A stretch of 64,000 nucleotides of DNA from an uncultured Candidatus Saccharibacteria bacterium (GCA_964495685.1 CAZBVQ010000001.1:169521-233520); one strand, 5' to 3'; shown: positions 1-64,000, counted from the first letter of the stretch. The notes: generated from the letters alone by a model not told the origin. A program made the numbers and translations.

Positions 1-691
1 AAATAGGGCGTTGTGATGTACATATATTTGCGTGCACTGCGAATAGCGTCGACCAGCTCGGCGTAGATATGCCTGCGGCCGGGTGCCGGATAGTTGGTGA
101 TGTAGCGGAATTCACGATCACGTGCGTGTGTGCGTCTGGGGAGTGGTTTCTGGTCGGTGGCACGTCCCCACATACGGTCGAATGCATTGCTCATTTCTTT
201 GACGACTGGACCTTCGAACCTCACATTGGTATCGCGCCAATTTTTCATACTGTCGCGCACCGAAATGCTGCCAGTGTAAGAGATACGACCATCGACAACG
301 AGTGTGCGGCGATGGTTGCGGAAATACCACGAGCGGAAATTGGGGACACGGAAATAGCTCGGGATGAGGGTTTTCCAAAATACGAGGTGAATACCTCGGT
401 CACGAAGGGTGGTCACCATGTCTGATCCAAATATGGTGAAACTGCCGGCAGCGTCCCACAAGAAGCGCACGTGGACTCCTGCTGCTGCACGTTCAGCACA
501 GACGTCGATCAGTTTTTTGCCGAGGTCATCGTTTACGAAGATGAATTGTTCGAGGGATATGCTGGTCGTCGCGCGGGCACAATCGGCTAGAATGGCGTCC
601 CAGGCTTCTTTGTTCGAAGCGTAGAGGGTCCACTGCGTCGCTCTCCCTTTGGTCGAGCTATGCAGTGCAGGCATGAGTGTAGGGGAGGTCA
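1..691 (-). CDS. Phospholipase D / cardiolipin synthase family protein (N-terminal part; C-terminus beyond window start)
   Basis: Minus-strand translation from ATG at 691 reads MTSPTLMPALHSS...YFRNHRRTLVVDGRISYTGSISVRD, aligning with Cls PLD motif 1 ([21 protein letters not shown]). The ORF runs off the window so it is absent from the ORF track. The overlapping + ORF 69..425 is judged spurious. Confidence 0.7.
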
Positions 692-809
692 TAGGAGATA
701 GTATATAGGGAAAGATGGAAAAATGTAATGTCGTAGTGAAACAAAAAACTGCGTAGCACTAGGCTGCGCAGCTGTCGCGTGTCTGTCAAGACACGAGAGA
801 TCATGGGGA

Positions 810-1316
810 TCAAGGCTTCATCTTCGACGCAGTGTGCATTAATATGCAGCCAACGAAGAAGAATACAAGCCCGCAAAACATGATCATCGCAGTCCTCTCG
901 GACGGACCCTCTGCAATGCTCATTGTCGCAAGGTCGAAAATGGCCGATGAAAGTAATGATAACCAAGCAATAAAGATCGCGGACATACCAGATTGCCACA
1001 ATCTTCGAGGGGTTCCACGCCTCGGGCACGCCGGGACCTCGATATGTGGGCGCCGGGTATTATTTTTGTCCAGTGTGAATAGGGAGGCGCTTGTTAACAT
1101 ACCAAACAAGCAACCGAGCATGGTCGCTGTTTCTTTTTCAGAGCCCCTTTCCCACCAGTGGTGATAGGTTGCATGGTAGATACCAGTACCGAGCATACCC
1201 AAGAAAAAGAGGGCGGCTGATAATAGTCCCATTCTGGCCCATGGACCGATGTGACGTTTTGTTTTGCCGAAGAACTTTTTTTCGAGCAAAATCTCGAGAT
1301 CAGATTTTTCTAACAT
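810..1316 (-). CDS. Small integral membrane protein, function unknown
   Basis: 168 aa ORF with several hydrophobic helices and no recognisable motif. Confidence 0.5.
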   Translation of the reverse strand: MLEKSDLEILLEKKFFGKTKRHIGPWARMGLLSAALFFLGMLGTGIYHATYHHWWERGSEKETATMLGCLFGMLTSASLFTLDKNNTRRPHIEVPACPRRGTPRRLWQSGMSAIFIAWLSLLSSAIFDLATMSIAEGPSERTAMIMFCGLVFFFVGCILMHTASKMKP

Positions 1317-1386
1317 GACAGGATCCTTTCTGTTGAGTTCAATTACATTCTAACATGACTGATTTTAAATATGCTACCATATTCCC

Positions 1387-1836
1387 ATGGTAAATCTGGT
1401 CGACAACTCAAAAGTCCACTTCAATTATGAAATCCTCGAGAAATACGAGGCGGGTATTGAGCTCTTGGGTTTTGAGGTCAAATCACTCAAGGCGGGCCAC
1501 GGATCACTCGATGGAGCGTATGTGTTGGTACGAGGTGGGGAGGCGTACCTGACCAACCTCTTTATTCCACCATATCAGGAAAATAATACTCCCAAGGGAT
1601 ACGAACCACGAAGAAATCGTCGATTGTTGCTGGCAAAAAAAGAAATTGCGGAGCTGGCATCCAAAGAGTCAGGGAAGATGGGGTTGACAGTAGTGCCAAT
1701 TTCAATATATAATAAATCCAATCTCATCAAGGTTTCTGTCGCCGTCGTGCGTGGTAAGAAGAAGCATGACAAACGCGAGTCGATCAAGAAACGAGAGGTG
1801 GATAGAGAGGTGAGAAGGGAGTTTAGAGATCGTTGA
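1387..1836 (+). CDS. smpB: SsrA-binding protein SmpB
   Basis: 149 aa with GFEVKSLKAG..GAYVLVRGGEAYL, a typical SmpB core. It lies immediately upstream of a tmRNA gene. Confidence 0.9.
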   Translation: MVNLVDNSKVHFNYEILEKYEAGIELLGFEVKSLKAGHGSLDGAYVLVRGGEAYLTNLFIPPYQENNTPKGYEPRRNRRLLLAKKEIAELASKESGKMGLTVVPISIYNKSNLIKVSVAVVRGKKKHDKRESIKKREVDREVRREFRDR

Positions 1837-1881
1837 AAGGGAAATAATGTTCGCATTTCCTCCAGAGTTTCTGGTCGAAAA

Positions 1882-1906
1882 TTTTTTGCGACTCCGTCGC
1901 AAAAAA
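1882..1906 (+). terminator. Bidirectional rho-independent terminator (T6-GCGAC-TCC-GTCGC-A6)
   Basis: Perfect hairpin flanked by T and A runs, directly downstream of smpB. Confidence 0.6.
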
Positions 1907-1941
1907 TTGTTCGATCCGAATTTTCCTGGATAGGAAAATTC

Positions 1942-2320
1942 GGGGATGATCGGCATAGACAACCGACCATGTTCGTTCGTGCGGCGTGAGCACCAGTAAC
2001 TCATAAATCTGCTGGAAAATCTAAATGCTAAATCAACCGTTTCTCCGTATTTCGGAGCTAAGGACTTTGCATTCGCTCTTGCATAAAGAGTGCGCGTACT
2101 TCGAGGGATTCTGACTCGGAGACTACGTGTTATAACCTGAATGTAGGGAAGATGGGAGTTCTCGACCCATTGCCCGAACCAAAGAGATCGTGACGTTGTG
2201 TTTTGTCTGCTTTAGAGCAACGTCATTAAAGCGCCAGCTGGCGCTTCAAAGCTTTCTACCGCCGTAGAATCGTTCGACGCATATCAGTTGCACGCGAGTT
2301 CGATTCTCGCCATCTCCACA
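1942..2320 (+). ncRNA. ssrA: tmRNA (ssrA)
   Basis: The 5' GGGGATG pairs with the 3' CATCTCC to form a 7 bp acceptor stem (one G-U), followed by discriminator A. A T-arm GCGAG-TTCGATT-CTCGC sits just before the 3' end, and there is an internal tag-like reading frame ending TAA. The gene is adjacent to smpB. Confidence 0.8.
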
Positions 2321-2394
2321 ACATTCCATGCCTTGAACAGTCAAGGCATGATACACTAGAGTACATAGAGCACCATCGTGCTGTTCTTCGTGTC

Positions 2395-3987
2395 ATGAAC
2401 ATCCACCTCATCATCCACAATGTCGCCTCCATCTTTTCTGCGATCATTATTTTGGGGATGGGCATTTTCACGTACCTCAATGATCGACGAAGTGCCGCGA
2501 ATATCACTTTCGCACTTATGCTCGTCGGGGCATCAGTGTTCTCGATTTCACACGTCATAGGCGTCAACATCGCTGACCCCTTACTTTCACGGAGCATTCT
2601 CATGTTTAATTTGTGCATGTTTCCGGTCGGAGGATTCCTGCTCCATTCGATACTCGAGCTCGTGGGCGAAGGCAAGTCTCAGCGTTGGCTGATCATCATG
2701 ACCTATATCGTAGCCGGTCTCCTGACGGTATTTTTTGTGTGGCAACCAGATACATTCTTGCTCCCCTCGATCCCCAAGATGTATTTCCCGAATTATTATG
2801 AGCCGGGAATACTCAACTGGACGCGCCTTGTATTTCTCGATGTGATCATATTTCCATACATCCTCTATTGTCTTGCTCGTGCATATCGTAGATCTGGAAT
2901 CGGCGCCGCACGCAATCGATACGCATACTTCATTATTGCCCTTGTGTGTGGATTCTGCGTCGTGTTCATTCCCAATTTCCTTGTTGCTGATATTACCATC
3001 GACCCGCTCCTTGGTATGGTATTCGCAGTTATATGTATGATTCCATTCGCATACGGAGCTATCGCCTACGAACTCTTCAATATCAAAGTTATTGCCAAAC
3101 AGGCATTCATATATGCGATCAGCATCGCATTCGCGGGTGGGGGACTCACACTGCTCACCTGTGCAGGTATCTGGATTCGTGATGTATATCCTGGCTTTCC
3201 CGCATGGACCATCGCACTTGCTTCGGCAGTGATCGCGGTCACGGCGAGTTTCATTGTGTGGTTACGTCTTCGCGAGAATGATGTCTTGAAATATGAATTC
3301 ATCACAACAGTGACACACAAGTTCCGTACACCGCTCACACAGATACGATGGGCCACAGAAGAATTATCAGCATTGCATACGGACGATGCTGGACGTCAGC
3401 AGATACGCTATATCCAGACGGCCAATGCCAAACTGGTCGAGCTCATCGACATCCTTGCAGCCGCATCGGCCGCCGATAGTGCCAGCCATGAATATACATT
3501 TGAGCCCAACAATCTATCACGGATAACTCTCGAAGCAGTCTCACCGTATGTATCTCGAGCGGCCGAAAAACATATCACACTGGAAAGTCGTATTGATCCA
3601 GGTGTTCGAGTCATGTGTGATGCCGCCAAGATCCATTTCGTGATACAGACACTGGTCGGGAATGCTCTCGTATATACCCAGGCCGGTGGAACAATAACGG
3701 TTGTGTTGTCGGCGGATACTACACATGCAACGTGCATCGTGCGTGATACGGGTATCGGCATGAATGGGGCCGAAATTTCTCGGGTATTTTCCAAGTTTTA
3801 TCGGAGCACCTCGGCACAGAGTATTGATACCGAAGGGTTGGGTATCGGTCTGTATATGGCCAAGAAGATACTCGATCGACATCATGGCCGGATACACGCG
3901 TCATCTGCAGGTGGAGGCAAGGGGAGTGAATTCTCGTTCAGACTTCGTCGGCTGAGTGCAGATGACAGCCAGACGACAATCAGATAA
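2395..3987 (+). CDS. Sensor histidine kinase with N-terminal 7TM (HisKA_7TM-like) domain
   Basis: About 290 aa of multi-pass membrane domain, then H-box THKFRTPLTQIRW and an ATPase domain with GIGMNG...GLGIGLYMAKKILDRHHGRIHASSAGGGKGSEF. Confidence 0.85.
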   Translation: MNIHLIIHNVASIFSAIIILGMGIFTYLNDRRSAANITFALMLVGASVFSISHVIGVNIADPLLSRSILMFNLCMFPVGGFLLHSILELVGEGKSQRWLIIMTYIVAGLLTVFFVWQPDTFLLPSIPKMYFPNYYEPGILNWTRLVFLDVIIFPYILYCLARAYRRSGIGAARNRYAYFIIALVCGFCVVFIPNFLVADITIDPLLGMVFAVICMIPFAYGAIAYELFNIKVIAKQAFIYAISIAFAGGGLTLLTCAGIWIRDVYPGFPAWTIALASAVIAVTASFIVWLRLRENDVLKYEFITTVTHKFRTPLTQIRWATEELSALHTDDAGRQQIRYIQTANAKLVELIDILAAASAADSASHEYTFEPNNLSRITLEAVSPYVSRAAEKHITLESRIDPGVRVMCDAAKIHFVIQTLVGNALVYTQAGGTITVVLSADTTHATCIVRDTGIGMNGAEISRVFSKFYRSTSAQSIDTEGLGIGLYMAKKILDRHHGRIHASSAGGGKGSEFSFRLRRLSADDSQTTIR

Positions 3988-4891
3988 TATAGTTTCGTAT
4001 CATATGTATTCATACGTTTCAGTCAGACATGGTCTCGCATTCATCGCCGGCGCTATGGTGGTCGCTGCTCTGGTTATGTCAGTCGACTATCTCAATTCAT
4101 ATATCAGTCAGCATATACCCACATTCCCTTTGTGGGTGCTCCCGGGAAGTATCGGCGTTATCAGCATGCTGATCGTATTCACTGTCAGACGACGATTGCT
4201 CGAATCAGATTTTCTCAAATTTCAATTTGTCGATGTGGTCACACACAAGTTCCGTACACCACTCACGCATATCAAGTGGTCTGCTGAGGCGCTCCGATCT
4301 GAGACTGATGCACAGGCGCGAGCTCGTGCTCTCGATGTGATCGAGCAGGCAGATGGGCGATTGTTCGAGATGACCGAGAGTTTGGTCGGATTGTCACGGG
4401 CTGATGATCGGATGTATCGATATGCATTCGTCCCCGAGAATATCGTCGACGTGCTCAATGAGACATTGGCCGTCGTCGAAGATGAGGCACGCGCCAAACA
4501 CGTACGTTTCGTGTTGCATATTCAAGACCGGTTGCCGCATGTTCTGGTCGATCGCAAACGTATCCAGTTCGTCTTGCAGATGATTGTAGAGAATGCGGTT
4601 GTCTATTCGCGGGCATCGAGCAGTGTACATATCGATGTCGAGCAACGGCGTGCATTCATATACATTGCCGTACGTGATACAGGTATCGGTATTTCTCCTG
4701 TTGACATGTCGCGATTGTTCTCACGATTTTTCCGGGCTTCCAATGCAGCAGAAGTCCACACCGAAGGTTTGGGTATCGGATTGTCAGTCTCCCGTGACAT
4801 TATGAAGCGTCATGGAGGTGATCTGTGGGCCGAATCTGCTGGCACAGGCAAGGGGTCAACATTCTATATGAAGCTTCCTCTCGAGAAGTGA
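3956..4891 (+). CDS. Sensor histidine kinase (paralog of upstream kinase; start may be the ATG at 4004)
   Basis: Two TM helices, H-box VTHKFRTPLTHIKW, and G-box GLGIGLSVSRDIMKRHGGDLWAESAGTGKGSTF. It overlaps the upstream kinase by 32 nt at the annotated start. Confidence 0.8.
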   Translation: MQMTARRQSDNIVSYHMYSYVSVRHGLAFIAGAMVVAALVMSVDYLNSYISQHIPTFPLWVLPGSIGVISMLIVFTVRRRLLESDFLKFQFVDVVTHKFRTPLTHIKWSAEALRSETDAQARARALDVIEQADGRLFEMTESLVGLSRADDRMYRYAFVPENIVDVLNETLAVVEDEARAKHVRFVLHIQDRLPHVLVDRKRIQFVLQMIVENAVVYSRASSSVHIDVEQRRAFIYIAVRDTGIGISPVDMSRLFSRFFRASNAAEVHTEGLGIGLSVSRDIMKRHGGDLWAESAGTGKGSTFYMKLPLEK

Positions 4892-5007
4892 GGTGGTCAT
4901 CAGGTGGGCGTACCATTTCCTTTCTGGCCATTTTCTGTATAATCAGCCCATGACTTCATTAGGTCACCAGCAATCACATACTCCCAAGAAAGGGGGCAAG
5001 CATACGA

Positions 5008-6872
5008 TGCCGTCACGTATGAATTTCCTCAACATTGTACTTATCGTGGTACTTGGTTTTTTCCTCATTATAGGTGTGTATGCCGAATTTGGTCGTTCGG
5101 ATACTGATTCGAGTCGGGTGTCTATCTCAGTCCTAGCTACTGATATCGAAAAAGGTCAGGTGTCACGTCTCAGCGTCAACGGCGATCAGGTCACCGCTGA
5201 ATATGTCGATGCATCTGTCAAAATTGCTCAGAAGGAATCAGACTCATCTCTTTCGGAGAGTCTCATACGTTTCGGTGTGACGCAGAAACAATTGGCTTCG
5301 ACGACTATTACCGTGAATGATCCTAGCGGACTAGGATATTGGCTCGGTCAGCTCGCACCATTCTTGGCACCCATCATCTTCCTCGTATTCTTCATCTGGA
5401 TCCTCTCGCGCCAAGTCAAAGGTGCTGGCGTCCAAGCACTCTCATTCGGTCAGTCCAAGGCGCGTATCACCATGCCTGATGACAAGAAGCAGAAGGTGAC
5501 GTTCAAGGATATCGCTGGCGCAAAAGAAGCCAAGCAAGAATTGTCGGAGATCGTGGACTTCCTGAAGAATCCGCGCAAGTTCATCGAGATTGGTGCAGAA
5601 ATCCCCAAGGGTGTGCTCCTCATGGGTGCACCAGGTACCGGTAAGACACTCCTTGCTCGCGCAGTTGCTGGCGAGGCAAATGTCGCATTCTTCTCCATTT
5701 CAGGATCTGAATTCGTCGAGATGTTCGTCGGTGTAGGAGCGTCTCGTGTTCGTGATCTATTCAAGATGGCCAAGGAGGCGGCGCCAGCTATTGTCTTCGT
5801 AGATGAAATTGATGCAGTCGGTCGTGCTCGTGGCTCTGGTATGGGTGGTGGCAATGACGAGCGTGAACAAACGCTCAACCAAATTCTAGTCGAAATGGAT
5901 GGTTTCGAACCCAATGAGAAGGTCATAGTCATGGCGGCCACCAACAGACCTGATGTGCTCGACCCAGCCCTGCTTCGTCCAGGACGTTTCGATCGTCGTG
6001 TCACTATCGATCTGCCTGACAGGGGAGATCGTCAGGAGATTCTCAAGATTCATGGTGCCAAGAAGCAGTTGGCTGAGGATGTGAATATTTCCGTTGTCGC
6101 TGAGCGTACCCCTGGATTCTCTGGTGCAGATCTGGCTTCGCTCATGAATGAAGCGGCAATCCTGGCTGCGCGTGAAGACCGCAAGAAGATAGGGCAGTTC
6201 GATCTGATCCGTTCTATCGAGAAGGTCATGCTCGGGCCTGAGCGCCGTAGTCACGTCTTGTCTGTACAAGAAAAAGAGATTACGGCATATCATGAGGCCG
6301 GTCACGCTATAGTCGCCTCAGTTCTTCCGCATGCTGATCCGGTGCACAAGATTTCTATCATCTCTCGTGGACGTGCTGCTGGGTATACCTTGAAATTACC
6401 GCTGGAAGATCGCAAGCTCCAGTCGCGTAAGGAGTTCCTCGATGATATCGCCGTTTCACTCGGCGGATATGTTGCGGAGCGTATGATATATGATGATTTC
6501 ACTACTGGTGCTTCAAATGACCTCCAAGTCTCTACTTCTTTGGCTCGCGCCATGGTTACGCAGTACGGTATGTCAGAGAAGATTGGTCCGGTGGCACTCG
6601 AGAGTCCAGCGGGTAAAGTACTCTTCGGTCAGGGAGTTTCAGATCGCGATTATTCAGAGAAGGTTGCTGCCGAAGTCGATGCTGAGGTTACGCGCATCAT
6701 GACCGAGGCACGCACTCTCGCTGAGCAGACACTCAAGGAGCATGAGAAAGCGTTTGAAGCAGTAACACAGAGGTTGGTCGAGAAGGAGACGGTTGAACGT
6801 GATGAATACGAGGCGATCATTGCTGCGCACGGGATTAAGATCAAGAAGAAGGAGGAGGTGAAAGTTGTGTAG
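5008..6872 (+). CDS. ftsH: ATP-dependent zinc metalloprotease FtsH (ORF opens at 4893; ATG at 5008 with RBS-like AAGGGGG is the more likely start)
   Basis: Walker [19 protein letters not shown] and AAA SRH region, with zinc site [12 protein letters not shown] helix and a second hydrophobic segment are present at the N-terminus. Confidence 0.95.
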
Positions 6873-6924
6873 GGTTGACTTTCAAAAAATAGAGAGTAGG
6901 CTTTCCAGCGAGAAAGGATCTTTC

Positions 6925-7317
6925 ATGACTACGCGATATTTTTTTCAGTGTTGTAGAGAGTTGGTTAGTCTAAAGTGGAAAGTTGTGCTGAATCGCTCTG
7001 GTTACATATTTGTGTACAACTGGACCAACCGACTAATTGCTGATAGTACGGCATGTCTCCATCCCGCGGTTGCTGTTGCACTTGAAGTCAAAGGGTGTCG
7101 TCCTACCGGTCAGGCCGATATTGATGTTCCTGTTTCGATTAGCGTTCTCGCATTGCCAGCTGGTTTTGGTCCTCGATTAAATCAGGCTGTAGCTCGTGGA
7201 GAAGGACTTCCGAAGGATGCGATAGAAGTCAGAGAAGCGCTCTTGCACTATCTTGGTTCCCATAATCTCTACCAGCCGCCGCTCGACTCTATTCGAGGAG
7301 TGAAGATTATCGAATGA
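6925..7317 (+). CDS. Hypothetical protein (weak call)
   Basis: ORF 6865..7317 overlaps the ftsH stop. No motifs were found, and an internal ATG at 6925 is a possible start. Confidence 0.25.
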   Translation: MTTRYFFQCCRELVSLKWKVVLNRSGYIFVYNWTNRLIADSTACLHPAVAVALEVKGCRPTGQADIDVPVSISVLALPAGFGPRLNQAVARGEGLPKDAIEVREALLHYLGSHNLYQPPLDSIRGVKIIE

Positions 7318-7410
7318 CATTTCGTGGGTCTTGTCCTTAAGCGCGCCGGTGATGTTGGCGTGCTTTTTATTAGTTGTATCAATCTTCAGTTTATCCTATG
7401 ATGATGACAC

Positions 7411-7484
7411 CCGCCCCTAGCTCAGCTGGTTAGAGCATCGAGCTTATACCTCGAGGGTCCTTGGTTCGAGTCCAAGGGGGCGGA
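7411..7484 (+). tRNA. tRNA with anticodon UAU (tRNA-Ile2-like, reads AUA)
   Basis: Cloverleaf with acceptor CCGCCCC/GGGGCGG, D-arm GCTC-AGCTGGTTA-GAGC, anticodon arm TCGAG-CTTATAC-CTCGA, T-arm CTTGG-TTCGAGT-CCAAG and discriminator A. Confidence 0.7.
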
Positions 7485-7495
7485 CAAAATATAGG

Positions 7496-9961
7496 TTATT
7501 CAAAATGCGCCTCTTTTCCGTACTGCTCAGCCGCTTTCTTGAGTAGGGGATATTTGTTGAGCATCGCATCTTCACTTATTAATCTGATCGCCTCTGTTCG
7601 TGCCGCTTCGACCATCTTCAAATTTTTGAGTGCCTCCATGGCGACGTCGGAGACGCCCCATTGTCGTAGACCAGAAAGTTCGCCGGCACCACGTTGTGCG
7701 AGATCGAGCTCGGCCAGCTCGAAGCCATTCTTGGCAGTTTGGAGCGCCTTGAGACGCTCCAGGGATTTGGCGGAATTGGTTTCGGTGAATGCGTAACAAT
7801 ACGCTTGGTGACTACTGCGCATGACACGGCCGCGGAGCTGGTGGAGTTGTGAGAGGCCAAATCGTTCTGCACCTTCGATAATAATGACAGTGGCATTGGG
7901 TACATTGACGCCGACTTCGACGACTGAGGTGGCGCAGAGAATATCTATTTTTCCATTCTTGAAATCATCCATGACAGCATCTTTGTCTTCAGGTTTCATT
8001 TTGCTGTGGAGAATACCGATTTCGTAGTGCGGAAATACTGAACGTTTGAGGCGTTTTGCTTCTTCTTTGACTGACTTGGCGATGACGGCTGCCTCTTTGT
8101 CGGGATCTGGCTCATCGATACGTGGACAGATGACATAAAGTTGTCGACCAGCTTCGAGTTCGTGGCGGATTTTGGTATAAGTTTCGTCACGCTTATCAGG
8201 TCTAACAAGTTCGGTAATTATTGGCTTACGACCAGCAGGGGATTGATCGATGAGAGTAAGGTCGAGGTCGCCGTACATTGTTAATGCTAATGTGCGCGGA
8301 ATGGGTGTGGCGGTCATTGAAAGGAGATGTGGAGCGATAGTATCTTTGCGCACCAATTTCCTGCGCTGTGCGATACCGAAACGATGTTGCTCATCGATGA
8401 TGGCGTAAGCAAGATTTTTAAACTTGACTGACTTTTGAATAAGGGCATGTGTGCCTATAAGAACTGAAATGGAGCCTTCTTCAACCCACTTGAGAAGTTG
8501 CGAACGAGAAATATCGGTCCAACCCTTGGGGTTTACCTTGGAAGGAAATTTATAACAGCCGGAACCGGTGATGAGGCCAATCTGTATGGGCATGTAGGAG
8601 AAATATTTCACGAATGACTCGAATTGTTGGGTGGCGAGGATTTCGGTGGGGCACATGTAGGCGACTTGGAGTGGGCCACGGCGAAGAGCGTTTGTTACAA
8701 CCGCGACCTCAGAAGGAATACGGCTCTTGCCGACGCGCGTCAGGGCCTGCTGGCCCTGCGCTATGCTCGCGCCGTCGCGCTCCGCAGTGTCGGCTCGAAC
8801 CGATTCCTTCTGAGGTCGTGACGTCATGACGGCGTATGCGGTGGCTGCGGCAACGGCGGTCTTGCCGGAGCCGACATCTCCTTCGAGGAGGCGTGACATG
8901 GCAGAGCCGCGCTTCATGTCGGTCATAATGGCGTCGATGGCATGCTGTTGGGCATCGGTGGCGACGAAGGGGAAGCGGCGCACGAATTCACGGACATGCT
9001 CGATGTCGGTCTCAATGGTGAAAGCGGGATGCTTCTCATATTCGCGGCGAGCTTGCTGACGCGCGAGCTGGATCATAAATATTTCTTGGAATGAAAAACG
9101 TTTGCGCGCGGCGAGGGCGTCGTCATTATTCATGGGTGTATGAATCCAGATGAGAGCGGTTTTGAGGGTTGGTAGATGATATTTTTCGAGAATGTCGGCA
9201 GGAATGGGGTCGGCGAGCTGGTCGAGGATGCCACTCTTGAATACTTTTTGCAGAGAATGATACATCCAGAGAGAGGTGATGCCGCGGGATTCGCTGTAGA
9301 CGGGATAGAGATTGTGAGATGCACCCGTGTCGCCGAAGAGGGAGTCGCCGACGCCGGTAGGGAGTTTATCGACGAGTTCGAGTTTGGGGTTGGAGAAGTA
9401 GAGTTTTCCGGTAGCATTAGGGACAAGAGTCTCCTCACCCACGATCGACTCGGCTCGCACAACAGAACCGCTCGCCGAGTCGTCTTTTCTCAGCGTCGCC
9501 TGTAGCGGTATGTCTGTTCCTTGATTCCGCGACGCTTCCGAAGAGGGTTCGGAAACTCTGTCCCCAATGCCACCGCTCGCCGATTTCTTCGGTCTTCGTT
9601 CGCTGACTTTGCCTTCGATGCGTACGAGGGCCCCTTCGGGGGTCATCTTGGCGATGTAGGGCTGGTTGAACCAGGTACACTGGATGCGACCAGTCTCGTC
9701 TTCGACGTAGGCAGTGGCCATGGTTATTTTGGTGCGGAATCCTTTGCTGGCTTTGAGGCTGGTGATTTTGCCGTAGATGACGGCAGTGTCACCTTTCTTG
9801 AGTGAGTCGATGGAGCGTGCCTCAGCAGTGTCGCCGTAGCGGACAGGGAAATGATAGAGCAAATCTTCGACGGTATGAACGCTGAGCTTCTTGAGCGCGG
9901 CCTTCTGGATGGGGGTGATGCGGAAGTATTCAGAGACGGGTATGTCGGGAGTGAGGGGCAT
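7496..9961 (-). CDS. recG: ATP-dependent DNA helicase RecG (ORF extends to 10012; likely start MPLTPDIP at ~9961)
   Basis: N-terminus L..L.GVG....KL..LGI.TV.DLL.H.P.RY-like, Walker A GDVGSGKTAVAA, DEQHRFG, MTATPIPRTLALT. An in-frame insert of about 39 aa is encoded by a palindromic element at 8704..8818. Confidence 0.9.
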   Translation of the reverse strand: MPLTPDIPVSEYFRITPIQKAALKKLSVHTVEDLLYHFPVRYGDTAEARSIDSLKKGDTAVIYGKITSLKASKGFRTKITMATAYVEDETGRIQCTWFNQPYIAKMTPEGALVRIEGKVSERRPKKSASGGIGDRVSEPSSEASRNQGTDIPLQATLRKDDSASGSVVRAESIVGEETLVPNATGKLYFSNPKLELVDKLPTGVGDSLFGDTGASHNLYPVYSESRGITSLWMYHSLQKVFKSGILDQLADPIPADILEKYHLPTLKTALIWIHTPMNNDDALAARKRFSFQEIFMIQLARQQARREYEKHPAFTIETDIEHVREFVRRFPFVATDAQQHAIDAIMTDMKRGSAMSRLLEGDVGSGKTAVAAATAYAVMTSRPQKESVRADTAERDGASIAQGQQALTRVGKSRIPSEVAVVTNALRRGPLQVAYMCPTEILATQQFESFVKYFSYMPIQIGLITGSGCYKFPSKVNPKGWTDISRSQLLKWVEEGSISVLIGTHALIQKSVKFKNLAYAIIDEQHRFGIAQRRKLVRKDTIAPHLLSMTATPIPRTLALTMYGDLDLTLIDQSPAGRKPIITELVRPDKRDETYTKIRHELEAGRQLYVICPRIDEPDPDKEAAVIAKSVKEEAKRLKRSVFPHYEIGILHSKMKPEDKDAVMDDFKNGKIDILCATSVVEVGVNVPNATVIIIEGAERFGLSQLHQLRGRVMRSSHQAYCYAFTETNSAKSLERLKALQTAKNGFELAELDLAQRGAGELSGLRQWGVSDVAMEALKNLKMVEAARTEAIRLISEDAMLNKYPLLKKAAEQYGKEAHFE
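8704..8818. repeat. Intragenic GC-rich palindromic element (family A) with 16 nt terminal inverted repeats CGACCTCAGAAGGAAT, in frame within recG
   Basis: The perfect TIRs bracket a core CGAGCATAGCGCAGGGCCAGCAGGCCCTGACGCGCGTCGG that is shared with the element in comF. Local GC is much higher than the flanking sequence, and spurious ORFs appear on both strands (8614..8829, 8624..8821). Confidence 0.75.
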
Positions 9962-10075
9962 GGGGATAGTATATAGGGAAAAAGGGAGGGATGGAAAGAT
10001 TATGTAATACACAATTTCTCCACAAATTCAAAAGGCGCTTGCATTGATGCCCCGTGATATGATACAGGTATTCTC

Positions 10076-10603
10076 ATGACGATTCAGAATATTATTACAA
10101 CCATTGGTATTCCTGTTATTGTGGCCGCCCTTATCTATATAGGATGTAAGCTTCAGACGCTGGATAATGTCGAAAAGAAGATCGAGAGTATTTACGATCG
10201 TTTCCTTAAGGTCGAGGAACGAGTTGATACGCTCTGGAAAGATAAAGTGGCGCCAGCGCATTCACCTCGTCAATTGAACGAATTGGGTGTGACAATACGA
10301 GATCAAAGTGGCATTAAGGAAATTATTGACACAAAAAGGCAGACTCTTCTTGATGCTATTCGAGAACAGGATCCAAAAACTCCATATGATGCTGAGAGGG
10401 TTATATTATCGGTGGTTAATGATCTGTCCAAACATTGTCCTGAAGTGGTCGACCAACTCAAAGAGGGAGCCTTCAAAGTCGGGCAGAGTATCGATGTCAT
10501 TCTTCTTGTTGGCGGATTTTATCTAAGGGACCAGATTTTCCCCGAACTTGGTTTTTCTCTTACTGATCTTGATATTCCCAAGCCAGCTCAACCTAGTCAG
10601 TAA
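10076..10603 (+). CDS. Hypothetical membrane-anchored protein
   Basis: 175 aa with an N-terminal TM helix and no known motifs. Confidence 0.5.
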   Translation: MTIQNIITTIGIPVIVAALIYIGCKLQTLDNVEKKIESIYDRFLKVEERVDTLWKDKVAPAHSPRQLNELGVTIRDQSGIKEIIDTKRQTLLDAIREQDPKTPYDAERVILSVVNDLSKHCPEVVDQLKEGAFKVGQSIDVILLVGGFYLRDQIFPELGFSLTDLDIPKPAQPSQ

Positions 10604-11471
10604 TACGCAGTCTCTTCTTTTTCAATTCCAAGAAACCTTCTTGGAGTAATGCTTCAATGGCATCTTTGATGCGTAATGACGGTATCTTCGATTTTTGGAA
10701 ATGCGCAGAAATTTCCTCCTCCGTCCTACCTTTCTCCATAATCAGTTTTAATATCCTCGATCTCAATTCACGATTTGATCCCTTGAATGGCTTCTGCTTC
10801 ATATGATGCGCACTTCTGCGTGACGGGTTGGGAAGAGTCTTCTTGAGATATGAACCATAATCCATGAGGGCCCAGTACCATTCACGGGGATTTTTGTTGA
10901 TCCGAGGATCTTGTAGGGCCTTCTCGATGAATGGCATGAGCTGGTCGTCAGTTACTTTCTTGCAAGCTTTCTTACCCTCACGTTTCTCGATTTCAGGGAA
11001 GAAGAAATGAATGAACACCGAACGAATATTGGTCTCGATGAAGGCGATTGGCTTGTTGAATGCAAACGCAAGAATAGAGCCGGCAGTGTTGGGTCCGATA
11101 CCGGGGAGTGCACGCAGTTCGTCGTATGTTTTCGGGAGTAATGAATTGGTGGTAGTTTCTTTTCCAGGAATTTTCTTGGTCCCATTCAGGGAAATCGTCT
11201 CCGCAATACGTTTGAGATACAGTGCGCGTCTGTTGTAGCCGAGGCCCGACCATTCCTGCAAGACTTCTTTGGTCGAAGCTTTGGTAAGTGATTCCCAGTC
11301 GGGGAAGCGGGCGATGAACGAGGTGAACTTTGCAGTCACGCGATGTACCTGTGTCTGCTGAAGCATGATTTCGGAGACGACGATGTAGTAGGGCCGTGTA
11401 TCTCTACGCCACAGCATGTTGCGCTTGTGAGTGCGGTAGTAGGATCGGATGGTGGAGATGAATTTTTTCAT
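10593..11471 (-). CDS. HhH-GPD superfamily DNA glycosylase (MutY/Nth-like, no obvious Fe-S cysteine cluster)
   Basis: N-terminal YYIVVSEIMLQQTQVHRV and helix-hairpin-helix LPGIGPNTAGSILAFAF are typical of the EndoIII/MutY family. Confidence 0.75.
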   Translation of the reverse strand: MKKFISTIRSYYRTHKRNMLWRRDTRPYYIVVSEIMLQQTQVHRVTAKFTSFIARFPDWESLTKASTKEVLQEWSGLGYNRRALYLKRIAETISLNGTKKIPGKETTTNSLLPKTYDELRALPGIGPNTAGSILAFAFNKPIAFIETNIRSVFIHFFFPEIEKREGKKACKKVTDDQLMPFIEKALQDPRINKNPREWYWALMDYGSYLKKTLPNPSRRSAHHMKQKPFKGSNRELRSRILKLIMEKGRTEEEISAHFQKSKIPSLRIKDAIEALLQEGFLELKKKRLRITD

Positions 11472-11588
11472 TGAGGCATAATACCTGATGGATAGAAAAT
11501 ATGTTAATGAAAACTACTCCTTGGTAGGAGCAGTTTTCATCTCTGAGGTATCTTTTGAACATCGATCAGGGGAGAGGGCAGTGATGAA

Positions 11589-12074
11589 TTATTTACCAGA
11601 AATTGTGAAGTAATCCTTGCTACGGCCGACCAATTCTCTTCCACTTGAAGGATAAATTTCAATTTTGTACTTGTTGTTTGTTTCAGCGGGTGTGATTGTC
11701 CACTTATAGCTTCCGGTGGGGGATATATCCGAGGCAATGATCCTGGTAGAAACCTTATTGTTAGGTGCTGTTGATTGCAGGCTAATCGTGAGCGGGTCAT
11801 TGCCAGAATAGTTAGCCCAACGAATATCATATGTCTTGCCAACCTCTAGTTGTTCTCCGCCCACGGGATAAGTTATTTGAATGTGCCCTTCCTCTGGAAC
11901 GTAACTTGCGCCCTTACCAAGATTCGAATCTCCGACAGTAGTCGATTGGTCACTTGGGATTTGCGGGGATGAGTTAGAGTTAGTTGCTCGGTCTGCTGAT
12001 TTATTGGAAAAAATAAAGTAGCATCCAACGCCAAGGGCAATAATTACCACTATAATCCAAACTATTTTGCTCAT
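11589..12074 (-). CDS. Membrane-anchored extracellular protein, function unknown
   Basis: N-terminal TM helix followed by a Ser/Thr/Asn-rich beta-type domain. Confidence 0.5.
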   Translation of the reverse strand: MSKIVWIIVVIIALGVGCYFIFSNKSADRATNSNSSPQIPSDQSTTVGDSNLGKGASYVPEEGHIQITYPVGGEQLEVGKTYDIRWANYSGNDPLTISLQSTAPNNKVSTRIIASDISPTGSYKWTITPAETNNKYKIEIYPSSGRELVGRSKDYFTISGK

Positions 12075-12107
12075 AAAATCTATATAATTTATTTATAGAC
12101 GTTCTAG

Positions 12108-12506
12108 TTACATCTGAGGTGCAGTCGGAGCAGATGCTTTCTTGCGAATAGCCCATGCGCCAGGGCCAGAAACGATGAGGCCGAGAAGTGCGGCGAGGAC
12201 GGCCATCGGGACAGTGACCATCTGAGGTGCGTTGATGGCGACCAAGATGGTGGCAACGATCATGATAATAGCGAGGACTGATGAAGCGAGGCAGTTCCAG
12301 AGGCCGAGGACGACGAGGATGCCGCCGATGAATTCTGCGTATCCGACGATGTAGGCGAGGAATGCGGGGATGCCCATTGAGGCGAAGTAGCCGACGGTCG
12401 AAGTCATGTCAGCGATCTTCATCCAACCGGTGTAAATGAAGATACCACCGATGATGAGGCGGATAAGGAGTAATGCGAGGTTCTTGCTTGTAGGGGACAG
12501 TGACAT
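12108..12506 (-). CDS. DoxX family membrane protein
   Basis: LLLIRLIIGGIFIYTGWMKI and a 4-TM topology typical of DoxX. Confidence 0.75.
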   Translation of the reverse strand: MSLSPTSKNLALLLIRLIIGGIFIYTGWMKIADMTSTVGYFASMGIPAFLAYIVGYAEFIGGILVVLGLWNCLASSVLAIIMIVATILVAINAPQMVTVPMAVLAALLGLIVSGPGAWAIRKKASAPTAPQM

Positions 12507-12568
12507 GATGATGAATGATTAAACTACTAAGGAATAATGGGGAGATTGTAGCATATAAAAAGTATCTG

Positions 12569-12655
12569 CGGAGACGGTGGGATTCGAACCCACGAGGGAG
12601 TTTCCCCCCTAACACCTTAGCACGGTGCCGCTTTCGACCACTCAGCCACGTCTCC
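12569..12655 (-). tRNA. tRNA-Ser (GCU)
   Basis: Class II tRNA on the minus strand: GGAGACG acceptor, anticodon loop GTGCTAA (anticodon GCU), long variable arm, T-arm GTGGG-TTCGAAT-CCCAC. Confidence 0.85.
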
Positions 12656-12763
12656 AACGAATATAGGGCGATACCACGCCATTCTTGCACAAAAACGTCT
12701 ATGTATCAACGAAACCCTCGCAATTCCGCCGCATTTTGGCTATGATTCACTGTGCCCGAATCT

Positions 12764-12848
12764 GGAGAGATGGGTGAGTGGTTTAAACCAGCGGTTTACT
12801 AAACCGCCGACCTGCAAAGGTCCGCGAGTTCGAATCTCGCTCTCTCCG
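12764..12848 (+). tRNA. Class II (Ser-type, G73) tRNA with apparent anticodon ACU (unusual)
   Basis: GGAGAGA acceptor, D-arm, anticodon arm GCGGT-TTACTAA-ACCGC, 18 nt variable arm, T-arm GAG-TTCGAAT-CTC, discriminator G. The anticodon positions 34-36 read ACT. Confidence 0.6.
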
Positions 12849-12989
12849 CAGACGTTAGTTAGTCAATCGCTTAGAGAAAGGTGTCAAGTGGCACGAAACA
12901 AATTATATTTTGCATGGTATGATGACTACAAGTTCTGAGTAAGAAATGCTCTAAATTTAAAAACCTATTTTATCTAACATAAAACTAAT

Positions 12990-13934
12990 ATGAGGTTCAC
13001 AAAGATTATTGTGGCAGTTATCGTGGTCGTGGCTGTAGTTGGTTTTGTTGCTTGGGATACTAATTTGATACCGAAAGACTCTTTCCGTACATCAAATAAT
13101 GAAAATACCCCGATTACCACAGATGATACAAAGTCACCATCTTCCAATCAGAGTATTGAGTCTCGGCAAATGAGTTTCGAACAAGCTAAAAAGGTATCGA
13201 TAACAGCACCTTCAGGGAATGATATTCTTGAACCAGGCAAGCCGGCCGTGGTTGTTTTCTCACCAGTCCAGGGGGCCGTATCTTATGAGATAACAATTAC
13301 CATTCCTGCATATACAGATCGCTCACGTAATCTTGTAAGTGCAGACAAGGTCGATACGTTGTTTAAGGAAGTTACATCAGAAACAACTCACACAATAATT
13401 GTACCCAAGACAATTGCTTATCAAACATCGGAAAATGGCTATAACGGAGAAAAGATTATTGTCAGAGCCCTTGATCGTGATGGCAAACAATTGATGATAA
13501 ACGGAATCCAACAGGGAAAAGCATACGAGATCCCTGCAGTGGATGAAAAACAGATAAAGATCCTTTCTTTACCTACTCAGCAGAATCTTTTGGACGCAGA
13601 TACGTATGTTCTCGGAAAAGAAGGTGGAACGATTACGCTCAAATTTGGAGCATTACAACTCCCATCTGTCAAAAGGAAAGTTGTCTTCGTGTGCCCATCA
13701 GAAGTAAATTCAATAATTTCAATAGACGGAATTAGCTGTGGTGGCCCTCAAGCGACCCCCCTCGAGTTCGGTGCGGAGGCATTCACTAAGAAAATGATCG
13801 TGAAAGGAAATCCTTTTCCAGGGCGAGATACAGCAATCGCATTAATGGTCTCCTATTATGATAGTAAAGGGAATCGGATCAGTTCTCGGGGTATAGATGA
13901 TCAGTCTTGGTTGTCAGTAAAGATTTCTAAATAA
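12990..13934 (+). CDS. Hypothetical secreted/membrane-anchored protein
   Basis: 314 aa with an N-terminal TM/signal anchor and no known motifs. Confidence 0.5.
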   Translation: MRFTKIIVAVIVVVAVVGFVAWDTNLIPKDSFRTSNNENTPITTDDTKSPSSNQSIESRQMSFEQAKKVSITAPSGNDILEPGKPAVVVFSPVQGAVSYEITITIPAYTDRSRNLVSADKVDTLFKEVTSETTHTIIVPKTIAYQTSENGYNGEKIIVRALDRDGKQLMINGIQQGKAYEIPAVDEKQIKILSLPTQQNLLDADTYVLGKEGGTITLKFGALQLPSVKRKVVFVCPSEVNSIISIDGISCGGPQATPLEFGAEAFTKKMIVKGNPFPGRDTAIALMVSYYDSKGNRISSRGIDDQSWLSVKISK

Positions 13935-14005
13935 AGATTTTTATTTTCCCCAAAATAACGCTGCTATAGACGTTATAATTATTCGCTATCAACTAATCTA
14001 CACCC

Positions 14006-15163
14006 ATGAACCCCACAAGTGCCTTGCAGCAACAGTTTGCTCTTGATCCTAAGAAATTTTGGAAGAAAGTTATAGAAAAGCTCACGGCACTTTATATTCT
14101 GGGAGCCATGGTCGCCATTGTTTTGTTGGTGATTATCTGGCAGAGCGCTGGTTCATCTGCCGATCATGAAGTAAATACTGTTTTGTGGATTGTTCTTGTT
14201 CTCGGTCTCATAGTTCTTCTCGTTATCTCTGCTTTGTATAGTTGGTACGTCAAAACATACATCAAGCGTTATTACTATGCAGGAGAGGACAATTTCATCA
14301 CCATCAAAAAGGGTGTTTTTGCTCCGACGGAGATTCATGTTCAGTGGCAGAAAATCCAGGACGTGTATGTTGATCAGGACATTCTCGATCGTATCCTCGG
14401 TCTGTATGATGTGCATATTGCCAGTGCGACAGCGTCATCAGGTATTGAGGCGCACATAGACGGAGTCAACCAGCAGTCAGCCGAAGGCTTGAAGAAATTC
14501 CTTTTGGCCAAAATTTCCGGAACGGGTATGTCGTCAGCACAAAATTCTACTGTGACGCCAGGTGTTACGCAGACCCAAAGTGCACCTGCCCAGCCGGCCA
14601 CGATCAATTTTTCTGGAGATCTGTCGAGTGATGCGTATCCTCTGTCAGGGAAGTGGACTGTCGTCACACTGATTAGTCGATTGTTGAGTTCTATAAGCTA
14701 TCCGTTCATTATCATTCTTGTCATATTCGGTAAGTCCAAGAACCTTACTATTGAAGATGATTGGCAGTACTGGGTATTGATCTGGATTGGTCTCACTATT
14801 ATTACTATGATTGGCAGAACCATCGCGCTTTTCTTGTGGAAGAAAAATTACGCATTCAAATTTGGTCCTGAAAATATTTATTATAAGGAGGGAGTCATCA
14901 GTCTTTCCGAAAAGCATATGCCGTATTCGTCCATTCAAGATGTTACGGTCCGCCAGGGTGTTGTCGAACGATTCTTTGGTCTCGCCAAAGTCGTCATCGA
15001 AAATGCTGCACAGCAATCAGTCCCCGTTGGTCGTTATGGTCAGAAAATGGCAGTTTCCTCGGGGGTGGTTTTGCAGGGATTCTCTATTGCAGAAGCCAAC
15101 AAGATTGCTGACATGTTGAAGACCAGTGTGCTCGGCAAGAATTCAGGGAAGTATGGAATCTAG
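14006..15163 (+). CDS. Membrane protein with two bacterial PH (bPH_2 / YdbT-like) domains
   Basis: Two TM hairpins, each followed by a DUF304-like segment (FITIKKGVF..IHVQWQKIQDV..GLYDVHIA and YYKEGVISLSEKHMPYSSIQDVTVRQGVVERFFGLAKVVIE). Confidence 0.65.
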   Translation: MNPTSALQQQFALDPKKFWKKVIEKLTALYILGAMVAIVLLVIIWQSAGSSADHEVNTVLWIVLVLGLIVLLVISALYSWYVKTYIKRYYYAGEDNFITIKKGVFAPTEIHVQWQKIQDVYVDQDILDRILGLYDVHIASATASSGIEAHIDGVNQQSAEGLKKFLLAKISGTGMSSAQNSTVTPGVTQTQSAPAQPATINFSGDLSSDAYPLSGKWTVVTLISRLLSSISYPFIIILVIFGKSKNLTIEDDWQYWVLIWIGLTIITMIGRTIALFLWKKNYAFKFGPENIYYKEGVISLSEKHMPYSSIQDVTVRQGVVERFFGLAKVVIENAAQQSVPVGRYGQKMAVSSGVVLQGFSIAEANKIADMLKTSVLGKNSGKYGI

Positions 15164-15204
15164 GACGCATCTATTTTTCTTTTCCCCAAAATAACGCTAC
15201 TATA

Positions 15205-16404
15205 GTGTCAATGAAAACTATTACCGACAAAGCTCGTATCGAGGAGATGTTCGCTCGTGGCACACTCGTCGAAGCGTATCCTTCCAAGGACGAGCTCATG
15301 AAGAAGCTCCTCTCGGGAGAGCGCATCAAGATCTACTATGGTCTCGATCCGACACACACCGCTATTCACCTCGGTCATGCCAAGAACATGATTTTCCTCG
15401 AGGAGTTGCGTGAGCTCGGTCATGAAGTTGTCATTCTTTTTGGTGACTTCACGGCTACGATAGGGGACCCGTCAGACAAAGCGGCTACCAGGAAACAGCT
15501 CACCACCGACGAGGTCAAGAAGAATATGTCGACATGGCTTACACAGATCAAGCCCCTGGTCAATTTCACTGACAAAGATAATCCGGCTACAGTTGTCACC
15601 AATTCCACCTGGCTTTCAAAGCTCAATTTTGCTGACGTCTTGGATTTGGCCTCAAATTTCACGGTCCAGCAAATGCTTGAGCGCGACATGTTCCAGAAAC
15701 GCCTCAAAAATAATTCACCGATTCACGTCCACGAATTTATGTATCCGCTGATGCAAGGATATGACAGTGTTGCCATGGATGTTGATGCTGAACTCTGTGG
15801 CACCGATCAGACCTTCAATGCGCTCGCTGGTCGCACGCTGGTCAAACGTTACAAAAATAAAGACAAATTCGTTCTCGCTCTCAACCTTGTTGCCAATCCC
15901 AAAACGGGTGAGCTTATGTCCAAGTCAAATGGTACGGGCGTATTCATCGATCAGCCAGCCAACTCACTTTTTGGCGCACTGATGGCGTTGCCGGATCCGA
16001 TGATTGAGCCGTTGTTCGTCAATTGCACACGTATTCCGATGTCAGAAAAGGATGGGCTCATGGCCGCCGGGCCAAGATCAGCCAAGGCACGCGTGGCTTT
16101 CGATATTGTGAAGCGACTCCATGGTGAGAAAGCAGCGCAGGAAGCAGAAAAAGCATTCGAAGATACATTCGCCAAGGGTGGTGTGCCTGATGATGTGCAA
16201 GAAGTGAAGCTTGGTGGTGATTCTGTCGCCGAAGCACTAGTCAAGGCGGGCGTCATTCCTTCCAAGGCAGAGTGGCGACGACTCATTGATGGTGGTGGTA
16301 TCAAGACCGAAGATGATGAGAAGATTACCGATTCACATTTCAAGCCGACAAAAACAATGATTCTCAAAGTGGGGAAGAGGAGGTTTGTGAAGGTTGTTGT
16401 CTAA
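15205..16404 (+). CDS. tyrS: Tyrosine--tRNA ligase (ATG at 15211 likely start)
   Basis: HIGH motif (YYGLDPTHTAIHLGH) and KMSKS motif (GELMSKSNGTG). Confidence 0.95.
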   Translation: MSMKTITDKARIEEMFARGTLVEAYPSKDELMKKLLSGERIKIYYGLDPTHTAIHLGHAKNMIFLEELRELGHEVVILFGDFTATIGDPSDKAATRKQLTTDEVKKNMSTWLTQIKPLVNFTDKDNPATVVTNSTWLSKLNFADVLDLASNFTVQQMLERDMFQKRLKNNSPIHVHEFMYPLMQGYDSVAMDVDAELCGTDQTFNALAGRTLVKRYKNKDKFVLALNLVANPKTGELMSKSNGTGVFIDQPANSLFGALMALPDPMIEPLFVNCTRIPMSEKDGLMAAGPRSAKARVAFDIVKRLHGEKAAQEAEKAFEDTFAKGGVPDDVQEVKLGGDSVAEALVKAGVIPSKAEWRRLIDGGGIKTEDDEKITDSHFKPTKTMILKVGKRRFVKVVV

Positions 16405-17258
16405 TGCGCCACCGACATCCCGCGCACGTTCTTGAAATCCGCTTTTTTCAGTGTCTCAATCGCTTGATACATAGTGCCGCCGGTAGTGATGACATCATCG
16501 ATGACGACTATAGGAGTGTTCCGGTCAAATCGTGAAGCCACTTCCTCATTCACGTCAAACAAATCATGACTGGTACGCACGCGCTCGGCGCGGTTTTTCT
16601 TTTTCTGTTCAGAATTGCGATCGACACGAGTAAGGAGATTATTTTCGCAGGTAAATAGAGATTGGTCCGCTCGGCTCCGTAGTCGATCTATTTCATTGGT
16701 GAGCAATTCACACTGATTATACCCACGCTGATGGCGTCGACGTGTCGTAATCGGCATGGGGAGCAGGAGTGTCTGGGCAGGAAGTGTTCCGAACCGACAC
16801 TGCGGAGCCTCGAGTGCCTGTTCGAGAGGCGAGCATAGCGCAGGGCCAGCAGGCCCTGACGCGCGTCGGTGAGGAACAGCTTCCTGCCCAGACACTCCCA
16901 TCTCCCTCAACATACTCCACAGCGCATACCCTGCAATCTCGACAGCTTCACGGGAACTTTTTTCTTTGATGAGCCAGATGAGACGCGATACGCGCGCATC
17001 TTTGTATGCGAACACGGAACGAGTACCGGGAAGATCGAATGCTAATCCAGAATAATCGGGCGCTGGAGGAAGTGTGCGCAGTGCGTCGACAGGATTCATG
17101 CTCAAGAGATCTTTCTCAGTATCAGAAATAGGGAATAGGGCATCCAATAGTACGTTGTATAAGATTGAGATGAATGACATGCGCCCAGTATAGCAACGGG
17201 TCTTGAAGGCGACGTCAGATTCAGGGTATAGCTTGTGAATATCGGTAGTTATTGCCAT
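16401..17258 (-). CDS. comF: ComF-family phosphoribosyltransferase-domain protein
   Basis: C-terminal PRTase motif VVIDDVITTGGT, in the ComFC/amidophosphoribosyltransferase-like family. It carries an in-frame 123 nt palindromic element (16771..16893). Confidence 0.8.
   Translation of the reverse strand: MAITTDIHKLYPESDVAFKTRCYTGRMSFISILYNVLLDALFPISDTEKDLLSMNPVDALRTLPPAPDYSGLAFDLPGTRSVFAYKDARVSRLIWLIKEKSSREAVEIAGYALWSMLREMGVSGQEAVPHRRASGPAGPALCSPLEQALEAPQCRFGTLPAQTLLLPMPITTRRRHQRGYNQCELLTNEIDRLRSRADQSLFTCENNLLTRVDRNSEQKKKNRAERVRTSHDLFDVNEEVASRFDRNTPIVVIDDVITTGGTMYQAIETLKKADFKNVRGMSVAH
16771..16893. repeat. Intragenic GC-rich palindromic element (family A copy 2) with 14 nt terminal inverted repeats GTCTGGGCAGGAAG, in frame within comF
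   Basis: Shares the core ...CCGACACTGCGGAGC...GCGAGCATAGCGCAGGGCCAGCAGGCCCTGACGCGCGTCGG with the recG copy in reverse orientation. At 123 nt it is exactly 41 codons. Confidence 0.75.
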
Positions 17259-18391
17259 TGCTACAGCGTATATTTACCTGTACACTTACCTCCATGGGCT
17301 TCTTTTCCTCACTTTTCAAGAAAGAAACCAGCGTTTTGGGCGTGGATATAGGATCATCGGCCATCAAGGTCGTTCAGATCAAGAAAAAGCGCGGTCGTGC
17401 CGTACTTGAGACGTACGGCGAGTTGGCGTTGGGTCCTTATGCGGGAGTCGAAATCGGTCGAGCTACACAGATTTCGGCTGACAAAATCATCGAAGCTATC
17501 AAAGATATTCTTAAAGAATCAAAGACTACGACGGGTATGTGCGGTGTGGCGTTACCATTATCATCGAGTCTCATTTCGTTCATTTCCATCCCTCCTGTGC
17601 CTGAGAAACAGATGAGTGACGCGATAACACTCGAAGCACGCAAATACATCCCTGTGCCCCTCTCGGAAGTCCTCCTCGATTGGTCTATTATCCCGAAGGA
17701 AGATTCGTACGTGAATGAAGATGAAGCAGTCAAATCTGAGAAACAGGGTAGCGATGTGCTCGTCGTGGCAATCCACAATCAGTACATCAATGATTATCAA
17801 GCCATCATGGCAGGGAGTAATCTCACTCCAAGTTTCTATGAGATCGAAATTTTCAGTTCTATCCGTGCGGTCGTCGATCAGGGTATCTCGACAGTGATGA
17901 TTATTGACATGGGGGCACGATCGACCAAGTTGTATATTGTCGAACGGGGCATCCTGCGTGCATCTCACATCATCAACAAAGGCAGCCAAGATATTACACT
18001 GGCATTATCGAAGGCGATGAGTATCACCGTGAATGACGCGGAAAATATGAAGCGTACCCACGGTCTCAAGGGTGGCCCTGAATATCGTGAGCTGACGGAA
18101 ATTATTACGGTCAACCTTGATTATATGTTTTATGAAGCCAACGCATCACTGCTCAACTATCAGAAGAAGTTCAACAAAAATGTCAGCAAGGTCATTCTGA
18201 CCGGTGGGGGAGTGCTCCTCAAAGGGTTCACTGACTTGGCGAAAATTAGTTTCCAAACAGATGTGGTATATGCCGATCCGTTCGGTAAACTCGAGACACC
18301 TGCTTTTCTTGCTGAAGAATTCGCCCAAGCAGGCCCCGAATTCGCCGTTGCTATCGGCGTCGCTCTCCGCCGCCTCTCAGAACTTGAGTAA
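17252..18391 (+). CDS. pilM: Type IV pilus assembly protein PilM (likely start ~17294)
   Basis: Actin-like ATPase fold with N-terminal VLGVDIGSSAIKVVQ, first gene of a pilMNOP-like set. Confidence 0.85.
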   Translation: MPLLQRIFTCTLTSMGFFSSLFKKETSVLGVDIGSSAIKVVQIKKKRGRAVLETYGELALGPYAGVEIGRATQISADKIIEAIKDILKESKTTTGMCGVALPLSSSLISFISIPPVPEKQMSDAITLEARKYIPVPLSEVLLDWSIIPKEDSYVNEDEAVKSEKQGSDVLVVAIHNQYINDYQAIMAGSNLTPSFYEIEIFSSIRAVVDQGISTVMIIDMGARSTKLYIVERGILRASHIINKGSQDITLALSKAMSITVNDAENMKRTHGLKGGPEYRELTEIITVNLDYMFYEANASLLNYQKKFNKNVSKVILTGGGVLLKGFTDLAKISFQTDVVYADPFGKLETPAFLAEEFAQAGPEFAVAIGVALRRLSELE

Positions 18392-18394
18392 GAG

Positions 18395-18490
18395 CCCTTA
18401 GCGACACTCTGCCGATATGAACTCGGTACGTATGCCTAACGCACATTTACCACAACGTAACCTTCATATCGGTAGATGTGTCGCTAAGGG
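18395..18490. repeat. Long imperfect inverted repeat (about 27 nt arms) between pilM and pilN
   Basis: CCCTTAGCGACACTCTGCCGATATGAA ... TTCATATCGGTAGATGTGTCGCTAAGGG. Confidence 0.5.
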
Positions 18491-18550
18491 CGCTGTATTG
18501 TTATACACATAGCCGTACTTTGTTCATTCCTGCTATACTTCTAGGGAACT

Positions 18551-19195
18551 ATGGAAACCAAATTCCAAACCTCATTTATCCCCAAGAGGCCACTCATACC
18601 TACAAGCGGGCTCAATCCGGCCGCGCCCAAGCGGAGCTTCAGCTATTTCATGGCGATTGCAGTGCTACTCTTCATCATTTCTATCGGTGCTGCCGGTGGT
18701 AGTTATTTCTGGAAGTCATATCTTGAGACAGCCCAGATAGGGTACAAAACCCAGTTGGCCCAACGTGAAAAACAGTTCAACCCCAATCTCATCGAAGATT
18801 TGAAGCGTCAGAACGTCAAAATAGACACAGGCAAACAGCTTCTTGCAAACCATATTGCCGTCTCGCACATTTTCGATATCATCGGTCGCCTGACCATCGA
18901 AGACGTCCGCTTCATGAGCATGGAGATGACCACTGGCGCTACCAAGAATGAAGGCATCAAGATTGCCCTCAAGGGATATGGCACCACATTGAGTGCTGTC
19001 GCGTTCCAGTCAGACGTCCTCGGTCAGCTCGAACGATACGGTCTGCGCAAGGTCGTCAAAAATCCCATTTTGAGTGATCCGGCCTTGGATACCAATGGAT
19101 TGGTAGCTTTTGGGATGACTGCCACCGTCGATCCAGTCAGTCTCTCGTATGAGAAGAACCTTGCAGCGTCGACGGCGACCACCACTTCACCATAG
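18551..19195 (+). CDS. PilN-like pilus assembly protein (single TM)
   Basis: Position after pilM, with an N-terminal TM helix and a periplasmic coiled region. Confidence 0.6.
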   Translation: METKFQTSFIPKRPLIPTSGLNPAAPKRSFSYFMAIAVLLFIISIGAAGGSYFWKSYLETAQIGYKTQLAQREKQFNPNLIEDLKRQNVKIDTGKQLLANHIAVSHIFDIIGRLTIEDVRFMSMEMTTGATKNEGIKIALKGYGTTLSAVAFQSDVLGQLERYGLRKVVKNPILSDPALDTNGLVAFGMTATVDPVSLSYEKNLAASTATTTSP

Positions 19196-19197
19196 AT

Positions 19198-19794
19198 ATG
19201 AATCGCAATATTACCGCAACAATCTTGATCGTTTTGGCAGCAGGCATATACCTGACATTTACGCGTGCCAAGTTGGCTGAAGTCAATGCTGTCCGTGGGG
19301 TCAATGACCAATATCTCTCAGCCATCGCAAATGCCGACAAACTCATCAAGGTGCGTGATATTGTCCTCAAGCAGGACCGATCGATTTCGGATACCGATCG
19401 AGATCGCCTCGACAAGATGCTCCCTGATACTGTCGACAACATTCGTCTCATTATCGATCTCAATAGTATTGCCCTGAGACATGGATTCCCTCTACGAAAT
19501 ATCAAGGCATCAGCAAATTCTGCCAAACCTACTGGTCCGGCGGTGCCTCTGCCTCAAGATGCATCTGCACGTGCGGGCGAGGGCGGTACCATACCAGTGC
19601 CGGTACTCGATACGGTGACGGTTTCTTTCGGGGTGACGGCCTCATATCAGCAATTCATCGAATTACTCAGGGATCTCGAAGCGAATCTGCGAGTGATGGA
19701 TGTCACCAGACTCACCTTGACTGCCAATCCGACCACTGCGGGCACGTATGATTTCGCGGTCGAACTCCGGACATATTGGCTCCGTCAACAATAA
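19198..19794 (+). CDS. PilO-like pilus assembly protein
   Basis: Single N-terminal TM, position in the cluster. Confidence 0.55.
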   Translation: MNRNITATILIVLAAGIYLTFTRAKLAEVNAVRGVNDQYLSAIANADKLIKVRDIVLKQDRSISDTDRDRLDKMLPDTVDNIRLIIDLNSIALRHGFPLRNIKASANSAKPTGPAVPLPQDASARAGEGGTIPVPVLDTVTVSFGVTASYQQFIELLRDLEANLRVMDVTRLTLTANPTTAGTYDFAVELRTYWLRQQ

Positions 19795-19796
19795 CC

Positions 19797-20132
19797 ATGA
19801 AACCTCAATCTCATTCAAAAAAACGCGTAGGTATCATCATTGCTGTCATCATTGTGGCGGCTCTCGGATATTTCTATATGTCTGGCGATGCGGTGCCGAT
19901 GGATACCAATACACTCGAGGTGCAGACTGCCAATGCTGATGGGGCACGTATCTTGAGTTTACTCAACCAGATCCAGTCCCTCCGGATCGATACGGGACTT
20001 TTGAGTTCACCTGCATATGTGTCATTGGTTGATTATTCAGTCAACATTCCTGAGATACCAGTCGGTCGTCCCAATCCATTCGCACCCATCCCTGGAGTAT
20101 CCATCCAGAATCAGACAGCATCACCCCGGTAG
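19797..20132 (+). CDS. PilP-like small pilus assembly protein
   Basis: TM anchor plus a small periplasmic domain; the ATG is immediately after the pilO-like stop. Confidence 0.45.
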   Translation: MKPQSHSKKRVGIIIAVIIVAALGYFYMSGDAVPMDTNTLEVQTANADGARILSLLNQIQSLRIDTGLLSSPAYVSLVDYSVNIPEIPVGRPNPFAPIPGVSIQNQTASPR

Positions 20133-20140
20133 AGGCAGGA

Positions 20141-21898
20141 TTGTTATTCGTTTATCTCACTCGCACTATGTCAGTACTCGATATTCTCCTACAGAAGAAA
20201 CTCATAACCAAGGATGATATCCGGGATATTCGCAAACAGACCGGTACGGGTGCCACGCTGGACGAGGCGCTCCTAGCACATGGTGTCAAACCTGACGATA
20301 TCATCATGGCGCGAGGGGAGTTCCTCGATATACCCGTACGGAATATAACCGAAGGGTCGATACCGTTCGATGTTCTCGAGTACATTCCCGAAGAATCGGC
20401 CGCCCATTATCGGTTCGTGCCACTGGCATTCCACGAGGGAACACTCGAGGTCGGTATTGTCGATCCTGACAATATGGAGGCACGTGACGCTCTCAACTTC
20501 CTTGCCGCTAAGAAGAATGTGCCGTACAAGATTTTCCTGATCAGCATAGATGGATTCCAGAAAATTCTGGAAATGTACAAGAATATTACAGGTGAAGTAT
20601 CGCGAGCATTGTCCGAACTCGAGACCGAATTGTCGGTCGATGCCAGTGACACGATCAAGAAAGAGAACACACAGAAGGGGACATCTGACAAGGAAAAAGC
20701 CGACGACACACTCATCATTGAAGATGCTCCGGTCGTCAAGATCGTGGCGACGATTGTCCGCTACGCAGTCGAAGGTGAAGCATCAGACGTACACATCGAG
20801 CACATGCGTGACAAGATCCGCGTCCGCTTCCGTGTCGACGGCATACTCAATACTTCACTCATTCTCCCGCCGCAGGTGCATTCGGCCGTGGTTGCACGTA
20901 TCAAGGTCCTCTCCAATATGCGTCTCGACGAAAAGCGTAAGCCCCAAGACGGCCGCTTCTCGGCACGTATCGACGGCCGTAAGATTGATTTCCGTGTCTC
21001 CACATTCCCGTCCTATTATGGCGAGAAAGTCGAAATGCGTATTCTCGACCAGGCCAAAGGGGTCCGCAAGCTGGAGGAGCTGGGTATGTCCTCGCGCAAT
21101 CTTGAGATGTTCCGTGAAGCGATCAACAAGCCATACGGCATGATCCTCATCACTGGTCCGACAGGATCAGGTAAGTCGACCACGCTCTATTCTGTGCTCA
21201 ACGAAGTTGATCGCGAGAGTTACAACGTCCTATCTCTCGAAGATCCAGTCGAGTATCAGATGGAAGGCGTCAGTCAGTCTCAGGTCAGACCGGAAATTGG
21301 ATATGACTTCAGCTCTGGTCTGCGTACGACGTTGCGTCAAGACCCGGATATCATCATGGTCGGTGAGATTCGCGACAAGGAGACGGCACAGCTGGCGGTG
21401 CAGGCCGCACTTACTGGTCACTTGGTGTTCTCGACGCTCCACACCAACAATTCCGCAGGGGTTATACCGCGCCTCATCGATATGGGAGTCGATCCGTACC
21501 TCATTGCACCGACGCTCATTCTGGCAGTAGCTCAACGTCTCGTCGGTACCCTGCCGCAGGGGAGTGGTGAACCGGTACCTGTCGACGGTAGTCTCAAGGC
21601 GATGATTGATCGCCAATTTGCCGATCTGCCAGCACAATACCGCAAAGATATATCGTTCACTGATACAGTCATGAAAATAAAGCCGACCCCTGAGTGTCCC
21701 AAGGGTACCCGTGGACGCATGGCAGTCATGGAAATGTTCATGATGGACAAAGATATCGAACAAGCCATTCTCAAGAATCCAACCGAGAGTGAGATTACCC
21801 GCATCGTTCGTGCCAAAGGCATGATCTCACTCAAGGAAGATGCTCTCATCAAAGCATTTGGCAAGCTCATCCCGATCGAAGAGGTGAATAAGCTCTGA
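20141..21898 (+). CDS. pilB: Type IV pilus assembly ATPase PilB (GspE family)
   Basis: Walker A ILITGPTGSGKSTT, and the Asp box / His box region GEIRDKETAQLAVQAALTGHLVFSTLHTN. Confidence 0.92.
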   Translation: MLFVYLTRTMSVLDILLQKKLITKDDIRDIRKQTGTGATLDEALLAHGVKPDDIIMARGEFLDIPVRNITEGSIPFDVLEYIPEESAAHYRFVPLAFHEGTLEVGIVDPDNMEARDALNFLAAKKNVPYKIFLISIDGFQKILEMYKNITGEVSRALSELETELSVDASDTIKKENTQKGTSDKEKADDTLIIEDAPVVKIVATIVRYAVEGEASDVHIEHMRDKIRVRFRVDGILNTSLILPPQVHSAVVARIKVLSNMRLDEKRKPQDGRFSARIDGRKIDFRVSTFPSYYGEKVEMRILDQAKGVRKLEELGMSSRNLEMFREAINKPYGMILITGPTGSGKSTTLYSVLNEVDRESYNVLSLEDPVEYQMEGVSQSQVRPEIGYDFSSGLRTTLRQDPDIIMVGEIRDKETAQLAVQAALTGHLVFSTLHTNNSAGVIPRLIDMGVDPYLIAPTLILAVAQRLVGTLPQGSGEPVPVDGSLKAMIDRQFADLPAQYRKDISFTDTVMKIKPTPECPKGTRGRMAVMEMFMMDKDIEQAILKNPTESEITRIVRAKGMISLKEDALIKAFGKLIPIEEVNKL

Positions 21899-21919
21899 TC
21901 TATATGATATAATGGTCCC

Positions 21920-22309
21920 ATGATTGACTCACCCAAAAAGATATTACTCGTGGATGACGACAAGTTCCTGCTCGATATGTATGCCATCAAGTTCAGCAAG
22001 GCTGGATATGAGGTCAAGACTGCTGATTCGACTGACGCAGGCCTCAAGTTGGTCCGTGACGGATTCGTGCCTACTGCTATGCTGATCGACATTGTGATGC
22101 CGGGGATGGATGGTCTCGAATTGGTCAATGTCATCCGGCGTGATCGTCTCGCACCCAATACGTCCATGATTATGCTCACCAATCAGGGCTCCCCAGATGA
22201 TATTGCTCGAGCCAAGAAGCTCAATGTCGACGGATATATCGTCAAGGCGACTACGATTCCCTCAGAAGTATTGGCAGAAGTCGAGCGTATTATTAGTAGC
22301 AAGAAATAG
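21920..22309 (+). CDS. Stand-alone response-regulator receiver domain (CheY-like)
   Basis: ILLVDDD...DIVMPGMDG...KATT has the receiver-domain hallmarks and no output domain. Confidence 0.85.
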   Translation: MIDSPKKILLVDDDKFLLDMYAIKFSKAGYEVKTADSTDAGLKLVRDGFVPTAMLIDIVMPGMDGLELVNVIRRDRLAPNTSMIMLTNQGSPDDIARAKKLNVDGYIVKATTIPSEVLAEVERIISSKK

Positions 22310-22311
22310 AG

Positions 22312-23370
22312 ATGGATTACAAAAAAGAAATCGAAGAATTGGTCGATCTTATCCTCAAGGAGGGAGCTTCAGATCTGCACTTGTCAGCGGGACGTCCGCC
22401 GATCATTCGTGCATCTGGCGCGCTGATCCCGCTCGTCAAAAAACCCACGCTATCCGAAGTCGATATGAAGGGCTTCGTCAAGGCACTTCTCGAACCAGTC
22501 AATCAGGAGCTATTGAATACAAACAAAGACGTTGATTTTTCGTACAACCTGACGGCCGCACGTTTCCGTGGCAATGTATATTATCACCAGGGCTCACTTT
22601 CTATCGCCTTGCGACTTATACCCAAGGCCATCCGTACGCTGGCCGAGCTCAATTTGCCGCCGATCCTCGAATCGTTCACTCGCAAGCCCCAAGGGTTCTT
22701 CCTCGTCGTCGGTCCGATCGGACAAGGCAAGACGACCACGCTCTCGACCATGATCGAGATGATCAATCAGACACGCACCGAGCATATTCTGACGATCGAG
22801 GACCCTGTCGAATACCTCTATGAGTCCAAGAAATCTATTATTGACCAGCGCGAAGTGCGTTTCGATACACCTGATTTCCCTAGTGCACTCACGGCGATGT
22901 TCCGTCAGGATATCGATGTGTGCATGATCGGTGAAATGCGTGACATCGCTACTATTGCGACGGCTGTGACTGCGGCGGAGACGGGGCACCTGATTTTCTC
23001 GACACTCCACACCAATAACGCCGCCCAGACTATCAACCGTATCATCGATTCATTCCCTGCAGGTCAACAGGACCAGATACGTGTCCAATTGGCCGGTTCA
23101 TTGACGGGTATATTCTCTCAACGATTGGTGCCGCGTATTTCTGGCGGTCTCATTCCTGCCTATGAACTCCTCATCAACAACAGCGCTGTCGCCAATCTGA
23201 TTCGCGAAAAACGCATCCATGAGCTCAATTCGGTCGTGGAGACGAGCTCGCAAGAGGGGATGATAGACATGAATCGGTCATTGGCCGAGCTGGTCAGAGC
23301 AGGGGAGATCACCGTCGAAAGCGCATACACCAACTCTCTCAGTCCGAAGACGCTCGAGAAGATGATATAA
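22312..23370 (+). CDS. pilT: Twitching-motility ATPase PilT
   Basis: Walker A VVGPIGQGKTTT and GEMRDIATIATAVTAAETGHLIFSTLHTNNAAQTINRIID. Confidence 0.92.
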   Translation: MDYKKEIEELVDLILKEGASDLHLSAGRPPIIRASGALIPLVKKPTLSEVDMKGFVKALLEPVNQELLNTNKDVDFSYNLTAARFRGNVYYHQGSLSIALRLIPKAIRTLAELNLPPILESFTRKPQGFFLVVGPIGQGKTTTLSTMIEMINQTRTEHILTIEDPVEYLYESKKSIIDQREVRFDTPDFPSALTAMFRQDIDVCMIGEMRDIATIATAVTAAETGHLIFSTLHTNNAAQTINRIIDSFPAGQQDQIRVQLAGSLTGIFSQRLVPRISGGLIPAYELLINNSAVANLIREKRIHELNSVVETSSQEGMIDMNRSLAELVRAGEITVESAYTNSLSPKTLEKMI

Positions 23371-23377
23371 TAGTCAT

Positions 23378-24595
23378 ATGTTATTCACGTACGAAGCGGT
23401 AGACGCCACAGGTGCACGCAAGAACGGATCCATCGAGGCCGTCAATGTCGATGTGGCTATCTCGTCGCTTCAGCGACGCGGGTTGGTACTGACGACTATT
23501 CGTGCAGCGGACGAAGGTTCTTCCTCATCGCTGCTCTCAAAAAATATCTCATTTTTCGATCGTGTGTCCACGAAAGATGTGGTGATCCTGTCGCGGCAGT
23601 TGTCGACTCTTTTCGAGGCGCAGGTGTCCGCCTTGCGCATCTTCCGGCTCTTGGGATCTGAGACCGAAAATCATGTCCTCGGGGCCAAATTGACCGTGAT
23701 TGCCGATGATCTCCAGGCGGGAAGCTCTATTTCTGCCGCTTTGGCGAAGCACCCCAAAATATTTTCAGATTTTTATGTCAGCATGGTCAAAGCTGGTGAA
23801 GAATCAGGCAAGCTCGATGAGACATTCCAGTACCTGGCTGACTACCTCGATCGTACCTACGAGCTGACTTCCAAGGTCAAGGGTGCTCTCATATATCCGG
23901 CTTTCGTGGTGGTCACTTTCGTCATCGTCATGATACTGATGTTCACCATGGTCATCCCCAAGATTAGCGGCATCCTTACGGATTCAGGGGCTGAGATACC
24001 CTCATATACCAAAGTCATACTTGGCTTGAGTAATTTCTTGGTGGACTATGGATTCATCCTGCTCGGCATAGCTATCATCATAGGATTCTTCGTGGTCCGC
24101 TATATCCGTACCCCGACGGGCAGGGCAGCATTCGACCGCTTCAAGCTTCATGTGCCTTATGTGAGTCGGCTCTATCGCAAGCTGTACTTGGCGCGTTTGG
24201 CTGATAACATGACCACTATGCTGATGTCAGGAATTCCGATGGTCCGCTCGCTCGAATTGACCGCCAATGTCATCAATAACACGGTGTATCGCGAGCTTCT
24301 GAGTGGGGCAGTGGATGCGGTCAAGGGAGGCAAGACACTGTCTGAGTCCTTGTCAGTGGATGCCGATGCGGTGCCCGGTATCATGACGCAAATGATGAAG
24401 GTGGGTGAGGAATCTGGTGAGTTGGGTAGTATCTTGAAGACGGTGGCACGATTCTATAGTCGTGAAGTAGCCACAGCCGTCGACTCGCTGGTCTCGCTCA
24501 TCGAACCGCTCATGATCGTTTTCCTCGGTGGAGGTGTGGCGGTCTTGTTGGCTTCGGTATTGGTGCCTATCTACAATATAGCCAGTGCACAGTAA
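23378..24595 (+). CDS. pilC: Type IV pilus platform protein PilC (GspF family)
   Basis: 405 aa with two GspF repeats and 3 TM segments. Confidence 0.88.
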   Translation: MLFTYEAVDATGARKNGSIEAVNVDVAISSLQRRGLVLTTIRAADEGSSSSLLSKNISFFDRVSTKDVVILSRQLSTLFEAQVSALRIFRLLGSETENHVLGAKLTVIADDLQAGSSISAALAKHPKIFSDFYVSMVKAGEESGKLDETFQYLADYLDRTYELTSKVKGALIYPAFVVVTFVIVMILMFTMVIPKISGILTDSGAEIPSYTKVILGLSNFLVDYGFILLGIAIIIGFFVVRYIRTPTGRAAFDRFKLHVPYVSRLYRKLYLARLADNMTTMLMSGIPMVRSLELTANVINNTVYRELLSGAVDAVKGGKTLSESLSVDADAVPGIMTQMMKVGEESGELGSILKTVARFYSREVATAVDSLVSLIEPLMIVFLGGGVAVLLASVLVPIYNIASAQ

Positions 24596-24645
24596 ATAGG
24601 GCCTTTTTCTTATCCACAGTATCGATGAAATCCCCCTGTGCGGGG

Positions 24646-24660
24646 GAGTGGTATAATAGG
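24646..24660 (+). promoter_or_regulatory. Candidate -10 element (GGTATAATAGG) preceded by hairpin TCCCCC-TGTGC-GGGGGA, upstream of the major pilin gene
   Basis: Extended -10-like TGGTATAAT about 70 nt upstream of the pilin ATG. Confidence 0.35.
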
Positions 24661-24728
24661 AGCATTAAACCTTACGTTTTCCTTATTGAGGTTTTACATT
24701 ATTAATTTATTAGTTGTAATTTTATTCC

Positions 24729-25253
24729 ATGAAAAAATTCACAAGAGGTTTCACTCTTATAGAATTGCTCGTCGTGATCGCTATTATTGGTATTTTGTCG
24801 TCAGTTGTGTTGGTGAGCTTGAATAGTGCTAGAAGTAAGGGTGGTGATGCTGCTGTAAAAGCAAATTTACAGGGCATAAGATCTCAAGCTGAAATCATGT
24901 ATGGTGATAATGGTTGTTATACAAATACTGGAACGGCATGCACGGGCACTACTCCAGCGGTTGTTGCTGCAGGTGCTTGCCCGGTCTCTGGTTCAGCAAA
25001 CATATTTGGTCAGACAACGATAGCTGCTCAAATTGCGGCCGCGAATAAGGCGGGTTATGGTTTTTCTGCATGTAGCGCACCAGTTAGTGGTACAGCTTGG
25101 GCAGTTGCCTCTATTCAGAAAAGTGCTACTGCTGGAGCCGCTGATTCTGGGTGGTGTGTAGATAGTACTGGAAAATCTAAGTCGATTACTGTCGCCACTT
25201 TGGATCAGGCAGGTATTACGGCTGAGGTCTCCGCGGGTGCTTGCGTGGAATAG
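24729..25253 (+). CDS. pilA: Type IV major pilin (class III signal peptide)
   Basis: N-terminus MKKFTRGFTLIELLVVIAIIGIL matches the prepilin cleavage site and N-methyl-Phe consensus. Confidence 0.9.
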   Translation: MKKFTRGFTLIELLVVIAIIGILSSVVLVSLNSARSKGGDAAVKANLQGIRSQAEIMYGDNGCYTNTGTACTGTTPAVVAAGACPVSGSANIFGQTTIAAQIAAANKAGYGFSACSAPVSGTAWAVASIQKSATAGAADSGWCVDSTGKSKSITVATLDQAGITAEVSAGACVE

Positions 25254-25281
25254 TATACATGTAGTGTATCCGACAAAAGGT

Positions 25282-25305
25282 CCCGCTTAAAGGCGGGCTT
25301 TTGTT
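25282..25305 (+). terminator. Rho-independent terminator after pilA
   Basis: CCCGCT-TAAA-GGCGGG stem-loop followed by CTTTTGTT. Confidence 0.6.
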
Positions 25306-25338
25306 ATATGAGATCATGGATTATAATACAGTGTACAC

Positions 25339-25818
25339 ATGAATCAATCACATAATCGTCTCCGCGCCTTCACCATCATCGAACTTCTGGTCACCATCGC
25401 TATCATCGCACTCCTCACTGGTATTGTGATCACCAACCTCGCCCCATCCAAGAGTAGGGCGCGTGACGTCAAGCGCATATCCGATATGGGGAATATTCAG
25501 TTTGCACTGTCGCTCTACTTCGATCGATGCAAACAATACCCGAGTTCGCTTGCCACGACCGCCAACACAGGTTGCCCGACCACTCCTACCCAGATCAGTC
25601 TTGGTAGCTTCATCTCGACTATACCCACCTCACCAGCTCCTGGGTCATACGTATATCAGACATCGGGTACGCCACCGTCAGATTACGTTCTTGCCGTATA
25701 TCTGGAGAATTACAACGAGATCCTCAAGGATGATATTGATGGCACCGTGTTCGGTAGTATTCAGTGTGGCCCGACCAATGATAGCAGCGAGCATTACTAT
25801 TGTCTCGGTCCCAAATAA
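25339..25818 (+). CDS. Type IV pilin-like protein
   Basis: AFTIIELLVTIAIIALL prepilin N-terminus. Confidence 0.8.
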   Translation: MNQSHNRLRAFTIIELLVTIAIIALLTGIVITNLAPSKSRARDVKRISDMGNIQFALSLYFDRCKQYPSSLATTANTGCPTTPTQISLGSFISTIPTSPAPGSYVYQTSGTPPSDYVLAVYLENYNEILKDDIDGTVFGSIQCGPTNDSSEHYYCLGPK

Positions 25819-25821
25819 TCC

Positions 25822-26628
25822 ATGCCATTGCTCGCGCCATCAATCCTCTCTTTCATATTCGGCGCCATTGTCGGTAGCTTCTTGAATGTCGTCTCACTTC
25901 GTTTCAACACCGGCATGACACTCGGGGGACGTTCCAAGTGCATGACTTGTGGCACTACACTCACCTGGAAAGAGCTCGTCCCTATCGTCAGTTTCCTAGC
26001 CCAGAAGGGAAGTTGCAAGCGGTGCAAGAGTACGATCTCATGGCAGTATCCGCTCGTTGAGTTCATTGCGGGCATCATTTTCGTACTTATATTCATCACG
26101 TTTCCCCCAGTATCGTATGTCGCCGCGGCGCAGACCCTCCTCTATATCATCGCCGCGTGCCTGCTTGTGGTGATTGCTGTCTATGATATCAAGCACAAGA
26201 TCATTCCTGATACATTCAATTATGCATTTGCAGCACTTGCACTCCTCACTCTTTTTGTGGGAGGGGGGAGTTGGTGGCATGTACCAGGGTTCTGGTCGCT
26301 CATTGCAGGGCCGCTCCTAGCTATACCTTTTGCACTGCTGTGGCTGGTTTCGCGGGGTCGGTGGATGGGTCTTGGTGATGGCAAACTCATGCTCGGCATC
26401 GGATGGATGACAGGTGTTGCTGCAGGTATAAACGCTATTATTGTGTCGTTTTGGATCGCGGCGGCAGTGAGTGTCGTCTGGCTTTTCATCACCTACAAGC
26501 GTTTCAAACCAAAAACTGAAGTGCCGTTCGGTCCCTACCTCATTCTTGGCATGTATCTCGTCATCCTGTTCAATATACAAGTGCTTGATGTTGCTCTGCT
26601 CAAAGATATTATATTCGGTCTCTTCTAG
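25822..26628 (+). CDS. pilD: Prepilin peptidase PilD (A24 family)
   Basis: N-terminal CxxC..CxxC zinc motif (CMTCGT...CKRCKS), multiple TM segments, GLGDGKLM motif. Confidence 0.88.
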   Translation: MPLLAPSILSFIFGAIVGSFLNVVSLRFNTGMTLGGRSKCMTCGTTLTWKELVPIVSFLAQKGSCKRCKSTISWQYPLVEFIAGIIFVLIFITFPPVSYVAAAQTLLYIIAACLLVVIAVYDIKHKIIPDTFNYAFAALALLTLFVGGGSWWHVPGFWSLIAGPLLAIPFALLWLVSRGRWMGLGDGKLMLGIGWMTGVAAGINAIIVSFWIAAAVSVVWLFITYKRFKPKTEVPFGPYLILGMYLVILFNIQVLDVALLKDIIFGLF

Positions 26629-26651
26629 AATGTGAGGTATAATAAGATGCA

Positions 26652-27359
26652 ATGAAGGTGTCGTACACATTTCCAATCTTTGATCCCAGAACGGAGTCTG
26701 GGACAAGCATTCAATCTTCGATGCGCTCCGGATTTACCTTGGTTGAATTGCTCGTGTCCGTAGCCATCTTCGCCTTGATGACTGCGCTTGTAGTCGCCAA
26801 ATACGGTGCATTCAATCAGAGTATTTTCCTAACCAATCTTGCATATGATGTGGCGCTGACAGTGCGGACGGCACAGACGTATGGGTTGAGCGTCAAGTCG
26901 ACGGCAACAACGGGTACGTATAGCTCGCCTACCTATGCGTATGGTGTCACCATCGGGACCGATTCCATAAGCTGCGCAGGATCGTCGTCCAATGCCACGC
27001 AATTTCTAATGTTTACTGATATTGGCACTACTCCCAATGCGATATGTGATGCGGGAGATACACTCGTCTCTACCTACGCACTCAAGCGCGGAGCGACGGT
27101 ATACCAGGTCTGTGCGGGTGGATCTAGTTGTACGCCTGGGTCTGGTCGACTGGATGTGACGTTCAAGCGTCCTGATCCCAAGGCGACTATCTGTTTCAAT
27201 TCCTCTTGTACGCATAGTTTCGCTCAGATCGTGCTCAAGGCCCCTGATGGTACCACCAAGGCAGTCGAAATTCGCAGCACTGGCCAGATCTCGGTCACTG
27301 ACGGATCTGTCCAAGATGCTCAGCAAGGCGGTGGAGGGGAGGAAGATAATCCTCAATAA
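26652..27359 (+). CDS. Minor pilin / pseudopilin (mature start near RSG|FTLVELLV)
   Basis: SGFTLVELLVSVAIFALM prepilin motif. The ATG at ~26721 is the likely true start. Confidence 0.75.
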   Translation: MKVSYTFPIFDPRTESGTSIQSSMRSGFTLVELLVSVAIFALMTALVVAKYGAFNQSIFLTNLAYDVALTVRTAQTYGLSVKSTATTGTYSSPTYAYGVTIGTDSISCAGSSSNATQFLMFTDIGTTPNAICDAGDTLVSTYALKRGATVYQVCAGGSSCTPGSGRLDVTFKRPDPKATICFNSSCTHSFAQIVLKAPDGTTKAVEIRSTGQISVTDGSVQDAQQGGGGEEDNPQ

Positions 27360-27373
27360 ATCTACATAGTATA

Positions 27374-28045
27374 ATGACAGTATTACATACGAGACATACA
27401 CATACGCGCACAGGATTCACTCTCGTTGAGATCATTGTGTCTTTGGCGATATTCGCCATTGTCGCTACGGTCGCTCTCGGAGCACTCGTCAAAATCGTAT
27501 CAGCCAACAAGAAGGCGCAGGCAGTCCAGGAAGCGGTCACCAGTCTCAATTTCGCACTCGATGCCATGTCTCGTGAGATGCGTGTTGGGCGCAATTATTA
27601 TTGTCAGGAAGGCACTTCATTCATGCTCGGCAGTCTCAGTCAAGACTATACCAGTGGCACGAGCGGTACTACCAAGTGTCCGGTCGGTGATGATCGTCGT
27701 AGTGGTAATGGTGTCGGCCACGTGATTGCATTCAATTCATCGAAAGTCGATCGTACGGACCCTGCCAATCCTTGTAATTTGATATATGCGTATGCACTCA
27801 CTCCAGTCGGAGCGGGGTATAGTCTGTCGAAAGCTGAACAAGCGTCCTGTGGCGACACCTCGTATGCATTCAATTCGATCGTCGATCCCAATGTGACTAT
27901 TACGGGATATTACGTGCGCGCTCTGGCGACCTATACCAATCCATATCCACGTATGACGATCAGGTTGTCTGGCTATGCTGGTGTGGCTGAGAAGGACCGT
28001 ACGTATTTCGATGTACAGACGACAGTTTCGGCACGCGTGCAATAA
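27374..28045 (+). CDS. Minor pilin / pseudopilin
   Basis: TGFTLVEIIVSLAIFAIV prepilin motif. Confidence 0.75.
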   Translation: MTVLHTRHTHTRTGFTLVEIIVSLAIFAIVATVALGALVKIVSANKKAQAVQEAVTSLNFALDAMSREMRVGRNYYCQEGTSFMLGSLSQDYTSGTSGTTKCPVGDDRRSGNGVGHVIAFNSSKVDRTDPANPCNLIYAYALTPVGAGYSLSKAEQASCGDTSYAFNSIVDPNVTITGYYVRALATYTNPYPRMTIRLSGYAGVAEKDRTYFDVQTTVSARVQ

Positions 28046-28053
28046 TTCATCAT

Positions 28054-28704
28054 ATGAATATCAATCGTATACATATCATTCGCCGCCCAGTGATTCGATC
28101 GAAGACATCGAGTATGATTCGACGTTCGGTGCCCGTGACCTGTGCCGCCTTCACGATTGTCGAGACACTTGTCGCTATCACCATATTGATGATTGCCTTG
28201 GCGGGCCCTCTGGTAGTTGCTAGTCGTGGTCTCACCGGAGCGATCGTCTCAAAAGATCAGATGATTGCGTCATATCTAGCTCAGGAGAGTATGGAAATGG
28301 TCAAGAATCGCCGAGATAACAATATTGCTCAATACGGTGATGCCCAGAACAACTGGCTTCAAGGGTTCAACTATACTGGAGATACCACTGGTTCGTGTGT
28401 GGTCGACAAGCCCTGTGATATCAACGGTATCGACAGCACATCCGTCGGCATAGGTGATTATATTCCGAGCATAGTTACCTGCGATGCGGCGACGGGCTGC
28501 ATCATCTACTATTCGAGCACGTCGGGATACAATCATTCGAGTGGTTCGGTGAGCGGTTTTACTAGGCGCATGTATTTCCAAGATCGATCAGCCAATGCGG
28601 GTAATGTCCCCGAGAAAACGGTCCACGTACTGGTCAATTGGTACGAGGGGACGGTACCATACGAAATTCATTTGACGAGCGAGCTCGTAGCTGTATCACG
28701 ATAA
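28054..28704 (+). CDS. Minor pilin / pseudopilin (start probably internal)
   Basis: AAFTIVETLVAITILMIAL prepilin-like hydrophobic N-terminus. Confidence 0.65.
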   Translation: MNINRIHIIRRPVIRSKTSSMIRRSVPVTCAAFTIVETLVAITILMIALAGPLVVASRGLTGAIVSKDQMIASYLAQESMEMVKNRRDNNIAQYGDAQNNWLQGFNYTGDTTGSCVVDKPCDINGIDSTSVGIGDYIPSIVTCDAATGCIIYYSSTSGYNHSSGSVSGFTRRMYFQDRSANAGNVPEKTVHVLVNWYEGTVPYEIHLTSELVAVSR

Positions 28705-28705
28705 T

Positions 28706-29248
28706 ATGTCCACATTGCAAACTACACATCACAGACTACACAGAGGGTACACACTCTTATTTGCAGTGATTACGTCAGCGGTTGTTCTCGGCGTGGCGGT
28801 ATTCATTGTGACGATCAGCAAGAAACAGTACGCGCTTTCGGTGACGGCACGTGATTCGATGTATGCACTCTATGCAGCAGATAGTGCCATGGAATGTGCG
28901 TCGGTCGCTGACCTTGCGACGACGACTGGTTCCAATGCTCCGGCTACAGTCGTCCTCCATTGTAACAACGCTGATTCTGCAGGTGTCGCATTCGGTGGGC
29001 CTATATCCAATCCTGATGCCACTACGTGGCCGAGTGGGTTTGGCCTCTATCAGGCGCCAGACATTCTCGTCGTGTTGAATGATGGTACATGCGCCAAAGT
29101 GACTATCACTGATGGATACTATATTGACGGAACTGTCACGAAACACAAGACAGTTGTCGACTCACGTGGATACAATTATTGTGATGGAAGTGGTCCCAAG
29201 ACCAGCTCTCGCACCGTCGAGCGCGCACTCCGCCTGACGTATAGGTGA
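28706..29248 (+). CDS. Pilin-like protein (PilX-like)
   Basis: GYTLLFAVITSAVVLGVAVF N-terminal helix; last gene of the pilus cluster. Confidence 0.6.
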   Translation: MSTLQTTHHRLHRGYTLLFAVITSAVVLGVAVFIVTISKKQYALSVTARDSMYALYAADSAMECASVADLATTTGSNAPATVVLHCNNADSAGVAFGGPISNPDATTWPSGFGLYQAPDILVVLNDGTCAKVTITDGYYIDGTVTKHKTVVDSRGYNYCDGSGPKTSSRTVERALRLTYR

Positions 29249-29258
29249 CGATTCTAGT

Positions 29259-31377
<2,119 letters not shown>

Positions 31378-31446
31378 TCAACCCCCTAAAGCTCCCTGAT
31401 TGGGTACATGTTTAAATAGATGGATATTCTATGCTACAATCGCCTC

Positions 31447-31740
31447 ATGATAACTGTGAAGGAACTAGAAAACTTGGCCAACTTGGCTCGTATCAAACTC
31501 ACTGAAGACGACAAGAAGTCGTTAGTCAAAGAGTTTGATTCGATTCTAGGATATGTCGACCAGCTCAAAAAGGCCGACGTATCTATGGACGCCGAAGGCC
31601 GTGTCGGTGCGGTCAAGAATGTGACTCGTGCTGATGAGGTAGCCACTACTTCTGCCGAAGATCGTGAACGGCTCCTCAATGAGGCGCCTGATAGGGAGGG
31701 TGATTTCATTGCGGTCAAGAAAATAATTGCACAGGATTAG
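31447..31740 (+). CDS. gatC: Asp/Glu-tRNA(Asn/Gln) amidotransferase subunit GatC (ORF opens at 31420)
   Basis: ITVKELENLANLARIKLTEDDKKSLVKEFDSILGYVDQL, a typical GatC. Confidence 0.85.
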   Translation: MITVKELENLANLARIKLTEDDKKSLVKEFDSILGYVDQLKKADVSMDAEGRVGAVKNVTRADEVATTSAEDRERLLNEAPDREGDFIAVKKIIAQD

Positions 31741-31803
31741 GGAGGGGTGACGGCTTCTTTCTGAGATTTTTAAAGTGACCACATTTTAGTCAACTTACTT
31801 CAT

Positions 31804-33279
31804 ATGAAAATAGATCTACGGAACTTAACAATAATAAAAGCGCACGAATCCTTGAAGAAAGGCGACTTTACTGCTGTTGAGTTGACGCAGGCGTATCTGG
31901 ATATGATCAAAGCCAAGAATCCAGAAATTAATGCCTATCGTGAAGTATTTTCTGATGCGTTGGATCAAGCCGGGGAAGCAGACAAGAAGATTGAAGAAGC
32001 AAAAAAGCAAGGAAGCAAAGATTTTCCTGTACTTCTTGGTATTCCGTGCGCCATCAAAGATAACATCCTGATCAAAGGACGGATTGCGGGAGCTTCTTCG
32101 AAGATACTTGAAGATTATCACGCGACGTATGACGCGACTGTCATCGAGAAGCTCAAAAAAGAGGGGGTTATCTTCATTGGTCGCACCAACATGGATGAGT
32201 TCGCTATGGGTGGATCTACGGAGAATTCTGCTTACGGAGTGACCAAGAATCCCTACGACACATCACGAGTCGCGGGAGGTTCTTCGGGTGGTTCGGCTGC
32301 TGCGGTGGCCGCTGATATGGCATTGTTTGCACTTGGTTCGGATACGGGTGGTTCCATCAGGCAACCAGCTAGCTTCTGTGGGCTTGTTGGGTTGAAATCG
32401 ACCTATGGAGCAGTTTCTCGATATGGGGTTATGGCTATGGGGTCTTCACTAGATCAGATTGGCCCTTTTGCCAAGAATGTGGAAGATGCCGCTATCATTT
32501 TCGATATCATTCAAGGTAATGATAAGAATGATGGGACAACGATAAGTAAAGATACATATAAGCGAGTAAACAAGCCCATCTCTGCCAAGGCTACGACGGG
32601 CAAGGAAGGAAAAAGCAAAAAAGTCATCGGTGTGCCGAGACATTTCTTGAAAGAAGGTATTGATGTTGGAGTCATGAAGGCATTCGAGGCATCATTGGAG
32701 AAACTCAAAGAAGTGGGGTATGAGATCAAAGAAGTATCATTGCCGAACATTGGTTATTCATTACCAGTTTATTACGTCATTATGCCCGCAGAAGTGTCTT
32801 CCAACATGGCCCGCTTCGACGGCATGCGTTTTGGTCTTCATGTAGATGGTGCTGATGGTATCGCTGACTATTTCGAATCACGTCGAGCAGGACTCGGTCG
32901 TGAAGTCGTACGCCGCATCCTTCTTGGTACCTATGTACTTTCATCTGGTTATTATGATGCCTATTACAATCGCGCCAACGCTGTGCGTGACATGATTCGT
33001 GCTGATTTCATGAAGGCGTTCGAATCTGTCGATATTATCGCTACGCCGACCGCACCATCACCTGCATTCAAGATAGGGGAGAAGACAGCTGATCCAGTGG
33101 CTATGTATCTCGAGGACATTTTCACGGTGACGGCAAATATCACCGGTATGCCCGCTATTTCGGTACCGTGTGGTACTGTCGCGAAAGATGGAGTAGATCT
33201 GCCTGTCGGCATACAATTCACTGCTCGACACGGAGACGAGAAGACTCTATTTGGAGTGGGGAGAGAGTTGGAGTTATAA
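31804..33279 (+). CDS. gatA: Glutamyl-tRNA(Gln) amidotransferase subunit A (GatA, amidase signature)
   Basis: Amidase signature GGSSGGSAAAVAA and catalytic Ser-cisSer-Lys region. Confidence 0.93.
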   Translation: MKIDLRNLTIIKAHESLKKGDFTAVELTQAYLDMIKAKNPEINAYREVFSDALDQAGEADKKIEEAKKQGSKDFPVLLGIPCAIKDNILIKGRIAGASSKILEDYHATYDATVIEKLKKEGVIFIGRTNMDEFAMGGSTENSAYGVTKNPYDTSRVAGGSSGGSAAAVAADMALFALGSDTGGSIRQPASFCGLVGLKSTYGAVSRYGVMAMGSSLDQIGPFAKNVEDAAIIFDIIQGNDKNDGTTISKDTYKRVNKPISAKATTGKEGKSKKVIGVPRHFLKEGIDVGVMKAFEASLEKLKEVGYEIKEVSLPNIGYSLPVYYVIMPAEVSSNMARFDGMRFGLHVDGADGIADYFESRRAGLGREVVRRILLGTYVLSSGYYDAYYNRANAVRDMIRADFMKAFESVDIIATPTAPSPAFKIGEKTADPVAMYLEDIFTVTANITGMPAISVPCGTVAKDGVDLPVGIQFTARHGDEKTLFGVGRELEL

Positions 33280-33286
33280 TACTCCC

Positions 33287-33901
33287 ATGCCTTCTGACAT
33301 AGACACAGTGCCAGTCGTCGATGTGGGTCTGCCACAAATCGATATTTTCTCATTCCTGGCAAAGGTATATCATCACATTGTTGACTGGTTCCCGGCCATA
33401 TTCGGTGGTGCCAAGTCCACATTCGGTGTCATTGTCGGTATTTCTATTCCAGTCTCGTTCTTTCTCTTGATAGGGATTGTGTATTGTGTTGAGCAGCTCA
33501 AGTATATTCGCAAGAAAGAAGAGCTCATGTATGACACCAAGACCGAGCCGGCGTATCAAGAAGTTGGTGCAAGTGAGAGTGATGCCAAACTAGCCCATCG
33601 TTGGGAGAATGTTATCCGTCACATCGAATCGACGAATCAGAATGATTGGAAGCAGGCGATCCTCGAAGCAGATATGATGCTCGATGATATTCTCACGGCA
33701 ATGGGGTACCAAGGTGAGAGTGTAGGAGAGAAGCTCAAGAGGGTGGCCAAGGGCGATTTTGCTTCACTTAATGAGGCGTGGGAGGCGCACAAAGTCCGCA
33801 ATCAGATAGCTCATGAAGTTGGTTTCGGTCTCACGCATTATGCGGCACTTGATGCCGTCAACAAATACAAGAAAGTGTTCGAGGAGTTTTATTATATTTA
33901 G
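33287..33901 (+). CDS. Hypothetical membrane protein
   Basis: ORF 33251..33901 overlaps the gatA end. The ATG at ~33287 is the likely start, followed by a TM helix and a soluble C-terminal domain. Confidence 0.5.
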   Translation: MPSDIDTVPVVDVGLPQIDIFSFLAKVYHHIVDWFPAIFGGAKSTFGVIVGISIPVSFFLLIGIVYCVEQLKYIRKKEELMYDTKTEPAYQEVGASESDAKLAHRWENVIRHIESTNQNDWKQAILEADMMLDDILTAMGYQGESVGEKLKRVAKGDFASLNEAWEAHKVRNQIAHEVGFGLTHYAALDAVNKYKKVFEEFYYI

Positions 33902-33962
33902 ATTTTACTTCGTTCGCTTGTTGCAGTCATGCGACTACGGCTAAGCTCACTTTGTTCGCTTG

Positions 33963-34034
33963 TTGCGGGGAGCGGAATCGAACCGCTAATTTTCAGGTTA
34001 TGAGCCTGACGGGTTACCGTTACCCTACCCCGCG
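33963..34034 (-). tRNA. Initiator tRNA-fMet (CAU)
   Basis: Minus strand: CGCGGGG...CCCCGCA acceptor with the C1:A72 mismatch typical of bacterial initiators. Anticodon loop CTCATAA with G-C pairs closing the anticodon stem, and T-loop TTCGATT. Confidence 0.8.
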
Positions 34035-34122
34035 ATAGGAGTCCATTGTGCCACAAAGAGGGCTTCAACGCAAGGTATTATTTGCGCGAACGCCTTTTTT
34101 CGTCTATTGTATGGGGGCGCAC

Positions 34123-34196
34123 GTCGGCGTAGCTCAGTTGGTTAGAGCGTGGGACTCATAAGCCCAAGGTCGAAGGTTCGATCCCTTCCGCCGACA
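34123..34196 (+). tRNA. tRNA with CAU anticodon (elongator Met, or Ile2 if lysidinylated)
   Basis: GTCGGCG/CGCCGAC acceptor, D-arm GCTC-AGTTGGTTA-GAGC, anticodon loop CTCATAA, T-arm GAAGG-TTCGATC-CCTTC. Confidence 0.8.
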
Positions 34197-34321
34197 CACT
34201 TTGTTTTTTTGCGTTTTTCTGATAGATTACTATTCGTTCCTCACTTGCGGCCATATTTCCATATAGCCGCTACGCTCGGACCCGCATCCGAACGTAGACG
34301 TTTGGATCCGTGTCCTCACTT

Positions 34322-34395
34322 GCGGCCATAGCTCAACTGGTTAGAGCACTCGCCTGTCACGCGAGAGGTTGGCGGTTCGAGCCCGCTTGGCCGCG
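34322..34395 (+). tRNA. tRNA-Asp (GUC)
   Basis: GCGGCCA/TGGCCGC acceptor, anticodon loop CTGTCAC, discriminator G. Confidence 0.85.
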
Positions 34396-34401
34396 CAGAA
34401 A

Positions 34402-35043
34402 ATGCTTGTTTCTGGAGCAAAAACATTACCAATTGACCTCGATACGTTCGGGTTCGTCGAACGTGAGTTTGTTAATGGTAAAAGATTGAAAAATCAATGC
34501 GGGCGTGATTTCTTTTACTACACACTTACGTATTATCATCCTGAGTTGTTTAGCCCGTCGGGCCTAAATCCCCAGAAAATTAGTGAGCGGGGAATCTTCG
34601 GCCTACGTATGCCACTGGGTCTGATTTGGACAGGATTGTCGTTTCGGAAGATACCAAAACTTCTTCGGTCGCATGGTTTGCGTTTATCATTGAACAGTAG
34701 GGCTGTGCGGGGATATATTTCGCTGCTTCTAGGTATCTTGCCCCTCAGGCCGCAATCATTCGAAAAGGGGATACGAGATGTAGAAGAAGCGATCGATCGT
34801 CAGTGCGCGGTCGGCATCGATATTGCCATAAGTCTTGGTGGTTTGGGTGATCATGTCATGTTCGTGTACGGATATGATGAAGAAAATCTGTATGTATTTG
34901 ATACGCACCAGGCTTTCTGGCCTGATTATGACAAACTAACACCGGCAGGCGACAATCGTTTTGTTATGAAGTTGCCCAAGTCGGTCATCAAGAAACGCTG
35001 GACCATATTCAATCGTGTGTGGCTTGTTGCGCCAACGGATTGA
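34402..35043 (+). CDS. Hypothetical protein, possible papain-like/C39-like cysteine peptidase fold (weak)
   Basis: ORF opens at 34369 inside tRNA-Asp, so the true start is likely the ATG at 34402. Cys in NQCGRDFFYY and His in GDHVMFVYGYD are spaced like Cys/His peptidases. Confidence 0.4.
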   Translation: MLVSGAKTLPIDLDTFGFVEREFVNGKRLKNQCGRDFFYYTLTYYHPELFSPSGLNPQKISERGIFGLRMPLGLIWTGLSFRKIPKLLRSHGLRLSLNSRAVRGYISLLLGILPLRPQSFEKGIRDVEEAIDRQCAVGIDIAISLGGLGDHVMFVYGYDEENLYVFDTHQAFWPDYDKLTPAGDNRFVMKLPKSVIKKRWTIFNRVWLVAPTD

Positions 35044-35101
35044 AAAGCCACGTGATTTATACTATGATGCACTAGTTCCTATTAGTGCCAATCATTCGTA
35101 C

Positions 35102-35174
35102 GCCAATGTAGCTCAGTTGGTAGAGCACTCCCATGGTAAGGGAGAGGTCATCGGTTCGATCCCGATCATTGGCT
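35102..35174 (+). tRNA. tRNA-Thr (GGU)
   Basis: GCCAATG/CATTGGC acceptor, anticodon loop ATGGTAA. Confidence 0.85.
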
Positions 35175-35264
35175 CCCTACTTCGCTTTGCTTCGCAAGGC
35201 TTCGTAGGGCAGGCCCTTTGTTGTGCTTGCTCTGCGAAGCTCTGCGCATGTAGAGCGTAGCAGA

Positions 35265-35337
35265 GCCAAAGTAGCTCAGTCGGTAGAGCACCGCTTTCGT
35301 AAAGCGGGGGTCCCCGGTTCGATCCCGGGCTTTGGCT
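35265..35337 (+). tRNA. tRNA-Thr (CGU)
   Basis: GCCAAAG/CTTTGGC acceptor, anticodon loop TTCGTAA. Confidence 0.85.
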
Positions 35338-35365
35338 CAAAGATACAGTTCACCAGTCATCATTC

Positions 35366-36250
35366 ATGGCGACAAAAGAAGAAATACAGCAGAAAATAAA
35401 TGAGCTCGAGACGGCGATGGCTTCAGCTGATTTCTGGAACGACAAAACCAAGGCGCAGGCTAGCGTCAGGGAATTACAGCAACTCAAGATGGAGCTCGAA
35501 GGTGTCGGCAAACACGACAAGGGTGACGCTATCCTCTCGATACTTTCTGGTGCAGGCGGTGATGATTCAGAAGATTTCTCGGCCATATTGCTCCGTATGT
35601 ATCGCAAATATGCCGAGAAACAAGGCTGGGGCTGGTCGGTCATTCATAGCAATGAGAACGATCACGGCGGTTATCGTAACGTCACCGTTGAAATTTCCGG
35701 TAAAAACGTGTATGGGTCGCTCAAAAACGAATCTGGCGTCCATCGTCTCGTCCGCATCTCTCCGTTCAACTCGGCACAAAAGAGGCACACATCGTTCTCC
35801 ATGGTTGAAGTTATCCCGAAATTCGAGAAAGCATCTTCCAATGATATCGTCATTCCAGAAAGTGAGCTTGAAATTTCTATCGCCAAGTCAGGCGGTCCTG
35901 GTGGCCAGAATGTGAACAAGCGCGAGACGGCCGTCAGGTTGCTCCACAAGCCGACGAATATCTCTATTCACGTTACATCAGAGCGTTCACAGGCCCAGAA
36001 CAAAGAGAAGGCGCTCGATATTCTTCGTGCCAAGCTCTGGAAGAAGATGGAGGATGATCGCAAAGCCAAAGAGCGTGGTATGCAGATATCATCGACGACA
36101 GCTATTGAGTGGGGCAATCAGATCCGCTCCTATGTGCTCCATCCGTACAAGATGGTCAAAGATCACCGTACTGATGTTGAGACGTCCCAGGTGGATAAGG
36201 TGTTGGAAGGGGAGTTGCAGGAATTTGTCGATGCGGAGAAGGAACTGTAG
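35366..36250 (+). CDS. prfB: Peptide chain release factor 2 (short N-terminus, no programmed frameshift)
   Basis: SPF motif (RISPFNS), GGQ motif ([11 protein letters not shown]), contiguous 294 aa ORF. Confidence 0.9.
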
Positions 36251-36283
36251 TTTTTTATTGAAATCAAATGGTATACTAGGTGT

Positions 36284-36964
36284 ATGATCTACTACGACAA
36301 GGTATCCAAAATATATCCGGACAACTCAGTGGGTCTTGACGCGGTCAGTTTCGGCATAGAACCCAAGGAATTCGTCACTATCGTCGGTCAGTCTGGTGCA
36401 GGCAAGACCACGCTCATGAAGATGCTTATTGCCGAGGATCGTCCTACGGACGGGGCGGTCTTTTTCGAGTCTACAGATATACACAAACTCAACAAGCGTG
36501 ATATGAGCAAGTTGCGTCGCCGTATCGGTACCGTATTTCAGGATTTCCGCCTGATTCCCAACAAGACAGTCTATGAGAATATCGCTTTTGCCATGGAAGC
36601 CGCTGGCCGTACAGATGGTGAAATCGCTGCTGATGTGCCACATGTACTCGAGCTCGTCGATATTGGTCACAAGATCTGGAATTTTCCACACGAATTGTCT
36701 GGCGGTGAACGTCAACGCGTCGCAATCGCACGTGCCATAGTGACTCAGCCCGATATCGTGATCGCTGATGAGCCTACGGGCAACCTCGATCCGGTCAACA
36801 CATACGAAATCATCCGCATTCTCCAGAAGATCAATGAGCTGGGCACGACCATCCTGCTCACCACGCACAACAAGGGTGTCGTCGATACCGTCAAAGGCCG
36901 TGTCATCACCATGGAGAAGGGGAAAGTGGTGAGGGATGATAAGAGCGGCAAATATATTTTGTAG
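36284..36964 (+). CDS. ftsE: Cell division ATP-binding protein FtsE
   Basis: Walker A GQSGAGKTT, ABC signature LSGGERQRVAIARA, Walker B IVIADEPTGNLD. Confidence 0.92.
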   Translation: MIYYDKVSKIYPDNSVGLDAVSFGIEPKEFVTIVGQSGAGKTTLMKMLIAEDRPTDGAVFFESTDIHKLNKRDMSKLRRRIGTVFQDFRLIPNKTVYENIAFAMEAAGRTDGEIAADVPHVLELVDIGHKIWNFPHELSGGERQRVAIARAIVTQPDIVIADEPTGNLDPVNTYEIIRILQKINELGTTILLTTHNKGVVDTVKGRVITMEKGKVVRDDKSGKYIL

Positions 36965-36981
36965 TCTGTTATAATACAGGT

Positions 36982-37938
36982 ATGTTATTCACTACGTTCA
37001 GGCGCATCACTCGTACGGGCTTCGTCAATTTCTGGCGCAACGGCTTCTTGTCATTTGCCGCAATTGTGGTTATCACACTTTCGCTGTGTTCATTCGGCGC
37101 ACTTATTTTCGCTGGTGCATTCGGTCGCAGCATGATCGCTGAGGTCAAGGACAAGGTGGATATCAATGTCTATTTCACCCTCGAGGCGCCTGAGCAGGAT
37201 ATTCTAGCTCTCAAGAAAGACATCGAGCATCTCGATGAAGTTTCGAAGGTCGAGTACGTCTCCCGTGATACGGCGCTCGCCTCATTCAAGGACAAGTGGA
37301 AGGATAATGCTCTCATTATGCAAGGTCTCGATGAGATTGGCACCAACCCATTCCCCGCATCACTCAACGTCAAAGCCAAGGATCCTGGGCAATACGCGAG
37401 TGTTGTCAATTTCTTGAGCAACAAAGCGCCGACGAGTGCTGATGGTAGTCCGATTATTGAGAAGGTCAATTATCAGCAGAACAAGCTCATTATTGACCGG
37501 CTTGGCCGTATTATCCCAGCGATTGAGCAGGCTGGGCTCATTGCGGGCATCATTTTCGTGATAGTAGCTATCATTGTTATTTGGAATACCATTCGACTTA
37601 TTGTCTATACAGCAAAAGATGAGATTTCAGTCATGAAATTGGTAGGTGCAAGCAACGTCTATGTCCGCGGGCCGTTGGTGGTCTCTGGCATTATGTATGG
37701 CGTAGTCTCGGGGATTATTACACTCATTTTGATGGCGGCATTTGCCTACTGGAGTGACGCTCTGGTGCTCAAATTTGCTGGTGTACAGGTGGCTTCTGAC
37801 TTCGAACTGGCCGTCAACATTCTTTCACGGTACTTTGTTCAGAATTTCGGCGCTATATTTGTGATTATTATAGGCGCAGGCATCGTTCTTGGTGCCATTC
37901 CGAGCTATATTGCAGCCCGCAAATATCTCAAAGTTTGA
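36982..37938 (+). CDS. ftsX: Cell division permease FtsX
   Basis: 4-TM FtsX-like permease with a large extracytoplasmic loop, immediately downstream of ftsE. Confidence 0.88.
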   Translation: MLFTTFRRITRTGFVNFWRNGFLSFAAIVVITLSLCSFGALIFAGAFGRSMIAEVKDKVDINVYFTLEAPEQDILALKKDIEHLDEVSKVEYVSRDTALASFKDKWKDNALIMQGLDEIGTNPFPASLNVKAKDPGQYASVVNFLSNKAPTSADGSPIIEKVNYQQNKLIIDRLGRIIPAIEQAGLIAGIIFVIVAIIVIWNTIRLIVYTAKDEISVMKLVGASNVYVRGPLVVSGIMYGVVSGIITLILMAAFAYWSDALVLKFAGVQVASDFELAVNILSRYFVQNFGAIFVIIIGAGIVLGAIPSYIAARKYLKV

Positions 37939-38018
37939 CGAATGTCGTTTTGTGATGGATGAGGACTCTTTCCACAGGGGAGAGTCTTGTTTTGCATGCT
38001 AAAATACGTGTACACGTC

Positions 38019-39866
38019 ATGAGTGTACCTGCACGAATACAACGAGCAGTGGTCATGACCGCAGTTGCCGTTTTTGGGACGGCTGTGGTTGCTTTTGCTA
38101 TCTTGGTTTTTGTCCGCCTTGTCGCACACGATACTCGTCCAGCAGAAGCGGCCAGTGTTATTTATTATCCCAACTTTTGTTTGGGTGGATGGAAGTATCC
38201 ACAGCACGCGAGTGGTCCTGCTGCGACAGTGGGGGATTACAGTGCCGATCAATTCACGGCGACCAATTCGGCATATCTAGAATCATCGACCGCGTCACAG
38301 TTGTTCTGTGGCTATTTTTCGGTGAAGAATACCAAGAATCCTCCGACCAAAGCTACGGTCACATTCAATTGGGCGTTCAAGTGGCCCGGTGATACAAACC
38401 AGAGTGAACATCCTGAGTCATACACGAGTACGAGCACCAATCCGAGTGGTATATCTCCTGCCACAGGATTTATTCAGGCCACGAGTACCTCGTCGACCAA
38501 TCCAAACAACACGGGGGCATCTTCGAACAGGGGAACGGGTCTCAGCAACACTGCCGCGGTCGGTAATGCTCTTGATTCTCAACATAATACGGCTGTAGCA
38601 TCATCCAGTCCATCTTCTGTGCCGTCTACGTCGTCAGTACCATCGACGACGACCGAATTGCCATTTGTTCCGGGTTCGACGAGTGTGACGCGTACGGAAT
38701 CTTCGACCAATCCTCCCGCTAGCTCTCCAGCTGATCCTGGTACCCCTACGAACCAACCAAACACCTCGGCAGGGGATACATCGTCGAGTTCTTCAGGTGG
38801 TAACACGATACCTTCGAACCCTACAGATGGATCAAATACCTCGAGTTCTGCAACACTCCCATCTACGCCAACTCCAGATCCGGCACCTACTCCGGCGTCG
38901 ACACCTGCACCAACCTCTGTGCCTGTATTAGATCCTGCCCCAGCACCGACACCAGCTCCAGAAGCTCCACAATCTCGTTCAGTAGGCGCATTCATCGCCT
39001 CTCTGATCGCTGAGCAGGTCCATGCCGAAGAGATTGATGCTGAAGTAGGTGCTACACAAACAGCTTCGTTCACAGATTTTCTAGAGGTGAGTTATAGCCT
39101 GGACGGTATTCGCTGGACTTCCGTTGGCCGTGTCAACAAAGACAATTGGAAGGGGTATTCAGTAGAGATTCCTGTATCTTCATGGGATGAGGTCAAGCGT
39201 CTCCAGATTATGGTGTCGGTGTTGCCGACTATCGATGAGAAACCAGATATCTATCTCGATAGCATATCGATGCGTGCGGAATACAACCGCACTGTCTCCG
39301 AGCTTGCCGCTGATGGCCTGACTGCGGTTTCCAATGCTGTTGATACACTGATCGGTGATGGCAACGGCGCTACCAATGAGTTTGATATTATTGCCGATGC
39401 ACCTCGTCGACCGCAACCAACTGAGATTCGTGAGCGCAAGCTCAAATTCCCATCAGTCGGTTCGGTCATTCGAATTACGCATGATGTATTCGATGATGAG
39501 GGTAGAGTGGCGGGCAAGGTCGCTTCCAAGAAAATAAGTGTCGATACAGCCAACGCCGGCAACTCAATGATTGTTTCTGGTCCATGTGCCAAGAAATATT
39601 TCGTGGTACTCACGTATCGTGGCAAGGATGATTATGTGAAACATCGCAGTTCCTATGTTGCCAACCAGGCACACGAATGCAAAAATGGTAGCTTCACGTT
39701 TGATCTGGCTTCACTTTCACCTGAGACACGCGATGGGGCACAGTATCTCGTCGTCGGTGAGCAGGGTGAAGAGGGAACGTGGGATGTGGTGAGCGATGTG
39801 TTCCCAGTCACGATCGAAGCCACTACGACCGTTCGGACGATTTATCAGGACAGTACAACACAGTAA
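38019..39866 (+). CDS. Large membrane-anchored surface protein with Ser/Thr/Pro-rich linker (ORF opens at 37959)
   Basis: N-terminal TM helix, central low-complexity S/T/P region with PAPTP repeats, and a C-terminal globular domain of unknown function. Confidence 0.6.
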   Translation: MSVPARIQRAVVMTAVAVFGTAVVAFAILVFVRLVAHDTRPAEAASVIYYPNFCLGGWKYPQHASGPAATVGDYSADQFTATNSAYLESSTASQLFCGYFSVKNTKNPPTKATVTFNWAFKWPGDTNQSEHPESYTSTSTNPSGISPATGFIQATSTSSTNPNNTGASSNRGTGLSNTAAVGNALDSQHNTAVASSSPSSVPSTSSVPSTTTELPFVPGSTSVTRTESSTNPPASSPADPGTPTNQPNTSAGDTSSSSSGGNTIPSNPTDGSNTSSSATLPSTPTPDPAPTPASTPAPTSVPVLDPAPAPTPAPEAPQSRSVGAFIASLIAEQVHAEEIDAEVGATQTASFTDFLEVSYSLDGIRWTSVGRVNKDNWKGYSVEIPVSSWDEVKRLQIMVSVLPTIDEKPDIYLDSISMRAEYNRTVSELAADGLTAVSNAVDTLIGDGNGATNEFDIIADAPRRPQPTEIRERKLKFPSVGSVIRITHDVFDDEGRVAGKVASKKISVDTANAGNSMIVSGPCAKKYFVVLTYRGKDDYVKHRSSYVANQAHECKNGSFTFDLASLSPETRDGAQYLVVGEQGEEGTWDVVSDVFPVTIEATTTVRTIYQDSTTQ

Positions 39867-39878
39867 TTCAGTATTCTT

Positions 39879-40505
39879 ATGAACATTACAGCCAAACATA
39901 TCCAGCGCTCGAACATTGTGGTCACGTTTGCACCGGGGAGTATTACTCTACCTGAAGCTTCGCAGATTTTCAGTCTCTACAATGCAGAGCAAACCAAAGG
40001 TGCAACATTCTCAGACACACCCTCGATGATGACACGCGTCTTCGAATTTCCTGTTGTCGGACTGCAGTGGGTGTTCGAGCCGACCAAGATCCGTCTCGAA
40101 GACAAGATGAATCGTCCGCCGCGAGACTCCAGGCTTGCGTATGAGCTGCGTCGTCTACTCGCTACGTTGTACCCAGATCGGACACCTCAGGCATACGGAT
40201 TCAACTATGATATGATTTATCGTATCGACGCCGCTATTCCGATCAAAGAAATTATGGGTGCCTTCGTCAAGTCGTCGACCTTGGAAGATGTCAAAGAGTT
40301 TGGCTGGCAATACACTGTAGTCAAAGAAAAAGGCAAACGTGCCGAAACATATTTTTTCAAGATGGTTTCGCCCATCGAATATGGTGTGCATGCCAATTTC
40401 CATTACAACGAGTCGATCTTGCCTAAAGCGGATGATTTGCAGGCAGCATTCGAACGCAAATATGCCGATGCCGACGAAAGTGTAGCTAGTATTTCACTGA
40501 CATGA
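39879..40505 (+). CDS. Hypothetical protein
   Basis: 208 aa with no TM and no motifs. Confidence 0.5.
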   Translation: MNITAKHIQRSNIVVTFAPGSITLPEASQIFSLYNAEQTKGATFSDTPSMMTRVFEFPVVGLQWVFEPTKIRLEDKMNRPPRDSRLAYELRRLLATLYPDRTPQAYGFNYDMIYRIDAAIPIKEIMGAFVKSSTLEDVKEFGWQYTVVKEKGKRAETYFFKMVSPIEYGVHANFHYNESILPKADDLQAAFERKYADADESVASISLT

Positions 40506-40534
40506 CCATGAATCCAACTTTTTCCATTTAACCT

Positions 40535-42205
40535 ATGTCCATCCAAGACGGCAAAGTATTCCTGTATATATCCAAGCGCAAGAACGCTTTTGTTGTCGGC
40601 GTACTCCTTACCATCCAGCTCATCCTTTCGGTTATTCTGTCTATCTCACTTGCGGGCAACCTCATTTGGCCCGAACAAAGCTCAGCTGCAGCAGGATCAC
40701 CCATGAAGATCGCATACGAAGGACGTCTGACGGATAGTTCTGGGAATGCACTCGGTGGTGCAGGCACGGTGTATTGCTATCGTTTCTCGATATATGATGC
40801 CTCGACTGCGGGGAACAAACTCTGGCCGGGAGGCACTCCATCCAATACGACTGCGACGACGACCGACGGAGTCTTCAATGCCGTCATCGGGCAAGCAGAC
40901 ACTCTTTCTTCGACCGTATTCGATTTCTCGACGACATCGACTGCGTATCTCCAAGTTGAAGTCAACACGACGACATCTACGTGTGGTGGATCGTGGGAGG
41001 CACTATTGCCGCGTCAGCAGGTCCTCTCATCAGGATATGCTATGCAATCTGCAAATGTGTACGGCTCCCTCCTTAAGACGGATACCGTCAACAACTGGGT
41101 ACAAGTCGGTGCTGGCGGGCAGGCCAATCCGATCGAGCTCGTCCTCGATGCCAATAATTCCACATCGGATTACGTTGGTCAGACGTGTTCAACCGTCGGT
41201 GCTATGTGGTACAACACGGTCACGACACAGGCGCTCATCTGCGTCAATGGTGTCGTAGAGTCTCTCGGCAATAGCGGTTCGACGACCATCGCTGCAGTCC
41301 AGACCAACAGCAATACACCTATCAGCAATGGTACGGTCGTATTCTCGAACTCCAACGGCGTGACCTTCGGTAACAACGCAGGCACGATCACGGCGAGTGT
41401 CAATGCGGCTGGTGCGGCATTGAGTAGCTATGCCAATGCCCTGTACAAGCTAAACAGCCAGACGCAACAAGGACTCGTCAGTACATTTGTAGTGTTTCCC
41501 TTCGTGTTGAGTGGTAATGTCTCTTTTGACTACTTACGTATTTTGAACAGTGTATCGATAGCTTCAACATCATTTGCGTCGACGGCCAACACGACATATT
41601 CTTACAACCAGGCCATCTCATTTAGAGGGGTACTTTATTCAAAGAATGTAGGTGCTAGCTCTATGTCGCTTGCCTCTGTCAGTACATTCTCGGCCGGCAT
41701 GACTTATAGCCTGAACGCGGCTTATGGCTCTGCAACGAACACGAGCCAGATCCTTACCATGGGTATAACGTATCCGATCTCGACGGGTACTTCATCATTC
41801 ACGACGGTATATAACACCAGCAACCTTTCGACCCAGGCATTGAGTACGACCAACTTTACTCGTCTTACCGGCTTCAAGTTCATGGATTTTCCATTCGCTG
41901 GGTCACTCTCAGCAGGTGACTATTGGCTAGCACTCAACGCATCGACGACCCAGACCACACAAGCAGTGGCTGCACTTTCTGCAGTACGCCTACTCTTCTC
42001 AACTATTGGTATGTCACAGGTAAATAACACTTATGCTTATTTCGGTAACTTTAATACAGGATCAGTACAGGCACAGCGTGGTGTCGGTAGTTTCACCACA
42101 GTGGGTGGTGCGTCGACGGGATCGATGGGCTTCTCCAACATTTCTTCTTCTGCCTCTCACCCAATACCGTACCTCACGTTGCAGATGAGTAACTATGCAC
42201 AGTAG
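40535..42205 (+). CDS. Large membrane-anchored beta-rich surface protein, function unknown
   Basis: N-terminal TM helix followed by about 500 aa rich in S/T/N/G/A. Confidence 0.55.
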   Translation: MSIQDGKVFLYISKRKNAFVVGVLLTIQLILSVILSISLAGNLIWPEQSSAAAGSPMKIAYEGRLTDSSGNALGGAGTVYCYRFSIYDASTAGNKLWPGGTPSNTTATTTDGVFNAVIGQADTLSSTVFDFSTTSTAYLQVEVNTTTSTCGGSWEALLPRQQVLSSGYAMQSANVYGSLLKTDTVNNWVQVGAGGQANPIELVLDANNSTSDYVGQTCSTVGAMWYNTVTTQALICVNGVVESLGNSGSTTIAAVQTNSNTPISNGTVVFSNSNGVTFGNNAGTITASVNAAGAALSSYANALYKLNSQTQQGLVSTFVVFPFVLSGNVSFDYLRILNSVSIASTSFASTANTTYSYNQAISFRGVLYSKNVGASSMSLASVSTFSAGMTYSLNAAYGSATNTSQILTMGITYPISTGTSSFTTVYNTSNLSTQALSTTNFTRLTGFKFMDFPFAGSLSAGDYWLALNASTTQTTQAVAALSAVRLLFSTIGMSQVNNTYAYFGNFNTGSVQAQRGVGSFTTVGGASTGSMGFSNISSSASHPIPYLTLQMSNYAQ

Positions 42206-42935
42206 ATATATGACTATGAAACCACAGATTGTTATCGAGAATTATCAGGGTGCACACAATGCCAATCTTCCTCAGAGTCTGGATCGGCTCGAGAAGGGGA
42301 GGACATACAAAGATTTGTCGACGATCTGTATCGTGCCGACACGTGGTGTCATTCCCGCCAAGGTGGTCCAGAATTGGATGGGCATGATCCCGACCATGAA
42401 CCAGAAGTTCACTCGTATCTTCATGATCGGCATGGAAGTGGGGGAGGCGTACAATAGGGCGATTGAGGTCATACTAGGCAATCCAGAACTATCAAAATGG
42501 AAATACATTCTTACCCTCGAGGAGGACAATTTGCCACCACCAGATGGTCTGATTAAGTTGTATGAGAATATTGAGAATTATGCAGCTCTCGGGGGTCTCT
42601 ATTGGGTCAAAGGTGAAGGCGGTCAACCTATGATTTACGGAGATCCAGCCGAACCAGAGCTCAATTTCCGACCTCAACCCCCTAGGCAAGAGATCCAAGA
42701 GTGCAATGGCCTCGGCATGGGGTTTACTCTCTTCAAAACTGAAGTCTTCAAGGATCCGAAGCTGGAAAAGCCATGGTTCAAGACGTGTAATGAGTGGAGT
42801 CCAGATGGTGGCTCGAGAGTATATACTCAAGACCTCTATTTCTTTGAAAAGATTCGAAAATTGGGATACAAGGTTGCCTGTGATACGCGAGTCAAGGTCG
42901 GACATTATGATGTCGACAATGATGTCGTATGGTAA
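42195..42935 (+). CDS. Putative glycosyltransferase (GT-A fold-like)
   Basis: Acidic EEDN motif and C-terminal TQDLYFFEKIRKLGYKVACDTRVKVGHYD resembling GT2-family C-termini. Moderate certainty. Confidence 0.5.
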   Translation: MHSRYMTMKPQIVIENYQGAHNANLPQSLDRLEKGRTYKDLSTICIVPTRGVIPAKVVQNWMGMIPTMNQKFTRIFMIGMEVGEAYNRAIEVILGNPELSKWKYILTLEEDNLPPPDGLIKLYENIENYAALGGLYWVKGEGGQPMIYGDPAEPELNFRPQPPRQEIQECNGLGMGFTLFKTEVFKDPKLEKPWFKTCNEWSPDGGSRVYTQDLYFFEKIRKLGYKVACDTRVKVGHYDVDNDVVW

Positions 42936-42944
42936 TATATTCCT

Positions 42945-43934
42945 ATGTCTCGCTACCTGGTTATATTTCAAAGTATCGTTCTGGGCGTCCTTATCATCTT
43001 GTTTGTATCGTACAAGTCTCACCAGCGATTAAATACGCCGCCTGCGATTGTGAGTACTATTTCTGCATCGACCTCACCGCTCCGCATGTCCGCATCTCCA
43101 GCAGAATATCCATATTTGAGTCCCGTTATTGTCGCTGATCACGACAGACATTTCATTATCAATTTCAAGCCCTTGCGAGACAAACTGCAGGCGACTATGA
43201 ACGCACAAAAGAACAAAACGTATGTGTATTTCTTGTATCTCAACAACGCCAGTTGGATAGGTCTCAATGAAAAAGACTATTTCACTGCCGCAAGTACTAT
43301 CAAGGTGCCACTTGCCATGTCGATCTTGAAGTTTGCTGAGAAGGGCAGGGTCAAGATGACCGATTCATATACATTGACAGATCTCGATCTCGACCCCGGC
43401 TTTGGTGATTTGTATAAGGTAGGTCCTGATGGTAGCTTCACCCTCGATGAATTTGTGCAGATCATGTTGGAACACTCGGACAACACGTCAATGCGGGCTC
43501 TCTTCACGGTCATGAATATGATAGATATCAAGACGCCACTCGATGATATATACGCGGCTATGGGATGGGAACGTCCCAATAAAGGGGACAATTTGACGTA
43601 CATTGACATCAATCTGAAGACGCTGGCGAACATGTTCGTCTCTCTCTACAACGGCACGTATATCAACATAGACAATTCGAACAAACTCCTTGAGTATCTC
43701 GCACATTCTGACTTCAAAGATCAGATACCTGCTGGTGTGCCAGATAGTGTGAGCGTTGCGCACAAGATCGGCGTCAATGAGCCTAACAATACATACTCCG
43801 ATTGTGGCATTGTGTATGTGCCCGGTCGTCCCTATATTCTCTGTGTCGGCTCGGTAGGTGTACAAAAGAAAGTGGCTGATTCATTCATTTCGAAGATCTC
43901 GCGCACTGTCTATGAATATGTTATAACCAACTAA
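42945..43934 (+). CDS. Membrane-anchored class A beta-lactamase-like serine hydrolase
   Basis: N-terminal TM helix, then STIK (S-x-x-K), SDN (EHSDNTS), and HKIG (KTG-like) motifs in the correct order and spacing. Confidence 0.65.
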   Translation: MSRYLVIFQSIVLGVLIILFVSYKSHQRLNTPPAIVSTISASTSPLRMSASPAEYPYLSPVIVADHDRHFIINFKPLRDKLQATMNAQKNKTYVYFLYLNNASWIGLNEKDYFTAASTIKVPLAMSILKFAEKGRVKMTDSYTLTDLDLDPGFGDLYKVGPDGSFTLDEFVQIMLEHSDNTSMRALFTVMNMIDIKTPLDDIYAAMGWERPNKGDNLTYIDINLKTLANMFVSLYNGTYINIDNSNKLLEYLAHSDFKDQIPAGVPDSVSVAHKIGVNEPNNTYSDCGIVYVPGRPYILCVGSVGVQKKVADSFISKISRTVYEYVITN

Positions 43935-43936
43935 TC

Positions 43937-44479
43937 ATGAGTATATTCGGAAAGTTGGATGATAAGGGTATCAAGCTCGATATTGCCTGTGGCCAGAACA
44001 AGCAACCCGGCTTTGTTGGTATTGATATTGCACCAGGTCCTGGAGTGGATATTGTCTGGGATCTCGAGCAATATCCCTGGCCGATCAAAGACAATAGTGT
44101 CAAAGAGGCGTTCGTCAGCCACTACGCTGAGCACACAAAAGACTTGGTGAAGTTTATGAATGAGGTTTGGCGCATCTGTGAAGATGGTGCCAAACTCACC
44201 ATTCTTGGACCTTACTACACTTCTATTCGTTGTTGGCAAGATCCGACACACACACGTGCTCTCTCGGAAGCGACATGGTTGTATTATCAGAAGGCATGGC
44301 GTGAGGCCAACAGGCTCGATCACTATCCGATCACCTGTGACTACGAAGTGACCAATCTCATTTTGTATTTCAACGAGCCCTGGAATCAAAAGTCAGAAGA
44401 AGCAAAGCAGTTTGCAATCAAGCACTATTTTAATGTGGTCTCGGATATCCTAGTCGAACTGAAGGTAAAGAAGATATAA
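43937..44479 (+). CDS. Class I SAM-dependent methyltransferase
   Basis: Motif I LDIACGQNKQPGFVGIDI and an acidic motif II. Confidence 0.7.
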   Translation: MSIFGKLDDKGIKLDIACGQNKQPGFVGIDIAPGPGVDIVWDLEQYPWPIKDNSVKEAFVSHYAEHTKDLVKFMNEVWRICEDGAKLTILGPYYTSIRCWQDPTHTRALSEATWLYYQKAWREANRLDHYPITCDYEVTNLILYFNEPWNQKSEEAKQFAIKHYFNVVSDILVELKVKKI

Positions 44480-44489
44480 TAGGGTAGTC

Positions 44490-45002
44490 ATGGATTCACG
44501 CATATCCAAACTTCTACGCACCAATACGGCCTTGGTGTTGTTGTGTGTTATTGCGATATGCGCACTCATCTATACGTTGAAGGGGCGAGATGGTGAAGGA
44601 CAGATACCAGTGACACATTCTGTGCCGAAAATAGTACCTATTTCGACGGATTCATCTGAAAATTCTATTCAAGATATCATGGACAAGGTCCCTGAATCCT
44701 CTCCACTCAAACATGCCCCTGCAAAAGAGACGTTTGCTCAGTTTGTGTTTCAAGGACAAGCAACCACGTCAGTTGCACTTGAATGTACCGACATATACGA
44801 CGTTGTCTTGATATATCCCATAAATATCGAATACCGTGCGACACCCGTAGGTTCAGTCTACAACCGTGCCTTTCCGTGCCAGAAGAATACGTCTATGACA
44901 CGTACGATAGATGTGTCGACGGCACCGCTACACGCTAGTACAACTTATTACATCATTCGAGCACATCAGGGGATGCGAGGGACTTGGTATGGACCATACT
45001 AG
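44490..45002 (+). CDS. Hypothetical membrane-anchored secreted protein
   Basis: N-terminal TM, 170 aa. Confidence 0.45.
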   Translation: MDSRISKLLRTNTALVLLCVIAICALIYTLKGRDGEGQIPVTHSVPKIVPISTDSSENSIQDIMDKVPESSPLKHAPAKETFAQFVFQGQATTSVALECTDIYDVVLIYPINIEYRATPVGSVYNRAFPCQKNTSMTRTIDVSTAPLHASTTYYIIRAHQGMRGTWYGPY

Positions 45003-45021
45003 ACACGTACACACGTGTCCC

Positions 45022-45108
45022 CGCACCTCCTCATTCCTTCCTGACAAGCCGAAAATGTAGCCAGCGATCAGCGCTTTGAGGCTTGGAGGGGAGGAATGAG
45101 GACGTGCG
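45022..45108. repeat. 87 nt palindromic intergenic repeat (family B, copy 1)
   Basis: CGCACCTCCTCATTCC...GGAGGAATGAGGACGTGCG with inverted termini. Nearly identical to the copy at 46584..46670. Confidence 0.8.
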
Positions 45109-45164
45109 AGGACGAGCTCCGACAAGTAAACAAATAGAGATAAACGAAGTCTCTGCTATAATAG

Positions 45165-46559
45165 ATGGCAATGAAATCGAGATTGACTCTCGCGGTCGCT
45201 TTTGTCCTGTTGTTTATATGCGCAGGCTCGCTTGGCATGTTTTGGTCCGAGAATGTCGGGGCTGTCGATGCCTCCTCGACAAGCTTTTTTGTTCGTCAAA
45301 ATATCCTGCCCGTGGGCTCCAATAGTTATCCAGGTTCGACTGGTGCGGAACCGTTTTCGACGTCTACATCATTCAAGCTGGTCGGTGCAGGTAGCGAAAC
45401 GGCTGTAGGAACATCCACCTCTTCATCATTTGGTGTCATGGGCGGATTCTTGCGCAGTCTGTACTTCGGTCCAGCGCCACTCTACAATCAGATACATTAT
45501 CATTGGCGCAACGACGATGGCTCAGAGGCGGCGGCTACATCAAAAACAAGTGGTACACCTGATACGGACATTACGTCCTTGGCAAAATCGACCACAGTGC
45601 GTCTGCGCATTGAGATCTCGAATGAAGGCGGTACGAAGCTCGGGTACGCTTCCCAGCAGTTTCGTCTCGAATATGGTCTCAAGTCGACTACGTGCGCGGC
45701 TATAGTCTCGTGGACTGACGTCGGTGCTGCATCTGGAGATTGGGATCCATCGAATTCGAGCAACTTGACTGACGGAAATGACACGACCAATATTGCCGTA
45801 TCTACGGGCGGTGTCGCTGATGAAAATCATACGTTTCTCACCCCGAATGGTGGGGCCAAGGATACGGGTAGTCAGACTGCTGCTGTCAGTGTGACGAGTG
45901 AGCAGTTTATCGAATTGGAATACTCAATTCAGGCCCTATCGGCCGCAACTGATGGGGGAACGTATTGTTTCCGTGTGACGAATGCAGGTGGAGCGACTAC
46001 TCTCTACTCATATACTGCGTATCCACAGGCAACACTCGCATCTTCTGGGGGATACTTATATTTTTCACTCGATGGATCTACAGAGGCCTTCGGTAACATT
46101 ACTCCAGCTGTGCTAGCGGCGACTTCGAGTATTTTGACGGCGAGGACAGACAATTCGACTGGTTTCAATATAACTATTCAGCGAGCAGATTCTACAGGCA
46201 CCATGTCTTCTGGCTCGGTGTATATTCCTGACAAGACTGCATGGGTCCCGGGCGTGAATACGTCATCTGCAGGTAACGCAACAGCTTCGACTACTGAGCC
46301 GCAGACGTTGCAATTTCGTATACGTAATACAGGTACCGATGCGGCCAACTACTCATCTGCATGGTGGGGAACAGACGATACGACAGCCTCTGCCTTGTTC
46401 GCGGGTATCCCATCTACGGCTAGGAATATCGTCGACAGGTCGAGCTCTGCGGTCTCTACTACGACAGCATACGTCTTGTACAACTTGACTGTGCCAGTAA
46501 CTCAGCAAGCGGGCAGTTATTCGGGTAGTATTACCTATACAATTACAGCGAACCCTTGA
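45165..46559 (+). CDS. Secreted Thr/Ser-rich surface protein with C-terminal WxL-like domain
   Basis: Signal peptide. C-terminus AWWGTDD...GSYSGSITYTITANP resembles the WxL-domain C-terminal consensus, and the C-terminal half is paralogous to 46775..47470. Confidence 0.55.
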   Translation: MAMKSRLTLAVAFVLLFICAGSLGMFWSENVGAVDASSTSFFVRQNILPVGSNSYPGSTGAEPFSTSTSFKLVGAGSETAVGTSTSSSFGVMGGFLRSLYFGPAPLYNQIHYHWRNDDGSEAAATSKTSGTPDTDITSLAKSTTVRLRIEISNEGGTKLGYASQQFRLEYGLKSTTCAAIVSWTDVGAASGDWDPSNSSNLTDGNDTTNIAVSTGGVADENHTFLTPNGGAKDTGSQTAAVSVTSEQFIELEYSIQALSAATDGGTYCFRVTNAGGATTLYSYTAYPQATLASSGGYLYFSLDGSTEAFGNITPAVLAATSSILTARTDNSTGFNITIQRADSTGTMSSGSVYIPDKTAWVPGVNTSSAGNATASTTEPQTLQFRIRNTGTDAANYSSAWWGTDDTTASALFAGIPSTARNIVDRSSSAVSTTTAYVLYNLTVPVTQQAGSYSGSITYTITANP

Positions 46560-46583
46560 TGTGGATAACCCGGGGCATACCCC

Positions 46584-46670
46584 CGCACGTCCTCATTCAT
46601 TCCTGACAAGCCGAAAATGTAGCCAGCGATCAGCGCTTTGAGGCTTGGAGGGGAGGAATGAGGACGTGCG
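46584..46670. repeat. 87 nt palindromic intergenic repeat (family B, copy 2)
   Basis: Same orientation as copy 1, and the two copies bracket gene 45165..46559. Flanked by GTGGATAA on both sides. Confidence 0.8.
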
Positions 46671-46774
46671 GGGATACGTGTGGATAAGTGCCTAGGTCTG
46701 TTACGTGATATAATAGAAGAACTGAAATTAGGTTACGTAGTATAATTATTAGTATCGTTTAGTATATCCACATT

Positions 46775-47470
46775 ATGAGGCCAATCACATATACCATGAG
46801 CCAGAAGACGAAAGAGCGTCTTCAGACATTCGGTAGTGCGTTCGTTATCACGGCGATGCTCTTTTACTCAGTCATCTATGCAGTACAGGTGCATGCCAAC
46901 GCGGTGAGTTTGACTGCTACGATTCAGACAGCTATCACATTCACGACATCATCGAATGTATTCGGTAACGTGACTCCGGGTACTATCTCGTGGGCAACGA
47001 CTACACTTGATGTGGCCACCAACGATACCAATGGCTGGCTCGTCACTCTCTCTGGTGACAACAAGACGTCAGTCAATAATAACTTACAGACTGCTGGCAA
47101 CACGGCCTCTATCACTGATCAGACAGAGTGGGTACCTGGTGCCGCTACGACGACTACTGGCAATGCCGTCGTTCGTGCCTCGCTTGCCAACTCAGGCAAC
47201 GTGCTCGCGTTCCGAGTCATGACAGCCTCGAGTAGCAACGGCACTCCGTTTACGGCAAGTAGCTGGTGGGGAACTACTGACGCAGATGGTACGGCGAAAT
47301 GGGCAGGTATTGCCAGCTCGACAGTCGCACGTACTATCGGCAACGCAGGTACTGGTTCTTATAGCGCAAGCAACCACTTGAATACAGTCCAATACTACTT
47401 GCTCGTATCGGCCACGCAGGCATCAGGTGCATATACTGCTCCCTTGACATATACTGCTACGGCGAACTAA
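46775..47470 (+). CDS. Small secreted WxL-like domain protein (paralog of 45165..46559 C-terminal half)
   Basis: SSWWGTTD...GAYTAPLTYTATAN C-terminus and an N-terminal signal peptide. Confidence 0.55.
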   Translation: MRPITYTMSQKTKERLQTFGSAFVITAMLFYSVIYAVQVHANAVSLTATIQTAITFTTSSNVFGNVTPGTISWATTTLDVATNDTNGWLVTLSGDNKTSVNNNLQTAGNTASITDQTEWVPGAATTTTGNAVVRASLANSGNVLAFRVMTASSSNGTPFTASSWWGTTDADGTAKWAGIASSTVARTIGNAGTGSYSASNHLNTVQYYLLVSATQASGAYTAPLTYTATAN

Positions 47471-47479
47471 ACTCCCCTT

Positions 47480-48412
47480 ATGAGATCCCGCCCCTCTTTT
47501 ATCGGCATCTGGACCGCCAGTGTTCTGGCGGTTTCAGCTATGCTGATCGGCGGGATACACTACGCACAAGCTGGTACTGGTCTCACGATACAGCCGATCA
47601 AGGTATCTCAAACTATGAAGCCAGGCGATCAGACTTCTGGCACGATTCGACTTTCCAATGCGAGTGATGAAGATGTTGTGGTCGAACTTTCGGTCCAGGA
47701 TTTCATTCCTGTTGCTGGTGCCGAAACATTCCAATTCGTTAGTCGTGCTCCAGGTGTGACGACTGTCCGTGACTGGATTACTTTTAATGATAAGAAGAAT
47801 TCATTCACATTCAAGCGGGGTGAGATCAAAGAAATTCCCTATGAAATAAAAGCACCACTCAATGCTGAGCCGGGCAGTCATTTCGGTGTACTTTTTTTCA
47901 AGGCAATAAAAGAGTCAGAAGCTCATTCCCAACTGAGGATTGGTACCCAGGTCGGCGTACTCGTTTTCGTTACCATTCCTGGTAAATTTGAGCAGAAGGG
48001 AACTATCAAGGGATTCGAAACCAAATCATTCTACCAAACCGCCCCCGTTTCTTTTGTGATGGAATTCGAAAATCAAGGGACGGTTCATTTCGAGCCAAAG
48101 GGTACCATTGATATCACCAACATGTTCGGGTCCAAGGTGGGATCTGTCCCTATAGAAGGCTATGCTGTTTTGCCGACGGGCGTCAAAAAGATGTCCTTCA
48201 GCTGGAATGTTGCTGGATTTCTGCTCGGCAAATACAGTGCCACGGCATCAGTGTATGATGTTGATGGCAATCTACTCTCGAAGGCATCTGCATCGTTTTG
48301 GGTCGTCCCTGTCTGGTACATAGTATCCTTCATTGTCATACTCCTTGTTCTATTCTTCGTCATTAGGTTTATCAAGAAACGTCTGAAATTCAGTATTAGT
48401 CTCAAGAAATAA
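47480..48412 (+). CDS. Cell-surface protein resembling DUF916/DUF3324 (CscA-like), with C-terminal TM anchor and basic tail
   Basis: Signal peptide, beta-rich ectodomain (GLTIQPIKVSQTMKPGDQTSGTIRLSNASDEDVVVELSV...GSHFGVLFFK), C-terminal TM helix plus KKRLKFSISLKK. Confidence 0.5.
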   Translation: MRSRPSFIGIWTASVLAVSAMLIGGIHYAQAGTGLTIQPIKVSQTMKPGDQTSGTIRLSNASDEDVVVELSVQDFIPVAGAETFQFVSRAPGVTTVRDWITFNDKKNSFTFKRGEIKEIPYEIKAPLNAEPGSHFGVLFFKAIKESEAHSQLRIGTQVGVLVFVTIPGKFEQKGTIKGFETKSFYQTAPVSFVMEFENQGTVHFEPKGTIDITNMFGSKVGSVPIEGYAVLPTGVKKMSFSWNVAGFLLGKYSATASVYDVDGNLLSKASASFWVVPVWYIVSFIVILLVLFFVIRFIKKRLKFSISLKK

Positions 48413-48426
48413 ACCTTGCACCATGA

Positions 48427-49935
48427 ATGAAAAAACTGGCCATCCTCATTGTTATAGGCGCCGTTCTCATTCCGCTCGGTCTCTACGCCAATAGTTTTAA
48501 CCTTACGGTCAGAATCTGTCAGGGGATAGATTGTGGCGACGAAACTCAGCCGTCTACGCCGACCAGCTTGTCAGTAACTGCGGTGACCGATTCGCAGGTC
48601 AATCTGGCATGGGATGCCTCGATTGATCCTGGTTCACCAGCATCGGGCATCATGTGGTATGCCGTATATCGCAATGGCAGTGTATCTCCTGTGGGTACAA
48701 CGACCGGCACCTCATATTCAGATACTGGACTGACCGAGGCGACTTCGTATACGTATACAGTGAGCGCACTCGACAATGCGTACAACGAGAGTGCGCAGAG
48801 TTCAAGTGTCTCGACAACTACACTCCTCACGCACCCTGAGATACCCAATCCTTCCAATGGTTCGCCGACGTCGCAACTTGCGGCAGGCACCACACAGACC
48901 ACGATGTCGCTCGACACGGATATAGCTGCCACGTGTCGATATGGCACTACTGCTGATACGGCATATGCGAGTCTACCCGATACGTTTTCTACTACGGGCG
49001 GAACATCGCATTCGACTGTTATTACTGGCCTTTCAAACGGGACCAATCGTACATTCTATGTGCGATGTCAGAGCTCGTATGGGGTACCGATGACGACTGA
49101 TTATATTATTTCGTTCTCCATCGCTTCGTCGGCAGGATCAAATGGCGGAGGGGGCGGCGGAGGTGGAGGGGGAGGCGGTGGTGCTGCAGGAGCCACGACC
49201 CCGATCAATCCGGTGAATGTGATCGTTCGCGGGGTGGCGTATCCGGGCAGTCACGTCAATCTCCTCAAAGATGGTCAACTTGCAGCTAGTACTCAGGCGG
49301 GACCTGACGCACGTTTCGAGATACAACTCTCTGGGGTGAGTAATGGCACGTATACATTCAGTGTGTGGGCGTCTGACAAGAATGGGGTACGATCGACGTT
49401 GTTCCCTTTCACTGTCACCCTTACATCAGGTGCAACGACGGTCATTAGTGGAGTCTTCATCGCACCGACAGTGAGTGTTGATTATGACACGATCAAGCGA
49501 GGTGACCCGCTTCACGTCATCGGTCAATCAGCGCCCAAGGCGACTGTTTCGGTCATATTCCATTCGGATACCGAAATTATTGAAGATGTGGCTACAGATC
49601 TCGATGGTATATGGACGTATGCCCTAGACACACTTCGCCTGGAGTATGGTGACCATACAGCTCAAGCTCGCTCAAAAAAAGAAAAAGATCTAAGTACACT
49701 CTCGAAAGCTATTACATTCAAAGTCGGTACACAGAGTATTGCCGCCAAGAAAGCACTAGGGTCGTTGAAGGGGGATCTCAATGGAGATGGCCGTGTCGAT
49801 CTAGCCGACTTCAGTATCATGTTGTATTGGTACAAGAGGACGCTCACGGCAAAAGCACCAACAGTCGATATGAATAATGACGGCAAAGTCGATTTGGTCG
49901 ATTTTAGTATCTTCGCGTTCAATTGGACAGGATAA
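48427..49935 (+). CDS. Secreted FN3-domain protein with poly-Gly linker, Ig-like domains and C-terminal dockerin-like module
   Basis: The FN3 region runs LSVTAVTDSQVNLAWDAS...YTYTVSALD. A 20-Gly run follows. The C-terminus carries two dockerin Ca-binding repeats: DLNGDGRVDLADFSIM and DMNNDGKVDLVDFSIF. Confidence 0.7.
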   Translation: MKKLAILIVIGAVLIPLGLYANSFNLTVRICQGIDCGDETQPSTPTSLSVTAVTDSQVNLAWDASIDPGSPASGIMWYAVYRNGSVSPVGTTTGTSYSDTGLTEATSYTYTVSALDNAYNESAQSSSVSTTTLLTHPEIPNPSNGSPTSQLAAGTTQTTMSLDTDIAATCRYGTTADTAYASLPDTFSTTGGTSHSTVITGLSNGTNRTFYVRCQSSYGVPMTTDYIISFSIASSAGSNGGGGGGGGGGGGGAAGATTPINPVNVIVRGVAYPGSHVNLLKDGQLAASTQAGPDARFEIQLSGVSNGTYTFSVWASDKNGVRSTLFPFTVTLTSGATTVISGVFIAPTVSVDYDTIKRGDPLHVIGQSAPKATVSVIFHSDTEIIEDVATDLDGIWTYALDTLRLEYGDHTAQARSKKEKDLSTLSKAITFKVGTQSIAAKKALGSLKGDLNGDGRVDLADFSIMLYWYKRTLTAKAPTVDMNNDGKVDLVDFSIFAFNWTG

Positions 49936-50858
49936 TGCCTATGATATTTTCCCGAAAAAGCATACGTATATGTACTCGAGCACTTTCCATCATTGTGGTG
50001 GCATTCCTGCCGCACGTCTTGCATGCGGCGAGTATTCAGTTCGACGGGTCGAGTCATACTGTCGGGACCAATTCACCATTCTTAGTACACCTGACTATTG
50101 ATTCCGATACGCCTGTCAATGCCATACGAGTTGTCATCGACATTCCTGAATATACCGATGTGGTCGACGTCTCAGACGGTAATTCTGTCATCAATATGTG
50201 GATAGAACGTCCGCATCTTATATCGCCGAGGCAGCTCGTATTCGCTGGTATTGTTCCGGGAGGATTCAAGGGCATTCGCGGTACACTGATCACCTTCGCG
50301 GCAAAGTCCTTCAAGGAGGGCAAGGGAAGTTTCATCGTCAATGCCTCGTCTCGGGTGTATGCCAATGATGAACATGCTACGCCGCAGACGATTACGTCTC
50401 GACCACTCGATCTCGCTTTCGTGAATGGTCGCGACAATGTAATAACAATTACCCCAGATCGCGCACCTCCCGAACCATTCAAGCCTATCCTGGTCAAGAT
50501 GCCAGATGGGGATGTGGGGAGTTGGGCGGTATCATTCGAGACGCAAGACAAAGACTCAGGGATTGCCTCGTATTCAGTAGTCGAGTCGGTCTCTAGGCAT
50601 GCCATCGATGCCACTGACACCATGCTGCGATTACCGTGGCGCGAAGTCGAAAGTCCGTACATTCTGGCTGATCAGCAGCTGCAATCATACGTCTATATCA
50701 AAGCGACTGACGTGATGGGTAACAGTCGTTTCGGATACATCGCACCCATCCACGGTCTTTCATGGTATCGAACGCCTGGAGGGTATATACTTATAGCGTT
50801 ACTCATTTTCACTGCGCTCTATGTCATCGCTCGTCGCCTACATGTGGTCACGCGTTAG
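49923..50858 (+). CDS. Membrane-anchored cohesin-like domain protein
   Basis: Signal peptide, then a beta-sandwich region with cohesin-like pattern (SIQFDGSSHTVGTNSPFLVHLTIDSD...VINMWIERP...GTLITFAAKSFKEG), and a C-terminal TM anchor. Confidence 0.5.
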   Translation: MDRIMPMIFSRKSIRICTRALSIIVVAFLPHVLHAASIQFDGSSHTVGTNSPFLVHLTIDSDTPVNAIRVVIDIPEYTDVVDVSDGNSVINMWIERPHLISPRQLVFAGIVPGGFKGIRGTLITFAAKSFKEGKGSFIVNASSRVYANDEHATPQTITSRPLDLAFVNGRDNVITITPDRAPPEPFKPILVKMPDGDVGSWAVSFETQDKDSGIASYSVVESVSRHAIDATDTMLRLPWREVESPYILADQQLQSYVYIKATDVMGNSRFGYIAPIHGLSWYRTPGGYILIALLIFTALYVIARRLHVVTR

Positions 50859-52263
50859 ACGCTCTCGCTGGGCGTCGGTTGTAATGGTTGTGGCCATTTT
50901 TCTTGTATATAGCCATGCGGTATCGGCTGCCACACTATCAGTCGTGCCACTAGGTGGATCGACCTACAGTGTCGGGCAACTTTTTTCTGTTGCCGTCATG
51001 GCGGGCGCCTCTGACGCTAGCCCGCTCAATGCGGTCTCTGGTGTATTGTCATACCCGACCAACGTGCTCCAAGTAGTATCGGTCGACAAGGGTGGCAGTA
51101 TCATCAATTTCTGGATAAGTGAACCAGCATATAGCAACGCCTCGGGTCGCGCACAGTTCGAGGGGGGAGTCTACAATCCTGGATTCGCTGGTGCCCAAGG
51201 TAAGGTGGTCACCTATCTTTTCAAAGTCAAAGCCGCAGGATCTGCCGACATTGGTTTTGCCACGGCGTCTATCCTCGCTAATGATGGACAGGGTACCAAT
51301 ATTCTCGAGCGCACGATTCCAGCGCGTCTTGTACTGACTGCTGGATCGTCTGACGAAACATCAGTGCCTGATTCGGTCGTGCCGATTCCTGGTGTGGCTA
51401 TACGTTCTGGTACACATCCAGATCAGAGCGCCTGGTACAATTCGACGATGGTGGCTCTGGCCTGGGATCTCCCTACGGGTGCGATGGCGGTGCGTACGGG
51501 TCTCGACCAGAGTATTCGTTCGAATCCGACGACGCTCGCCCCATCTCTTATTTCCGAGACGACATTCAATGTCGGTGAGGGCACGTGGTATTTCCATGTA
51601 CAGATCAAGGATGTACAAGGGTGGGGTCCGGTGTCTACGTTCAGGATCAATGTCGATACTACAGCGGTCAACCCTCCGGTTTTCGACAGATTCCCAGCTA
51701 TCCTGACCGAAGGAGAAGTTCTCTTGATATCGGGTATCGCGCCGAAGAATGCGTTGGTCACGCTCACGTTGGGGGACTCGCATGGTGAGAAACAGCAACA
51801 GTCTGCCAAAGCGGGTGATGATGGTAGATTCCAAGCAGTGTGGCAGCGTGAGTTGGGGAGTGATTCATATACCTTGAATGCGGAGGCGGTCAGTAGTAGA
51901 GGGATCAAAAGTTCTCGCAGTCAGGATATGGTCATCACAGTTCAGCCGACAGCGCTCCAGCGTGTAGCTCGTCCGGCACTCAACTACGCGACCATGTTTG
52001 CACTCGTCGCTGGTCTCATATTCCTGTGCGTTCTCTGGACCTGGTATCTGATCCAGCATTTCCGTCATTTCCGCAAGAAAGTACGTGCTGATGTGAAGCG
52101 CGCCAATCAGCTCATTCATGTCGAATTCAAGAAAGTGCTCGATCAAGCACGCGGCAAGCGTCGCCTGACCGCTGAGGAGGAGCGCATGCTCTCAATGATC
52201 CGTGAAGGTATCCATGACATCGAAGAGGAAGTGGAGAAAGATGTCCGCGAGATAGGGCAGTGA
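50821..52263 (+). CDS. Membrane-anchored cohesin-like domain protein (paralog of upstream gene) with C-terminal TM and cytoplasmic coiled tail
   Basis: TLSVVPLGGSTYSVGQLFSVAV...VLSYPTNVLQVVSVDKGGSII...GKVVTYLFKVKAAGSADIGF matches the cohesin family pattern. A C-terminal TM helix follows. Confidence 0.55.
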   Translation: MSSLVAYMWSRVRRSRWASVVMVVAIFLVYSHAVSAATLSVVPLGGSTYSVGQLFSVAVMAGASDASPLNAVSGVLSYPTNVLQVVSVDKGGSIINFWISEPAYSNASGRAQFEGGVYNPGFAGAQGKVVTYLFKVKAAGSADIGFATASILANDGQGTNILERTIPARLVLTAGSSDETSVPDSVVPIPGVAIRSGTHPDQSAWYNSTMVALAWDLPTGAMAVRTGLDQSIRSNPTTLAPSLISETTFNVGEGTWYFHVQIKDVQGWGPVSTFRINVDTTAVNPPVFDRFPAILTEGEVLLISGIAPKNALVTLTLGDSHGEKQQQSAKAGDDGRFQAVWQRELGSDSYTLNAEAVSSRGIKSSRSQDMVITVQPTALQRVARPALNYATMFALVAGLIFLCVLWTWYLIQHFRHFRKKVRADVKRANQLIHVEFKKVLDQARGKRRLTAEEERMLSMIREGIHDIEEEVEKDVREIGQ

Positions 52264-52386
52264 CGTGGTGAGTTACGCAGAATACTTGTCTCACATATCT
52301 GCACGTGTCGCGACAGTAATTCTCGGACACATTTCTTGACTAGTCCGCAAGTAGACAAAGTGCGGGAGCTTCACTAGAATGCCTGT

Positions 52387-54333
52387 ATGAAACGGAAGGC
52401 TGGGAAGGCCATTGCATCGGTACGGACTGCGACGAAAGGGAAACGCGCATCGTCGAGGCTTTCCGCCCCCGCATCTCGCCCCAAAGTGGGCAAACTCAGT
52501 CACAAATACATATTCGTTATCGGTGGTGTCATGTCTGGCGTCGGTAAGGGCGTAGCTACATCATCTATCGGTACACTCTTGGGCGCCAAGGGATTCAAGG
52601 TCAATCTGGTCAAGGTGGATCCGTACTTGAATGTGGATGCTGGCACCATGAATCCGATCGAGCACGGCGAAGTGTTCGTACTCAATTCAGGCCTAGAAAC
52701 AGATCAAGATATGGGCAACTATGAGCGCTTCCTCAATCGTGATCTGACAGGTGACGACTATATTACGAGTGGCATGGTCTATAAGCACGTGATCGAGAAG
52801 GAGCGTGCGCTCGGCTATGGCGGCAAGTGTGTTGAAGCTGTCCCACATATTCGTGATGAGATCGTCAGACGTTTCGAACATTCCGCCAAAGTAAACAAGT
52901 CAGATGTCTCCATCATCGAGATCGGTGGTACAGTCGGTGACTATCAAAACATCATGTTCATCGAGGCGGCACGCGCCCTCAAGATTCGTCACCCGCACGA
53001 TGTGGCTTTCATCATGGTTTCGTATTTGCCGACACCGGGGACGCTCGGTGAGATGAAGACGCGACCGACACAAAATGCGGTGCACCAGCTGGCTTCATAT
53101 GGTGTCACTACTGATATTGTGATTGCTCGTGCCTCGACACCGCTCGATGAGCGCCGCAAAGAGAAGATAGCAACGGCTTGCAATATTTTGTCGCGCCGTG
53201 TCATTTCGGCGCCTGATATCAAGAGTATCTATGATGTACCGGTCAATTTCGAGGCCGATAAGCTGGCAGATATCATCCTCGAAGTGTTGCATGTCGATCG
53301 GGAGACTACGTCTGCGCTCAGTAAGACACCCATCATTTCTCTTGCTGATTGGAAGAAGATGGCGCGCGGCATCAAGAATCGTGATGGGGCAGAGCTCAAT
53401 ATAGCCATCGTGGGCAAGTATTTCAATACAGGAGATTTCGTCCTGACTGATGCGTATCTATCGGTCTTGGAGGCGGTGAAGTTTTCGGCATACGCAGTCG
53501 GAGTGAAGGCCAATATTTATACGATCAATGCGAGGGATTTCGAGAATGAAAAATCATCCACCTTCGCCAAGGCTACGGCGGACAAGAAAGGCAAAGGGCA
53601 AAAGTCCAAACAGGAGACATTCCCGTATGGCAAATTGGATGACATGGACGGCATCATTGTGCCGGGTGGTTTCGGCGAATCTGGTATCGAAGGCAAGCTC
53701 AATGTCATCCGCTACGCTCGTGAGAATGGTATTCCATACTTCGGTCTCTGCTACGGTATGCAGCTCATGACCATCGAGTATGCCCGCAACGTTCTCGGTC
53801 TCAAGGGTGCACATACTGCCGAGATTGATCCGAAGTCGCCACATCTCATCATCGACATCATGCCTGACCAGAAAAAGAAGATTGCTGAGGGCAATTATGG
53901 TGGTTCGATGCGTCTCGGTCTCTATCCGGCCAAATTACTCAAGGGGTCACTTGCGCAGCGTGCGTATTCATATTTCGGCAACACCAAGCTCGATCGCCCG
54001 ACGACCACCATCAAAGAGCGTCACCGCCATCGCTACGAGGTCAATCCTGCCTATATCGAGCGACTGGAGAAGGCGGGTTTGATATTCTCGGGCAAGTCTC
54101 CCAACGGCACTCTGATGGAGATCGCTGAATTGCCCAATGCGATGCACCCCTTCTTCCTCGGTACACAGTTCCATCCGGAGCTTCTGGCACGACCACTTAT
54201 GCCACATCCTTTGTTCACGGAGTTCATGCGCGCTGCGCGGGATCGCAACAAGCAGATGGATCGTGTGGCGCTGATGCAGATCCAGGAGCCTGTTGAGGGT
54301 GATATGATTCGTAACGTTGAGGATGATTTCTAG
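52387..54333 (+). CDS. pyrG: CTP synthase PyrG (annotated ATG gives about 40 aa N-terminal extension; GTG ~52484 possible start)
   Basis: N-terminal KYIFVIGGVMSGVGKG synthase domain and C-terminal glutamine amidotransferase with GLCYGMQ catalytic Cys and the His/Glu region. Confidence 0.95.
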   Translation: MKRKAGKAIASVRTATKGKRASSRLSAPASRPKVGKLSHKYIFVIGGVMSGVGKGVATSSIGTLLGAKGFKVNLVKVDPYLNVDAGTMNPIEHGEVFVLNSGLETDQDMGNYERFLNRDLTGDDYITSGMVYKHVIEKERALGYGGKCVEAVPHIRDEIVRRFEHSAKVNKSDVSIIEIGGTVGDYQNIMFIEAARALKIRHPHDVAFIMVSYLPTPGTLGEMKTRPTQNAVHQLASYGVTTDIVIARASTPLDERRKEKIATACNILSRRVISAPDIKSIYDVPVNFEADKLADIILEVLHVDRETTSALSKTPIISLADWKKMARGIKNRDGAELNIAIVGKYFNTGDFVLTDAYLSVLEAVKFSAYAVGVKANIYTINARDFENEKSSTFAKATADKKGKGQKSKQETFPYGKLDDMDGIIVPGGFGESGIEGKLNVIRYARENGIPYFGLCYGMQLMTIEYARNVLGLKGAHTAEIDPKSPHLIIDIMPDQKKKIAEGNYGGSMRLGLYPAKLLKGSLAQRAYSYFGNTKLDRPTTTIKERHRHRYEVNPAYIERLEKAGLIFSGKSPNGTLMEIAELPNAMHPFFLGTQFHPELLARPLMPHPLFTEFMRAARDRNKQMDRVALMQIQEPVEGDMIRNVEDDF

Positions 54334-54359
54334 GCCGGGTCTGAACAAATGTATTTTAT

Positions 54360-54974
54360 ATGACTCTCAAAGATATTATTAAATTCAGCACACTACTTAC
54401 AAAGCTTCAGAATACAAAGAGGGTCATTTATGTATGCAATGAAAATCGCCTAGAAAATGACGTTGAACATAGCTATATGCTCGCTATGCTGGCATGGTAT
54501 TTCGTTGAAAGCGACCATTTGGATTTGGATGTTGCCAAGATTATACAGTACGCAATGGTACACGATTTGGTAGAAGTATATGCAGGCGATGTGTATCTCT
54601 ATGAAACCAATCAGACAATACGGAATAACAAACACAAAAAGGAACGTCAGGCCGCAGCACGTATCAGAAGAGAATTCCCGAAGTTTCAACAACTTCATAC
54701 TCTTATTCAGGCGTATGAGGGAAAAGTGGATGCTGAAAGTAAGTTCGTGTACGCCTTAGATAAAGTTCAGCCAGTTATTCAGATTTATCTTGATCGAGGA
54801 CGCACGTGGAACAAAAAGAAAATAACATTGAAAATGCTTATTGATGCAAAAAAAGACAAGGTCGCACTGTCAAAACCAGTTCGGCACGCATTTGATGAAC
54901 TCGTTTCTTTTTTGAAACATAGGGAGAAAAAGTTATTCAAATTTAAATATCATGACCCAAGAACACGAAGTTAA
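54360..54974 (+). CDS. HD-domain phosphohydrolase (YfbR-like 5'-deoxynucleotidase family)
   Basis: HD motif residues in VEHSYMLA...MVHDLVEVYAGD. The gene is AT-rich. Confidence 0.75.
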   Translation: MTLKDIIKFSTLLTKLQNTKRVIYVCNENRLENDVEHSYMLAMLAWYFVESDHLDLDVAKIIQYAMVHDLVEVYAGDVYLYETNQTIRNNKHKKERQAAARIRREFPKFQQLHTLIQAYEGKVDAESKFVYALDKVQPVIQIYLDRGRTWNKKKITLKMLIDAKKDKVALSKPVRHAFDELVSFLKHREKKLFKFKYHDPRTRS

Positions 54975-55539
54975 AGTCCTAAATATCGACGTTGCTGACA
55001 TTACACGCAAGCTCAAAAAGATTGGCGCCAAGAAGAAGGGTGACTTCTTTTATCGTTCGTGTTCCTTCGACTATGAAGGATTTCCGCTGGATAAGAAGAT
55101 GTCATGGATACGTCTGCGCGATGAGGGCGACAAGGTCCGTCTCGCGTACAAGCGTCGACTGGGTGTGAAATCCAGTAAGGGTGATGATGCTGGCATGGAG
55201 GAGATTGAGTTTGATGTTGGTCACTATGACAAAGCACGGCATTTCCTACACAAGATCGGCCTTATTCTCAAATTTGGCCAGGAGAAGAAACGTACTCGCT
55301 GGGTCAAAGGGAATATTGAGTTTGATATAGATACGTGTCCACGACTGGCGCCTTATCTGGAAATAGAAGGGAAGACCGAGGCTGCGATGAAGCGGGGCAT
55401 CAAGCTACTGGGCATAGATCCCCAAAATTGTAGGCGTTTTTCGACGACACAGCTTTATGAGATGCAAGGTATTCGCGACAAGGACTACATTTCCATGACT
55501 TTCGATGAGTTTGTGAAGAGAGATGGTAAGCGGAAATAA
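54952..55539 (+). CDS. CYTH-domain protein (CyaB-like triphosphate tunnel metalloenzyme / class IV adenylyl cyclase family)
   Basis: N-terminal EHEVKV (ExExK motif), WIRLRDEGDKVRLAYKRR, and C-terminal acidic IEFDID...LEIEG. It overlaps the HD gene by 23 nt. Confidence 0.75.
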   Translation: MTQEHEVKVLNIDVADITRKLKKIGAKKKGDFFYRSCSFDYEGFPLDKKMSWIRLRDEGDKVRLAYKRRLGVKSSKGDDAGMEEIEFDVGHYDKARHFLHKIGLILKFGQEKKRTRWVKGNIEFDIDTCPRLAPYLEIEGKTEAAMKRGIKLLGIDPQNCRRFSTTQLYEMQGIRDKDYISMTFDEFVKRDGKRK

Positions 55540-55575
55540 TTCTAGGTCGGGCCTAGAATTTGCTACAATATAGCC

Positions 55576-56454
55576 ATGACTATTGGCATCGGTATCGGTC
55601 TCGCATTTGTCGCCATGCTCTGTTGGGGTTTCGGCGATTTTCTTATTCAGAAGTCCACTAGGAAGCTCGGGGATTGGGAGACACTGTTCATCATTACTGG
55701 GATTGGCGCTGTTCTGCTCCTGCCGTTCGTCTGGCATTCACTCGGTCAACTCTGGCAGGCGGATAGCCACGTCTGGACAGTACTCATCGGTGCGTCACTC
55801 GTCCTATTCGTTGCTGCATTACTCGAATTCGAGGCTCTGCGTCGTGGTAAGCTGGCGGTCGTCGAGCCTATTTGGTCTTTCGAAATACCTGCGGCAGCGG
55901 TACTGGCCTACCTATTCTTGGGAGAACATATCACCTGGTTCCAGATCGTCCTAGCTGTCATGCTCATTGTCTCGCTGGCGTTCGTTTCATTCCGCGGCAA
56001 GAAATTTACACTTAGATTTTTCATCGAGCGTGGCGTCATCATCTCGTTCATCTCCGCGATCGCCATGGGCTGTGCCAACTTCTTCATGGGATGGGGTGGG
56101 CGAGTGGCTGATCCGCTCATGGTCAACTTCTTCACTGACGTGGCGCTGATGCTCATGTGTGGTCTCTATCTAGTCATTCATGGCAAGCTCGGCTCAGTCT
56201 TTTCGGATATTCGCCACGGCTTCGCTACAGTTATACCCATGTCTATTGCCGACAAGGCCGCTTGGGTGGCGTATGTCTTCTCCATGTCGCTTATCCCGAT
56301 CGCGGTAGCTACGGCACTCTCGGAAAGCTATATCATCATCGCGGTACTCCTCGGCTTGTTCGTTAACAAGGAGCGACTTCAGGGACACCAGAAAATAGGG
56401 CTTATTACAGCCATTATAGCGGCCATTGTTCTTGCTTCTACGACATCAGTATAG
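55576..56454 (+). CDS. EamA/DMT-family transporter
   Basis: 10-TM protein with duplicated EamA-like halves. Confidence 0.75.
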   Translation: MTIGIGIGLAFVAMLCWGFGDFLIQKSTRKLGDWETLFIITGIGAVLLLPFVWHSLGQLWQADSHVWTVLIGASLVLFVAALLEFEALRRGKLAVVEPIWSFEIPAAAVLAYLFLGEHITWFQIVLAVMLIVSLAFVSFRGKKFTLRFFIERGVIISFISAIAMGCANFFMGWGGRVADPLMVNFFTDVALMLMCGLYLVIHGKLGSVFSDIRHGFATVIPMSIADKAAWVAYVFSMSLIPIAVATALSESYIIIAVLLGLFVNKERLQGHQKIGLITAIIAAIVLASTTSV

Positions 56455-56502
56455 CCACTTGTCAAGAGTGAGGAAATAGGGTAGTATAAATGGCCGTGAT
56501 CT

Positions 56503-57006
56503 TTGAATGTCAGTCAACCCTTCGGAGGAACCATAAAGACAATACAATTCGTCGTGGGAGGAGCAGTGTTCGTGATCTGCGAAATTCTGTTCTGGCCCTC
56601 ATTCTATTCAGTTGGATTTCATGAGGTGCTCAGCAAATACGATCTTACCACCGCCTTCTGGATGCTCTTTTCAGCGGAATTGGTGCTGACGTTCCTGTGC
56701 ATCCTTGTGTATGATGCGTTCAAGAGAGACCTGTTCGGCATCGAGCACGCCAAGCAGTACCTCAAGAAGCACCTACACATCAACAACGGCTGGACGGCCC
56801 GCAAAATGCTGTTCACGCTACTGTCGTTCGTCGGACTTTTCTTCCTCGTGTCGGCACCTGGTCTGACGCTGTGCTTCCGCAAGGAAGGGAAACGGGGGAT
56901 TCATCTCGGTGGATTCTTCTTCATCCTCGTGGTGGTCCTAATCAAGACGTATGTGTATTCCCGGATCCACATCCACTTGTCGCCTTTTTACAAGGTTGTA
57001 CATTGA
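56503..57006 (+). CDS. Hypothetical integral membrane protein
   Basis: 167 aa with 4 predicted TM helices. Confidence 0.5.
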   Translation: MNVSQPFGGTIKTIQFVVGGAVFVICEILFWPSFYSVGFHEVLSKYDLTTAFWMLFSAELVLTFLCILVYDAFKRDLFGIEHAKQYLKKHLHINNGWTARKMLFTLLSFVGLFFLVSAPGLTLCFRKEGKRGIHLGGFFFILVVVLIKTYVYSRIHIHLSPFYKVVH

Positions 57007-57025
57007 CCATCTTGTCCTTTCTTCA

Positions 57026-57060
57026 CCCCGCCTCGCGAGTCCTCGCAAGGCGGGCGTTTT
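57026..57060 (+). terminator. Rho-independent terminator
   Basis: CCCGCCTCGCGA-GTCC-TCGCAAGGCGGG followed by CGTTTT. Confidence 0.55.
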
Positions 57061-57062
57061 GT

Positions 57063-58004
57063 ATGCTATATTTGCTTTGCTTATACCCCATGTTCACCAT
57101 CCTGCTTTTCTATAAATACGTCGAAATCACCGACCCCCAAGCTCTGGCTGACACCCAGCGAGCTCTCTGTGAGCGACTCTCTCTCCGTGGGCGCATCATT
57201 GTGGCTCATGAAGGCATCAATGCTACACTCGAAGGTACCACCGAAATGATCACTGCATACTGTGCTGAGCTGACCGCTGATCCACGGTTCGCCGATGTGC
57301 ACCTCAAGAAGAGTGTCGGCACCGGCAAAGCATTCCCCAAGCTTTCTATCAAAGTCAGAAAAGAAATCGTCACCCTCGGACTTCCTGCAACGCGAGATAT
57401 CGATCCGCGTACCACCACAGGGAAGTACCTCAGTCCACAGCAGTTGCAGGAATGGTTCGCCGCCGGCAAAAAGTTCAAGATCGTCGATATGCGTAATGAC
57501 TATGAGCACAAGGTCGGGCACTTCAAGGGCTCCGTCCTGCCACCACTCCACAATTTCCGTGACTTGCCCAAGGCGCTTCCGACATTGGAGCCCCTCAAAC
57601 ATGAGACCGTCCTCACCGTCTGTACTGGTGGTGTGCGCTGTGAGAAGGCTTCTGGCTTCTTGGTCAAGAATGGCTTCACTGATGTCTACCAACTCGCTGG
57701 CGGTATCGTGAGCTACATGGAGCAGTTCGAACGCTCCGCCGACGGTAGTCGTCCTGCCCAGAATTTCCTCGGCTCGCTCTACGTCTTCGATGATCGGGTG
57801 ACTATGGCATATGCCTCACCAGTCGAGCGTCCCGTCATCGGGAGCTGTGCCGTCTGCGCCGCGCCTACCGAGACCTATATCAACTGCGCCCATGACGTCT
57901 GTCACAAACATTTCCTCGTCTGTGCCGGCTGCGAGCGAGAGGGGATGCTGTGCCCTGATGGCGATCATTCCAGCGTTGTCGGCTTGAATAAAGTGTCAAA
58001 ATAG
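57063..58004 (+). CDS. trhO: Rhodanese-domain tRNA uridine(34) hydroxylase TrhO/YceA family (ORF track start 56871 is an overextension)
   Basis: FYKYVEITDP...LRGRIIVAHEGINATLEG signature of UPF0176/YceA, a rhodanese active site CTGGVRCEKAS, and a C-terminal Cys-rich tail. Confidence 0.85.
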   Translation: MLYLLCLYPMFTILLFYKYVEITDPQALADTQRALCERLSLRGRIIVAHEGINATLEGTTEMITAYCAELTADPRFADVHLKKSVGTGKAFPKLSIKVRKEIVTLGLPATRDIDPRTTTGKYLSPQQLQEWFAAGKKFKIVDMRNDYEHKVGHFKGSVLPPLHNFRDLPKALPTLEPLKHETVLTVCTGGVRCEKASGFLVKNGFTDVYQLAGGIVSYMEQFERSADGSRPAQNFLGSLYVFDDRVTMAYASPVERPVIGSCAVCAAPTETYINCAHDVCHKHFLVCAGCEREGMLCPDGDHSSVVGLNKVSK

Positions 58005-58128
58005 CGTATTTTGTATGGGTTCGTTACAAAACGCCCTAAACTTGCTCTGCTTCCCGTGCTTGCACTGCGAAGCTTGAGTGAAGCGAAAGCGTAGCAGCCC
58101 TCCTTCGCCAAGGCTACGGAGGATACAA

Positions 58129-58199
58129 TGCGGGATCGTCTAATGGTAGGACACAGCTCTCTGAAAGCTGGTATCTTGGTTCGAGTCCAAGTCCCGCAG
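58129..58199 (+). tRNA. tRNA-Gln (CUG)
   Basis: U1-A72 acceptor (TGCGGGA/TCCCGCA), D-arm of Glx type, anticodon loop CTCTGAA, discriminator G. Confidence 0.8.
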
Positions 58200-58219
58200 C
58201 AATAATTAAAACCTATACA

Positions 58220-58912
58220 ATGCAACTATTTTTATCAGGTGGAGGAGATAGCGACAAATCATTTGAATACGATAAAAAATTTATCGAAGCAATTGATACA
58301 ACAAAACCAGTTTTATATATCCCCATCGCAATGCCGCAAGAGACCCATTCTTATGGAGACTGTCTGAAATGGGTTAAGAATAATTTCAAACCTTTTTCGT
58401 TCGATAATTTTGTCATGTGGACAGAGGAAGATTTGAAGATCAAGAAAATTGAAGATTTTAAACAATTTGGTGGGATTTATATTGGCGGCGGGAATACTTT
58501 TAAACTTCTAAAAGAACTAAAGGAATTTGGAACCGTAGAAATACTTATTGAATTGGCAAAACAAAATATTCCAATTTTTGGCGGAAGCGCCGGTGCAATC
58601 ATTTGGGGTAAAACAATATGCACGGCAATTGGTTATGACGACAATGAAGTCCGACTATCCGATTTCTCTGCTTTTAATAAGGTATTTGGTTATGAAATAT
58701 GGTGCCATTATTTAATTGAATCAGAAAAGAGCAAGGTCATCGAATACATGTCCAAATACAAACTTAAAAAAGTAATTGTGATGCCTGATGATGCAGGGAT
58801 AATTGTTAGGGAATCTTCAATTGAATTCGTTGGACCCGCAGCCTCGTGGATTTTTGATGAAGAGGGAGTAAGAGAAATAAAAGCTGGAAGTGTAATTAAT
58901 GTTGTTGCATAA
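58220..58912 (+). CDS. Peptidase S51 family (dipeptidase E / cyanophycinase-like)
   Basis: LFLSGGG...IYIGGGNTF...GGSAGAII motifs. AT-rich, lying immediately downstream of tRNA-Gln. Confidence 0.75.
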   Translation: MQLFLSGGGDSDKSFEYDKKFIEAIDTTKPVLYIPIAMPQETHSYGDCLKWVKNNFKPFSFDNFVMWTEEDLKIKKIEDFKQFGGIYIGGGNTFKLLKELKEFGTVEILIELAKQNIPIFGGSAGAIIWGKTICTAIGYDDNEVRLSDFSAFNKVFGYEIWCHYLIESEKSKVIEYMSKYKLKKVIVMPDDAGIIVRESSIEFVGPAASWIFDEEGVREIKAGSVINVVA

Positions 58913-59048
58913 AATGCAGACCGAGACACATCGTTTCAATATATAAAATTATGCTAGTGTACTTTTACAAGGTCTTACCCCATTTGGTTCTAGACCGAAG
59001 AACACAGCACGAGTCAACGTAGTATCGAGGCTTAGACCGGAGAGCCTC

Positions 59049-59082
59049 AAACAAAAATATCCCTTGAGGGATATTTTTGTTT
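59049..59082. terminator. Perfect 34 nt palindrome AAACAAAAATATCCCT-T-GAGGGATATTTTTGTTT (bidirectional terminator)
   Basis: Lies between the convergent S51 peptidase and recombinase genes. Confidence 0.65.
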
Positions 59083-59088
59083 CCCTCG

Positions 59089-60387
59089 TTAAGACTTAGA
59101 AAGACTTATTACTTTTTTTGTTAGGATCAGCTTACTTTTCAAGTTTGATAGAAGTTCACGTTTTTCTTCCGCTGTGCCCTCCGTGAGTACATGCTCCGCG
59201 TACTGTTTAGGATTATATTCGACTGCAATCTTTGGTTGTTTGATTCCATAGAATTGCTTTTGAAATCTCATCATTCGATCCTGTTCCTGATCAAACTTTC
59301 TTTTTATAAGTTTCTCGTCAATCTCGACTTTCTCAATTAAGGTGACTAGCTGTTTTATCAGCTCTTCCTCACGAACATATCCGCATTTGCAGCTAAGATC
59401 TTTTGATCTATTGCACCCATAGTATATGTAGTGAGCCTCGCCACCATTGGCAAGTTTCTTCCATTTCTCATCTGCCACCACTCCTGACCCGCACAATCCG
59501 CACGTCATGATTCTCGAGAAAGCGAACTCTTTCCGTTCATGGACGATATCTGACCGTTTTAGATGTTCTTGGACTTTCTCATATAGTTCACGAGTGATGA
59601 GTGGCTCATGTCGGCCTGTATACCAATTGCCACTCTTAGCTGGGTACTCGAATTGTCCGTAGAAAAACGGCGTTTGAAGCAATCGATAGATATTGCTCAG
59701 CGTCAGTGGTTTATTGCTTGTCGCGCTTCTAAAGTTTAGGTCGAACTTCAGCCAGTTGTATATTTTTCTGCCTGACCATTTTTCGTGCGCTACTTTCTCA
59801 AACATTCTCCTCATGACCGGTCCTCGTTCCGGATCGATGATCACGTATCCTTTTCGGTCAAGACGCTTCTCGTTTAGATATCCCGTAGGTGCAGGGGCTG
59901 GCCATAGACCCATCTCACAGCGAGTTCTAAGACCTCGCTTCACGTTTACGCTTTTGTTGTCATTTTCAAGCTTCGCCTGACTACATAGGATCATGAGAAG
60001 AAACTTATCGCTTGGCGAGTTTGTGAATTTTTGTCCGTACGTTTTTATCTCAATTAGTAGTTTCTGATCCATTAGGTCCACAAGGCTACCTAGATCGCCC
60101 GCATTTCTTGAAAGGCGGTCAGGATGCCATACCAGAATGCCGTTATATCTACCTGTCTGAATATCGGACAAAATCTCCTTGAATACAGGGCGCTGACCTG
60201 ATTCCTTGGCTGAGTGCGCTTCACGACGGATATCGATAATATCCATTCCATCACGCTCAGCGATCTGTAACATCTCTTTTACCTGTGAATCGATTGAAAG
60301 GGCTTGTTTTTCCTCCGCCTCGGTCGACTTGCGGGCATAGAGAACGTACTTCATTTTCACCGGTTCGATTTTTTGTTTGTTTTCCAT
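59089..60387 (-). CDS. Large serine recombinase (serine integrase)
   Basis: N-terminal resolvase catalytic domain (YARKST...SIDSQ), a recombinase domain, and a zinc-ribbon CGLCGS...C.C. Confidence 0.88.
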   Translation of the reverse strand: MENKQKIEPVKMKYVLYARKSTEAEEKQALSIDSQVKEMLQIAERDGMDIIDIRREAHSAKESGQRPVFKEILSDIQTGRYNGILVWHPDRLSRNAGDLGSLVDLMDQKLLIEIKTYGQKFTNSPSDKFLLMILCSQAKLENDNKSVNVKRGLRTRCEMGLWPAPAPTGYLNEKRLDRKGYVIIDPERGPVMRRMFEKVAHEKWSGRKIYNWLKFDLNFRSATSNKPLTLSNIYRLLQTPFFYGQFEYPAKSGNWYTGRHEPLITRELYEKVQEHLKRSDIVHERKEFAFSRIMTCGLCGSGVVADEKWKKLANGGEAHYIYYGCNRSKDLSCKCGYVREEELIKQLVTLIEKVEIDEKLIKRKFDQEQDRMMRFQKQFYGIKQPKIAVEYNPKQYAEHVLTEGTAEEKRELLSNLKSKLILTKKVISLSKS

Positions 60388-60492
60388 ATACCATCAAGGG
60401 ATGACGAATATTGCCGTGAAAGTCTAGACCTGTTTATGCTCTTTCAAATTGTCTAAATTTGTGGGATTATTCAGATATCTTTTGTAAAGATT

Positions 60493-61134
60493 ATGAATGA
60501 TATTTGGATATACATAAAAGATGTTCTACACAGTCTTAGTAAACTAGTAGAAAATCATCCGGCGCTATCGTCAGGATTTTTTACTATCCTTGGAGCAGTA
60601 TTGAGCATAATATTCGATTTGAAAAAGAAAGTAGAAACACAAACCACAAAAATAAAATCTCGGATTAAAACAAGAAATTTTACTTTTATATTCGGTAGCA
60701 ATAACAACGTATCCCAAGCATCTTCGCATGGAGAAATTGCGAGACAACAACCTGCGGTTGTTTCAGCCACGGATTACAACGGTCCCTTGTCGAATACTCA
60801 GCGTGAAATTTGTAGGAGAGTGAAGTCATTGTCAATTAAATATTCCTCGCAGATAGATATTGAAGCGTCTTTTGATGATTCAATAAGAACTCTAAATTCA
60901 AATGAGGTTAATTTGGCGGCGGGTAAGTTTGTTCAACTATTTAACATTGTTTCATCGGGTCTGACCGTTATAGCGCAAAGTAATAATGCTATTGATGAAT
61001 TAAATCAGCTTGTTACTTTGACGAACGGACTTCATGGTTTGATTGGAACTTCAACAGACCAAGATTCATTCAAGAGACAGATTTCAAGTTGCGAATCGAT
61101 GTTATGGAAACTGTTAGTCAAACTGCCCATATGA
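60493..61134 (+). CDS. Hypothetical single-TM protein (island cargo)
   Basis: 213 aa with one TM helix (FFTILGAVLSIIF). Its stop overlaps the next gene's start (ATGA). Confidence 0.5.
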   Translation: MNDIWIYIKDVLHSLSKLVENHPALSSGFFTILGAVLSIIFDLKKKVETQTTKIKSRIKTRNFTFIFGSNNNVSQASSHGEIARQQPAVVSATDYNGPLSNTQREICRRVKSLSIKYSSQIDIEASFDDSIRTLNSNEVNLAAGKFVQLFNIVSSGLTVIAQSNNAIDELNQLVTLTNGLHGLIGTSTDQDSFKRQISSCESMLWKLLVKLPI

Positions 61135-64000
61135 ACCAACTTCAAATTCACAAAAAAATAGATGATTTTTTCCAAAGTGGTGTTACCAACGCCTCTATTT
61201 TGACTGCGCGTGAATTGATCAACCATAACGCTGATGCAAAGAGGTATTTCTTTTCAAAAGCGAATGAGACTTGGTTGAAATGGTTTATAGATAATGATCT
61301 TTTCACTGAACTTAAAAAGAAAGCCGATGACCCTACAACATATGGTTACCGCATAACCGAATTGGAGTATCTGACTCGCATGGCTGAAAAGGAGCCGAAG
61401 ATAGTTGCCGATATTATACTTTCAGTTCCTATCTCAAAAGAGACATTTAATCCTGAAGTAATCGATCGATTCTTTTGGGTTACTAGTTTGCTTCCTCTTG
61501 AGCAGATAAAAACCATATTACCGAAGATGCTTTCGGACGGATGGCTGCCGCTCATGTCTCACTTCGGCCGTTCGGGGTATGAGTATCAAAAAATGGTTGA
61601 GAAAGTATCTCAAGCAAAGGATTATGATGCCGCGCTTAGTCTTGCCCGAGTCATCCTAACTGTAAGACCGAAAACTGACTTCGAAAAGTCTGAGCGTTTC
61701 TCAATATCCGATAACTTCTTTTACCTTAGAGATATAAGTGAAACGGGTATATTTGAATTATTGGTTGCCGACGATAATTCAAAGAAAGAAGAATCTCTGA
61801 AGTTGCTGTTAGAGACTATTACCACGATTGTGGGTCTCGGCAAGGACCCTGAAGAAGCTGTTTTCGCGAAAGCGGAACCTTTTTATCTCCTTGACGTTGA
61901 TATCTTCACGTTGGAATTGGATACAGATAAACGCTCTCACATGAGGGAGGATATTCAGAACCTTGTTGCGACATACAAGATATTAATTCGACAAACTCTT
62001 GGTTCTCTCTGTGATAATGCTATCCAAGCAAAGAGGATTTACACATCATATGTAGCCACATTGCCAGATAGCCGTACCTGCTACAGGCTTAAATTATACG
62101 CCGCCACACGCTGTGTCGATGTATTTAAATTAGAAATTACGGAAGCCTTGTTCCGTGTGTTCAGTGTCGGTGAAAGGTATTTTGAGATTGAAGGTGGGGC
62201 CGAGTATCATCAGGCGCTCATTGCTTCGTTTGGATCCCTAGATCCAAAGACAACTCAACGTGAATACATAAAAAGTGTTATTGGATACTTTGGTGCCCAT
62301 CTCAATGATGCTGATAAGGAAAAATGGAGAAAGAGAGACGGTCGCGAGATCCTGTCGTATATAAAAGAATATATCCTACCCGAGGAGAAGGGCGCTGTCG
62401 AAAATATTTTTGGTACCCTGCTCGCTAGCGATAAAGTCAAACCTCGTCCGTCGGTTGGCGAGGTTGTGAGTGGAACGGTCAATCACAAGCCCCCTTTTAA
62501 TCCGGGCGATTTCAGTATTGCTGAATTGATTTCTCTCCTTAAGACCGACGCCACACCCAAAAAACTTGAGGAAAAGTATAGAGGCGATGATTTTCTAAAT
62601 CCTCGAGGTGCGGAAGGTCTGGCGGATGCTATAAAAACTGATTTCAAGAAACGCAGATCTGAATATTTTGCAAAACTCGATCAATTCTTTGATCGAGACG
62701 GTATTGATGCTAGCTATGTCTACTCTGTTCTCCAGCAAATCGATAACATGTTCAGGGAGAAGGAGGTGTTTACTGATGGTGAATGTATCCAGCTTATTAA
62801 CTTCTTTGATCTCATAAAGAAATCGGGAGAAAAAAAGGAATTCGAGCCAGCTGATGAAAAATCATATATCGCGGATTGGATTACCGTGCATAAAATGGTT
62901 GCGGACATTTTATTGGACATTCTTGCTGTGGTAAAAGATTCTAAAGTATTTAAGGAGAATCGAGACAAGATTTTAGGTATTATTAAATATCTACTCACAA
63001 TTAAATCTAGTCCTAACACAGATGATGATAAGCGTGAATCCAATGAACCTGCCTTAGTAGCTGTTAATTCGGTAAGAGGTCAAGCATATAGAGCATTTGT
63101 CCAGTTTACGTATAACGATGGTAATAATCAGTTATCTAAAGACGTGAAGGAGATATTTGTACAAGTACTTAATAACGACAAATCAAATGCAGTCAGGTTC
63201 ACGTTGGGTCAATTTCTATCTTCCTTTTACTATCGAGATATTATCTTCATAAAGGGACTGTTATCTAAAATCTTTCCGACTGATTTGGTAGGTGAAAAAC
63301 AGTACTTTGCGACATGGGAAGGATACCTCTCGGTATCTCTCTATAAAGAATTGTTTGTAGAACTTAAAGACTATTATCTCTATGCAGTTAAAATAGATCC
63401 AGAAAAATATCCTGAAAGAAAGTATCTGAAAGGACTTGATGAATCCTTGGCGACTCATTTGGCTCTTGCTTACATGCATTTTGATGACTTTAAAATTGAT
63501 GATCCACTTTTTGATTTATTCTGGAAGACACGTAATGAGACTAGGCACTTCGAGTTTATCTCTTTTATCGGAAGACACTGCATTAATCAAAGTCGGACAG
63601 AAGATTCTTGGTTTGAGGAAAATGGTGTTAGTAAAGAAAAGATAATTAATTTCTGGAATTGGATCATAACTACAGATATTTCAATAGAACCAAAAGCTTT
63701 TGCCGGATTTGGTTTTTGGATAAATCCTGATGTTGAAATTATTGAGGATAAAACGGTTATTAAGAATCTTCCTGCAACACTTAAAAAATCTGAGGGCGAT
63801 TTCGATTGGGATTATGGACTTACGAAGAGAATAACAAGATTTGCCGAATTGGATCCTAAATCAACGCTTGAAGTTATTAGGGCATTTCTACTGTTGAACG
63901 ATGAGCTTAGCCCACATAGGAGATCTCCAATGTTTAGTTTAGATAGAGAAATCAAGGATGCTCTTGAGATTATCTACAAGAATGCCTCGTTGAAGAATGG
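61131..64000 (+). CDS. Very large hypothetical alpha-helical protein (at least 956 aa, continues beyond window end)
   Basis: Uninterrupted + frame from ATG 61131 to the window end, AT-rich, no recognisable catalytic motifs. Not in the ORF track because it lacks a stop within the window. Confidence 0.6.
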   Translation, partial: MNQLQIHKKIDDFFQSGVTNASILTARELINHNADAKRYFFSKANETWLKWFIDNDLFTELKKKADDPTTYGYRITELEYLTRMAEKEPKIVADIILSVPISKETFNPEVIDRFFWVTSLLPLEQIKTILPKMLSDGWLPLMSHFGRSGYEYQKMVEKVSQAKDYDAALSLARVILTVRPKTDFEKSERFSISDNFFYLRDISETGIFELLVADDNSKKEESLKLLLETITTIVGLGKDPEEAVFAKAEPFYLLDVDIFTLELDTDKRSHMREDIQNLVATYKILIRQTLGSLCDNAIQAKRIYTSYVATLPDSRTCYRLKLYAATRCVDVFKLEITEALFRVFSVGERYFEIEGGAEYHQALIASFGSLDPKTTQREYIKSVIGYFGAHLNDADKEKWRKRDGREILSYIKEYILPEEKGAVENIFGTLLASDKVKPRPSVGEVVSGTVNHKPPFNPGDFSIAELISLLKTDATPKKLEEKYRGDDFLNPRGAEGLADAIKTDFKKRRSEYFAKLDQFFDRDGIDASYVYSVLQQIDNMFREKEVFTDGECIQLINFFDLIKKSGEKKEFEPADEKSYIADWITVHKMVADILLDILAVVKDSKVFKENRDKILGIIKYLLTIKSSPNTDDDKRESNEPALVAVNSVRGQAYRAFVQFTYNDGNNQLSKDVKEIFVQVLNNDKSNAVRFTLGQFLSSFYYRDIIFIKGLLSKIFPTDLVGEKQYFATWEGYLSVSLYKELFVELKDYYLYAVKIDPEKYPERKYLKGLDESLATHLALAYMHFDDFKIDDPLFDLFWKTRNETRHFEFISFIGRHCINQSRTEDSWFEENGVSKEKIINFWNWIITTDISIEPKAFAGFGFWINPDVEIIEDKTVIKNLPATLKKSEGDFDWDYGLTKRITRFAELDPKSTLEVIRAFLLLNDELSPHRRSPMFSLDREIKDALEIIYKNASLKN

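Follow-up and report, generated by a model that had tools for sequence, protein, structure and literature searches.

Three adjacent genes on the plus strand of the window (the whole 64,000-nucleotide stretch of DNA that was analysed) encode a secreted stalk protein with a C-terminal dockerin, termed DOC (positions 48427–49935, 502 aa), and two membrane proteins with predicted cohesin domains, termed CohS (49923–50858, 311 aa) and CohL (50821–52263, 480 aa). On balance, we favour the explanation that these genes constitute a membrane-anchoring module conserved across Patescibacteria, in which a dockerin–cohesin plug holds a surface stalk and DOC may also end and anchor a pilus; this grading applies jointly to the anchoring and the pilus-terminator parts. 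Most likely, the module ties a stalk or a pilus to the membrane, rather than organising sugar-degrading enzymes. The domain labels themselves are already in databases, where NCBI names members cohesin- or dockerin-containing. In the literature searched, neither the trio as a conserved unit nor its link to a pilus is described.

At the amino acid level, DOC starts with a signal peptide (aa 1–21), which is followed by a lone strand with a mini Cys loop, NSFNLTVRICQGIDCGD (aa 22–38; nt 48490–48540), an FN3 domain (aa 43–128), a second FN3-like region (about aa 135–230) and a Gly-rich linker (aa 231–258) that has 13 consecutive G residues at aa 240–252. Two Ig domains, Big_6 (about aa 259–335) and Big_13 (about aa 336–432), precede the dockerin (aa 440–502; nt 49744–49932), which ends in WTG at the stop codon. 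No membrane helix was found in DOC besides the signal peptide. Pfam scores are 31 bits for fn3 (cut-off 25), 28.9 bits for Big_6 (cut-off 27.6) and 25.6 bits for Big_13, slightly below its cut-off of 27. A preliminary description of this DNA had stated that the secreted protein ends in two dockerin calcium-binding repeats. Both loops, DLNGDGRVDLAD and DMNNDGKVDLVD, are indeed present, and Dockerin_1 (PF00404) scores 30.2 bits (E 5.2e-7), above its curated cut-off of 22.9. With the Pfam PF00404 pattern D-x-[DN]-x-[DN]-G-x-[IV]-[DN]-x-x-D then a helix, in two tandem segments, as the definition, the loops display D/N/D/D/D at positions 1, 3, 5, 9 and 12 with FSI after each, and no other dockerin-type loop is found in any of the six frames of the window. 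A DOC family profile across both repeats matches the solved dockerins 2y3n_B (E 3.8e-4), 5nrm_B, 1daq, 2mte and 4fl4_A. Tandem calcium-loop segments, curated score and likeness to solved dockerins place DOC among the dockerin proteins.

CohS probably starts at the ATG at 49941. Its signal peptide is followed by the cohesin (aa 35–168; nt 50025–50426), an Ig-like domain (aa 187–275), a membrane helix (aa 285–305; nt 50775–50837) and a basic tail of six residues. CohL has a signal peptide (aa 1–36), the cohesin (aa 37–173; nt 50929–51339), two Ig/FN3-like domains (aa 193–280 and 290–376; Pfam Big_13) and a membrane helix (aa 390–412; nt 51988–52056). The C-terminal membrane anchor previously ascribed to each protein is found as one helix in both, but CohL does not end there: the family alignment and the model show a conserved helical cytoplasmic tail of ∼68 residues (aa 413–480; nt 52057–52260). 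The two are paralogues, as had been suggested, with 28% identity across 194 aa (BLASTP, E 2e-13) and a match between family profiles of 99.9% (E 1.7e-37).

CohS carries a cohesin domain according to its predicted fold. The AlphaFold model (pLDDT 81) shows the nine-stranded beta-sandwich (jelly-roll) of cohesins, and cohesins make up almost all of its top solved matches, including 2w1n (E 1.9e-9) and 2xdh (TM 0.78, rmsd 2.7 Å) and also 6kgc, 5m2o and 1anu. The top solved match of the CohL model (pLDDT 86) is 2w1n as well, and the cohesin dyads 3l8q, 3kcp and 4fl4 appear amid generic Ig chains. The cohesin-like ectodomains of the preliminary description are supported by structure prediction, most clearly for CohS; the HMM search (Pfam Cohesin, PF00963) gave a divided answer. 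CohS has no Pfam match and CohL scores 18.4 bits (E 0.0027), under the cut-off of 24.1, but 11 of 28 CohL-family members match at E<0.01 (best 1.8e-6), and a third cohesin gene in one related locus reaches 41.6 bits. No solved cohesin was matched by sequence when searched with the CohS and CohL family profiles. The cohesin domain of CohL is therefore assigned from a weak Pfam match, clearer matches among homologues and the profile link to the CohS family.

In the mechanism proposed, DOC would be secreted, and its C-terminal calcium-binding dockerin would plug into the cohesin of CohS, of CohL or of both, each of which spans the membrane once, its cohesin facing outwards. The plug would keep the two-Ig stalk of DOC and its N-terminal cargo at the cell surface with no covalent link to the wall. 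It is the gene neighbourhood, as the one line of evidence on pairing, that suggests binding of the DOC dockerin to these cohesins. Gene order was counted in the window and in 83 related loci. Exactly one dockerin open reading frame, with the dockerin invariably at the extreme C-terminus, is found in 70 of these; there is no other dockerin within 10 kb, and in 69 of the 70 at least two cohesin open reading frames follow the dockerin gene on the same strand, with median gaps of 2 and −28 nt.

An unlikely alternative is that CohS and CohL are not dockerin receptors but a pilus anchor or assembly platform, and that the DOC dockerin binds host-surface glycans or some other calcium-dependent partner; the two parts are judged jointly. 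Both window cohesins fall under the Pfam sequence threshold, as this alternative would allow, and a different dockerin-bearing protein, not DOC, is essential in a cultured Saccharibacterium, where the authors suggested glycan targeting (PMC10633639). The strict ratio of one dockerin to two adjacent cohesins, with no others nearby, is nevertheless best accounted for by a dedicated pair. In addition, the dockerin is the best-conserved region of DOC across distant lineages (core alignment), which points to a partner in the cell's own proteome. The partners known for dockerins in characterised systems are cohesins.

The presence of both domains raises the question of a miniature cellulosome-like complex for polysaccharide breakdown, and NCBIfam exoglucanase CbhB does match DOC. 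That match is partial, limited to aa 23–191, where the FN3 domain also lies. In DOC, CohS and CohL, Pfam and NCBIfam detect neither catalytic nor carbohydrate-binding domains, and there is no glycoside hydrolase within the cluster or among ten flanking genes scanned (36982–44479 and 52387–56454), in agreement with the earlier view that the system is not linked to such enzymes. Each protein has a single cohesin and each locus a single dockerin, and the anchor is a membrane helix instead of an SLH domain or sortase signal. A degradative complex is thus highly improbable; with no multi-cohesin scaffoldin, carbohydrate-binding module or hydrolase in the trio or the ten flanking genes, membership among cellulosomes is contradicted by domain content.

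The trio does resemble the cellulosomal type I/II pairs of Clostridium thermocellum (CipA, SdbA, OlpB) in that a dockerin with a duplicated calcium loop is C-terminal on a secreted protein, a beta-sandwich cohesin is on a cell-bound partner, and the likely purpose is strong non-covalent cell attachment. It differs in the missing enzymes and carbohydrate-binding module, in having one cohesin per protein and no multi-cohesin scaffold, in the membrane helix that takes the place of SLH repeats or sortase, in the fixed ratio of one dockerin to two cohesins, and in the host, a Patescibacteria cell. Closer in structure are the non-cellulosomal cohesins 2w1n (Clostridium perfringens GH84C cohesin-FN3) and 2xdh (Archaeoglobus fulgidus), the top structural matches of CohS. 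In 2w1n, as in CohS, the cohesin is followed by FN3/Ig, and both systems employ the pair outside cellulose breakdown. Those cohesins are on soluble enzymes or unanchored proteins, whereas CohS and CohL cross the membrane once and are encoded in a pilus-like operon.

The trio is the 3′ end of a seven-gene cluster in the window, g170–g464–g231–g310–DOC–CohS–CohL, all on the plus strand. The first gene, g170 (44490–45002), encodes a small protein with a single N-terminal membrane or signal segment (hydrophobic at aa 12–30). It has no match in Pfam or NCBIfam, and orthologues are found at the same position in 13 loci. In the large pilin-like protein g464 (45165–46559), the signal peptide and an STSF-repeat module (aa 37–100; nt 45273–45464) are followed by a beta-rich middle region and by a C-terminal domain of the Pam-like pilin type (aa 308–463; nt 46086–46553). 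This last domain is common to g231 (46775–47470), a small Pam-type pilin-like protein, as shown by an HMM score of 196.7 bits. Between its signal peptide and the pilin C-terminal domain, g231 has an extra strand, VSLTATIQ (aa 44–51; nt 46904–46927). Packing is tight from g231 on: 9 nt separate it from g310 and 14 nt separate g310 from DOC, after which the DOC, CohS and CohL open reading frames overlap.

The pilin relationship is remote in the window and clearer in its relatives. NCBIfam CPR_Pam_pilin_C (NF058581) matches g231 at 22 bits (E 1.3e-4), under its cut-off of 55, and does not match g464 directly; it matches 7 of 11 members of the g231 family. The family profile aligns with Pam-type major pilins that are above the cut-off (hhalign, 96.8%, E 2.6e-10), and the N-terminal strand aligns with their linker strand. 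Pilins of related loci that have the same downstream trio score 52–132 bits on CPR_Pam_pilin_C and are above the cut-off in several loci.

The product of the fourth gene, g310 (47480–48412), begins with a signal peptide, continues as a beta-rich ectodomain and has a membrane helix (aa 280–298) near its C-terminus. Like CohS and CohL, it thus has an N-terminal signal-like segment and a single C-terminal helix with basic residues after it. Its own match to Pfam WxLIP_PGBD is weak (E 0.02), 12 of 24 family members match that model (best E 2.1e-8), and no NCBIfam Pam model matches it. We consider g310 a candidate membrane-anchored WxLIP/PapD-like chaperone. CscA (DUF916/WxLIP, C-terminal anchor) of the WxL/Csc clusters of Lactobacillales is similar: it too has beta domains between a signal peptide and a C-terminal helix, and WxLIP_PGBD is the model matched by the g310 family. 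Cohesin and dockerin, however, are not part of Csc, and Pfam and NCBIfam detected neither WxL nor LPXTG families among the proteins of the window cluster; the WxLIP-like match of the g310 family alone does not make this a WxL/Csc cluster.

At least 552 related genome stretches have the trio, which is spread over more than 1,500 protein clusters. The preliminary description considered it noteworthy for a small-genome bacterium; the genome is of Patescibacteria type, but the trio is not peculiar to this organism. The same description regarded the system as a self-contained one for surface display or attachment. This does not hold for the window, where the trio is behind pilin-like and chaperone-like genes, nor for most of the 49 loci in which 4 kb or more of upstream DNA is available: in 33 of them g310 is directly 5′ of DOC and the tight order g310–DOC–CohS–CohL is kept, and 23 of these 33 have at least two genes with a pilin C-terminal domain. 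It does hold for 14 of the 49, where the trio occurs without pilin and chaperone genes, so that the module can function without a pilus. In 13 of the 14 the STSF head is on DOC itself. Overall, the STSF module is found as one copy per locus in 31 loci, on a pilin gene or on the dockerin protein: a pilin carries it in 14 loci that have pilins, and DOC carries it in 16 loci that lack them.

The pilus-free loci are what might be expected if the dockerin–cohesin pair were a stand-alone display device that exposes the N-terminal domains of DOC as an adhesin, the pilus being co-regulated and not physically joined. The N-terminal regions of DOC are highly variable among loci, where FN3, a Cys-rich module, STSF combined with FN3 or large inserts are seen, as would be expected of exposed heads, and in the window DOC two FN3-type domains separate the strand from the stalk. 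The tight order of g310 and the trio, conserved in 33 of the 49 loci, however, speaks against this alternative, as do several headless DOC proteins. Minimal DOC proteins, found in five loci (L007, L009, L012, L044 and L076), have nothing besides the signal peptide, a single strand such as VNLTVTI or ISISANV on a Gly/Pro tether, the Ig-Ig part and the dockerin. One short strand on a tether is odd for a displayed adhesin. Together with the closer likeness of the DOC strand to pilin donor strands than that of control N-termini, this makes stand-alone display a rather doubtful explanation.

The lone N-terminal beta-strand of DOC resembles the strand that pilins donate to each other, with a modest signal at the sequence level. 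With a motif matrix built from 13 unique strands only, and with signal-peptide cleavage sites placed by eye, strand-like matches of at least 10 bits were found in 22% of DOC N-termini and in 1–2% of control proteins. Most DOC N-termini score low on the motif, and the best score of the window DOC is 3.5 bits, at a site other than the strand itself. When the pilin strand was compared with N-termini of the same locus, the mean best match was 15.7 for DOC and 10.0–12.3 for CohS, g310 and CohL. Shuffled pilin/DOC pairs gave 14.2 (p = 0.013), so that the excess of the same-locus pairs is small. It is because of this resemblance that DOC is proposed as the last pilus subunit. Lodged in the groove of the last pilin, the DOC strand would end growth, and the dockerin would tie the filament to the membrane cohesins. 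Both strand insertion and the anchoring role of DOC are put forward here as what the resemblance and gene order suggest.

The Pam pilus of CPR bacteria has PamA/B/E/T pilins, the membrane-anchored, PapD/FimC-like chaperones PamC/D and the anchor PamR, for which a strand at the N-terminus is proposed together with two FnIII domains and a membrane helix (bioRxiv 10.64898/2026.03.03.709456). Cohesin and dockerin are nowhere mentioned in that paper, and Pam pilins are found mostly in Saccharimonadia and Microgenomatia (bioRxiv 10.64898/2026.03.03.709456). The window cluster is similar in that its upstream genes encode predicted Pam-type pilin C-terminal domains and, in g310, a putative chaperone anchored by a C-terminal helix. 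It differs in that its closest relatives are Paceibacteria-type genomes and that its pilins are remote homologues under the NCBIfam cut-off. DOC plus a cohesin protein would be the equivalent of PamR in two pieces: the strand at the N-terminus, the Ig/FN3 domains and the membrane helix are all present but are divided among two or three proteins joined by the dockerin–cohesin pair. No single gene has the strand, two FnIII domains and the helix, the strand being on DOC, and the parallel with PamR is functional only.

These comparisons also bear on the alternative of CohS and CohL as anchor or platform, in which they might be the PamR counterpart. CohS by itself has the PamR outline of two beta-sandwich domains and a C-terminal membrane helix. 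In the run from pilin to cohesin genes of 12 pilus-type loci, a signal peptide and a C-terminal membrane helix are combined in g310, CohS and CohL only, and therefore no separate PamR-like gene is found in that run, which fits the favoured explanation as well. The favoured explanation, with DOC as the link between pilin and cohesin, has parallels in PapH of chaperone-usher pili and in the sortase-fixed basal pilins of Gram-positives, where the last subunit likewise stops growth and fixes the fibre. PapH remains at the outer-membrane usher and sortase pili are covalently joined to peptidoglycan, whereas the DOC link would be a non-covalent protein–protein plug to a cytoplasmic-membrane protein.

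Perhaps, then, the pilus of a wall-poor, ultra-small bacterium is held by a cohesin–dockerin plug with DOC as its terminal subunit, a proposal we put forward tentatively. If true, this would be a third means of fixing a pilus to the cell, beside outer-membrane ushers and sortase-wall linkage, and the first structural, load-bearing role of a cohesin–dockerin pair outside enzyme complexes. One socket would then suit both pili and directly fused adhesin heads, in line with the two types of loci.

The cluster consists of seven consecutive genes on the + strand, at 44.5–52.3 kb, with the CTP synthase gene (52387–54333) next in line. The open reading frames are g170 (44490–45002), the pilin-like g464 (45165–46559), the small pilin gene g231 (46775–47470), g310 (47480–48412), a candidate chaperone gene, DOC (48427–49935), which encodes a 502 aa dockerin stalk protein, and two cohesin paralogues, CohS (49923–50858; 311 aa) and the longer CohL (50821–52263; 480 aa). 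The longest open reading frame was taken in each case, and signal-peptide ends were judged by hand. The likely start of CohS is the ATG at 49941, because its nearest homologue begins at that position. Packing is tight from g231 to CohL, with gaps of 9 and 14 nt followed by spacings of a few bases or overlaps. All seven proteins have a hydrophobic, signal-like N-terminal segment. A second hydrophobic helix is confined to g310, CohS and CohL, where it lies close to the C-terminal end with basic residues after it; judged from sequence, this is the pattern of a protein with its bulk outside the cell.

DOC scores above the Pfam curated thresholds for fn3, Dockerin_1 (30.2 bits; cut-off 22.9) and Big_6, and narrowly misses that for Big_13. 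Both of its calcium loops have the canonical form, and no frame of the window contains another. A DOC-family profile of the C-terminal 250 residues matches solved dockerins over both repeats (2y3n_B, E 3.8e-4; also 5nrm_B, 1daq, 2mte and 4fl4_A). In the conserved core of the family, a Gly-rich tether leads into a pair of Ig domains and then the dockerin, the best-conserved portion. The N-terminal region is variable: the window protein has two FN3-type domains there, many loci have a small Cys-rich module and some a large insert, and in others the region is absent. The second Ig domain contains a conserved V-K-R-G-D/E stretch in an alignment of the DOC core (IKRGD in the window, at about 49480–49500, aa about 352–358), which may be structural and not an adhesion motif.

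CohS and CohL are paralogues (pairwise E 2e-13; 99.9%, E 1.7e-37 between family profiles). CohS has no Pfam match, and the sequence profiles of both proteins retrieved no cohesin from among solved structures. The AlphaFold model of CohS (pLDDT 81) matches almost only cohesins among solved structures, with the cohesin-FN3 pair 2w1n as best match (E 1.9e-9) and a TM of 0.78 and rmsd of 2.7 Å to the non-cellulosomal cohesin 2xdh. CohL scores 18.4 bits on Pfam Cohesin, under the cut-off of 24.1; 11 of 28 CohL homologues match this family at E<0.01, and several carry the NCBI name 'cohesin domain-containing protein'. In the CohL model (pLDDT 86), a cohesin and two Ig-type domains precede a long membrane helix, after which ∼68 residues form a cytoplasmic helix; as with CohS, 2w1n is the best match among solved structures. 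By domain tests DOC qualifies as a dockerin protein, and CohS and CohL qualify as cohesin-fold proteins on the evidence of fold and family. The preliminary description, which read these genes as a dockerin protein with paired calcium loops and two cohesin-like paralogues, is therefore confirmed by domain and fold. It had also assigned a C-terminal membrane anchor to both paralogues. Each has the helix, but in CohL simple C-terminal anchoring must be corrected, as the chain continues into a cytoplasmic tail (aa 413–480; nt 52057–52260). This tail is a conserved helix pair with near-invariant residues L440, R447, L449, T450, E453 and E468 and a near-invariant R-x-L-T-x-x-E motif (RLTAEE in the window protein). 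CohS has no equivalent of it. The preliminary description had further proposed a self-contained surface module unlinked to glycoside hydrolases; tested by its domains, the cluster is not a cellulosome, and a cellulosome-like role was rejected because the domain content contradicts it.

With one genome searched per species, a CohL relative is found encoded in at least 552 genome stretches. The informatively named carriers among the matches listed are Patescibacteria. The closest of those listed is from Taylorbacteria (64%), and others are from Paceibacterota, Jorgensen-, Magasanik-, Wolfe-, Nomura- and Sungbacteria, Microgenomatus and the cultured archaeal parasite Microsyncoccus archaeolyticus. 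A few binned genomes with a CohL relative are labelled as other phyla, the labels being taken as given. The Ig-Ig-dockerin core of DOC is represented by at least 1,537 clusters (90% identity) at E<=1e-5; most of those listed have PF00404 and PF17936, and the name 'dockerin type I repeat-containing protein' is attached to several. Against 1.84 billion 50%-identity representatives, the core has 487 matches at E<=1e-30, and in nearly all of the best 150 of these the match extends to the final residue.

Open reading frames from 83 related loci and the window were searched with profiles built on the window proteins. Exactly one dockerin gene is present in 70 of these 84 sources, each ending in ...WTG at the stop codon, and no second dockerin was found within 10 kb. 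Cohesin genes number two in 70 sources, one in nine (cut contigs) and three in five. DOC is followed by at least two cohesin genes on the same strand in 69 of 70, with median gaps of 2 and −28 nt. The cohesin number is not strictly two, since five loci, L003, L017, L039 and L063 among them, have a third gene; that of L003 (11173–12543, − strand) lies on the opposite strand and at 41.6 bits is well over the Pfam cut-off. In the four closest relatives (L001, L004–L006) all seven genes and then CTP synthase occur in unchanged order. Forty-nine non-redundant loci extend 4 kb or more upstream of DOC. Of these, 33, including the window, have g310 directly upstream of it (type 1), and 23 of the 33 have two or more genes with the pilin C-terminal domain. 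Fourteen loci have neither pilins nor g310 (type 2), and two fit neither type.

The Pam pilus was described in 2026 from a Saccharimonadia parasite; its pilins are linked via donor-strand exchange, its PapD-like chaperones retain a C-terminal membrane helix, and the proposed terminator and anchor, PamR, combines two FnIII domains with a strand at its N-terminus and a membrane helix (bioRxiv 10.64898/2026.03.03.709456). Cohesins and dockerins are not mentioned there. Genes ahead of g310 in six related loci (L007, L008, L017, L029, L044 and L057) score up to 132 bits on the NCBIfam model CPR_Pam_pilin_C (cut-off 55) and partially match the PamT model. The g231 protein of the window, which has a C-terminal domain in common with g464, scores only 22 bits, under that cut-off; its family aligns with the above-cut-off pilins at 96.8% (hhalign, E 2.6e-10). 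Half of the g310 family matches Pfam WxLIP_PGBD (best E 2.1e-8). Profiles of g310 and the pilins gave nothing useful against solved structures, in a PDB copy apparently without the Pam pilin structures, and no Pam-named NCBIfam model matched g310, DOC, CohS or CohL from three loci with strong Pam pilins. The genes upstream of DOC appear to be Pam-type, as remote relatives of the Pam pilus genes rather than members by the NCBIfam threshold.

Two palindromic 94-nt copies, 97% identical, flank g464 on the + strand (45019–45112 and 46581–46674). They form very stable hairpins (−62 and −70 kcal/mol, z about −7) with no U-tract after them, and are the only repeat family of 40 nt or longer within the window. 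The palindrome is absent from all 83 related loci, and no Rfam family was matched above threshold, with only generic microRNA-hairpin similarity. The hairpins could control how long the pilin mRNA survives, or they could flag a gene cassette that can be exchanged; orthologues of g464 span 461–685 aa. The 11-mer TGTGGATAAGT has a single exact copy in the window (46679–46689, + strand), ∼86 nt upstream of g231, and is found at the matching relative site in three related genome groups (L001 5903–5913, L004 5766–5776 and L005 5704–5714). It may be a promoter element or regulator site of a g231-to-CohL transcription unit.

In the mechanism proposed as most likely, DOC would be secreted and its dockerin would bind the cohesin exposed outside the cell by CohS, CohL or both, so that the DOC stalk is held at the cytoplasmic membrane. 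The dockerin is internally symmetric, and one dockerin is accompanied by two cohesin paralogues. Less probably, the cohesin-fold proteins are themselves the anchors, with the dockerin binding something else. For type 1 loci, the dockerin-cohesin mechanism may be carried one step further: the N-terminal strand of DOC would sit in the groove of the last pilin, stop pilus growth and tether the pilus to the cell. DOC and cohesin together would then be PamR in split form, with the strand, domains and membrane helix of PamR divided between the two. Within the pilin-to-cohesin run of 12 type 1 loci, no protein other than g310, CohS and CohL has both a signal peptide and a C-terminal membrane helix, and therefore there is no separate PamR-like gene in that run. 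The proposal draws on the observed domains, topology signals, gene order, counts and strand resemblance.

Mature DOC proteins of type 1 loci start with a single strand of alternating pattern, e.g. VNISATV, VSVTATV, VEITATV or TLTVTV (SFNLTVRI in the window). Major pilins of the Pam type have the strand DDQVAV[ST]ATV immediately before the C-terminal domain, and the small pilins, including g231, have an additional N-terminal strand of like kind (VSLTATIQ) that aligns with the major-pilin linker (hhalign). With a matrix derived from 13 unique pilin strands, a rough test, 22% of DOC N-termini score 10 bits or more, compared with 1–2% of CohS, CohL, g310 and other open reading frames; the window's own DOC scores low. 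In a second rough test, the best BLOSUM match of pilin strands to the DOC N-terminus of the same locus has a mean of 15.7, compared with 10.0 for CohS, 10.3 for g310 and 12.3 for CohL, and with 14.2 for shuffled pilin-DOC pairs (p = 0.013). Both tests favor a resemblance between the DOC and pilin strands, and are supportive, not strong.

A 54-residue 'STSF-repeat' module is present exactly once per locus in 31 loci (g464 aa 37–100 in the window). It is carried by a pilin-like gene in 14, by DOC in 16 and by an unlabelled open reading frame in one; among loci with enough upstream DNA, DOC carries it in no type 1 locus and in 13 of 14 type 2 loci. Thus the same head piece is borne either by a pilin or by the dockerin stalk itself, as would be expected if both locus types shared the dockerin-cohesin pair as their anchor and the pilus were an optional extension. 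A purely stand-alone surface display system would fit the type 2 loci, but does not fit the headless DOC proteins; in L007, L009, L012, L044 and L076 the N-terminal strand is followed directly by the Gly/Pro tether. Certain cohesin-dockerin pairs rank with the strongest non-covalent bonds measured between proteins, and such strength would suit a load-bearing anchor.

Elsewhere in the window, four consecutive open reading frames after an FtsX gene (37959–42935, + strand; 635, 208, 556 and 246 aa) have no Pfam match. The 635-aa frame was retrieved by a g170-based profile, which suggests a domain common to both. ARAGORN reports a tRNA-Ile with anticodon TAT (7411–7485) and a tRNA-Ser with the unusual anticodon ACT (12764–12849), the latter divergent from the normal tRNA-Ser(GCT) at 12568–12655. 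GC content drops from ∼0.50 to ∼0.39 across the last 6 kb (58001–64000).

The literature searched for cohesins and dockerins in CPR has no account of a conserved trio of one dockerin and two cohesins, of its membrane-anchored layout or of Pam-type pilus operons ending in such a trio, and these three features are apparently new. The domains themselves are not, because database pipelines already label them. SEML1_0315, an essential dockerin protein of Southlakia epibionticum, is encoded by a stand-alone gene (927 aa) in a different setting. For Paceibacteria that parasitise archaea, the data covered gave no link between their highly expressed 'peptidoglycan-binding domain' proteins and the operon, PMX_810_sub_00350 being a lone 692-aa gene.

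Host attachment is a central open question for Patescibacteria, which make up a large share of bacterial diversity. To our knowledge, Pam is the one pilus of theirs, type IV pili aside, with a defined structure, and how it is anchored in the membrane is so far described by a model. As a candidate anchor the trio is concrete and checkable; it occurs in at least 552 genome stretches and suggests a function for more than 1,500 protein clusters so far labelled as hypothetical or by domain alone. If the binding is confirmed, cohesin-dockerin biology would widen from enzyme assembly to mechanical anchoring, and protein engineering would gain a large natural collection of such pairs, small and divergent.

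Follow-up and report, generated by a model that had tools for sequence, protein, structure and literature searches.

A nested integrative element beside tRNA-Gln in a Patescibacteria genome appears to carry a two-gene variant of the Dsr1/Avs7 sensor family

What is the AT-rich DNA that begins directly behind a tRNA-Gln gene in this genome, and does its cargo amount to a new kind of defence system? The window, a 64,000-nt stretch of DNA, comes from a member of the Patescibacteria with a small genome. A sequence-only reading had described the end of this stretch as an integrase-bearing island in a context typical of novel defence systems. We favour, with moderate confidence, an AT-rich island with a nested integrative element that carries a translationally coupled two-gene anti-phage module. 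The cargo is indeed defence-like, but it is probably a variant of the known Dsr1/Avs7 sensor family and not a new kind of system.

The tRNA-Gln gene (anticodon CTG; 58129..58200, plus strand; ARAGORN, with Rfam RF00005 at 60.3 bits) marks the left side of the AT-rich block. The GC content drops directly 3' of this gene, as had been noticed from the sequence. Backbone 5-kb windows have a mean GC of 0.489 (sd 0.015, minimum 0.442) versus 0.396 across 58201-72730. A k-mer-type comparison, proposed at the same time, agrees with this shift: the dinucleotide signature distance (delta*) is 90-123 in the island versus 19-75 in the backbone. The foreign base composition of a tRNA-associated integrative island is therefore present, and so is a recombinase gene at one end near the tRNA, a serine integrase 0.9 kb from tRNA-Gln. 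A public contig that agrees with the window at every position over 5872 nt (0 mismatches) was used to extend the sequence, and the right boundary that had been called for was found near window-equivalent 72,700, where the AT-rich block stops. The zone is thus ~14.5 kb long, of which ~8.7 kb lies beyond the window end. In the five contigs examined that carry an identical flanking rhodanese gene, the arrangement is the same in 5/5 cases (one displayed, four given as similar to it). Relatives yielded no empty site; they were at most 85% identical and without synteny, or were represented by contigs that were too short.

The AT-rich block is composite and consists of an S51 segment, an 11.3-kb element and a DUF5677 segment. 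The S51 (PepE-like) peptidase gene (58220..58912, plus strand; GC 0.35) was correctly recognized from the sequence and matches PF03575 (E 1.2e-24). It lies between tRNA-Gln and the left repeat described below and is therefore outside the integrase-bounded element. The island by tRNA-Gln holds as proposed in its foreign character and its intact integrase, but the peptidase drops out of the element's cargo. In relatives, the slot of this gene holds variable cargo, namely an MmeI RM system with a helicase and T5orf172 (L094) or Shedu SduA_C (L096).

The borders of the 11.3-kb element are formed by a 58-nt imperfect direct repeat, identified by a repeat search (family D1) and local alignment. The left copy, DR-L, is at 58952..59009 (plus strand), and the right copy is off the window at window-equivalent 70226-70283, 11,274 nt downstream. 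The copies are 83% identical over the 58 nt, and the core at 58965-59009 is identical to the right copy at 41/45 positions (91%). No other direct-repeat family reported for the 16-kb region is as long as D1. Between the two copies are the serine integrase, the 213-aa and 982-aa pair, a TerS-like gene and a ParB-domain methylase. DR-L resembles the 3' half of a tRNA, with a T-arm plus an acceptor strand ending ...ACAGCA. A direct repeat of the tRNA-Gln 3' end had been anticipated; a repeat does flank the element, but DR-L and the 3' end of the present tRNA-Gln are identical at only 17/25 positions, within the range of shuffles, so that the repeat does not look like a copy of that end. Nor can GAACACA, the acceptor strand of DR-L, form base pairs with the 5' TGCGGGA of tRNA-Gln.

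The conserved element-side arm (59004..59050, plus strand), which has a GAGGCT...AGCCTC hairpin, is identical at 39/46 positions to L096 6205-6251, and this match begins at the last 4 nt of the L096 tRNA-Gln. By alignment, the arm is directly 3' of an intact tRNA-Gln in L096 and L046 and 3' of DR-L here, and DR-L occupies the place of the intact tRNA-Gln 3' end in L096. In L052, a 63-nt, 90% repeat of that locus's own tRNA-Gln 3' end bounds a 9.4-kb island containing a homologue of the 982-aa protein, and L010 has tRNA-Gln fragments 16 kb downstream. Next to the arm is a perfect 16-nt palindrome, AAACAAAAATATCCCT/AGGGATATTTTTGTTT (59049-59064 / 59067-59082, unstranded; inverted repeat I15). 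At the 3' end of the integrase gene, it gives a hairpin that resembles a bidirectional terminator. The strong bidirectional terminator proposed earlier is borne out as a palindrome, but a simple terminator scan did not flag 59049..59082. Sequences read by eye have an equivalent AAACAAAAA-hairpin-TTTTTGTTT at the integrase 3' end in L011, L017 and L046 and just downstream of tRNA-Gln in L045.

The large serine recombinase (59089..60387, minus strand) has Resolvase, Recombinase and Zn_ribbon_recom domains (PF00239, PF07508 and PF13408) and matches the phrog_95 integrase (E 2.6e-64). Its ORF is intact and 432 aa long, as first read, and gene callers give 421 aa. The best NCBIfam match is CcrB, under its cut-off. 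This integrase would have mobilized the 11.3-kb element, now or in the past, with the 45-58-nt imperfect repeat resembling the tRNA-Gln 3' half as its borders, in a place where foreign DNA would have accumulated downstream of tRNA-Gln(CTG) to give the AT-rich zone. The arrangement of integrase, small gene and big gene recurs beside tRNA-Gln in other genomes. A tRNA-Gln is near homologues of the big gene in 12 loci, 8/12 of which have a related serine integrase, and L011, L046 and L048 have this integrase and tRNA-Gln tail-to-tail.

The big gene, here called BIG, begins at 61131 on the plus strand, and its first 956 of 982 codons fill 61131..64000; it ends at window-equivalent 64079 and is 100% identical to family member P0001. 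Its start overlaps the stop of the 213-aa ORF (ATGA), and the AlphaFold2 (AF2) model is all helical with a pLDDT of 88.6, so the large, helical and translationally coupled protein stands as first described. The accompanying claim that it has no recognisable motifs does not. The PADLOC Dsr1 model matches 12/42 BIG family members (best E 3.7e-27) in the part of the model that is not SIR2, for example at positions 746-1200 of 1227. This comparison with PADLOC, suggested earlier, succeeds for the family but not for P0001, which is itself under the Dsr1 threshold, so that the sensor homology is at the family level only. In addition, tblastn reached haloarchaeal 'AAA/ATP-binding' proteins, one of which has an AAA_16 NTPase at 30-154 plus a Dsr1-model match at residues 502-1356. 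The BIG family aligned by hhalign to this haloarchaeal protein, a STAND ATPase with a Dsr1-type sensor, at 99.0% (E 4.6e-18, 694 columns), with BIG 80-849 against 480-1221 of the STAND protein and AAA_16 outside the aligned region. No SIR2 or other Pfam, NCBIfam or PADLOC match was found in the BIG N-terminus or the 213-aa protein, and no P-loop or AAA Pfam match in BIG or the 213-aa protein. BIG is thus an all-alpha solenoid by its model and, by these profile comparisons, a free-standing homologue of the sensor domain that Dsr1 and Avs7 share. Because the homology extends over ~700 columns, the system is probably a variant of that known family. According to PMC13581612 (Nature 2026) and PMC12803255, the Dsr1/Avs7 sensor recognizes the major capsid protein of phages and is joined to varied N-terminal effectors; the first of these papers shows that the sensor binds this protein. 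Activation by the capsid protein is known for SeAvs7 and EcDsr1 only.

The BIG family is patchy, with 62 loci among 185,579 species, and its neighbours include type III RM, a PLD-SNF2 plus Eco57I-type methylase pair, MmeI and Shedu. These neighbours suggest another role for BIG, which we consider unlikely, as an accessory subunit (a regulator or a specificity/targeting scaffold) of an RM-type helicase-nuclease plus methylase, with the window copy an orphaned remnant. Such a role would suit the ~10 loci where BIG is the last gene after a PLD-SNF2 helicase and an Eco57I/MmeI-type methylase, co-oriented with these genes and separated from them by short gaps or overlapping, the ~5 loci where it follows a type III Mod and Res pair, and the ParB-methylase near BIG in 19/62 loci. 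However, BIG and its partner are without adjacent RM in many loci, among them the window, L013, L096 and L098, and the RM systems beside BIG belong to at least three unrelated types. PLD-SNF2 and methylase also occur without BIG on Parabacteroides and Allomeiothermus plasmids, where other defence genes such as TIR follow. Homology to an autonomous sensor with its own N-terminal effector fits ordinary defence-island clustering.

The partner of BIG in relatives is usually a conserved ~180-aa helical domain, either fused to BIG or encoded just upstream. With an HMM of this N-domain, 18 copies were detected as fusions and 27 as separate genes, every one of them at the 5' end of BIG. S73, R75 and H151 are invariant, and PF18165, a predicted nuclease, gives weak sub-threshold matches (E about 0.01) in 8/22 and 2/10 members. 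No PDB fold matches the N-domain model significantly, and the fused N-domains have no SIR2 match. The invariant Ser, Arg and His residues and the weak resemblance to a predicted nuclease make the N-domain a probable effector.

The 213-aa ORF of the window (60493..61134, plus strand) is in the partner's position and has the one TM-like helix ascribed to it at the outset (residues 25-43; Kyte-Doolittle 1.88). It is not the typical small membrane partner that it had been taken for. The N-domain HMM does not match it in any frame, and control partners give E values of 1e-7 to 1e-18. The protein shows nothing that looks like a catalytic motif and is without the NPDW, SxRE and HH motifs of the family N-domain; its segment 'LSNTQREICRRV' weakly matches the first helix of that domain. 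Among 5.8 billion clusters, it has no homologues besides itself. The 213-aa protein is thus an atypical orphan that has replaced the usual partner domain of the family or diverged from it, and because it has no conserved motifs and no homologues, this copy may be non-functional. The whole window copy could likewise be a decaying, inactive remnant, in which the element is fixed in place, TerL has disappeared, the att repeats have drifted apart and a meaningless ORF has taken the place of the effector partner. The orphan state of the partner, the 91% rather than 100% identity of the D1 repeat copies and the absence of a TerL that relatives have (phrog_38, E 3e-78) are consistent with decay. We nevertheless regard decay as rather improbable: a full-length BIG, with 85% identity to P0002, retains the invariant family residues, the integrase reading frame is unbroken, and the 213-aa ORF is still coupled through ATGA and has a TM helix comparable to those of 5 bona fide partners. 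Proteins identical to those of the window also recur in several independent samples.

Phage traits are also present in the element. It has a TerS-like gene (phrog_24579, E 1.5e-5) and a ParB-domain methylase (phrog_498, E 5e-79), and a PHROG search found no TerL, portal, capsid or tail genes in it, so it is not an intact prophage. The TerS-like gene and the methylase would be phage-derived remnants. Among 2.9 million viral contigs in IMG/VR, there are only 2 BIG homologues, and carriage by bona fide phages is therefore rare. The spot between integrase and packaging genes is usual for accessory 'moron' genes. BIG is placed at this spot and is linked to the serine integrase in 14 of the 62 loci and to a ParB-methylase/TerS/TerL trio in ~10, yet we find it doubtful that the module serves the mobile element rather than the host, as a prophage or satellite gene for superinfection exclusion or packaging/partition control or as a capsid-binding counter-defence decoy, since many BIG copies have no nearby integrase or terminase, no capsid, portal or tail genes are seen in BIG loci, IMG/VR homologues are so few, and superinfection exclusion through capsid sensing would itself be a defence mechanism.

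We return to the anti-phage module, whose working can be proposed by analogy. BIG would bind a conserved structural protein of phages (for Dsr1/Avs7, this is the major capsid protein) and would pass the signal to its N-terminal partner. If the window copy is active, the membrane would be the more probable site of action of the 213-aa partner, in abortive infection; if it is inactive, it would be a decaying copy. A bolder version, to which we give little credence, makes BIG a phage-protein-sensing scaffold with interchangeable separate partners that gates the adjacent RM-like operon in ~15 genomes. The partners would then be a nuclease-like domain in some genomes and an orphan membrane-anchored protein here. 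If true, protein-pattern recognition would be coupled to restriction in candidate phyla radiation bacteria, in which immunity is barely studied.

Among known systems, the island can be compared with P4-like and other tRNA-inserted islands and with SCCmec CcrAB serine-integrase elements. It shares with tRNA-targeted islands an integrase by the tRNA 3' end, a foreign base composition, defence cargo that varies, the tandem build-up of inserts and flanking direct repeats that resemble a tRNA 3' half. Classical tRNA-inserted islands use tyrosine integrases. The present island differs in its large serine recombinase and in repeats that mismatch the present tRNA.

The BIG family (accessions include OGJ54781.1, KND51843.1 and TSC83897.1) has in common with Dsr1 (defence-associated sirtuin 1; PADLOC PDLC04166; EcDsr1 in PMC13581612) a large C-terminal alpha-solenoid/TPR sensor. 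In both, a small N-terminal module precedes the sensor, within one polypeptide or as a split pair, there is no NTPase, and the genes are on mobile DNA. Dsr1 has a SIR2 NADase, whereas the BIG family has an unrelated ~180-aa helical domain; this module is a separate gene in 27/45 BIG loci, and the window partner is a TM-bearing orphan. Avs7, an antiviral STAND NTPase (PMC13581612), has a sensor homologous to that of the BIG family, but BIG is without the STAND NTPase domain. The split-gene form, the NPDW/SxRE/HH N-domain and Patescibacteria hosts are not described in the text of PMC13581612 considered here. According to that paper, Avs7-type sensors have interchangeable N-terminal effectors and a patchy, horizontally transferred distribution, and non-STAND Avs7-type sensor proteins carry nuclease, kinase, TM or unknown effectors (Extended Data Fig. 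2, PMC13581612). The non-STAND proteins have an effector and then a sensor without an NTPase, as in the BIG family, and it is with them that the BIG family probably belongs.

The AT-rich island at tRNA-Gln is real. The tRNA-Gln(CTG) gene lies at 58129-58200 (ARAGORN, with Rfam in agreement), and GC per kilobase is 0.45-0.55 across most of the window versus 0.35-0.43 beyond 58 kb. In window-equivalent coordinates, which continue past the window end on an identical contig, the low-GC block extends to ~72,700. GC is 0.396 within the block and 0.489±0.015 outside it, and the dinucleotide delta* is 90-123 within versus 19-75 outside, bearing out the composition shift that the sequence-only reading had described after the tRNA. 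Comparison with the loci of relatives gives good support to the status of the island and to its link to tRNA-Gln. The 1-kb patches at 10001-11000, 13001-14000, and 54001-55000 also have low GC (0.41-0.43), and the HD_3/CYTH genes ~4 kb upstream of tRNA-Gln fall among these other patches.

All of the genes listed in that reading are present. An S51 peptidase ORF (Pfam) is found at 58220-58912. A large serine recombinase of 432 aa (Pfam Resolvase, Recombinase, and Zn_ribbon_recom) lies on the minus strand at 59089-60387, and a 213-aa ORF is at 60493-61134. The large ORF, referred to here as BIG, begins at 61131 with its start within an ATGA and runs past the window end. The locus was extended using a 521-kb ENA contig that carries the 213-aa protein and its neighbours and whose 5872-nt overlap with the window is identical; after further extension, 33 kb was obtained in total (locus coordinate = window coordinate − 51130). 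The complete BIG protein (P0001) is 982 aa. Downstream of BIG are a 224-aa ORF, a TerS-like gene (179 aa; phrog_24579, E 1.5e-5), and a ParB_N + N6_N4 methylase (phrog_498, E 5e-79). The ParB-methylase is followed by a 191-aa ORF, RidA, a dCMP deaminase, and two small minus-strand ORFs, then DUF5677, a 372-aa ORF (phrog_8571), and AAA_18.

Scans of the 213-aa protein and the 956-aa in-window part of BIG against Pfam, NCBIfam, and PADLOC gave no match, nor did the BIG profile against PDB sequences. The AF2 model of BIG, built with 42 homologues, is helical throughout (pLDDT 88.6), and a Foldseek search of the PDB yielded nothing but generic solenoids (karyopherins, CAND1, and Avs4), the best TM-score being to Avs4 (TMq 0.34). 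The large protein had been read as having no recognisable motifs, a description that fails once its family is considered. The PADLOC Dsr1 model matches 12 of the 42 family members (best E 3.7e-27), P0001 itself not being among them. In the fused homologue of locus L033, the match (E 2e-18) covers model positions 746-1200 of 1227, outside the SIR2 part. A tblastn search with the Dsr1-matching region led to haloarchaeal plasmid proteins named 'AAA/ATP-binding' and to one Legionella protein. In the Halapricum protein, residues 30-154 form an AAA_16 NTPase and residues 502-1356 match the Dsr1 model. Alignment of the BIG family profile to this protein has 99.0% probability (E 4.6e-18) across 694 columns, pairing BIG 80-849 with 480-1221. 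On Legionella pneumophila plasmid NZ_CP016871.1 (11428-13797), a 789-aa 'hypothetical protein' contains nothing but a Dsr1-type sensor (PADLOC Dsr1, E 8e-34), and copies of IS256 and IS3 flank its gene. This sensor from a different phylum is thus truncated or stand-alone.

The reports by Gao and colleagues (bioRxiv PMC12803255; Nature 2026, PMC13581612) describe a bilobed TPR sensor common to Avs7 and Dsr1 whose target is the phage major capsid protein. They also describe the same sensor without a STAND NTPase, with NADase, nuclease, kinase, TM, or unknown N-terminal modules. The Dsr1-model matches, the Halapricum alignment, and this published range of sensors place BIG in the Dsr1/Avs7 sensor superfamily as a stand-alone member, with the homology lying at the family level.

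Many BIG homologues are 1150-1200 aa long because a domain of ~180 aa is fused at their N-terminus. In the GTDB loci, a profile of this N-domain found 18 fused and 27 split copies, every one at the BIG 5' end, and five of the split copies have an additional TM-like N-terminal helix. The domain carries the motifs NPDW[MI][AS]Q[SA]A[HN]SxRE and [ST]x[IL][AT]HH, in which S73, R75, and H151 are invariant. Its AF2 model is a helical bundle (pLDDT 82.5) with no significant match among PDB folds. PF18165, the 'predicted pPIWI-associating nuclease', matches 8 of 22 fused domains and 2 of 10 split partners at E ~0.01. Because these matches are weak and no PDB fold matches significantly, we only infer that the N-domain is an effector nuclease. 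The 213-aa partner upstream of BIG has one TM-like helix and no homologue but itself, and only 'LSNTQREICRRV' weakly resembles the first helix of the N-domain. A six-frame search of the window's partner locus with the N-domain profile revealed no hidden N-domain; the same profile scored the partners at five control loci (L094, L096, L098, L010, and L058) at E 1e-7 to 1e-18. The window copy may be decaying.

BIG homologues numbered 178 at E ≤ 0.001 in a word-indexed search, and an exhaustive search gave 2,432 clusters (50% identity). Wherever a source gives one a name, that name is 'hypothetical protein'. BIG loci number 62 among 185,579 GTDB species, nearly all from a wide range of Patescibacteria classes, plus a few from Aminicenantes, Fibrobacterota, and Brocadiales, and IMG/VR holds just two homologues. 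Recurrent neighbours were identified by clustering the ORFs of the 62 loci and annotating the clusters. A serine integrase is present at 14 loci and a ParB-methylase-like cluster at 19, the latter often accompanied by a TerS-like gene (at 10 loci) and by TerL (at 5; phrog_38, E 3e-78). The module could also serve the mobile element itself. Directly upstream of BIG are a PLD-SNF2 helicase with an Eco57I/MmeI-type methylase at ~10 loci and a type III Mod and Res pair at ~5. Such adjacency could make BIG an obligate restriction-modification (RM) subunit, but this is unlikely, as BIG adjoins unrelated RM types and also occurs without any, and plasmids of Parabacteroides and Allomeiothermus carry the PLD-SNF2 and methylase pair with no BIG.

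The ParB-methylase, TerS-like, and TerL trio recurs with no capsid, portal, or tail genes nearby (L010 14522-17313; L045 14130-17028; L057 14-2902; L017 12879-15777; and, without TerL, window-equivalent 65120-66983). An intact prophage was rejected for want of structural genes, and the trio looks more like a satellite or remnant. In L056, another homologue of the S51 peptidase (13868-14506) is encoded 2.4 kb downstream of BIG.

tRNA-Gln (CTG or TTG) is near BIG at 12 loci, and the integrase is tail-to-tail with it in L011, L046, and L048. The closest relatives share the order tRNA-Gln, variable cargo, integrase, partner and BIG, TerS-like gene, and ParB-methylase. The variable cargo is an MmeI RM, helicase, and T5orf172 in L094 (85% identical) and Shedu SduA_C in L096 (70% identical). 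In L052, a 63-nt, 90% repeat of its own tRNA-Gln 3' end and flank bounds a 9.4-kb island containing BIG, and in L010, fragments of tRNA-Gln occur 16 kb downstream from the tRNA itself. Insertion may also favour tRNA-Asn(GTT), which is within 10 kb of BIG at seven loci (L028, L039, L042, L043, L056, L058, and L065). Further large serine recombinase genes in the BIG loci border on tRNA genes or on 3' ends resembling those of tRNAs (tRNA-Glu in L022, 1772-1846; tRNA-Trp in L033, 22849-22920; L017, 1-270; and the contig end of L031), a pattern suggesting that tRNA genes are common targets of serine integrases in Patescibacteria. Elsewhere in the window, ARAGORN reports tRNA-Ile (7411-7485) and tRNA-Ser (12764-12849) with the unusual anticodons TAT and ACT, the latter divergent from tRNA-Ser(GCT) at 12568-12655. 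A tmRNA gene at 1942-2319 encodes the tag peptide AKSTVSPYFGAKDFAFALA.

An attachment repeat of the tRNA-Gln 3' end had been anticipated at the far border. A direct repeat does surround an 11.3-kb element, but it is not a copy of the present tRNA end, to which it is only 17/25 identical, inside the shuffle range. No exact or near-exact copy of that end of at least 11 nt occurs within 26 kb downstream, and an attR of this kind was rejected. The longest direct-repeat family reported for the region is a 58-nt pair (83% identity; core 41/45), with its left copy, DR-L, at window 58952-59009 (locus 7822-7879) and its right copy, DR-R, past the window end at window-equivalent 70226-70283 (locus 19096-19153), a spacing of 11,274 nt. 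By eye, the repeat shows a T-arm (TTTGG/TTCTAGA/CCGAA) together with an acceptor strand that ends in ACAGCA and is unable to pair with the 5' strand of the present tRNA-Gln. Counted from the final four bases of DR-L, 39 of 46 nt agree with the L096 sequence counted from the final four bases of an intact tRNA-Gln, and the L046 match to this stretch is similar. Because of these matches to post-tRNA sequence, DR-L stands in the place of a tRNA-Gln 3' end at the integrase-proximal junction. The order is thus tRNA-Gln, S51 peptidase, DR-L, a conserved arm with a palindromic terminator, integrase, 213-aa ORF, BIG, and, after the downstream genes, DR-R and the DUF5677 segment. A homologue of the 372-aa protein beyond DR-R adjoins an integrase in L037.

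The conserved arm is a non-coding stretch found after tRNA-Gln or before the integrase 3' end in several genomes (window 59004-59082; L011 5060-5233; L045 2915-3120; L046 5156-5313; L096 6205-6251). It contains a hairpin (GAGGCT...AGCCTC / GCATACC.GCTGAG.GC.GTAT) and then a AAACAAAAA-hairpin-TTTTTGTTT palindrome. A search of this tRNA-integrase spacer against Rfam found no known RNA, and it could be an integrase att arm or a small RNA. An empty site was not found via identical rhodanese proteins or JGI metagenome relatives. A 25.5-kb contig from an independent sample (Logan SRR6747782_218929) starts at tRNA-Gln position 43, equal to window 58171, perhaps because the assembly graph branches at the 3' half of the tRNA. 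The contig terminates at an unrelated GC-rich palindrome, and its ends were rejected as island borders.

These relationships place a family of ~2,400 clusters (50% identity), so far known by no name but 'hypothetical protein', in the Dsr1/Avs7 capsid-sensor superfamily. The sensor is widespread in Patescibacteria, and its N-terminal domain, often a separate gene, was previously unnamed. The loci indicate that large serine integrases in tiny Patescibacteria genomes repeatedly put defence cargo at tRNA-Gln and possibly likewise at tRNA-Asn. If tested, the split architecture would be a natural system for how an NTPase-less sensor activates an effector. The proposal of a novel defence system stands as far as kinship to defence proteins is concerned; the novelty of kind does not. 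Judged by homology, a better description of the module would be a variant of the known Dsr1/Avs7-sensor defence proteins, either split or fused, that has a new N-terminal domain and is carried by serine-integrase elements that recur at tRNA-Gln in Patescibacteria.
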